Positions 1 through 27,700 of a stretch of 27,700 bases of DNA are shown piece by piece. The stretch covers positions 1 through 27,700 of IMG/VR virus record IMGVR_UViG_3300030012_002303. The stretch is one strand, 5' to 3'. Numbering within the stretch: position 1 is the stretch's first letter; every line of letters begins with the position of its first letter. Origin of the DNA: a virus (Duplodnaviria > Caudoviricetes). Made by a program: the position numbers and the translations under genes. The notes under the pieces were generated by a model. That model was given only the letters and a program-made list of their open reading frames with translations. It did not search any database and had not been told where the DNA came from.

Positions 1-246
1 TACCTTACCACCAAGGTCCGAGGACAAAGATCCAAGGATCGAGTCGTCTAATACTTCAGCCAAGTTCGCATTGTGATTGTAAACTTCTGTCTGAACCTCA
101 ACCATCTCCTCATCACCTGCAAGCATGATACCCTCTGGAAGCATCTCGCCTGTTGGTACTTGGACCTCGGTCATTTGTTCTTCTGCTGTCATAGCCGGAC
201 CGCCTGGACCCATAGCCATTTCTACTGCTGTTGGTGGTAGTGCCAT
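1..246 (-). CDS. Portal protein, N-terminal part (truncated by window edge)
   Basis: My translation from ATG at 246 (TAATG-coupled to the upstream stop): MALPPTAVEMAMGPGG...EVYNHNANLAEVLDDSILGSLSSDLGGKV, open to position 1. The acidic N-terminus, NLAE motif and position two genes after terL fit a podovirus portal. Confidence 0.7.
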   Translation of the reverse strand, partial: MALPPTAVEMAMGPGGPAMTAEEQMTEVQVPTGEMLPEGIMLAGDEEMVEVQTEVYNHNANLAEVLDDSILGSLSSDLGGKV

Positions 247-1121
247 TAGTTAAACATCCCTAGTAATCGTTCCATCATTGTGGGGTCAACAGGTTTTGTA
301 GGCTCAACAGGTTTCATGCTGATACCTCTTTCCTTCAACGCCTGTTCCGCCGCTTTGTCCACTGCCTTAAATTTATCTTCTTCGTCCTCGACACCTGGTC
401 GTTGATAAAAACTATAGTCATCCTTAGAAATAGGCGCAGCAAAAACGCCTTGTTTAGCAGCAGCGCGTCCCTGCTGATAATTCATCATTGTCTCTTCTTC
501 ATCTATAGGCATGCGAGTAAACTGATCTTTTTCTTTTTGAAGATAACGCATACCAAGATGAGAAAGCTCCTCCGCCAAAACAGTCATAGCTTTTCCTTGG
601 GCTGTTTTTGTATCGTATTTAGTTCTTCCTGACGAAAAAGTGCCATCAGGTTCAGGAGCATAACCCGTGTCATAATAAACAGTACTTCCCTTTTCTGGAG
701 GAAGAAGTGACTCAATTCCTTGCTTCTGTAAAACTTCTTCAAAACCAGGAGCTTTTCTTCCTATGGTTGCCGTCGTTGTAAACGGAAGAAAACCTGGTGC
801 TCTCGTCTGACGGTAATCTTCAGACGGCAGCAACAATCCAGAAAAACCTTTGCTTGTATAGGTGTCAAAACCTTCAGGACCAGTTCTCATGCCAGCGAGG
901 ATTTCCCCTGCTCCGATACCGTCAATCTTAATACCACGTTCTAATAAATCCAGAGCAAGTCTAGCCGACGGATTATCTCGAACATATGGATCAGCCTTTG
1001 CTCGTAACTCAAGAAAAGACATCTGCTCAAGATGCTTCTTGGTCTTTTCGTCTAGCTCTGGGACCTTAAGTTTCTTTTCCTTCAGGTCCTTCTTAACCAA
1101 ATCTTTGGCGGTTTCAGCCAT
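246..1121 (-). CDS. Hypothetical protein between terL and portal, probably a virion protein; zincin-like EExxH motif
   Basis: 291-aa ORF coupled to both neighbours by TAATG overlaps; contains VLAEELSHLG. Confidence 0.75.
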   Translation of the reverse strand: MAETAKDLVKKDLKEKKLKVPELDEKTKKHLEQMSFLELRAKADPYVRDNPSARLALDLLERGIKIDGIGAGEILAGMRTGPEGFDTYTSKGFSGLLLPSEDYRQTRAPGFLPFTTTATIGRKAPGFEEVLQKQGIESLLPPEKGSTVYYDTGYAPEPDGTFSSGRTKYDTKTAQGKAMTVLAEELSHLGMRYLQKEKDQFTRMPIDEEETMMNYQQGRAAAKQGVFAAPISKDDYSFYQRPGVEDEEDKFKAVDKAAEQALKERGISMKPVEPTKPVDPTMMERLLGMFN

Positions 1122-2611
1122 TAGTAGTATTCCCGCTTTCTTGGAACGTAATCGTCCTCAAACTCTTCGCCATCAAGCCTGACAAACCCGCCTTGGCGAA
1201 AGCGCATCAATGCCATTGTCATACTATCACAAAAGTCATCATGGTCGCCATTAGGAAATGATGCAACCTCTTCTATGACTTCGTCGGCAAATTTTTCTCC
1301 AACAGGATACCACACTTTGCCAGATTCAAAAATAGGAGAAACAATATGCATACGCGCTGTCTTGTCCAGACCTCCCCCACCCTTCCGGCGACCGGGGGCA
1401 AAGGTTGCAACCGGGAGGTTCAGTAACCGCATTTCATCAGCCAATGGTTGACCAGACGCTTTTGCCTCAATCAACATCAACTCTGGGTCCCAATACTCAA
1501 ACTCTTCTCGCGCTATGGTTTTAAGTTCTGGAAAATTCCACCGACCCTTCTTTGCATCCAGCAATATCAGATGTTCTTCTGAATTCTTGTACGGACGAAA
1601 CACGCCCCATGTTGTAATAGCAGAGTAGTCAGCGGTTTCTTTCTTTGAATACGCGGTGTCATACGACTGTATTATGTAGTCTAAATCAGGGATATCGTCT
1701 TCTTCCCACTCGTTCCACCATTCCCGCTTGACCATCGCGGTTTCTTCGGACGTAGGATTTTGTTGCCACTGCGCATTCCATTTGCCCACGGACAGCGAAG
1801 CTTTGACCTTGAGAAGCTCGTCCTTTTTCCAAAATTCAGGCCATAATGGTTCCCCCGACGGCATAATCGCAGGAAATTCTACAACTTCCCACTGGTCAGC
1901 CATTACATCTTTGGCCTGTGCAGACAGTAACCTGCCCGTGATATCCTTCTTTGACCACCGAGTCTGGACAATAATTATGCTGCCACCCGGCTGGAGTCTC
2001 TGTCTAGGACCCGAAGTGTACCACTCATACGCATTATCGTAAGCAGTCGTGGACAAAGCATCTTGTTCCGAGTGTGGGTCATCGATGATAAGCAAGTCTG
2101 CGCCACGACCAGTCATCGCCGCTCCCACCCCTGCTGCGAAATATTCCCCGCCGACGCTAGTCTCCCACCGACCAGCAGCTTGGCTATCCTGTTTAAGGTC
2201 CGTGTTGGGAAAGACCTCCCGATATACCGGGTCGGCGATCAGGTCTCGGACCTTTCTCCCGAATCTTACAGCAAGTTCGGTATTCATGGTAGCCTGAATG
2301 ATTTTTAGCTTGGGATTTCTGCCCAAGAACCAGGACGGCATGAGATAGGATGCAAATTCTGATTTAGAATGTCGGGGTGGCATATTCACAATCAGTCTTT
2401 TTAAATCACCGTTTGCGATACGCTCCAGCTTTTCAGCTATGATTCTATGATGGGTCCCCTCTATGAAGTTCTCATAGACATGGTGGACGTACGACATGAA
2501 GTCTTCTTGCGCTTTGTCGCGCATCTCAAGACGTTTCGCCTGCTCCTCAAGCAGGTAGATTTCCTTGAGCACGTCGTCGGGCAGTAGTTCTAGGCTGGCT
2601 GTGTTCTCCAT
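1121..2611 (-). CDS. terL: Terminase large subunit
   Basis: Walker A region VNMPPRHSKS, Walker B LLIIDDPH, nuclease motifs QSYDTAY and FPNGDHDDFCDS. Start moved to ATG 2611 (MENTASLE...) because the upstream extension is low-complexity intergenic DNA. Confidence 0.95.
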   Translation of the reverse strand: MENTASLELLPDDVLKEIYLLEEQAKRLEMRDKAQEDFMSYVHHVYENFIEGTHHRIIAEKLERIANGDLKRLIVNMPPRHSKSEFASYLMPSWFLGRNPKLKIIQATMNTELAVRFGRKVRDLIADPVYREVFPNTDLKQDSQAAGRWETSVGGEYFAAGVGAAMTGRGADLLIIDDPHSEQDALSTTAYDNAYEWYTSGPRQRLQPGGSIIIVQTRWSKKDITGRLLSAQAKDVMADQWEVVEFPAIMPSGEPLWPEFWKKDELLKVKASLSVGKWNAQWQQNPTSEETAMVKREWWNEWEEDDIPDLDYIIQSYDTAYSKKETADYSAITTWGVFRPYKNSEEHLILLDAKKGRWNFPELKTIAREEFEYWDPELMLIEAKASGQPLADEMRLLNLPVATFAPGRRKGGGGLDKTARMHIVSPIFESGKVWYPVGEKFADEVIEEVASFPNGDHDDFCDSMTMALMRFRQGGFVRLDGEEFEDDYVPRKREYY

Positions 2612-2646
2612 ACCCGAACGATAATATATGCCAATGAATTTATCAA
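2612..2646 (-). promoter_or_regulatory. Putative sigma70 promoter for terL (possibly leaderless)
   Basis: Minus strand TTGATA-17 bp-TATCGT-6 nt-ATG; no Shine-Dalgarno. Confidence 0.45.
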
Positions 2647-2825
2647 CCCAACGACACGACACGACTGTACTGCTGACCGTCCCCCCAATATTAGGGGAGG
2701 GGGGGCTGCTTGGAACAAAACGTGAACAGATAATTTTGCAAGTAACCCCCAGACTGGGGGGGGGGTTGTGAACCATAGGTTGTAAAAAAAAATTGTATAC
2801 AACCAAATTAATTTACATTTAGCTC

Positions 2826-2854
2826 TTGACTATATGGGATGGTATGATTATATC
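2826..2854 (+). promoter_or_regulatory. Early sigma70 promoter P1
   Basis: TTGACT-17 bp-TATATC; the spacer contains ATGGGAT. Confidence 0.65.
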
Positions 2855-2889
2855 TTAGATATAACGTCATTAACAAAATGGAGAATAAA

Positions 2890-3174
2890 ATGACAAAAGC
2901 AATCAAAAAGCCAGTCGGTCGCCCAATGACCGTAACAAAGAACAAGCAAGCAAAATACGCTAGCCTGCTCTTAGCCGAGAAAGAAGCCAAGAAAGCAAGA
3001 GCTGCTTTTGAAGCAGAAATTCGTTCTGGCGTTCATTCAGATGCTTTCACTCTCGAAACACCAAAGCCAGAATATTACGTCCCTGCTGCTACATGGAAAG
3101 CAGAGGTTGGCGACGACTGGTTCGAGGCGAACAAAGTCCAGAAAAACCAACAGATGATTATTCGCCTTAAATAA
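2890..3174 (+). CDS. Small basic early protein with AT-hook-like KKPVGRP
   Basis: RBS GGAGAATAAA before ATG 2890; 94 aa; lysine-rich N-terminus. Confidence 0.75.
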   Translation: MTKAIKKPVGRPMTVTKNKQAKYASLLLAEKEAKKARAAFEAEIRSGVHSDAFTLETPKPEYYVPAATWKAEVGDDWFEANKVQKNQQMIIRLK

Positions 3175-3188
3175 TCCAAACACCAACA

Positions 3189-3206
3189 GGGGGGCTGCGG
3201 CCCCCC
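3189..3206 (+). other. GC hairpin GGGGGGC-TGCG-GCCCCCC without U-tract
   Basis: Perfect 7-bp stem, nearly identical to the terminator hairpin at 3754. Confidence 0.6.
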
Positions 3207-3220
3207 AGAAAGGTAATACA

Positions 3221-3586
3221 ATGTCATTAAATTGGAATGCAGAATCCGTCAAAGGCTGGGAAGATCTACCTAGCTATAAATACACGGTCATTGATTGGAC
3301 TATGGCTATTGGTATAGGCCAGATAAAAAAGGCTACCGTTGATGAATGGTGTGACAGAGCACGGTTCTTGCGGTTGGTCCACGGTCCTCTTTTTTGGATA
3401 AACGGAGAGCACAGACCAGATGGAAAAGACTATCATCCCCTTGAAGACCGAGAGTTCATAACACAGATGATCGGCCTTCACACTAATGCCTCGAACGTAG
3501 GCCAAGCAAAATGGTTGAAGGGACTGTATGAAGGCAAGGTCTCAGACTGGGCATGGCAACGGAGAGACGAATGTTCTGGGGAGTAA
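3221..3586 (+). CDS. Hypothetical early protein
   Basis: 121-aa ORF with AAGGT RBS. Confidence 0.75.
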   Translation: MSLNWNAESVKGWEDLPSYKYTVIDWTMAIGIGQIKKATVDEWCDRARFLRLVHGPLFWINGEHRPDGKDYHPLEDREFITQMIGLHTNASNVGQAKWLKGLYEGKVSDWAWQRRDECSGE

Positions 3587-3747
3587 TGTCAGTGATATTC
3601 GGAGCAGCAGGGGCAACCCTGCTGTTCACCGGAGCAGACCTGTGGGGACGTGATGAGTTTCCGCTATTGGCTATAGAGTTTATAGTCATGGGATCTGTAA
3701 TCTTAGCAACAGGGATTGCATTCGCAATCAAAGCAGGGAGGTGGTAA
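3571..3747 (+). CDS. Small two-TM membrane protein
   Basis: GGAGA RBS before ATG 3571; two hydrophobic segments (VMSVIFGAAGATLLFTG, LLAIEFIVMGSVILATGIAFAI). Confidence 0.6.
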   Translation: MFWGVMSVIFGAAGATLLFTGADLWGRDEFPLLAIEFIVMGSVILATGIAFAIKAGRW

Positions 3748-3753
3748 GGGACT

Positions 3754-3778
3754 GGGGGCTGCGGCCCCCTTTTCTTTT
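3754..3778 (+). terminator. Intrinsic terminator
   Basis: GGGGGC-TGCG-GCCCCC followed by TTTTCTTTT. Confidence 0.8.
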
Positions 3779-3803
3779 CGTTCAGGCGGGGGCCTGCCCC
3801 CTA

Positions 3804-3856
3804 GGTCGCAGGTCGCAGGACTAGATATATAAAGCGCGGGGCCGCAGGTCGCAGGT
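3804..3856 (+). repeat. GGYCGCA heptamer cluster 1 (4 copies) around ATATATAAAGCGCGGGG
   Basis: Copies at 3804, 3811, 3840 and 3847. Confidence 0.9.
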
Positions 3857-3898
3857 GCGGTAACATAGTACCACATCAACGCAGCGTCGAAGCAGCTC

Positions 3899-3927
3899 TT
3901 GACCTTTATAAGATTATCCCATATACT
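3899..3927 (+). promoter_or_regulatory. Early sigma70 promoter P2
   Basis: TTGACC-17 bp-TATACT; TATCCCAT runs into the -10 box. Confidence 0.8.
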
Positions 3928-3991
3928 GAACCCAAGCCCCACCTATGGGGATAACTACCCAAAATGGGTAACAACATTAGGAGAATAAAAA

Positions 3992-4228
3992 ATGTTGAAT
4001 GCAACCTTAATCAAGCAGGCGAGAAAACTTGCTAGCTCAATCTGCGAAGCCAGAAACTTAGCAGAGGAAATATCCCAAGACCTACAGCATAGCGGTGGTG
4101 TTTGGAAACCTATGAACGAAGCTCACGAAGAATTGTCAGAGCTAATTGCCGAATGGGCAGATGAGCTGGCCAACATAGAGAGCCAAGCAGATGAGCTAAT
4201 CCAACCATATGATAAGGAAATTGTATAA
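3992..4228 (+). CDS. Small acidic helical/coiled-coil early protein
   Basis: AGGAGAATAAAAA RBS; 78 aa. Confidence 0.75.
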   Translation: MLNATLIKQARKLASSICEARNLAEEISQDLQHSGGVWKPMNEAHEELSELIAEWADELANIESQADELIQPYDKEIV

Positions 4229-4407
4229 TGTCATCATCATCACAATCAATTCATACCGACGGTAACGACGTCACTATTTCAACCGAATGGTTAAACAAGG
4301 ACAGCGAAAACAGAACAAGGCTGTTAATTGTAAAGACAGAAAACCATGAGGTGACATTCTTCATGGATGAGGATTGCAAAATCCTGTTTAACGTCGGCAG
4401 GGATTAG
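4228..4407 (+). CDS. Hypothetical 59-aa protein (not in ORF track)
   Basis: TAATG-coupled; MSSSSQSIHTDGNDVTISTEW...KILFNVGRD*; ends just before a terminator. Confidence 0.6.
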   Translation: MSSSSQSIHTDGNDVTISTEWLNKDSENRTRLLIVKTENHEVTFFMDEDCKILFNVGRD

Positions 4408-4424
4408 AGAGTTTCTCCCGTACT

Positions 4425-4455
4425 GGGCCAGCGCAAGCTGGCCCGGTTTCGTTTT
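4425..4455 (+). terminator. Intrinsic terminator with GNRA loop
   Basis: GGGCCAGC-GCAA-GCTGGCCC followed by GGTTTCGTTTT. Confidence 0.8.
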
Positions 4456-4472
4456 AAAAAATTTTTTTTCAT

Positions 4473-4543
4473 ATATATAAAGCGCGGGGTCGCAGGTCGC
4501 AGGTCGCAGGATTACACAAAAGAACAAGGCCGCAGGCCGCAGG
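4473..4543 (+). repeat. GGYCGCA heptamer cluster 2 (5 copies) preceded by ATATATAAAGCGCGGGG
   Basis: Copies at 4488, 4495, 4502, 4528 and 4535. Confidence 0.9.
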
Positions 4544-4551
4544 ATTAAGGC

Positions 4552-4580
4552 TTGCATCATGTGGGAATATCCCATACAAT
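4552..4580 (+). promoter_or_regulatory. Early sigma70 promoter P3 with palindromic operator TGGGA-ATA-TCCCA
   Basis: TTGCAT-17 bp-TACAAT. Confidence 0.75.
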
Positions 4581-4609
4581 AAAGAGACCATAACAATAGG
4601 AGAATAAAA

Positions 4610-5284
4610 ATGGTTGCAATACTTTCTAAACCGTCAAAAATGCCGGGGACTAGTTTTTCAGTCCCCGCGCAACGTTGCGTTACTGGCGCAAAACTTGCAA
4701 AGATTCCCGGCTCAGTCTGTTATGACTGCTACGCATTAAAAGGCGCGTACATATGGCCTATAGTTCAGAACGCTATGGAATACAGACTGGACTTGTTAAA
4801 CTCTTCAGAGTTTGTTTCCACAATGGTTGCAGAATTAAACAAGCGACGCGCAACAGAACATCGCTGGTTCGATTCTGGCGACGTTCACAGCGTCGCACAT
4901 TGCTTAAAAATAATCGCAGTTTGCAGGTTAACACCGAATAAAAAACACTGGATACCAACCAAAGAACGCAAGCTTTGGCAGGAAGCTTTAAAAATGGAAA
5001 GCTTGCCGGACAACGCTGTAGTAAGATATAGCGCAACAATGGTAGACAAAGCCCCGCCTAAAGATTGGGAAAATTCAAGCGCGGTTATAACAGACAAGGC
5101 CGCGTCAATTGGCAAACTGTGTGAAGCTTACCGGACAAAAAAGAACGGTCAGATGATATCACATGACGAATACGAAACCGCCAAGAAAGAAAAACAGATA
5201 GGCAAGATTGACCTTGGTTACTGTGGCGACTGCCGCGCTTGCTGGTCGCCTGCCGTCAAAACAGTTTCATATCCCAAACACTAG
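4610..5284 (+). CDS. GP88-family cysteine-rich (Fe-S / radical-SAM-like) phage protein
   Basis: LSKPSKMPG, C-x13-C-x2-CYA, RWFDSGD, HWIPTKE and C-terminal CGDCRACW match my recollection of the GP88 family. Confidence 0.75.
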   Translation: MVAILSKPSKMPGTSFSVPAQRCVTGAKLAKIPGSVCYDCYALKGAYIWPIVQNAMEYRLDLLNSSEFVSTMVAELNKRRATEHRWFDSGDVHSVAHCLKIIAVCRLTPNKKHWIPTKERKLWQEALKMESLPDNAVVRYSATMVDKAPPKDWENSSAVITDKAASIGKLCEAYRTKKNGQMISHDEYETAKKEKQIGKIDLGYCGDCRACWSPAVKTVSYPKH

Positions 5285-5295
5285 GAACAAGATTA

Positions 5296-5442
5296 ATGGA
5301 AGCGGAACAAATAGCAGATTTTATTAGAGACCATTGGCAGCAGTTTGGATGTTATCCAATGGAAGTCGAAACAGACAACGCCGTCTACACATTTGACCAG
5401 TACTGGTCAATTTTAGATGCCGCAGGCTATGAATTTAATTAA
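5296..5442 (+). CDS. Hypothetical 48-aa protein
   Basis: AGGA RBS, ATG 5296, MEAEQIADFIRDHWQQFGCYP... Confidence 0.55.
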   Translation: MEAEQIADFIRDHWQQFGCYPMEVETDNAVYTFDQYWSILDAAGYEFN

Positions 5443-5526
5443 CCTTGTCGCCCAGACTGATTATTGACAACAGTCTGGGCATTCCTTATTCTGATCATGA
5501 TCATTTTAGATTCTCCAATAACTATG

Positions 5527-5681
5527 GGCCGCAGGCGCAGGACGCAGGTGGCCCACTCTTTTATAAAGACCAGAGGTCGCAGGCCGCAGGCCGCAGGTTC
5601 AAGGCGCAGGAATCTAGATCACCAGAGAATAAGGCCGCAGGCCGCAGGTCATCGAACCGCGCACCTTGGATCTGGGCCGCA
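5527..5681 (+). repeat. GGYCGCA heptamer cluster 3 (about 10 copies including variants)
   Basis: Copies or variants at 5527, 5534, 5540, 5575, 5582, 5589, 5603, 5633, 5640 and 5675; partly inside the antisense nuclease gene. Confidence 0.9.
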
Positions 5682-5977
5682 AGACCCCCGTCAAATAAAA
5701 AAGCAAGTCCCTCCGTGGGGCTGTAAGCAAGAAAAAAACTTACGCCACCACAGCGAGAATGGCTGGTATGCCATGCAATCTGTGAGGGTTGTATCTCGAT
5801 TGCGTTATTTTTTGTTATTTTTAATTCAACCCATACGGGTACGCCATCGATGCACAGATAACAGTCTGGCATCCCCTCTGAAACACGGTTTTCAATCCGT
5901 TGGCAATGGGTTTTTTTCGGCAGGGACTTCTTCAAAGACAGCCACAGTTTCCTCTCTGTGTTCAATGACTTTGGCAT
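5561..5977 (-). CDS. VRR-NUC / Holliday-junction-resolvase-like PD-(D/E)xK nuclease
   Basis: E...GMPD...WVELK...SQIAW pattern; GAAGGGG RBS; overlaps the terS 3' end. Confidence 0.8.
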   Translation of the reverse strand: MPKSLNTERKLWLSLKKSLPKKTHCQRIENRVSEGMPDCYLCIDGVPVWVELKITKNNAIEIQPSQIAWHTSHSRCGGVSFFLAYSPTEGLAFLFDGGLAAQIQGARFDDLRPAALFSGDLDSCALNLRPAACDLWSL

Positions 5978-6479
5978 CTGCTATTTCCCCTTCAATGAAT
6001 GCGTGTGGGTATGACTTCCGCAGTTCAGCGAGACGGGCAACAATGTCCTGTTTACTCATGTTGTCAAGCTGATGGATGTGTTGTTGTTCACGCCTGTCAA
6101 TAGTAAGACCGCCCAGAGCGGAGCGGATTTTCTCAGCGTTGATTGCGGCAGAGTATTGCCCTGCTTCTTCCGCACCCCTCGACAGTTCGTCCAGACGTTT
6201 AAGCTGATGCATCAGGGTCACGCCATATTTTCTTTCAGCCGCCTGTCTGAGTTCTTTTATCAGTTCGACAACTTCTGGAAAGTCTGTGCCGTTGAGAAAT
6301 TTGCTGGCCTGTATTCTGGCAGATTTTTCTGCGTACCCTGCCAGCCTTGCACACTCAGCGTTGCTGTGCCTACCCTCGACATAAAACTTGGCAAAAGTCT
6401 TTTGACGTTCTGTCAATCCTGCTGGTCTGCCGACCTTGCCTATAGTGTTTTCTGTGGGTTTTTTGTTTTCAGATTTCAA
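5892..6479 (-). CDS. terS: Terminase small subunit
   Basis: HTH-like LTERQKTFAKFYVEG...AECARLAGYA...ASKFL. Likely TTG start at 6479 with GGGAG RBS. Confidence 0.8.
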   Translation of the reverse strand: MKSENKKPTENTIGKVGRPAGLTERQKTFAKFYVEGRHSNAECARLAGYAEKSARIQASKFLNGTDFPEVVELIKELRQAAERKYGVTLMHQLKRLDELSRGAEEAGQYSAAINAEKIRSALGGLTIDRREQQHIHQLDNMSKQDIVARLAELRKSYPHAFIEGEIADAKVIEHREETVAVFEEVPAEKNPLPTD

Positions 6480-6504
6480 AATCAACTCCCGTGCCGACTT
6501 AAAA

Positions 6505-6612
6505 GTGTAACAACGTGTCACAAGTGTAACAGCTGTAATCGTTGCTGTGTATGGCTTTGTTACGCTGTTACGTCTGTTACGCCTAATTTCAAAAATTTTT
6601 ATAAAAAATTAA
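6505..6612. repeat. Inverted iteron array plus AT-rich tract (candidate origin or pac element)
   Basis: GTGTAACA, GTGTCACA, GTGTAACA, CTGTAATC (6505-6540) face three TGTTACG (6558, 6566, 6575), then TAATTTCAAAAATTTTTATAAAAAATTAA. Confidence 0.65.
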
Positions 6613-6650
6613 AGGGCGGAAAAAACTTTATAGTAATGTGCATTTTATGC

Positions 6651-6678
6651 TTGACTATCCCATGTGGTCTTATAATAT
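6651..6678 (+). promoter_or_regulatory. Early sigma70 promoter P4
   Basis: TTGACT followed by ATCCCAT; TATAAT/TAATAT at 14/16 bp spacing; GGAGG RBS downstream. Confidence 0.6.
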
Positions 6679-6718
6679 GGTCTTATGAGTTACGTTATTA
6701 TATCGGAGGAAAAGTGAT

Positions 6719-6976
6719 ATGACAACAGAAGCGCAAAGAATACAGGACATAGGTTCGTGGATCGAGGACGGAGACTTTAAGTTCATCAACGAAGGGTCAA
6801 TCGTTTTGGTTCAGCCTATGAATGATGATGCGGCTCAGTGGCTGACACAAACATCTAATGATGCGTATGAGTCTGGTGTTGAGTGGCAATTCTTTGGTCG
6901 TTCCTTGGTCATCGAACCAAGGTACATGGATAACATTTTATGCCTTCTGGATGAAGAAGGCTGGAGGGTAAGCTAA
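6719..6976 (+). CDS. Hypothetical acidic early protein
   Basis: GGAGG RBS; 85 aa. Confidence 0.8.
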   Translation: MTTEAQRIQDIGSWIEDGDFKFINEGSIVLVQPMNDDAAQWLTQTSNDAYESGVEWQFFGRSLVIEPRYMDNILCLLDEEGWRVS

Positions 6977-7407
6977 TGGGTACAAGAGCGGTATATTTTT
7001 TCGAAGATCGCCATGACGATGATCGTTATTACGGTGTCTACAAACATTATGATGGATACCCACAGGGTGCGGCGGCGCACATTGAGGATGCCAAAGACTA
7101 TGCTTGGCCTTTGCCAAGGTGGGAAGCTGATGAGTTTGCGGCGGCGTTTGTTGCCGCAAACAAAAACCCCAAAGGTGGTGAGGTTCGACTGCTACCAAAC
7201 TTTGAGGCCACGTCTATTCCCATGCTGATGGATGATTACCATTGGTGCGACTTCTACTACATCATCAGTTGGGATGATTACGATAAAGAAATGTATGTAA
7301 AGATTTTTGACAACCGCTATGACGATGAGGAAAAACTTCAGTACTGGTGGGAGACTGCCAGCATGAGGCACAGCGAGATGCTACGGACATATTCGGAGGC
7401 AAGCTGA
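6976..7407 (+). CDS. Phage hypothetical protein (MxTR...YxHxDGYP type)
   Basis: MGTRA...YKHYDGYP motif that I recall from many phage early regions; TAATG coupling. Confidence 0.8.
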   Translation: MGTRAVYFFEDRHDDDRYYGVYKHYDGYPQGAAAHIEDAKDYAWPLPRWEADEFAAAFVAANKNPKGGEVRLLPNFEATSIPMLMDDYHWCDFYYIISWDDYDKEMYVKIFDNRYDDEEKLQYWWETASMRHSEMLRTYSEAS

Positions 7408-7712
7408 TGGGCAAACTAAAACAGTTGATGATTGAAGAGATGGACATGGCGAATGAGCATGGTGACCTGATGGGTGACGGCATCATGTTCACCACCCACC
7501 CGACTGACCACATCAAGTGGGGTGATCTAAAAATGTTTATCGACAGATTGGAAAAGTATTACGAACTGCTAGACCGTGAGATTATCGCAGTCAACAGCTA
7601 TCACAATTCTGGCTGGGACTTCATGTCGAACAGTCAGGAAAAGCCACCAGAGAATGGCATTGAAATTCAGTGGAAAGAAAAAGACACAGAATGGAAGGGA
7701 ATGTGGATATGA
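7407..7712 (+). CDS. Hypothetical protein
   Basis: GGAGG RBS, TGATG-coupled start at 7407 (MGKLKQLMIE...). Confidence 0.7.
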   Translation: MGKLKQLMIEEMDMANEHGDLMGDGIMFTTHPTDHIKWGDLKMFIDRLEKYYELLDREIIAVNSYHNSGWDFMSNSQEKPPENGIEIQWKEKDTEWKGMWI

Positions 7713-8122
7713 ATAATCAACAATGGACAGAGTCAACAGGTATGCTGGAACCGCCAATCCTGACGGTAGCGCATCAGTTCTCATTTGAATGGTGGGCAGA
7801 CACTGCCGAAAATATTTGGGTCACTGCACTCGAAGGGGGCAGTAATCACTGGCTGGATGGCATCCACACGAAAGGCAAAGACCTGAAGGTCGGCAAGCAG
7901 ATAATGCAAAACTTTCCGGTGGTAGTTCATCATGGCAGTGATGGTTGGGGTGATGCTGAAAGCGAAGTGGCACATGGTACATCACTGACTATCATCACCA
8001 AGGGCATTCATATGCTGGACTCGTGGCACATCATAAATCACGTTTGTTATGGTGACATCGATGCTGAGATTGCAGACCAGATTATTCAACGTGGTTTATT
8101 TGGGGAGTTGATTTATGTCTGA
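7709..8122 (+). CDS. Hypothetical protein
   Basis: ATGA-coupled start at 7709; ends DIDAEIADQIIQRGLFGELIYV. Confidence 0.75.
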   Translation: MNNQQWTESTGMLEPPILTVAHQFSFEWWADTAENIWVTALEGGSNHWLDGIHTKGKDLKVGKQIMQNFPVVVHHGSDGWGDAESEVAHGTSLTIITKGIHMLDSWHIINHVCYGDIDAEIADQIIQRGLFGELIYV

Positions 8123-8300
8123 CATGATATCTTTTGACTTTACGCTGGACAATATTCTCAGCGTCAAAGCACCGAGGGACACGGATCCAGATACACTGCA
8201 CGAGGCAGTGAGGGACAAGTTGATCACATTAATTCAAGGCAAGCATGAATGCTTCATGTTTGAAGGCACGTTTGAGGAGGACAGCAATGACAGAAGTTGA
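8115..8300 (+). CDS. Hypothetical protein
   Basis: GGGGAG RBS; 61 aa. Confidence 0.65.
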   Translation: MSDMISFDFTLDNILSVKAPRDTDPDTLHEAVRDKLITLIQGKHECFMFEGTFEEDSNDRS

Positions 8301-8556
8301 AAAATCATTTGAGCGCATACAGCGTAGGCGTATGCCGTTGCACTTGGTTGCTGAATCATGGGGCGGTGGCTATGACCTACGGGACACAGAACTGTGCGTG
8401 TTTTATTTTGGTGACGGGCAGTTTGTTCTGCGCCCGAAGACAGTCAGGACAGGAGACTTGGAGCAAGAATGCACAGCCATTCACATGGGTGATCGATTTT
8501 ATCTGGTGTTGGAAGACATCGAAACAATCAACGAATTTTTATTTGGAGTGTATTAA
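8287..8556 (+). CDS. Hypothetical protein
   Basis: GAGGAGG RBS before ATG 8287 (MTEVEKSF...). Confidence 0.65.
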   Translation: MTEVEKSFERIQRRRMPLHLVAESWGGGYDLRDTELCVFYFGDGQFVLRPKTVRTGDLEQECTAIHMGDRFYLVLEDIETINEFLFGVY

Positions 8557-8557
8557 A

Positions 8558-8851
8558 ATGGGCAGACACAAGAAAGTTGAAAACATGACGCAAGAAGAGC
8601 GTATCCAATATTTTGCGGACAAGCGTGAACAGGAGGCCGAACAGCGCAGGCAAAACATTAGTGCGCTGTCGCATGACCAGTTGCAAGCCGTTAAAGATTT
8701 ATACTGGAAGCTGGACAGTGTGTTAGACACAGCAATTTACCCTGACATGGGTGGCATAAGAGCGGTGACTGTGTACGACTTGCATGATTTAGTTGATGCA
8801 AATCACAGGGTAAGGCATGAGTTTAATTTGGATATACGGGAGAACGGATAA
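8558..8851 (+). CDS. Hypothetical protein
   Basis: GGAG RBS before ATG 8558 (MGRHKKVEN...). Confidence 0.7.
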   Translation: MGRHKKVENMTQEERIQYFADKREQEAEQRRQNISALSHDQLQAVKDLYWKLDSVLDTAIYPDMGGIRAVTVYDLHDLVDANHRVRHEFNLDIRENG

Positions 8852-9084
8852 TGGCACATATTAAACACACAGAAGGTGGCACACCATATATTTCAAACGA
8901 TTGGCTCATCGAGGACGTTGAGTCGGTCTGTGAAGATATGCAAGTGACCCTGACCGAAGATGAAAAGGTAGAGGTGTTGCACGTTGTAGCAAACAGCTTT
9001 GATGCCAACTATGGTATCGCATGGGATAACTTTCAATCAGCTATTCAAACTCTCATTGACGATAAGGAAAAAGAAGATGCCTAG
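8851..9084 (+). CDS. Hypothetical acidic protein
   Basis: TAATG coupling; 77 aa. Confidence 0.7.
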   Translation: MAHIKHTEGGTPYISNDWLIEDVESVCEDMQVTLTEDEKVEVLHVVANSFDANYGIAWDNFQSAIQTLIDDKEKEDA

Positions 9085-9490
9085 AGTAATCATTACATGG
9101 GAATGGGAAGATGCCTTCTCAAAGTTCGGGTTCGGTGATGGCGATGGCTGGAACGGAACGCACGAGGTCGAGGGTGAGATTGAAAGCCTTGGCTATGAAG
9201 TCGTGACGGACACATGGGGCTGTCACAATTACATGATCCTTGACATCAAGAAGGACGGCAAGTCCATCCTGTTTCCAGAAGACAAAGAACATGGACACAA
9301 TCTGGATGACTGGTTGCCAGAGGTAGAACAAAGGATCAAGGATCGTGTTCTGAAGATGACGCATGGAGAATGTAAAGACCATGTGCCTGAACCACTGGGC
9401 TACGAAGAGCCACGCAATTATTTGCCGCCCGACATCATCAAACATCTGGACAGTGTCTTTACGGACGACTGGGAAGAGCCGTATGACTGA
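9077..9490 (+). CDS. Hypothetical acidic protein
   Basis: AAGGA RBS before ATG 9077 (MPRVIITWEWEDAFSKFGFGDGDG...). Confidence 0.7.
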   Translation: MPRVIITWEWEDAFSKFGFGDGDGWNGTHEVEGEIESLGYEVVTDTWGCHNYMILDIKKDGKSILFPEDKEHGHNLDDWLPEVEQRIKDRVLKMTHGECKDHVPEPLGYEEPRNYLPPDIIKHLDSVFTDDWEEPYD

Positions 9491-9665
9491 TTATTATTGC
9501 ACAGAGTGTACCGCCCAGGCGATAGTAGTAGAGCAGGGGCGGTACTACTGCCCGAAGTGTTGGTTCAAACTGTTTACGAAAGTGTATGACAATGACAAAA
9601 TTAAAGACCGTAAGTTCGGGGTCAAAGAAAAATCAAAGGTACTACAGGGTCGGTATAATCGTTGA
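9483..9665 (+). CDS. Small zinc-ribbon protein
   Basis: CTEC...CPKC. Confidence 0.5.
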   Translation: MTDYYCTECTAQAIVVEQGRYYCPKCWFKLFTKVYDNDKIKDRKFGVKEKSKVLQGRYNR

Positions 9666-9816
9666 GTTCTACAAAGACCAGTTCGTCAAAGCCGTGGACG
9701 AAGAAGAAGCCAAAGAGTTAGCAGAGAACAGGTTGCGTAGGCGCACGGGTCTGATGAACAGTTTGGGTTTTTCGATAGGTGATCTTGAAATTATAGACAC
9801 AGAGGAAAAGTCATGA
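9586..9816 (+). CDS. Hypothetical protein
   Basis: 76 aa with a VKAVDEEEAKELA motif typical of small phage proteins. Confidence 0.65.
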   Translation: MTMTKLKTVSSGSKKNQRYYRVGIIVEFYKDQFVKAVDEEEAKELAENRLRRRTGLMNSLGFSIGDLEIIDTEEKS

Positions 9817-10070
9817 AGATACAGGATGAAAAGCTGGCTGAAGCCGCGTCTGAAATTATCAGCGACACCATTACCACACTCTGTGAGTTGGAAGTGGATC
9901 AGGATTACGCTGCCTATTTGTTGCTGTCCGCAGGCATGTGTCTGGCTATCACGGGCAACAGGAAAAGCCCCGTCATAGCTACTCAGATTCTGGCGGCGGC
10001 GATGATGGTTGCTAATCAAAACATTATTGGGAAAGAGGAGGAAGAGGATAATGAACCAAGATACCATTGA
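9813..10070 (+). CDS. Hypothetical helical protein
   Basis: GAGGA RBS, ATGA coupling. Confidence 0.7.
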   Translation: MKIQDEKLAEAASEIISDTITTLCELEVDQDYAAYLLLSAGMCLAITGNRKSPVIATQILAAAMMVANQNIIGKEEEEDNEPRYH

Positions 10071-10416
10071 TGATATGCAAATGCCGTTGGACGCAGGCCG
10101 TTGTCCCAAGTGTTCCGGTAATTTGTCTCTTAACAAGATGGATGGAAGGATTGCTTGTCCAATATGTGGGCTTGAGATTGTTGACAGTTGGATGATATCT
10201 GATAGGATAACAGATAGTAACGAGGAGTCTGATATGGAAACACATCTGATGCCAGATGAAGTCACAATCGCATCCAAAGAACCGAGGATGAAGTGGCAAG
10301 AAGCGGTGACCACTGTCGATAATGTCATACAAGAGTGGCTGATTGATCACGATGGTCAGAGCGAAGAACATGTGACTAATGTTCTTGCCGCATGGCATAG
10401 AATTTTACAGGGCTAA
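10051..10416 (+). CDS. Zinc-ribbon protein
   Basis: GAGGA RBS before ATG 10051; CPKC...CPIC. Confidence 0.65.
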   Translation: MNQDTIDDMQMPLDAGRCPKCSGNLSLNKMDGRIACPICGLEIVDSWMISDRITDSNEESDMETHLMPDEVTIASKEPRMKWQEAVTTVDNVIQEWLIDHDGQSEEHVTNVLAAWHRILQG

Positions 10417-10418
10417 TT

Positions 10419-10658
10419 ATGTCAAAAGATAATGTGGTTTATCTGCACAGTAAACTTGTGTTCAAAAAAGACCCCGTGCCTACGGTGTGTGAGGTCGCAG
10501 GACAGATGTTGAAGGACGTAGTTATTTTGGGCGAAGCAGAGGACGGGACAATCAAGATGATGACTACCCAACCTGACCCTGCCGAGATTATATATTACCT
10601 TGAGAATGCTAAGTATGCGATTCTCGCTGGAGGAATGGATGATGACGAAGGAAATTAA
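10419..10658 (+). CDS. Hypothetical protein
   Basis: 79-aa ORF continuing the operon. Confidence 0.65.
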   Translation: MSKDNVVYLHSKLVFKKDPVPTVCEVAGQMLKDVVILGEAEDGTIKMMTTQPDPAEIIYYLENAKYAILAGGMDDDEGN

Positions 10659-10845
10659 AGAGGAGATGTCGCCTGAGACACAGCAAATGTTTGATGTATG
10701 TGATCAGTACTGCGACGGAAAAATAAATTTAGAACAAGCGATAAAGAAATATCGTGAGTTTATTCCATCGGCAGATGACGAAGAACTTGAGATCCTTTTG
10801 ACAGGTTTTCATAGAGACAATGTTGTTAAACTGCCGAGGCCGTAA
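10642..10845 (+). CDS. Hypothetical protein
   Basis: GGAGG RBS; MTKEIKEEMSP...NVVKLPRP; abuts the helicase start. Confidence 0.6.
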   Translation: MTKEIKEEMSPETQQMFDVCDQYCDGKINLEQAIKKYREFIPSADDEELEILLTGFHRDNVVKLPRP

Positions 10846-12303
10846 ATGTTTAGATACAAAACGAAGCCGTATGAGCATCAACGGGTTGCCCTTGAGAAAT
10901 CATACAACAAGAAGAACTTCGGATACTTTATGGAGATGGGCTGTGGTAAATCAAAAGTTTTACTCGACAACATTACATGGTTATACGACAACAAGCTCAT
11001 CGACACAGCAGTCATTGTTGCACCGAAGGGTGTCTATCGAAACTGGCAGGTATCAGAAATACCAACTCATCTACCAGAAGACATTGACCCTGAGATATAT
11101 GTGTGGAGTGCGAACCCTAACAAGGCTCAAAGAGAACGTCTATCCGAAGGGGTTGAGAAGCGTGATAAGTTCCGCATCTTGCTGGTCAACGTGGAAGGAT
11201 TTGGAGCGTCGAAGAAGGTCTCTCAATATGTGGATCTCTTTACACGCGGCTCGACTTTCTTACTTGCGGTCGATGAGAGCACAACTATTAAGAACCCCAA
11301 GGCCAAGCGGACTAAAGCTTTGGTTAAGTTTGGTCAGAGTGCAGCGTACAAACGTATTCTTACCGGATCGCCCGTTACTAAATCGCCTATGGATCTCTAC
11401 GCACAATGCGGATTCATGGACAAAAGACTGCTCGGCTTCGATAGTTACTATGCCTTCCAAGGTAGGTACGCTATCACACGGACTCAGCGCATGGGTTCGC
11501 ACAGCTTTCAGCAGATTGTGGGCTACCGTATGCTAGAAGAATTGTCGGATAAGCTGGCAGGTTTTTCTTATCGTGTGACCAAGGATGAAGCACTTGACTT
11601 GCCAGATAAGATTTACACCACCCGTGAAGTTTACTGCACAAAAGAACAGATACAGTACTATCACTCCATCAAGACAGCGGCTATTGCTTTGCTTGATGAT
11701 GGACAACTAGTCTCTGCGCCAGCAGTCATGACACAACTACTACGGTTACAGCAGGTGCTGTGTGGTCATCTGATGACAGACGATGGCGAACTGGTAGAGT
11801 TCCCGACCAAGCGCATTGATGCCCTGCTCGACACAGTTGAGGAGATGTCGGGTAAGGTTATCATCTGGTCTCGGTTCCGATACGACATACGAAAGATAGC
11901 AGTCGTGTTGGAGTCAAAGTACGGCCCAGGATCTACGGTCAATTACTTCGGTGATACGTCTGATGCTGACAGACAAGAAGCCATCAAGCAGTTTCAGTTC
12001 GGAGATGCAAGGTTCTTCGTTGCCAACCCACAGACAGCAGGCTATGGCCTGACGCTGACGGCTGCAACAAATGTGATCTACTATGCCAATGACTTTAATC
12101 TTGAGACACGGGTTCAGTCTGAGGATCGGGCGCATCGGATTGGTCAGCATCATCCAGTGACGTATGTAGACCTGATGACAAAGGGCACGGTTGATGTTCA
12201 CATTGTAAAGTCTCTTCGGAACAAGATTGATCTATCAGCGAAGACGTTGGGTGAAGAAGCCCGTCAATGGTTGGAACTTGACCCCCGCCGTGGTGACGAT
12301 TAG
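10846..12303 (+). CDS. SNF2-family (SF2) helicase
   Basis: MEMGCGKS, VDESTTIKNP, LTGSP, GYGLTLTAA, QSEDRAHRIGQ. Confidence 0.93.
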   Translation: MFRYKTKPYEHQRVALEKSYNKKNFGYFMEMGCGKSKVLLDNITWLYDNKLIDTAVIVAPKGVYRNWQVSEIPTHLPEDIDPEIYVWSANPNKAQRERLSEGVEKRDKFRILLVNVEGFGASKKVSQYVDLFTRGSTFLLAVDESTTIKNPKAKRTKALVKFGQSAAYKRILTGSPVTKSPMDLYAQCGFMDKRLLGFDSYYAFQGRYAITRTQRMGSHSFQQIVGYRMLEELSDKLAGFSYRVTKDEALDLPDKIYTTREVYCTKEQIQYYHSIKTAAIALLDDGQLVSAPAVMTQLLRLQQVLCGHLMTDDGELVEFPTKRIDALLDTVEEMSGKVIIWSRFRYDIRKIAVVLESKYGPGSTVNYFGDTSDADRQEAIKQFQFGDARFFVANPQTAGYGLTLTAATNVIYYANDFNLETRVQSEDRAHRIGQHHPVTYVDLMTKGTVDVHIVKSLRNKIDLSAKTLGEEARQWLELDPRRGDD

Positions 12304-12646
12304 ATGCCTGTTGCGCGGCATACTTTACAGAGTTGTTATCTGGTGAGCGAGATAGCTGGTACGGATACAACGCACAGGACCCAGTTTCGAGGTCCACATA
12401 CAAAAGACGGACACCCAGTTTCTTTTGGATGTCCGACAACAGGCGAGAGATTATTGAGCCGTTCTTTCTACGGCCCACAGTCTTCACGTCAAACAACAAG
12501 AGTTCACCTTTCGGGGTGAGAGCGATGAGGTCTATCGGACCTTGTTCAATGAAGGGAGTGTATACATAGCAGTTTTGGGACATCAACCAAGAGGCGGCGA
12601 TGAGTTCAGATCTTTTACCATCACGAACCTGATGTGCTGGTCTCAT
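12095..12646 (-). CDS. PD-(D/E)xK endonuclease-like protein
   Basis: GKRSELIA...PIDLIA...LFDVKT. Likely start is ATG 12646. The C-terminal tail overlaps the helicase antisense. Confidence 0.7.
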   Translation of the reverse strand: MRPAHQVRDGKRSELIAASWLMSQNCYVYTPFIEQGPIDLIALTPKGELLLFDVKTVGRRKNGSIISRLLSDIQKKLGVRLLYVDLETGSCALYPYQLSRSPDNNSVKYAAQQASNRHHGGGQVPTIDGLLHPTSSLIDQSCSEETLQCEHQPCPLSSGLHTSLDDADQSDAPDPQTEPVSQD

Positions 12647-12653
12647 TTTTCCC

Positions 12654-12683
12654 TTGACCCCCCGATCAAATATGAGATACACT
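12654..12683 (+). promoter_or_regulatory. Sigma70 promoter upstream of the RHH gene
   Basis: TTGACC-18 bp-TACACT. Confidence 0.55.
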
Positions 12684-12717
12684 AACACGGTAACATAGAA
12701 AGTATGAGGTAACAAAC

Positions 12718-12864
12718 ATGGACACCACGAAGTGGAAATCAGTAGCAGTGAACATTGACGTTTACAAAATTCTGAAGACACGAGCAGAGAAGAACGACAG
12801 GAGCGTCAGTGGTGAACTGGCTCACATTGTCAAGACAGCAACGTCTCAGGAAAAAGCTGCCTAG
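12718..12864 (+). CDS. Arc/ribbon-helix-helix DNA-binding protein (48 aa, not in ORF track)
   Basis: GAGGT RBS; MDTTKWKSVAVNIDVYKILKTRAEKNDRSVSGELAHIVKTATSQEKAA has the beta-strand / helix / RS-x-S / helix RHH pattern. Confidence 0.8.
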   Translation: MDTTKWKSVAVNIDVYKILKTRAEKNDRSVSGELAHIVKTATSQEKAA

Positions 12865-12957
12865 ATATTATAGCTGCTCACTATGGTTAAACTTAATGGC
12901 CCTTGAGCAAGGCACTATGGCCCCGACAAACGGACAAGGGGCAAGGAGGATCGAAGA

Positions 12958-13866
12958 ATGCAACAGATTGCATCTCTTATATCAAAACAACGTCAACTCA
13001 GTGCAGACATGGAGACTGATGAACAGGTATCTGTTCTGCAATCGTTGATAAAAAAACCACCTCAAAATTCAAGAGTCGTACAGATATCGCCAGAACTGGC
13101 AATGTATATTCTTGAGAACTTGAATGTGGGTAATCGAACACAAAAGGTACGTTCGATAAAACTTTACTCTCGTGACATGGCAAACAACAACTGGTCTTTA
13201 ACTGGTCAGCCCATCGTGTTTGGAAATCATGGCTATCTTCTAGATGGTCAGAACAGACTGGCGGGTTGTGTTCGTGCAGGAGTGCCGTTCACCAGTCACG
13301 CTGTGTTTGGTGTAGATCCTTCAAGCTTTGTGCATTTTGACATTGGCAAGAATCGTTCAGCGGCAGATGTATTCACGATTATGGGTATCAAGTACCCTCG
13401 TGAGACAGGCTTTGCAGTTCGGATGCTGTATGCGTGGAGTCGAGGCTTACCAGAAGCCAGAGGCATTGCTTTGAACAACGATGATCTTCGCACCATGTAT
13501 AATAAAATGGACACGGATCTTTTGGAACTTGCCATTAAGTTTTCAAAGAAAGCGAATCAAACGACAAGCTATCCTGTTTCTTCTTTAACATCTCTGTTTT
13601 ACACAGCCGCAAGGAAGGGTGACTTAGACTTGGCTAAAAAGTTTATGGAAGATTTGTCACAAGGCTTTGGCAAAGGGCCTCGTTCACCAATCAGATTACT
13701 GTTGGAAACAATTATTCGACTGAAAATGGACAAGACTGTGCCGCTCACGATGTTTATGTACAACATACTTTTAATTCGTACTTGGAACAACTACAAGCTA
13801 GGCAAAGCCAGCATGAAGAAAGACATGCAGTTCAATAAAAACGATGTCTTGCCAGACGTGTATTAA
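12958..13866 (+). CDS. ParB/Srx-like N-terminal domain protein
   Basis: NRTQK...YSRDM...W...PIVF...LLDGQNRL (DGQHR-like); AAGGAGG RBS. Confidence 0.7.
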   Translation: MQQIASLISKQRQLSADMETDEQVSVLQSLIKKPPQNSRVVQISPELAMYILENLNVGNRTQKVRSIKLYSRDMANNNWSLTGQPIVFGNHGYLLDGQNRLAGCVRAGVPFTSHAVFGVDPSSFVHFDIGKNRSAADVFTIMGIKYPRETGFAVRMLYAWSRGLPEARGIALNNDDLRTMYNKMDTDLLELAIKFSKKANQTTSYPVSSLTSLFYTAARKGDLDLAKKFMEDLSQGFGKGPRSPIRLLLETIIRLKMDKTVPLTMFMYNILLIRTWNNYKLGKASMKKDMQFNKNDVLPDVY

Positions 13867-13870
13867 CAAC

Positions 13871-13901
13871 TTGACATACCTCTGGGGAGTGGGTTTATAC
13901 T
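13871..13901 (+). promoter_or_regulatory. Possible promoter for replication genes
   Basis: TTGACA with TATACT at a non-optimal 19-bp spacing. Confidence 0.35.
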
Positions 13902-13957
13902 CTCCGTCACACCCGAAGGGGTAAAACTTAAACGTAGGAAGTACAGGAGATTGTACG

Positions 13958-14521
13958 ATGAGCGATGTGTTTTCGCTATTTGATGAGGAAGTCAATGCCT
14001 CTAAGTTTGACAAAGTAGACGGAGAGAAGGGCAGTACCCTGTCCAATCTCATCCGTCAATCAATGGAGGTGGATCAGAAGATTGCAGAAGCAGAGCAATA
14101 TCTGAAAGACCTTAAATTCCACAAACGCAAAGTGAATGAAGAAGACATCCCGAACCTGATGCAGGAGATGGGCATGGACTCTGTTACGGTCGATGGCAAC
14201 AAGGTTGCTTTACGGCAGTTTGTTCATGCGCGTATCGCCGACGACAAGAAGGACGAAGCGTTTACATGGCTACGTTCTATTGGCGAAGGAGACATTATCA
14301 AGAATGATGTAACTGTTTCGTTCAAGTCTGGCGAAGACAATATGGCTGGGGCTGTCGTCGATGACCTCCGCACTAAAGGTCTGGAACCCGCACAAAAAAC
14401 TCACGTTCATCCGCAGACGCTAAAGGCGTGGGTAAAAAACCGCATCGAGAGTGGTGGCGAAATAGACTTCGACACGTTCGGTGTATTTGTTGGAACTGAA
14501 GCTAAAATATCAAGGAGCTAA
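13958..14521 (+). CDS. Hypothetical protein of the replication module
   Basis: AGGAG RBS; N-terminal coiled coil; VHPQTLKAWVK motif; adjacent to SSB. Confidence 0.75.
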   Translation: MSDVFSLFDEEVNASKFDKVDGEKGSTLSNLIRQSMEVDQKIAEAEQYLKDLKFHKRKVNEEDIPNLMQEMGMDSVTVDGNKVALRQFVHARIADDKKDEAFTWLRSIGEGDIIKNDVTVSFKSGEDNMAGAVVDDLRTKGLEPAQKTHVHPQTLKAWVKNRIESGGEIDFDTFGVFVGTEAKISRS

Positions 14522-14523
14522 AG

Positions 14524-15321
14524 ATGGCTGAAGCAGCAGTAGTAAAAAAAGAAAGCACAGCAGTTGCTAATATCATGGACGATCTGTACGAAGCGGCAGG
14601 GCAGGGCATGGAAACCATTAGTGCAGATGATATGCAGATTCCGTTCTTGCGGATTCTCCAGCCTCTGTCACCACAGTTAATAAAGACTGACCCGAAGTTT
14701 ATCAAAGGCGCATCCGCTGGTGATATCTTCAACACCGTAACTGGTGAGTTCTGGGAAGCTGACGAAGGTGTGAACGTATTGATGTGCGCGTACACCACGA
14801 AGTTTCTGGAGTTTCAGTTGCGTGAGAACGGTGGTGGATTTATGGGTGAGTTGGATGCCAACAACCCAGACATTCGCCAGACCAACCGTGTCGGTTCAAA
14901 TGAAATGCTGCCGAACGGCAACGAACTTGTTCGCTCTGCACAGTTCCTTGTGCTTGCGTACAATGCTGACGGCATGACCGCGCAAATGATTTGTGACATG
15001 AAGAAGACACAGATGAAGATTGCAAAGCAGTGGAATACCCGTCGCGCTGGTCTAAAGATCATGCACCCAACCAAGGGCCTGTTCAACCCACCTATGTGGG
15101 CAGTGCCGTGGAAGCTGACCTCGATTCAAGAGTCCAACGACAAAGGTTCGTGGTTCGGCTACCAAGTTCAGCAGCTAGAGATGGAGTCCGTGCCTATGCC
15201 TGCGTTGCAAGAGGCAAAGCAATTGTATCTCTCTTACAGAGCGGGTGAGATTAAGATGAGTACAGGTGAAGACAGTCAGACCGACACGGTCACAACTGAC
15301 GACACAGACGTACCGTTTTAA
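14524..15321 (+). CDS. Putative single-stranded DNA-binding protein
   Basis: Acidic tail TDDTDVPF, ESNDKGSWF motif, and position before the primase. Confidence 0.7.
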   Translation: MAEAAVVKKESTAVANIMDDLYEAAGQGMETISADDMQIPFLRILQPLSPQLIKTDPKFIKGASAGDIFNTVTGEFWEADEGVNVLMCAYTTKFLEFQLRENGGGFMGELDANNPDIRQTNRVGSNEMLPNGNELVRSAQFLVLAYNADGMTAQMICDMKKTQMKIAKQWNTRRAGLKIMHPTKGLFNPPMWAVPWKLTSIQESNDKGSWFGYQVQQLEMESVPMPALQEAKQLYLSYRAGEIKMSTGEDSQTDTVTTDDTDVPF

Positions 15322-15327
15322 CCAGTT

Positions 15328-15366
15328 GGGGGCAGGGCCGATGACACCTTGCCCCCTTCCTCTCTT
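15328..15366 (+). terminator. Hairpin / putative leaky terminator after SSB
   Basis: GGGGGCAGGG-9 nt-CCTTGCCCCC followed by TTCCTCTCTT. Confidence 0.5.
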
Positions 15367-15380
15367 GCCCGGAGCAACTT

Positions 15381-16913
15381 ATGAACCAAGCTGAACGGTT
15401 CATGGCGGCGTTTGAAGGCTTTACTGCCGCACATGGACAGACACAAATATCAGATGAAAGACGCGCTGGAAAACAAAAGGCGAAGTCATTCATTGTTCGG
15501 AAGCCACTGACACTGGAACTTATCGTCGCACACCTTGAGGGTAAGCATGGCGTGGGTTCTATACCTATCAACGAAAACAATCAATGTAAGTTCGGTGCGC
15601 TGGACATTGACCAGTATCCACTGGATCTTGTTGCACTTGACAAGAAGCTGCGTGACAACGATATTCCATGTGTGGTCTGCCGCTCGAAGTCAGGTGGTGC
15701 CCACATCTTTTTCTTCTTTACAGAATTTTTTAGTGCAGGTGTTTTCCGTGACAAAGCCACAGAGATTGCTGCCTACCTTGGATACGGTGGCTGCGAAATA
15801 TTCCCGAAGCAAGAAGAGATTCTTGTCGAGCGTGGCGATGTTGGAAACTTCATTAACCTTCCGTACTTTGATGCGGAACAGACGATGCGTTACGCTGTCA
15901 AAGAAGACGGAGACGAAGCGGACCTTACCGAATTTCTGGGTATAGTAGAAGCCAGAAGAACCAACCCCAAAGATTTTGAAAAGCTACAGCTTGGTAAACC
16001 TGTCAACGAGTTTGAACAGTGGGCACCGTGCCTGTCGCATATGTTTAGTCAGGGCATACCAGAAGGTACGCGCAACACAGTTATGTTCGCTGCCGCTGTC
16101 GGTGCCAAGAAAGAACAACCTGAGAAGTGGAGAGAACGTCTTGAAGAAATTAATGTCAAATACTGTGCGCCCCCTTTACCAGCTTCTGAAATCGTCACTA
16201 TTCAGTCTCAACACGAGAAGAAGGAATATGGTTTCCCCTGTGATCAAGAACCCCTCAAGTCGTTCTGCAACAAAAGCCTCTGCAAAACGAAGACATGTGG
16301 AATAGGTAGCCACGTTCAGCATGTGGAGATCACTGGTCTGTGTGTGGTTAAGTCCGAACCGCCTGTCTGGTTCTGTGATGTAGGTGGTCGTCGTGTCGAA
16401 CTGACAACCGATGACCTGCAAACACCACAGCGTTTCCAGAAAGCCTGCATGGAACAGATTCATGTCATGCCTCCGATGATGAAGATGGCTGACTGGCAAG
16501 AGGTTGTGTCCATGTTGATGGACGGCATGAGTGAGATAGATGTACCAGAAGAACTTACCTATAAAGGCCAGTTCATGGACCTGTTAGAGGGCTTTTGTGA
16601 CGGTCGGGTACAAGCCCAATCCGCTGAAGAGATCGCACTTGGCAAGCCCTTCACGGACGAAGAAGAGGGGGTTACATACTTTAAGCTAGAGGCACTGCTT
16701 AAATACCTACGCAATCAGAAGTTTGACAGTTACAGCCGTGGTCAGATTCAGGAGCGACTGAAAGAATTAAACGATAACGGCACAGCCAATGGTCATAAAA
16801 GGTTTAACACAACAAAGGGTGACTCAAAACAAATGAGAGTCTGGTGGGTCCCGATGTTTAACACCGAGGTCCAAGTGCCAAGCATCCAGCTTGACAGTGA
16901 GGTGCCGTTCTAA
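15381..16913 (+). CDS. Archaeo-eukaryotic-type (AEP) primase with PriCT-like domain
   Basis: ALDID (DxD), RSKSGGAH, EIFPKQ, GNFINLPY; PriCT-like EGTRN; Cys cluster. Confidence 0.8.
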   Translation: MNQAERFMAAFEGFTAAHGQTQISDERRAGKQKAKSFIVRKPLTLELIVAHLEGKHGVGSIPINENNQCKFGALDIDQYPLDLVALDKKLRDNDIPCVVCRSKSGGAHIFFFFTEFFSAGVFRDKATEIAAYLGYGGCEIFPKQEEILVERGDVGNFINLPYFDAEQTMRYAVKEDGDEADLTEFLGIVEARRTNPKDFEKLQLGKPVNEFEQWAPCLSHMFSQGIPEGTRNTVMFAAAVGAKKEQPEKWRERLEEINVKYCAPPLPASEIVTIQSQHEKKEYGFPCDQEPLKSFCNKSLCKTKTCGIGSHVQHVEITGLCVVKSEPPVWFCDVGGRRVELTTDDLQTPQRFQKACMEQIHVMPPMMKMADWQEVVSMLMDGMSEIDVPEELTYKGQFMDLLEGFCDGRVQAQSAEEIALGKPFTDEEEGVTYFKLEALLKYLRNQKFDSYSRGQIQERLKELNDNGTANGHKRFNTTKGDSKQMRVWWVPMFNTEVQVPSIQLDSEVPF

Positions 16914-18427
16914 TGCAGACCACAATCTTTGGGCCACCAGGCACAGGCAAAACAACCAAGCTTATATCTATCGTCAAGCAGGAACTTGAAGATGGTACAA
17001 GGCCGGAGGACATAGCGTTCGTGTCCTTCAGCCGTAAGGCAGCAGAGGAGGCGCGGACTCGTGCGGCATCTGCTTTGAGTATGAACCCTAATCAGATGGT
17101 TTGGTTTCGTACACTACATTCAATGGCCTTTCAGTTTCTGGGTATCGGCACTAGGCAGGTACTTAGAGGGGCTGACTTCACACAACTTGGCAACATACTG
17201 GGCTTAGAGTTTTCCTCCAACTCTTCTCTAAGCATGGCAGATGGGCAACTCTTTTCTCCGGGCAAGGGTGGGGATGCTTATCTGTCCATGATCCAGTTAG
17301 CTAGGGTGCGTGGGGTCAGCCTCGAACAACAGTTCAGTGACACTAACAACAGGCATTTACACTATCAGCAAGTGAAAGTTGCAGAGCAGGTTCTCCATGA
17401 TTATAAGCGCGACACAGGTAAGCTTGACTTTGTAGACATGATTGAACGCTTTATAGCACAGGGCGAAGGACCGAGGTTGGAGGTCCTGATAGTCGATGAG
17501 GCACAAGACTTGGCCCCGTTACAGTGGCGCATGGTTCATGAGGTGTTGAAGCCACGAGCAAAGCGCATCTATTTTGCAGGTGATGATGACCAGTGCATCT
17601 ATTCTTGGATGGGTGTAGACGTGCGAGATTTTCTTAATGCATCTGATCATAAGACGGTGTTAGATAAGTCATATCGTCTTCCGCGAAACATCTATAACAT
17701 TGCGGATTCTCTAGTAAATCGAGTGGTTGTGCGACAGCCAAAAGTGTGGTCCCCTGTAAATGAGGCTGGGCAAGTTGTCTGGCATCACGACATCATGGAC
17801 CTCAATCTAAACAGCGGCGAGTGGCTGATCCTTGCTCGAACAAATTACATCGCAAACAAGATTGCAGCAGACCTCAAGGAGCAGGGTTACCTGTTCTGGC
17901 GCGAGGGTTCTGGTTGGTCCATCTCACCCAATGTACTAACTGGAATAGAGGTATGGCTTAAATTATGCAAAGGTTTAACAGCTACAGCGACGGAACTGAA
18001 AATATTATCCACGTTATTAAAATCGGATATCGTGGTCAGATCTGGAAGGAAGAAACTAGCCACCCTCGACAACGAAATTCCCTACCTTCTCGACGACGTA
18101 AAAGAGAACTTCTCTATCAGCGACTTGAAAGAGAAGCCTTGGTACGAAGTATTGAAAGTGGCAGAGCGGGAGAGAATATACATTACCTCTGCCCGACAGA
18201 GGGGGGAGAAGATCCTGACGGACAAGCCGAGGATCAAGATATCAACAATACACAAAGCAAAGGGTGGCGAGGCGGATAACGTCGCCCTTCTTTTAGATTC
18301 ATCTAGGGCCTGCGCTGAAAGCGAAGATCAGGACGGCGAGATTCGTACGTTCTACGTTGGTATGACTCGTGCCAAGAAAGCTCTGCATATCATCGAGTCA
18401 CAATCACAATATGGATTTGCACTATGA
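16913..18427 (+). CDS. UvrD/Rep-like SF1 helicase
   Basis: GPPGTGKT, VDEAQD, GDDDQCIY, ILARTN, STIHKAKGGEAD, YVGMTRAK. Confidence 0.93.
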   Translation: MQTTIFGPPGTGKTTKLISIVKQELEDGTRPEDIAFVSFSRKAAEEARTRAASALSMNPNQMVWFRTLHSMAFQFLGIGTRQVLRGADFTQLGNILGLEFSSNSSLSMADGQLFSPGKGGDAYLSMIQLARVRGVSLEQQFSDTNNRHLHYQQVKVAEQVLHDYKRDTGKLDFVDMIERFIAQGEGPRLEVLIVDEAQDLAPLQWRMVHEVLKPRAKRIYFAGDDDQCIYSWMGVDVRDFLNASDHKTVLDKSYRLPRNIYNIADSLVNRVVVRQPKVWSPVNEAGQVVWHHDIMDLNLNSGEWLILARTNYIANKIAADLKEQGYLFWREGSGWSISPNVLTGIEVWLKLCKGLTATATELKILSTLLKSDIVVRSGRKKLATLDNEIPYLLDDVKENFSISDLKEKPWYEVLKVAERERIYITSARQRGEKILTDKPRIKISTIHKAKGGEADNVALLLDSSRACAESEDQDGEIRTFYVGMTRAKKALHIIESQSQYGFAL

Positions 18428-18708
18428 AAGATAGAAAATTTTTTCTCGACACAGCCGAAGGTTTAATCAACGGTCCAAGGGCCAAGGAGTATGGACCTGC
18501 CAAGCTGAACCACATGCGTATTGCAGAGATATGGTCTATCATTCTGGCAAACAAACTAGACGAAGACATCACGCCTGAAGAAGTGGTGGCCTGTATGGTG
18601 GGCCTGAAGCTGGCACGTTTGTCAGAGGATATCAGCAAAGATGATTCATGGGTGGATATCATAGGATACGCTGCTTTGGGCGGGGAGATTATAAACGATG
18701 AAGGTTGA
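18424..18708 (+). CDS. DUF6378-like protein
   Basis: INGPRAKEYG...RIAEIWS...LKLARL...DSWVDIIGYAA. Confidence 0.8.
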   Translation: MKDRKFFLDTAEGLINGPRAKEYGPAKLNHMRIAEIWSIILANKLDEDITPEEVVACMVGLKLARLSEDISKDDSWVDIIGYAALGGEIINDEG

Positions 18709-20572
18709 TCTGTTTGACCCAGAAAGTGAAAGCTGGTTACCGCCGTCTGTCTTTCCAGACCTGACGGGCTGTGAAAGAATAGCGATTGACTTGGAAACAA
18801 GAGACCCGAATCTGACCACACTAGGCCCAGGCTGGTGTCGTGACGACGGGTATGTCATAGGGTATGCCGTTGCCGCTGGAGATTTTGTTGGGTACTTTCC
18901 TGTTCGCCACGAGTCCGGCAACCTACCAGAGAAGAAGGTTGTCAACTGGTTAAAGAAGCAATTGGCTACACCGCACATAGAAAAGGTTATGCACAACTGT
19001 ATGTACGACCTTGGTTGGTTGCGTTGGGCAGGCATAGAAGTACAGGGCAAAATCATTGACACGATGATAGCTGCGCCACTTCTGAACGAGAACAGGCGAT
19101 ACTATAATCTGAACTCTTTGTCCGGTGAATATCTGGGCGAATGGAAGAACGAAAAGATGCTGAAGTCTGCGGCTGATATGTACGGCGTTGACCCGAAAGG
19201 CGGCATGTGGAAGTTGGACTCCACGTTTGTTGGGCGGTATGCCGAACAAGATGCGGCGGTGACATTACGTCTTTGGGACAGGCTACGCGGTGACCTTGTC
19301 AACGATGAGTGCACTGGTATATTTGATCTTGAGTCAAGCCTGCTGCCTGTGCTTTTAGACATGAAGACACGCGGCGTAAGGGTTGACACAGATAAAGCCG
19401 AACAAGTTCAAAAGGAACTGAAGCGCAGAGAAGATGCACTGTTACTTGAAATAAAGGATCTTACCCAAGTCAGTGTGGAACCGTGGGTCGCCACATCTAT
19501 AGCAAAGGCGTTCGACGCTGTCGGGCTGACCTACGAGAGGACAAAAAATACGGATGCTCCGTCCTTTACAAAACAGTTTCTTGCGAATCATGAGCACCCA
19601 CTGGCGCAGAAGATTGTACGCCTTCGTGAGTTTAACAAAGCAAACACTACCTTTATCGAGACTATTCTTGAGCATTCGCATAATGGTCGTATCCATTGTG
19701 ATTTTAATCCTCTTCGTTCAGATGAAGGGGGCACAGTCACAGGACGATTTTCTTCGTCCAACCCGAACCTCCAGCAAATCCCAGCAAGAGACCCAGAAAT
19801 CAAAGCGATGATCCGTGGTTTGTTTATCCCAGAAGAGGGGTGTAAGTGGGGTTCTTTTGACTACGCCTCACAGGAACCACGCTGGCTTGCCCACTATTGT
19901 TCTACACTAAAAGGTGCGAACCGTCACCCACAGATTGATGACGTGGTTCAGATGTATCAAGACGGTGATGCTGACTTTCATCAAATGGTAGCGGACATCG
20001 CTGGTATCAGTCGTAAACAGGCAAAGACAGTCAACCTTGGTATTATGTACGGCATGGGCCGTGGCAAGCTGGCTGGTGTAATGGACATTACACAGGAAGA
20101 GGCGAAAGAATTGTTGAGTCAGTATCATGACAAGGTGCCGTTCGTGAAAGGTATGGCTGACCTTGCCATGAAGCAAGCTGAGAACAACGGTCACATAAGA
20201 ACGTGGCTAGGTCGCAAGTGTAGGTTTGACATGTGGGAACCTAAGTCATACGGTTATAATAAAGCACTGCCCTTAGAAAAGGCAGCGAAAGAATATGGCG
20301 GCAAAGCTGCCATTAAACGTGCCTTTACATACAAGGCACTGAACAGGTTGATCCAAGGATCAAGTGCCGACCAGACCAAGAAGGCGATGGTTGATTGCTA
20401 CGCAGAGGGATTGCTTCCCATGTTGACGGTGCATGACGAACTTTGTTTCAACATCGAGAGTCAGGAACAAGCGGACCGGATAGTCGAGATTATGACAACC
20501 TGCGTTCCTAACTTGAACATACCCTTTGAGGTTGACGCTGCAATCGTAAACAACTGGGGAGAAGTGGAGTAG
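18698..20572 (+). CDS. polA: Family A DNA polymerase with 3'-5' exonuclease (Leu762 type)
   Basis: Exo motifs DLET, HNCMYD, YAEQD; polymerase motifs TGRFSSSNPNLQQIP, DYASQEPR, RKQAKTVNLGIMYG, TVHDEL. Confidence 0.97.
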   Translation: MKVDLFDPESESWLPPSVFPDLTGCERIAIDLETRDPNLTTLGPGWCRDDGYVIGYAVAAGDFVGYFPVRHESGNLPEKKVVNWLKKQLATPHIEKVMHNCMYDLGWLRWAGIEVQGKIIDTMIAAPLLNENRRYYNLNSLSGEYLGEWKNEKMLKSAADMYGVDPKGGMWKLDSTFVGRYAEQDAAVTLRLWDRLRGDLVNDECTGIFDLESSLLPVLLDMKTRGVRVDTDKAEQVQKELKRREDALLLEIKDLTQVSVEPWVATSIAKAFDAVGLTYERTKNTDAPSFTKQFLANHEHPLAQKIVRLREFNKANTTFIETILEHSHNGRIHCDFNPLRSDEGGTVTGRFSSSNPNLQQIPARDPEIKAMIRGLFIPEEGCKWGSFDYASQEPRWLAHYCSTLKGANRHPQIDDVVQMYQDGDADFHQMVADIAGISRKQAKTVNLGIMYGMGRGKLAGVMDITQEEAKELLSQYHDKVPFVKGMADLAMKQAENNGHIRTWLGRKCRFDMWEPKSYGYNKALPLEKAAKEYGGKAAIKRAFTYKALNRLIQGSSADQTKKAMVDCYAEGLLPMLTVHDELCFNIESQEQADRIVEIMTTCVPNLNIPFEVDAAIVNNWGEVE

Positions 20573-20575
20573 AAA

Positions 20576-20785
20576 ATGTTTACAGCAATCTTAGTAGCCT
20601 GTCATGCCTACACAAACGTAGGTTGTTTTATGCTTACTGATGACAGGGGTCCATACAAAACTATGGAACAGTGTGAAGAACGCATCGATGAGATGTTAGC
20701 CAACACGATAAAGGTGTGGCTTGATCACAAAGCACCGTTAGTTGTAACAGGATGGAACTGTAAAAGAGATGTATCAGAAACCTAA
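20576..20785 (+). CDS. Small protein with hydrophobic N-terminus and several Cys
   Basis: GGAG RBS; MFTAILVAC... Confidence 0.6.
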   Translation: MFTAILVACHAYTNVGCFMLTDDRGPYKTMEQCEERIDEMLANTIKVWLDHKAPLVVTGWNCKRDVSET

Positions 20786-20951
20786 GTGCTGGTCATGTGG
20801 ACATGACCTAATATGGGGCGGTGATCATGACAGTGAAGATGCAGATGGCAGAGAATATATTGAATCAAACCTGTCCTGCCCTAACTGTGATGCGTTTTAT
20901 CTGTACTTTCAGCCCCTAGATTGCGATTCTGAGCGACCTGAAGGTAGTTAG
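20769..20951 (+). CDS. Small zinc-ribbon protein
   Basis: CWSCG-x-LIWGGDHD...NLSCPNC. Confidence 0.7.
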   Translation: MYQKPKCWSCGHDLIWGGDHDSEDADGREYIESNLSCPNCDAFYLYFQPLDCDSERPEGS

Positions 20952-20957
20952 ACACGG

Positions 20958-21134
20958 CTATCGTTGCTGAAGGCCCTGAGAATCGATGTTTTTATTTAGT
21001 AAAAACAAACACATAGAAAAAGGAAGGGACTTGCCCTTCCTTGTGTAAGACCCCTTACCTTTGCGGGGCTTGACTATTTTGAGCCTGAATCGTCGTAGTT
21101 TCAGGCTTCTTGCGACTGGGTTTTTGGTTCGCAT
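20958..21134 (-). CDS. arfA: ArfA-like alternative ribosome rescue factor (58 aa, not in ORF track)
   Basis: AAGGAG RBS; MRTKNPVARSLKLRRFRLKIVKPRKGKGSYTRKGKSLPFSMCLFLLNKNIDSQGLQQR. Compare E. coli ArfA ...[21 protein letters not shown]. Confidence 0.8.
   Translation of the reverse strand: MRTKNPVARSLKLRRFRLKIVKPRKGKGSYTRKGKSLPFSMCLFLLNKNIDSQGLQQR
21015..21042 (-). terminator. Intrinsic terminator inside the arfA-like ORF (end of late operon)
   Basis: Minus strand AAGGAAGGG-CAAGT-CCCTTCCTT-TTTCT. Confidence 0.75.
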
Positions 21135-21268
21135 GCTACTTCTCCTTGACAGCAGTCATCGATTATCTGACCACATGTAACACATTGTTCGTGTCCGTGT
21201 ACATAAACTGTCTTGAGATTGCCCTGACACCGTGGGCAGCGGGGTGAGCAGTGTTCCTTACTCTCCAT
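21101..21268 (-). CDS. Small Cys-rich zinc-ribbon protein (55 aa, not in ORF track)
   Basis: MESKEHCSPRCPRCQGNLKTVYVHGHEQCVTCGQIIDDCCQGEVACEPKTQSQEA; overlaps the lysozyme stop and the arfA start. Confidence 0.7.
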   Translation of the reverse strand: MESKEHCSPRCPRCQGNLKTVYVHGHEQCVTCGQIIDDCCQGEVACEPKTQSQEA

Positions 21269-21719
21269 CTGCCAGTGCCCTCATGCGTGATACCAAACGA
21301 CGTGCGCGATTTGGCACCTGCGTATACCACTTCGAGTCGACCATCTGATCGGCTGCTTCATTGAAGTCTCGTGCGTCTACCCCTGCCTTCATTCCGACAA
21401 ACTTTGACAAGCGGGGATGCCCCAGGTTGAACATCATGTTTGCAATGATAAGCTGACATTCTTCTGGTAGGTCGTTCCAGTCTGGGTACAGGCGGTGACA
21501 GTCCTCAAGTGTAACAGCGATGTCCAATTTAAACACGTTGTCCACACGTTCCTGTTCAATGACTGTACCAACAGGTTTGCCGTACTCAGGGTCGTCTTTC
21601 TTAATGAGGTGACCAATTCCAAAAGTTGGTAAATTTAGGTGGTCCAAATATATTTCGTACTTGCAGCCCTCGTCGGAGGCAAGCTCCTGACGTAGCTGAT
21701 CTATGGTTGTTGATTTCAT
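21258..21719 (-). CDS. T4-like phage lysozyme (GH24 muramidase)
   Basis: Catalytic E-x8-D-x5-T in DEGCKYEIYLDHLNLPTFGIGH; NMMFNLG; SKWYTQVPNRA. Confidence 0.9.
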   Translation of the reverse strand: MKSTTIDQLRQELASDEGCKYEIYLDHLNLPTFGIGHLIKKDDPEYGKPVGTVIEQERVDNVFKLDIAVTLEDCHRLYPDWNDLPEECQLIIANMMFNLGHPRLSKFVGMKAGVDARDFNEAADQMVDSKWYTQVPNRARRLVSRMRALADGE

Positions 21720-24700
21720 TGTTGTGTCCTCTGGAAAATCTGTAAGTTCTTCAGCGCATCGATTGGATTGCCGCCGGAAAGTAATGGAAGTATACCACCA
21801 CTGCTCTGTGATTGTGAAGTAGGTGCGGGAGCCGCCGTTGTTTGGGCAGGAGCGGCCCCCGCTTGCGCTACCGCCGGAGGAGTTGCGGTTGCTGCAACTG
21901 GTTGTTGTTGTACTGGCTCGACTGATACTTGAGGTTGAGGTTCTTTTGTTTCCACCGCCAGAGGTTTGTTAGCATATTCTTTTCTAATTTTTGCTATCTC
22001 TTTTACAGGAAACTCACTTCTTAAATCGTTGTCAAAAATGTTTTTCTGAACTGTTCTACTCACGCTCACGGGAATAAACTTTCCAGACAAGGTAGCACTT
22101 AATTGCCTGCCCGAAACTCTAGCTGCTCTTAACTGAGTAGCAATTTGTCTTTTGTTCATGCCAAGAGTTTTCATATCATTAACAATGTTAAAAAGCTCTC
22201 GTTGAATTTTAAAGTTTGCCTCGTTAGCCGCTCTATACGCGTTTATAAAATCTTGTGGTGTTGCGTTAGCTCTGTTTGAAACCGCTGTAAATATGTTGTT
22301 TGCATTTCTTCTAGCTTCAGCAATCTCAAAACCTCTGAACTTTAAACCAGTTGGTTCAATAGGCATTTCAGTAATGCCCGTAAAAGCACGAGCTAATTCT
22401 GAAGACAATTCTCTTTCTCTCTTCATTCTATCCACAGATGAGATGCCAAGAGTCTCTTCTAAGTTAAGACCATTTACAAAACCACGGGCAAAGCGACTAG
22501 CTTCGAGTTCACCAGAGCGAACGTCCACAGGTATGACGGACGGAAGCAAACCATCTAATACATGAAGAAAGCTTTTTCCAAACTTAGCCCCCACAGAATC
22601 TTCTGGATTATACACTCTTGCGCCTGTTTGTGTCTGACCCCCGCGTCCGCCAGTAAGTTGTCCTGCCTGACGAAAACCAATTACATCTGTGGCTGGATCA
22701 AGCACGTCACGAATCTTTGCAGTGATAATCGCCTCTTCGGTGAATGGAGCAAACAGTTCAGCGAGTGAGTCATTTGCTGCCTTTAAAGTAATTTCTGCGC
22801 CGCTCTTACCTTGCAGCCGTCCTTCTTCAGCCCCGTTGATGGCAGCAATAGCTATTTTTTCTAACATGTCGTATGGATTAGAATAGCTATAATTTATATA
22901 TGTGGGCAGGCCAGTTTTTTTGTCTATGCCTGTGGGCAAGAGCCTTGCATTCTTTTCCCAACGAGGTCCCAGTGACCGCTGATACGCTTTCATTTTTTCT
23001 TCACTAACACCTGACAGTTCGTATGCCAGCGCAGACATTCCTGCGGGTAACGCACCAAATGTTGTGATAGCACCAGTTAATCGACGCAGTCCAATCTGTC
23101 TAATTTCTGGTATCTCACTTGCTAACTCATCCACACCACGAGCAATTGTGTTCGCCCCTGTTCTAAGAATCTCATACGGAAAAGCTATGAAGTTACCAAC
23201 AGGTGCCCGACGTAATGTTCTTATTGCCTCTGGTGCCATGTTGTAGTTTGGCACTGTATTGCGGACAATACGAGCAGCTTCTTCTCGTAGAAGTCTTTCG
23301 GCTGTCTCTTCACCAGTAACGGTTATACCACGACGTTTTACCAAGTCAGCGACGATTGCATCGTCAGTTAATCCTGCCTTACGATATGCGTTTTTCAACT
23401 TGTTTAGTTCAAAATCAAAGTTGTATATCTTCCATATGTCATCCCCTGCTTGGTATAGATTCTCAGCTTTCTTACCCAGGTTTCCTACAAAAGCTCCCAA
23501 CTGATTGTCTGTAAATTTACTACCAAACTTTCTGCCAACAGGTATGCCGTTGATTTCCTCCACACCATAACCAAAACCTTTTTGAATTAGGTCTTGCAGT
23601 TCTCGAAGCTGTGCCTGTGTGCCAATAATTCCAAGTTCTTGTAGCTCAGAAAAAGTTCGAGCTGCCTGTTCCGGTGCCACGCCAGTAAACAAGTTGTCGT
23701 AAACCAGTCGAACTGACTCGCCAAGATTTGCACCTCTACCTATATTGCCTTGTGCAAGAGCAAATAGTGAAGCTGTGGTTACGTTTCTAAGCTGAGTGAT
23801 CGGAGACAAGACCGTCTTACCAAATTGTGTAGCACCTTTAACTCTAAGAAAACCTGAATAGGTAGACCTGATAGCATTACCTAGAACACCTTGATCTCCG
23901 ATAACAAGTCTTGTTAGGTCTTGTGCTATTTTATCGGGCACAGCAAAGCCACGAAGAGACCCAAAGTCTCCCTCATCTAGTTTTAGTTTTGTGCCTTGAG
24001 GTGTGGTGTCAGAGTCTAATATTTTATACCCAGAATCTGTAAGCTCCTTTCTTTGTGCTGGAGACATTTCTGTTGTGTCTCTGAAGAGTTGAGCTATCCC
24101 TGGGTTAGCTAATGAACCATCAGCTTTTCTCTGCGTAGCCAAAAGACGAATCCTTGAGAAGTAATCATCTACAGCTTTAAACTCTGCTAAGTCAGCTACG
24201 GTTCCAAGAAAACTTTCTTTTGGGTCTGTAATCTCACCCAATAGTTCACGCTTAAACTTCGGCATGTTTGCTCTGCTTGCAAACAGCTTTGCATTTATTC
24301 TGTGGTCTGCCACTCTTGAAGTACTTCCAAGTTTACCGCTTCCCACTTTTCTTGTGTTGTTTCCTAAAAAGTTCCTTGCCGCTCTTTCCGCTGCTGCTCT
24401 AGAAATATTGTTGGGGTCTACAAACTCAAAGATAAGTCCCTCATCAAATTCAGGGGACATGGTTTCTCTCATACCAAACTGACGCAAAAGGTCCTCTCGT
24501 TCAGCGGGAACGTTGCTTTTGTTAATAATCTTTGATAGTTCTTCAAGAGTTGCTGCTGGACTTTGTTGAAAACCAACAACACCTTTTTCAAACGCTTCGT
24601 TCGTAGGAGTGTAGTTTTTCACTTCAAAAGATTGATAACGCCTGCGGAGATAAGTGTTTATGTTTTTGTTTATCTCACCTCTTAGTCGAGCAGATTCTTT

Positions 24701-26050
24701 TGGATTTATGTCATCCATTCTTTTTAAGAAATCACTTTCTAAAACATTCTTATTCAAAGACTGGATAAGGCCGCGCATGTTCTTGGCCTGTTCAGCAACA
24801 TTATCTGGAAGCTCTGCAATAGCACGATCCCGCATCTGTTGTGTCGGAGCAGTCATAAACTCTTCGATGTTGTTAAACATACTTTGTTTGGTTAAAGGAC
24901 TTGCACCATTTGAAACCTTATCTGCTTCCTTCAAAACTTTGTTTATTTCTTTATCCATAGAACCAAGAATGTTCTTGGCAGTCTTGATGATTGCATCAGT
25001 CTGTCCTGTAACAAGCAGTCGTGCCTCTGCGACTTCTTCTGGCATAAACCCACGATAGCGGAACACGGAAGCTATATCAGCCAACTTGTCAGCAACAATG
25101 TTTTGTTGTTGCCCTAACGCACGTCTGGCTTCAATGTTTTGCAGACCTTCAGAAACTTTTCTTCCAGCAGACCTGACTCCGGTAGCCGTTCCTCTGACCG
25201 CTTCTCTTAGAATAGGTGTCTCAGTTAACACTTTTCCTGTTGTTGCAACAGTCCCGGCTATAGCTACGGGGGCAACGGCAGTAATTGTACCAGTTTCAAA
25301 TCCTACTTTAAGTTTATTGCCTAGTCTGCGCAGGGCTTCTTCTCTACCTGAAAGACCAATCTCTTGGTTTGTTTGTGTAGGGCCACCTTCAAAGAAATCA
25401 CCAATTGTTGTAATACCATCTGTTGCAACCACCGCATCTGCAAGACCTGCGGCAGCAACCTGTTGTGCCCCCAAAGCTAGTTTCTCACCCTGTGTCAAGT
25501 CTCTTGTAGGGCTAGACTTTGCAGCAGGTCGAATGGTTGTAGGTGTTTGTTTGGAGACTATCTGACCATCTTTGATTGCCTTGCGAAGTCTACCAGCTTT
25601 ACTGAACTTACTGACTTTGCTTACCGCGCTGGCTGCACCAAGACCGGGTATAACAAATTGAGTAATTACTTCTGTGCCTTTGCCAACCAGACCAACAGGG
25701 TCAATGCCTGCGGCATCGCGCAGCTTGTTGGCAGCGTCAGTAACAGAAGATGCATAGTCGGTGTCAGCCGCAAGGTCTACGACCGAAGCACCGAGTTCCA
25801 AGATTCCCTGTGGTATGCCGATCAGACCAGAACCAACGCCCTCAAAGAACTCTTGCGCCACACCTTCATACTCAGGATCTGGGTCAGGGGCAGGCTGTAC
25901 TTCTGGAGAGGCCGTTTGCGCAGGCTCTTGAACTGCGGAAAAGTCTACACGTTTTTTTACAGCCTCAATGATCTGCTCTCGTGTAGCACCTTCCGGTCCC
26001 TCGATGCTGTAGGTTTTACCATCAGGACCTTGAATACTATAGGTTGGCAT
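21716..26050 (-). CDS. Large internal virion / DNA ejection protein
   Basis: 1444 aa, largely helical; N-terminus TYSIQGPDGKTYSIEGPEG; Gly/Ala-rich membrane-like segments; INYSYSNPY motif; located at the end of the structural module. Confidence 0.7.
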   Translation of the reverse strand: MPTYSIQGPDGKTYSIEGPEGATREQIIEAVKKRVDFSAVQEPAQTASPEVQPAPDPDPEYEGVAQEFFEGVGSGLIGIPQGILELGASVVDLAADTDYASSVTDAANKLRDAAGIDPVGLVGKGTEVITQFVIPGLGAASAVSKVSKFSKAGRLRKAIKDGQIVSKQTPTTIRPAAKSSPTRDLTQGEKLALGAQQVAAAGLADAVVATDGITTIGDFFEGGPTQTNQEIGLSGREEALRRLGNKLKVGFETGTITAVAPVAIAGTVATTGKVLTETPILREAVRGTATGVRSAGRKVSEGLQNIEARRALGQQQNIVADKLADIASVFRYRGFMPEEVAEARLLVTGQTDAIIKTAKNILGSMDKEINKVLKEADKVSNGASPLTKQSMFNNIEEFMTAPTQQMRDRAIAELPDNVAEQAKNMRGLIQSLNKNVLESDFLKRMDDINPKESARLRGEINKNINTYLRRRYQSFEVKNYTPTNEAFEKGVVGFQQSPAATLEELSKIINKSNVPAEREDLLRQFGMRETMSPEFDEGLIFEFVDPNNISRAAAERAARNFLGNNTRKVGSGKLGSTSRVADHRINAKLFASRANMPKFKRELLGEITDPKESFLGTVADLAEFKAVDDYFSRIRLLATQRKADGSLANPGIAQLFRDTTEMSPAQRKELTDSGYKILDSDTTPQGTKLKLDEGDFGSLRGFAVPDKIAQDLTRLVIGDQGVLGNAIRSTYSGFLRVKGATQFGKTVLSPITQLRNVTTASLFALAQGNIGRGANLGESVRLVYDNLFTGVAPEQAARTFSELQELGIIGTQAQLRELQDLIQKGFGYGVEEINGIPVGRKFGSKFTDNQLGAFVGNLGKKAENLYQAGDDIWKIYNFDFELNKLKNAYRKAGLTDDAIVADLVKRRGITVTGEETAERLLREEAARIVRNTVPNYNMAPEAIRTLRRAPVGNFIAFPYEILRTGANTIARGVDELASEIPEIRQIGLRRLTGAITTFGALPAGMSALAYELSGVSEEKMKAYQRSLGPRWEKNARLLPTGIDKKTGLPTYINYSYSNPYDMLEKIAIAAINGAEEGRLQGKSGAEITLKAANDSLAELFAPFTEEAIITAKIRDVLDPATDVIGFRQAGQLTGGRGGQTQTGARVYNPEDSVGAKFGKSFLHVLDGLLPSVIPVDVRSGELEASRFARGFVNGLNLEETLGISSVDRMKRERELSSELARAFTGITEMPIEPTGLKFRGFEIAEARRNANNIFTAVSNRANATPQDFINAYRAANEANFKIQRELFNIVNDMKTLGMNKRQIATQLRAARVSGRQLSATLSGKFIPVSVSRTVQKNIFDNDLRSEFPVKEIAKIRKEYANKPLAVETKEPQPQVSVEPVQQQPVAATATPPAVAQAGAAPAQTTAAPAPTSQSQSSGGILPLLSGGNPIDALKNLQIFQRTQQ

Positions 26051-26058
26051 GGCTCCCC

Positions 26059-27699
26059 CTAGCTTGTAGCGTCGGTTATGTTTACTTCTCCGAACCCGTC
26101 ATCTACTGCTGCGTCTTGTGTCTGCTGTATTTGTTGCCTTCCTAAAAAGTCAAATATATCTTCTGGTGACGCTCCGTACTGATCTTTAGCCGCTGTTTTA
26201 TATGCCTCACTTGACATTGCCAATTCTCTATCTCCTGGCAGTGGCCTGTTCTGCAAAACTCTAGTTAAAGCCGCTGCTTGTTGTATTGGAACAGCAACTT
26301 TACCTGTTGAGGTAGAAAGAGCGGTTTCTTTTTTAGCAAAGTCTTGAACGAAGTTAACAAGAAAACCTTCAGGTAAAGCCTCCTGGCCTTTCTCATTTAA
26401 AACAAGAACACCGTCGTCATTAACTGTAGCCATTCCTGTATCTAGTAACAGTTTACCCGTTTCGCTATCAGGCAACATATTTTTTCTAACAGTTTCGTTT
26501 AATGTGTCTCGTTGTATCTCTAAACTTTGATCTTGATAGTTTTGTTTTTGAAGTAATGTTATGGCATTTATTTCAAAGGTGCTTCTTATTTGTGCTATTT
26601 GATTAGCTAATGTCGCTTCTCTGTAGGCTTTCTCATCTTTACTTTTTTCAAAGTCCATCATGTTTTGAATCTGTCTTTGATTGAAAGCGTCATCAGCAGC
26701 AGCTTTAGCGATGTTTGCTTGCTTCTCACTTTGAATTAAATCAAAACGAAGACGACGTGCCTCTTTTTGGTCTTCTCTTTCTTGCTCTGTAAGCTCACCT
26801 ATACGCTTGCCATACTGATTAAACGCAAAGCCAAGGCCCTTTGCGATATTTGTCAAAGCATTCTGACTTTCACCCGCAGCTATTGACAAACCTGCCGTAA
26901 TTACTGCGTTCCAAAACGCGCCCTTCCTGTCTTCTTTTGCTTGGTCAGGATCAAAGCCAACAGTTTCTTTCACCAATTTGTCTATGGCTTCAAGGTCTAC
27001 TTCATCAGGCGTAGCTCTTTGCGCTAGTTTCCCTGCAAAAGCGGCAAAGGTGCTGTCCTTTTCTCCCTGCTTGGGATTAATTTTGTTGGTGGCTTTTCCG
27101 CCCGTCAAAGAGGCGTTAAGATTAGCATCAAGTTTTGATAAAGTATCTCTGATATTTAAGGTTGTTTGTTTAGGATTATCAGAGGCGTTAATCTCTTTGT
27201 TTGCTGCGGCAGCAGTGTTTTGATTTTCGGCAAGCTCTTCCGCTGCTGTTTTAAGTTTGATAGCACCCGCCATACCCGCTTCTAAATCATCGTCCACAGC
27301 AGAATATCTTCTTAGGTCAGGGGTAAATTTCTGATCTGCTCCTGTCACAGGTGAACCAGCAATATCTACTGGAGCATCCAAGTCTCTTTCCGCCAGTATC
27401 TGTTCCCTTGTTTTACCTACCCCAGCGGTAGGAGTTGCGGGACCCAAACCACCTTCTTCACCAACCGGATAGTCTAAGCCAGTAGCGTATTTAAGAGACT
27501 GTACACCGCTTGTCAGTGCATCACGAATACCCTTATCCGCGTCTGGTCCAAACACTTCACTAAGGTCTTTACTAATTGTCTGACGAGCAATTCCTGCCCG
27601 ACGAGAAACCTCATCAGTAGCAGCACCTATGGCAGCAGGAACATCAGGGCCTATTGTAGCTCCGAACCCTGCTTTCGTAAGTTCTTCTGCCTGTTGATT
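26059..27699 (-). CDS. Internal virion / ejection protein (5' truncated)
   Basis: Frame is open to the window end; hydrophobic AVITAGLSIAAG...ALTNIAKGLG followed by coiled coil. Confidence 0.65.
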   Translation of the reverse strand, partial: NQQAEELTKAGFGATIGPDVPAAIGAATDEVSRRAGIARQTISKDLSEVFGPDADKGIRDALTSGVQSLKYATGLDYPVGEEGGLGPATPTAGVGKTREQILAERDLDAPVDIAGSPVTGADQKFTPDLRRYSAVDDDLEAGMAGAIKLKTAAEELAENQNTAAAANKEINASDNPKQTTLNIRDTLSKLDANLNASLTGGKATNKINPKQGEKDSTFAAFAGKLAQRATPDEVDLEAIDKLVKETVGFDPDQAKEDRKGAFWNAVITAGLSIAAGESQNALTNIAKGLGFAFNQYGKRIGELTEQEREDQKEARRLRFDLIQSEKQANIAKAAADDAFNQRQIQNMMDFEKSKDEKAYREATLANQIAQIRSTFEINAITLLQKQNYQDQSLEIQRDTLNETVRKNMLPDSETGKLLLDTGMATVNDDGVLVLNEKGQEALPEGFLVNFVQDFAKKETALSTSTGKVAVPIQQAAALTRVLQNRPLPGDRELAMSSEAYKTAAKDQYGASPEDIFDFLGRQQIQQTQDAAVDDGFGEVNITDATS

Positions 27700-27700
27700 G

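Follow-up and report, generated by a model that had tools for sequence, protein, structure and literature searches.

A conserved phage gene of the ArfA family with a terminator-like hairpin inside its reading frame

Does a short open reading frame at the end of a late phage operon encode a ribosome rescue factor of the ArfA family, and in what form would such a protein be made? We addressed this question in a 27.7 kb IMG/VR virus record of a marine phage, analysed over its whole length and called the window here (estimated completeness 48%, GC content ∼46% across the record). The frame lies on the minus strand at 20958..21134, running from an ATG at 21134 through 58 codons to a TAG stop, and is translated as MRTKNPVARSLKLRRFRLKIVKPRKGKGSYTRKGKSLPFSMCLFLLNKNIDSQGLQQR. 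An AAGGAG ribosome-binding site is located at 21142..21147 (-), 7 nt before the ATG and within the preceding Zn-ribbon ORF; it is kept in 14 of 15 aligned relatives and reads CAGGGAG in the remaining one. There is no upstream ATG, GTG or TTG in the open arfA frame, which reads LLSRRSS before the methionine. The original prediction had described a 58-codon ORF with this ribosome-binding site, and we recovered both at 21134..20958; it gave no strand and missed a terminator inside the frame.

A search of Pfam placed the product in PF03889 (ArfA) with an E-value of 3.3e-7 and a score of 30.1 bits against a curated cut-off of 25.5, so that the predicted family assignment was upheld by the profile. 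The alignment was partial, with query residues 16-35 on profile positions 23-42 of 44. A six-frame PF03889 search of the record scored 29.5 bits; of the 14 genomes searched as controls, E. coli alone was positive. The ORF product had no match in NCBIfam, and in PHROGs only a weak one, to a family without assigned function. In the PDB, six distinct chains of E. coli ArfA matched with E-values of 0.005-0.013 (ArfA entries there include 5MGP, 5MDV, 5U4I, 5H5U and 7OJ0). This alignment sets query residues 10/11-35 on ArfA 18/20-43/44, and phage residue n therefore corresponds to E. coli ArfA residue n+9. A word-based protein search recovered six close relatives (79-98% identical), all with PF03889 and one named ArfA by its source. 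The motif KGKGSYTRKGK (K25-K35) lies in a basic C-terminal segment of the kind with which ArfA lines the mRNA entry channel, and aligns with ArfA 34-44. The motif is conserved, KGKGS.TRKGK being invariant, together with L11, in 11 diverse phage homologues. Chance similarity was rejected on the Pfam score above the cut-off, the matches to ArfA in the PDB and the presence of the same gene in 19 of 53 viral loci. Taken together, these sequence comparisons indicate that the phage ORF is a genuine and conserved gene, and that it belongs to the ArfA family.

It closes a structural/lysis (late) operon on the minus strand, which faces a replication block on the plus strand, in agreement with the supply of the factor late in infection that had been proposed earlier. 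Upstream in the same minus-strand block are a 1,444-aa virion protein, an endolysin (Phage_lysozyme, 21258..21719) and a 55-aa CxxC...CxxC zinc-ribbon ORF (21101..21268), which overlaps both the endolysin stop and, by 34 nt, the start of arfA. Both overlapping frames, Zn-ribbon and arfA, are preserved in relatives, as in the change of TGA to TAA in L007. The replication block, with two helicases, a primase and DNA polymerase A, ends at 20951; its last ORF (20769..20951, plus strand) stops 7 nt from the arfA stop. Elsewhere in this block (plus strand; 4610-5284, 13958-15321 and 18424-18708) are genes for GP88, Pam3 gp33-like (DUF7307), Pam3 gp34-like and DUF6378 proteins, and several ORFs beside them match no family. 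No tRNA genes were found in the record. By terminase the nearest cultured relative is Pelagibacter phage HTVC027P (59.7% identity), with phage 023Pt_psg01, DSL-LC04 and HTVC023P next in order, the nearest terminases being 53-60% identical. A DNA search of phage records using a 1.4-kb region gave no match.

A pattern scan revealed a terminator-like hairpin inside the ORF at 21020..21042 (-), composed of AAGGAAGGG / CAAGT / CCCTTCCTT. The 9-bp stem and 5-nt loop begin at the third base of codon 31 and end at the first of codon 39: the 5' arm consists of the last base of the T31 codon and the R32-K33-G34 codons, and the 3' arm covers the codons for S36-L37-P38 plus the opening base of F39. The sequence directly after the hairpin is TTTCTATGTGTTTGTTTTT, and the U-rich run TTTCTATGTGTTTGTTTTTA (21000..21019, minus strand) contains no in-frame stop; the run is short, with five U followed by C. 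The hairpin has a folding energy of -13.2 kcal/mol (z -4.1), which 0 of 200 shuffled sequences equalled. It ranked third among the listed terminator-like sites of positions 8000-27700, where such sites are common (31 found vs 17.4 ± 3.7 expected). A reading as a bidirectional terminator was rejected, as no T-run follows the hairpin on the plus strand. RNase III cutting appears less likely than termination, given a stem of only 9 bp.

The hairpin is maintained among relatives. Its loop varies (CAAGT, CAAGC, CAGAA) with the stem still paired; L007 and L013 show G-U wobbles, and L008, L010 and L013 have two additional stem pairs. In none of the 19 type A loci, which carry the short gene, is the frame interrupted by a stop from the motif to the U-run. 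Among 30 distinct homologues, some short and others long, 86.6% of cells were paired, a value reached by 0 of 500 shuffles, with the caveat that related sequences can beat shuffles without any structure. Pair 12-31 was GC in 12 of these homologues, AU in 8, GU in 5 and another combination in 5, and synonymous AGG/AGA in the Arg codon coincides with CCT/TCT (Pro/Ser) on the opposite arm. The covariation score was 0.187 vs 0.131 ± 0.016 in shuffles of the 30 homologues. The covariation evidence is only moderate, because sliding the partner by -1 gave 0.204, as high as the true register. The hairpin is also retained in many long forms that have no U-run.

We consider it likely, from the arrangement of hairpin and U-run, that RNA polymerase terminates at the hairpin and produces a non-stop arfA message. 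A transcript ending in the U-run would be stop-less, since the sequence contains no in-frame stop before 20960, and we infer an mRNA 3' end at about 21011-21015 (-), 7-9 nt after the stem. A T7-type RNA polymerase (PF00940) was not found in the complete genome of HTVC027P or in the records of two relatives, of 89% and 76% completeness. This is consistent with reading of the terminator by the host RNA polymerase and gives weak support to it, as the control was also blank. Contig X1 from an RNA library (20980..21241) spans the terminator; being unstranded, it may represent read-through RNA, a convergent transcript or DNA. The metatranscriptome data are Logan contigs from four runs of one study, of low depth, unstranded and blind to 3' ends, in which uncovered parts carry no meaning.

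We then compared selection along the ORF. For the alignment we took 15 distinct type A sequences out of the window and 19 loci, leaving out four duplicates and one cut copy; pN/pS sums run over pairs of related sequences and the counts are not independent. The conserved ArfA core comprises codons 1-35 (21030..21134, minus strand; MRTKNPVARSLKLRRFRLKIVKPRKGKGSYTRKGK) and is marked out by pN/pS, codon-position bias and the invariant motif. Purifying selection is evident at codons 12-30 (pN/pS 0.09 in 15 sequences), where nine variable codons are synonymous only vs five with amino-acid changes, and the variable sites number 1/5/11 by codon position. In the hairpin codons 31-39 the ratio rises to 1.6 with no synonymous-only codon, and it is 7.0 in codons 36-44 and 0.65 in the colinear tails (codons 43-58, 10 sequences). 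The tail, codons 42-58 with the stop (20958..21011, minus strand), is unconserved as protein and corresponds to non-coding DNA in relatives that lack arfA. The sequences diverge after the U-run, one subgroup differing by an 18-nt gap, and the in-frame stop falls at codon 56, 58, 72, 88 or 114 among relatives. A reading of the hydrophobic tail (FSMC...) as a lipoprotein or lysis peptide was rejected, since a Trp codon can stand in place of that for Cys and the tail is unconserved. On the basis of these alignments, the tail is probably outside the functional product. A product of ∼40 residues is thus probable, because of the hairpin, the relaxed hairpin and tail codons, the wandering stop and the non-coding nature of the tail in relatives without the gene. 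This departs from the 58-aa product first proposed, as the conserved internal terminator predicts a protein of ∼40 aa made from a non-stop mRNA.

Of the 53 related viral loci, the 19 with the short gene (L002-L020) are 74-100% identical to it, and 21 encode long forms of 100-140 aa in which the ArfA core lies between an N-terminal extension and a conserved C-terminal domain. In eight further loci a short gene ends at a true stop 0-5 codons past RKGK; these include Caulobacter phage Cr30 (L037), whose record has no feature annotated under the match. Four loci (L048-L050, L052) are without the gene and matched through tail DNA only, and one (L053) was a chance match. In the four gene-less loci the tail DNA of the window directly follows the endolysin stop, with neither the Zn-ribbon gene nor arfA. 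In L098-L101, a short stretch separates the tail DNA from a Zn-ribbon gene 92-94% identical to that of the window; arfA is absent, and its former ATG is immediately followed by TGA. The same type of junction was present in a seawater metatranscriptome contig, where 21008 is joined to 21117 with 11 other letters between. Since close relatives lack arfA with or without the Zn-ribbon gene, arfA is a presence/absence polymorphism (window 21009-21116). The occurrence of tail DNA in gene-less relatives indicates that the last ∼16 codons are ancestral non-coding DNA and that arfA, together with its terminator, is an accessory cassette.

The Zn-ribbon ORF had 132 viral relatives. In the best 80 of these, an ArfA-like gene came next in 42 (17 short, 25 long) and was missing from that place in 35, and three were too short to tell. 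In the 25 long forms, of 118-232 aa, further conserved domains come after the ArfA core. The arfA position, with an unchanged start context behind the Zn-ribbon gene, is taken by long proteins of 100-232 aa in L021-L036, L038-L041, L054, L102-L109 and L116-L134. One recurrent, highly conserved domain of ∼60 aa after the core reads GNYTKP..RK..F..IK.G.KGG..GQWSARKAQMLA..YK.AGGGY, and other long forms have different basic tails. For the C-terminal domain of the long forms there was no Pfam family, and the Atlas gave only viral hypothetical clusters, with a DUF5872 lead at 0.82.

The phage protein is small, like E. coli ArfA (YhdL; found in gamma/beta-proteobacteria), and shares with it a basic tail and the KGKGSY.RKGK motif. 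A conserved Asn precedes the motif at the same spacing of 20 residues in both proteins, and phage N5, L11, F16 and R17 align with N14, L20, F25 and R26. The phage gene also has a hairpin before its stop, predicting a non-stop mRNA. However, the first nine N-terminal residues of E. coli ArfA are absent. The protein had been said to lack roughly the first 10 residues: the shorter N-terminus is borne out, and the PDB alignment sets the count at nine. In an ungapped extension of the same alignment, Arg9 stands opposite A18 and Ala replaces E17. An anchored, ungapped comparison showed that the gamma-type D-N-A-[IL]-[EKQ]-A becomes N-[PA]-x-A-[KR] in the phage subtype, and this replacement accounts for Arg9 opposite A18. 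The K-H motif is also missing, K35 being followed by S36; the residue after K35 is S, P, T, G, V, E or K in relatives, and some of the bacterial ArfA proteins fetched here are likewise without H after K. Passages of a review (PMC8012679) bear on these differences: residues 1-26, the N-terminal/helix segment, activate RF2, with A18 critical; an A18T change blocks this activation; the N-terminal 14 residues become ordered with open RF2; the K-H motif binds a pocket of the mRNA entry channel; and ArfA 1-40, without the RKGK segment, is inactive. A complex prediction with E. coli RF2 and the 40-residue product (score 0.01, mark 0.32) weighs neither for nor against an interaction.

The arrangement of the gene recalls the expression design of bacterial rescue factors. 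According to parts of PMC8012679, the arfA stem-loop causes premature termination or RNase III cleavage and hence a non-stop mRNA, the truncated ArfA has full activity and escapes solely under an overload of trans-translation, and the last ArfA residues are poorly conserved. The same sections describe BrfA (YqkK) of Bacillus subtilis as a small RF2-dependent factor, whose gene has a rho-independent terminator before its stop codon; the resulting non-stop mRNA is gated by trans-translation, and it is by this expression design that we liken the phage gene to brfA. Two features of the ArfA/BrfA design are present in the phage gene, namely a hairpin or terminator before the stop, by sequence and conservation, and poorly conserved, dispensable codons after the hairpin. 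We fetched 28 bacterial loci with the motif for comparison. Providencia has a long stem lying further downstream, before the stop, whereas the 9-bp phage terminator starts within the motif codons. In Vibrio mimicus the stem of the terminator contains the stop codon. In Clostridium species and a Saprospiraceae contig the 5' arm of the terminator starts in the YTRK codons, as it does in the window. The ORFs of Clostridium (L075-L077, L080-L082) and Saprospiraceae (L060) are small and ArfA/BrfA-like, and some Clostridium stops fall right at the stem end.

The phage subtype is also found in bacteria. PF03889 matches were obtained in 67 of 101 genomes (50 above the cut-off) from the family of an uncultured Pelagibacteraceae genome, and one such gene is chromosomal, lying among housekeeping genes in a 490-kb contig. 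The matches (L065/L166, at G001:C1:309377-309469; L167-L169; G001-G101) are ORFs of 34-42 aa with true stops. They share the subtype and the short N-terminus of the phage protein (for example MSKKNPIAKTLRTPMFKKKVVKPKKGKGSFKRKK); unlike the phage gene, they lack an internal hairpin and end at a true stop as soon as the basic tail is complete. Its chromosomal position among housekeeping genes and its occurrence in 67 of 101 genomes suggest that the N-[PA]-x-A-[KR] subtype is probably a working cellular factor. This weakens the idea that the phage supplies a route that its host lacks. In a survey of 15,259 genomes, Table 1 of PMC11633108 lists arfA in 0 of 2,376 Alphaproteobacteria, 699 of 2,704 Gammaproteobacteria and 37 of 1,000 Betaproteobacteria. 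Small-ORF rescue factors are probably under-counted, because the subtype is common in Pelagibacteraceae, which belong to the class with no arfA in that table. A literature search found no paper joining ArfA, Pelagibacter and trans-translation.

The explanation we favour, with a confidence only slightly better than even, is that of a conserved ArfA-family gene whose in-frame terminator yields a non-stop message gated by tmRNA, and whose product would act in RF2-dependent rescue. The host RNA polymerase would stop at the hairpin, making the arfA message itself non-stop. Its product would be ∼40 residues long (MRTK...KGKSLPFS), equivalent to E. coli ArfA ∼10-50 and retaining the RKGK segment. By analogy with arfA and brfA, this peptide would be ssrA-tagged and degraded as long as host tmRNA-SmpB is free. 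Were trans-translation saturated late in infection, for example by decaying or cleaved mRNA, untagged peptide could accumulate, bind the empty mRNA channel of ribosomes stalled at stop-less mRNA 3' ends and likely recruit host RF2, with peptide release and the recycling of ribosomes for phage protein synthesis. The internal hairpin, in predicting a ∼40-aa product from a non-stop mRNA, implies that synthesis would be gated by tmRNA, in contrast to the tmRNA-independent supply first envisaged. Weighing against this explanation are Arg9 opposite A18, the missing N-terminal nine residues, K-S in place of K-H and the bridging contig X1. The non-stop gate would not be universal, as HTVC027P gp30, Cr30, L042-L047 and L051 have ordinary stops after the motif.

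The same observations can be arranged differently. The protein could be an ArfA homologue for which the hairpin is a mere operon terminator, the full 58-aa form being made constitutively late through read-through or stop-containing transcripts. Such a role would suit a hairpin that sits exactly at the required end of the late operon, facing the convergent block, as would the RNA-library contig that bridges it and the plain stop codons of several phage ArfA genes. We nevertheless regard it as unlikely: a full-length product is hard to reconcile with a tail that is unconserved, ends anywhere from 56 to 114 codons and is non-coding DNA in arfA-less relatives, and with the lack of any stop between motif and U-run in the 19 type A loci. 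A different concern is whether the protein rescues at all. Its basic tail might fill the vacant mRNA channel and keep out tmRNA-SmpB or ArfB while leaving RF2 inactive; phage peptides could thereby escape tagging, or host quality control could be altered. An Arg in the place of E. coli A18, a residue whose change to Thr is already enough to block RF2 activation, and the absence of the first nine residues and of the KH motif are what such a competitor might be expected to have. Yet the same short-N-terminus subtype (N-[PA]-x-A-[KR]-x-L) is chromosomal among housekeeping genes in the 490-kb Pelagibacteraceae contig, and a pure inhibitor is unlikely in a family with PF03889 in 67 of 101 genomes; L11, F16 and R17, moreover, align with ArfA L20, F25 and R26. 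Both the competitor role and these effects of it therefore seem improbable to us.

The long forms raise the question of which form came first. If the ArfA-like segment were the ribosome-channel anchor of a larger phage protein, the short form might be a truncated remnant with a reduced or different role, and long forms do outnumber short ones in the best 80 Zn-ribbon relatives (25 and 17), with the same start context. The short-form core, however, is strongly constrained (pN/pS 0.09), its terminator is conserved with a better U-run than in the long forms, and short ArfA-like genes occur in other phages and in bacteria, and we give a remnant little credence. That the frame is no gene, being a chance ORF over a terminator region, we hold to be very improbable: it is short, below the usual ORF cut-offs, and its 3' third is non-coding-like, whereas the Pfam match above the cut-off, the third-position-biased variation, the well-spaced ribosome-binding site and the preservation of both overlapping frames all speak for a gene.

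Should the tmRNA-gated peptide work as predicted, phages would have kept the bacterial trick of gating a rescue factor through a non-stop mRNA. Late phage translation capacity would then be tied to the host tmRNA load, and possibly to mRNA-cutting defences or toxins. The locus also offers a natural series for gauging the worth of the factor, with no gene, a short gated gene or long fused forms. As a broader and tentative proposal, to which we give somewhat less than an even chance, the stop-less arfA may be sensor and effector in one, answering the exhaustion of host trans-translation with an RF2-dependent rescue factor of the phage itself; N-P-x-A-K/R-x-L, with its short N-terminus, may be an undescribed subtype of SAR11-like bacteria and marine phages; and in sister phages the module, fused to conserved domains of no known family, may place these at the ribosome mRNA entrance.

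Phage ArfA genes are already known by annotation, and the window gene adds another. The expectation that such genes might be in databases was correct, with annotated examples in Citromicrobium phage RXM, Brevundimonas phages and HTVC027P (gp30). A tblastn search of cultured-phage records returned 18 matching records; in six of them, those of RXM and five Brevundimonas phages, the gene is labelled an alternative or putative ribosome-rescue factor. The four weakest matches (E about 4) were methyltransferases and were set aside as chance matches. In the relevant passages of PMC8953757 and PMC12753301, respectively, RXM g10 and HTVC027P gp30 are named ArfA by annotation only, the latter being highly expressed early and late in infection. 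A full-text literature search gave no further paper on phage-borne ArfA besides these two, whose passages on phage ArfA make no mention of a non-stop design in a phage. All of these genes (including that of Brevundimonas phage Kikimora) resemble the window gene in encoding small, basic, PF03889-type proteins. HTVC027P gp30 differs in lying before the small terminase gene and in having a true stop right after a weaker motif (KGRGSFKR), with no hairpin, and the Brevundimonas phage genes differ in encoding 36 aa with a true stop. In Roseobacter phage CRP-212 (L055, 3001-3126) we noted an unannotated 41-aa ArfA-like ORF, out of frame in the 3' end of gp38. RXM g10 (L057, 1486-1668) shares the internal hairpin, with an 11-bp GC-rich stem in the RKGRSKGLPF codons, ∼20 codons before the stop. 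The layout seen in the window thus recurs in RXM, an unrelated phage of 62% GC.

Follow-up and report, generated by a model that had tools for sequence, protein, structure and literature searches.

Whether a phage-borne arfA gene can end its own transcript ahead of its own stop codon is the question raised by this locus. The non-stop mechanism itself is textbook knowledge in bacteria: truncation of the arfA mRNA and tagging of its product are described for Escherichia coli (PMC3989581), and the cutting of brfA by an internal intrinsic terminator has been shown by mutation (PMC6881298). Annotations of arfA in phages have already been published; a search of the open-access literature returned no report of the non-stop layout in a phage arfA. 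We consider it moderately probable that a terminator in the arfA gene studied here gives a non-stop mRNA and, from it, a tmRNA-gated 40-residue peptide that recruits RF2. The sequence-level basis for this reading consists of membership in the ArfA family, a hairpin with a U-tract before the stop codon, the recurrence of this layout among unrelated phages and bacteria, and a tail that varies freely.

The window (the whole stretch of DNA that was analysed) is a 27.7-kb phage fragment with 46% G+C, in which Pfam and PHROG matches include a terminase, an SNF2 helicase, a UvrD helicase, a primase and a DNA polymerase A. The nearest cultured relatives of this polymerase are 023Pt_psg01, DSL-LC04, HTVC023P and HTVC027P (46-52% identity; 50% for HTVC023P and 46% for HTVC027P, both in the top four), and the window is, on the polymerase match, probably from an HTVC023P-like marine phage. 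Phages of the HTVC023P type are described as highly abundant in the sea, with hosts that may span several taxa, and pelagiphages as having 30-35% G+C (bioRxiv 10.1101/2019.12.14.876532); given the 46% of the window, its host is probably not SAR11. A minus-strand block, ordered as an ORF of 546+ aa, a 1444-aa virion protein, a lysozyme, a 55-aa cysteine-rich ORF and arfA, meets a plus-strand replication block at about 20951-21015. The features of this junction are as follows:

21258..21719, minus strand: phage lysozyme (PF00959; PHROG endolysin), upstream of arfA in the same gene block
21101..21268, minus strand: 55-aa cysteine-rich ORF, overlapping the start of arfA by 34 nt
21142..21147, minus strand: Shine-Dalgarno-like AAGGAG, 7 nt 5' of the arfA ATG and within the upstream gene
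21134-20958, minus strand: arfA-family ORF of 58 aa, with its TAG at 20960-20958
21042-21020, minus strand: terminator-like stem-loop, AAGGAAGGG-CAAGT-CCCTTCCTT, with a 5-nt loop
21014..21021, minus strand: U-rich tract, UUUUUCUA
20926..21005, no strand assigned: conserved intergenic element with inverted half-sites, the source of the arfA read-through tail and outside arfA proper
20769..20951, plus strand: 60-aa cysteine-rich ORF, the end gene of the convergent replication block

The Shine-Dalgarno place is occupied by AGGAG or GGGAG in each of the 16 clade sequences long enough to include it. The 55-aa cysteine-rich ORF, which is also found 5' of ArfA fusions in related phages, had no Pfam or PHROG match, and its nearest Atlas clusters are unnamed. 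No promoter is claimed for arfA because promoter-like sites in the window are at chance level (16 against 14.6 expected). Rfam and ARAGORN gave no match in the window, ARAGORN found neither tRNA nor tmRNA in relative G004, which is 89% complete, and three related records gave no match to a T7-type RNA polymerase in a search whose control likewise matched nothing.

By its sequence, the window gene is a member of the ArfA family. The protein matches Pfam PF03889 at 30.1 bits (cut-off 25.5) over residues 16-35, its sole PDB sequence matches are E. coli ArfA chains (E 0.005-0.013), and its nearest Atlas clusters are all ArfA; no NCBIfam model matched it. The Atlas also contains the identical 40-aa sequence, an entry that carries no information on expression. 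Alignment with a 72-aa Escherichia ArfA (L412) is gapless with an offset of nine, so that the predicted non-stop product, residues 1-40, is equivalent to Escherichia residues 10-49 (end at about 48-49). In common with ArfA (YhdL, PF03889) of E. coli and other beta- and gamma-proteobacteria, the window gene has the channel-binding tail KGKGSYxRKGK, a short helix and an in-frame hairpin before the stop, and it keeps N14, L20, F25, R26 and K34-K44 except M40 (K25-K35 in the window); positions 27-30 read LKIV against QRVE in Escherichia. It differs in an N-terminus shorter by the nine residues 1-9, in Arg for A18, in KS for the KH motif, in the absence of the hydrophobic C-terminus, in having a short stem-loop with a U-tract where E. 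coli arfA has a long RNase III stem, and in its location on a phage, where it closes a lysis block. According to the account of E. coli ArfA in PMC8012679, F25 and residues 27-30 recruit RF2, A18 and the N-terminus activate it, A18T abolishes this activation, and a 40-residue form is inactive; in the window protein the basic KGKGSYxRK segment goes past E. coli residue 40. Since the missing features (A18, the N-terminus and KH) are E. coli-type, they lower the case for an E. coli-type ArfA and not the case for a protein that works like ArfA, and rescue activity of the window peptide is plausible, not assured. A low-confidence model of the 40-aa form (pLDDT 72, pTM 0.28) places helix at 6-11 and 14-16, which may correspond to the range of the ArfA helix 15-24 (PMC8012679); Foldseek of this model against the PDB gave no match, a result made uninformative by the model's low confidence.

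The first-pass annotation of this DNA had placed a hairpin and U-tract within the arfA frame ahead of its stop, and these are present at 21042-21020, beginning with base 3 of codon T31 and finishing on base 1 of codon F39. It had further described nine base pairs plus a U-tract about 19 codons before the stop. The stem proves to be a core of seven pairs, to which two basal A-U pairs are added that belong to the U-run itself; a 7-bp core with a 5-U tract thus replaces nine pairs with a separate tract. The last G-C pair, at 21022, is followed by five U and then CUA, and the transcript would be expected to end at about 21016-21014, after codon 39-40 and 18 codons short of the stop. Folded over 37 nt the hairpin reaches -13.5 kcal/mol (z -2.85, matched by 1 of 200 shuffles), and over 56 nt its z is -1.72 (15 of 200 shuffles), so that on its own it is moderately above chance. 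It is the sole terminator-like site on the minus strand from 27700 to 20312 in a first scan and from 27700 to 20266 in a stricter one; read on the plus strand, the same stem has no good U-tract and is absent from both scans. The window arfA has in this respect the layout of the non-stop-regulated rescue genes arfA and brfA, which carry a terminator or RNase III hairpin in frame before the stop.

RNA evidence consists of assembled contigs from five metatranscriptome runs, which are sparse and unstranded and cannot show a 3' end; with this sparse cover, no shared ends were seen. One contig (record 3 of X1, 20980-21241, depth 3) passes the hairpin by 40 nt, but a contig reveals neither strand nor DNA carry-over, and it weighs neither for nor against termination at the site. 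A single low-depth contig (record 19 of X3) skips window positions 21008-21117 and has 11 other letters instead, and probably represents a relative with the cysteine-rich ORF but without arfA and the hairpin.

Among close relatives, the hairpin is kept in 17 of 17 distinct clade sequences, with changes limited to the loop or to C-to-U in the 3' arm. Residues 1-40 of arfA are 85-100% identical within the clade, and the frames run to 56, 58, 72, 88 or 114 aa, one running off its contig. The read-through tail does begin hydrophobic, as had been noted (FSMCLFLL, mean Kyte-Doolittle 2.6), but its final 12 residues are hydrophilic (-1.9). A hydrophobic C-terminal degron was ruled out as an explanation of the tail, given its hydrophilic end, its variability and its origin in intergenic DNA: the tail DNA is the intergenic element, which was found downstream of arfA at 13 loci and with no arfA ahead of it at 9 others (a count that leaves out L246, a partial match on a contig with arfA).

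The element lies at or near the convergence zone of relatives with and without arfA. Its half-sites, at 20926-20983, have a fixed spacing of 48 nt with GANTC in each. A covarying RNA was ruled out for this palindrome (0 of 6 pairs covary), and from its sequence it looks like a candidate paired protein-binding site, such as an origin, packaging or promoter element. GANTC is linked to the alphaproteobacterial CcrM/GcrA.

A survey of viral homologues pooled motif and profile scans with eight loci from phage records, and its figures hold among the matches listed; one motif pattern favours Arg-Lys-Gly, and the shares are not unbiased. Its 216 distinct sequences form 105 clusters at 75% identity over 33 residues. 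(The single short protein as query returned 6 close relatives; a profile, with E up to 0.001, yielded 975 representatives that came without context.) Among these matches, a terminator-like site precedes the stop in 16 of the 105 clusters and follows an early stop in 2, long fusions account for 12 clusters and intermediate forms for 8, and the remaining 67 stop within 24 codons and have no hairpin. The background of the terminator rule is 31 of 3000 random windows (~1%), which gives a binomial p of 2e-14 for the pre-stop sites if the clusters are taken as independent. In a separate metagenome set, pre-stop sites occur in 6 of 29 clusters and a post-stop site in 1 of 29.

Among the matches listed, the U-tract of the 16 terminator-type clusters begins 41-57 nt from the motif (a narrow spread partly imposed by the search range) and 5-202 nt from the stop. 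Counted from the first Lys, the predicted non-stop products of these listed matches reach 15-21 residues and real early stops fall at a median of 17, while the terminator-type frames run on for 18-79. By a crude automatic scoring of the same listed matches, the next gene is convergent in 8 and same-strand in 5 of the 16 terminator-type clusters, against 4 convergent and 33 same-strand among 67 early-stop ones. The last position in a block best suits a gene that truncates its own transcript.

Homologues that stop before the hairpin had been named by the first-pass annotation as evidence against its reading, and this expectation was half borne out: 69 of the 105 clusters among the matches listed do stop early, but since 67 of these 69 lack any hairpin, they point to two designs within the ArfA family and not to a failure of the idea. 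The non-stop design is dispensable for the family, however, given these early stops and those of the 22 SAR11 copies described below. Covariation of the hairpin across phage homologues had also been proposed as a check. In 14 phage-type hairpins, picked for having the hairpin in a common register, 96% of cells are paired and both partners have changed in five of the nine pairs, an outcome reached by 0 of 500 shuffles, with lower values in slid-register controls; the window's shorter register is not common to all 23 rows, over which it is 63.8% paired against 62.4% when shuffled.

The layout extends to bacteria. In a motif scan that covered about 121 of 430 stretches of species genomes, pre-stop hairpins occur among the matches listed in Rheinheimera, Alishewanella, Shewanella, Zooshikella and others, and the Rheinheimera and Alishewanella hairpins begin at the same RKG codons as that of the window. 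B. subtilis BrfA (YqkK) is like the window gene in its in-frame intrinsic terminator, and is described as having a non-stop mRNA and a tmRNA-gated product (PMC6881298); by description it is set apart from the window gene by a distinct sequence with its own N-terminal helices, a chromosomal location and an active form of about 62 aa. Of 401 alphaproteobacterial genomes, 10 have a match to the ArfA family; Table 1 of PMC11633108 lists arfA in 0 of 2,376. The short genes of SAR11 and other Alphaproteobacteria, for which no functional study was found, have the same short N-terminus of the NPxA...L...F type as the window gene, and three chromosomal ones (L659, L663 and L667) have a long hairpin and U-run before the stop, L663 and L667 sitting among housekeeping-type genes. 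Two of these three adjoin an MscS channel gene. At L660, the sequence about 30-80 nt past the arfA-like stop presumably resembles a TPP riboswitch motif. A chromosomal short ArfA-like gene is present at L379, L380, L382 and 19 more Pelagibacteraceae loci. In SAR11 (23 loci, one too short), 22 of the 22 copies examined stop early, 10-17 codons from the motif, without a hairpin.

Short ArfA proteins like that of the window also occur in cultured marine phages, with an internal hairpin in RXM g10. This hairpin (-21.7 kcal/mol) lies over the same codons well ahead of the stop, and was counted negative by the terminator rule owing to its weak U-run. HTVC027P gp30 stops 13 codons from the start of the motif, overlaps the small terminase gene and has no such hairpin. 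Both are annotated as ArfA, in PMC8953757 for RXM g10 and in PMC12753301 for gp30, where the latter is reported as expressed early and late; both annotations are given without mention of non-stop regulation. In Caulobacter phage Cr30, an unannotated arfA-like gene with an early stop (L057:1201-1302) lies between two annotated genes; its host is reported to be without ArfA (PMC11633108).

In other phages the ArfA domain is fused in frame to the basic domain phrog_17747 (L037:2438-2788, L028:2378-2794, L024 and L025), and the L037 fusion is preceded by the same cysteine-rich ORF as the window arfA. DUF5872 was rejected as a label for the fused domain, as there was no such Pfam match. Fusions L037, L158 and L028 carry a similar hairpin midway in a conserved continuation of 76-77 codons; because the hairpin sits inside this continuation, read-through must occur in them, and fusions with a hairpin at the junction could yield both a non-stop ArfA and the full fusion. 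The U-tract is better in the window clade than in the fusions.

Since arfA is the last gene of its block, the hairpin would also end the lysozyme transcript, and within the window it closes the final 6.6 kb of genes on that strand. The further claim that it terminates the whole structural and lysis transcript was overstated: in relative G004 (89% complete) the long block of genes on one strand contains further terminator-like sites, of which the strongest (-16.3) follows a 304-aa ORF, and most close relatives lack arfA as well as the hairpin. On sequence grounds, the hairpin would end the final late genes, which need not amount to one whole transcript. Among the 80 best lysozyme relatives, arfA lies within 500 nt in 1, and a terminator-like site lies within 450 nt in 11, including the arfA-bearing one; in many more distant relatives the lysozyme gene is mid-block. 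The 13 next-closest relatives after L299 and L300 (L301-L313) adjoin the convergent block without arfA and without such a hairpin. Because these arfA-less relatives also lack the hairpin, it came with arfA, gene and hairpin travelling together.

We hypothesize that arfA is an accessory phage gene in which the hairpin stands where stop-bearing family members end. RNA polymerase would stop inside arfA, at about 21015, the ribosome would stall at the end of the non-stop mRNA, and tmRNA-SmpB would tag the 40-aa product, which would be degraded. Once tagging falls short, or host tmRNA is saturated, untagged peptide would be released, its KGKGSYxRK tail would bind the empty mRNA channel, and host RF2 would be recruited. 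The earlier claim that the phage keeps the bacterial feedback circuit, with a non-stop mRNA and a tmRNA-gated peptide of about 40 aa, is, as a prediction, well supported by comparison.

A rival account, which we regard as unlikely, is that a plain terminator at a convergent junction lies over the Lys and Arg codons of arfA, the stop having been lost without selection and tagging being a side effect. The window arfA does face the replication block, the crude scoring among the matches listed gives the same preference (convergent in 8 of 16 terminator-type against 4 of 67 early-stop genes), and several stems are flanked by A-runs, as two-way terminators are. However, where a relative lacks arfA the corresponding junction carries no such terminator, the ordinary order of stop then terminator occurs in just 2 of the 105 clusters among the matches listed, the hairpins of RXM g10, L075 and L155 have a same-strand gene behind them, and on the plus strand the window's stem lacks a good U-tract. 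The absence of an N-terminal segment whose ordering accompanies RF2 opening, the Arg at A18 and the missing KH would agree with another possibility, that the non-stop design is real but the peptide plugs the mRNA channel and competes with SmpB-tmRNA, thereby sparing phage proteins or parking ribosomes. Arg or Lys stands at the A18 place in 8 of 14 terminator-type clusters, and the ArfA domain is also fused to the basic phrog_17747. Against such a plug, F25 and R26 are kept and the strand pattern of 27-30 for RF2 recruitment probably is, BrfA activates RF2 through a different N-terminus (PMC8012679), and tmRNA gating would be most sensible for a back-up rescue factor; we hold it to be about as improbable as the junction terminator.

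Rather improbable, too, is a terminator that is weak or masked by ribosomes, giving the 58-aa protein, or a gene that is a clipped remnant of an ArfA-phrog_17747 fusion with an inherited hairpin. Fusions that follow the same cysteine-rich ORF have a comparable hairpin that must be read through, the U-tract has only five U, and one RNA-library contig spans the site. Yet the tail is unconstrained (frames of 56-114 aa) in a clade whose residues 1-40 are 85-100% identical, the U-tract of the window clade is better than that of the fusions, and in-frame terminators work in E. coli and B. subtilis (PMC3989581, PMC6881298).

If the non-stop reading is correct, a lytic phage would read the tmRNA capacity of its host by a bacterial feedback trick, which would give phages a route to protect translation under stress or defence, and ArfA-type rescue would extend to a short form in marine phages, SAR11 and scattered Alphaproteobacteria. 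Tentatively, a wider picture may be drawn, in which stop and terminator have been swapped at the same codon, giving constitutive mid-operon copies and tmRNA-gated terminal ones. The end of the lysis transcript would then be a sensor that releases an RF2-recruiting factor only when trans-translation is overwhelmed, as might happen when defence nucleases cut mRNA or tRNA, and the 40-aa form would be the missing alphaproteobacterial ArfA. The cultured pair of RXM g10, with its internal hairpin, and HTVC027P gp30, with its early stop, leaves the question open to direct test.

Elsewhere in the window, a strong G+C hairpin (4421-4446, plus strand, -22.8 kcal/mol) with a U-tract lies just 5' of a GP88-like gene, and relative G004 has a hairpin of -38.6 in a similar place.
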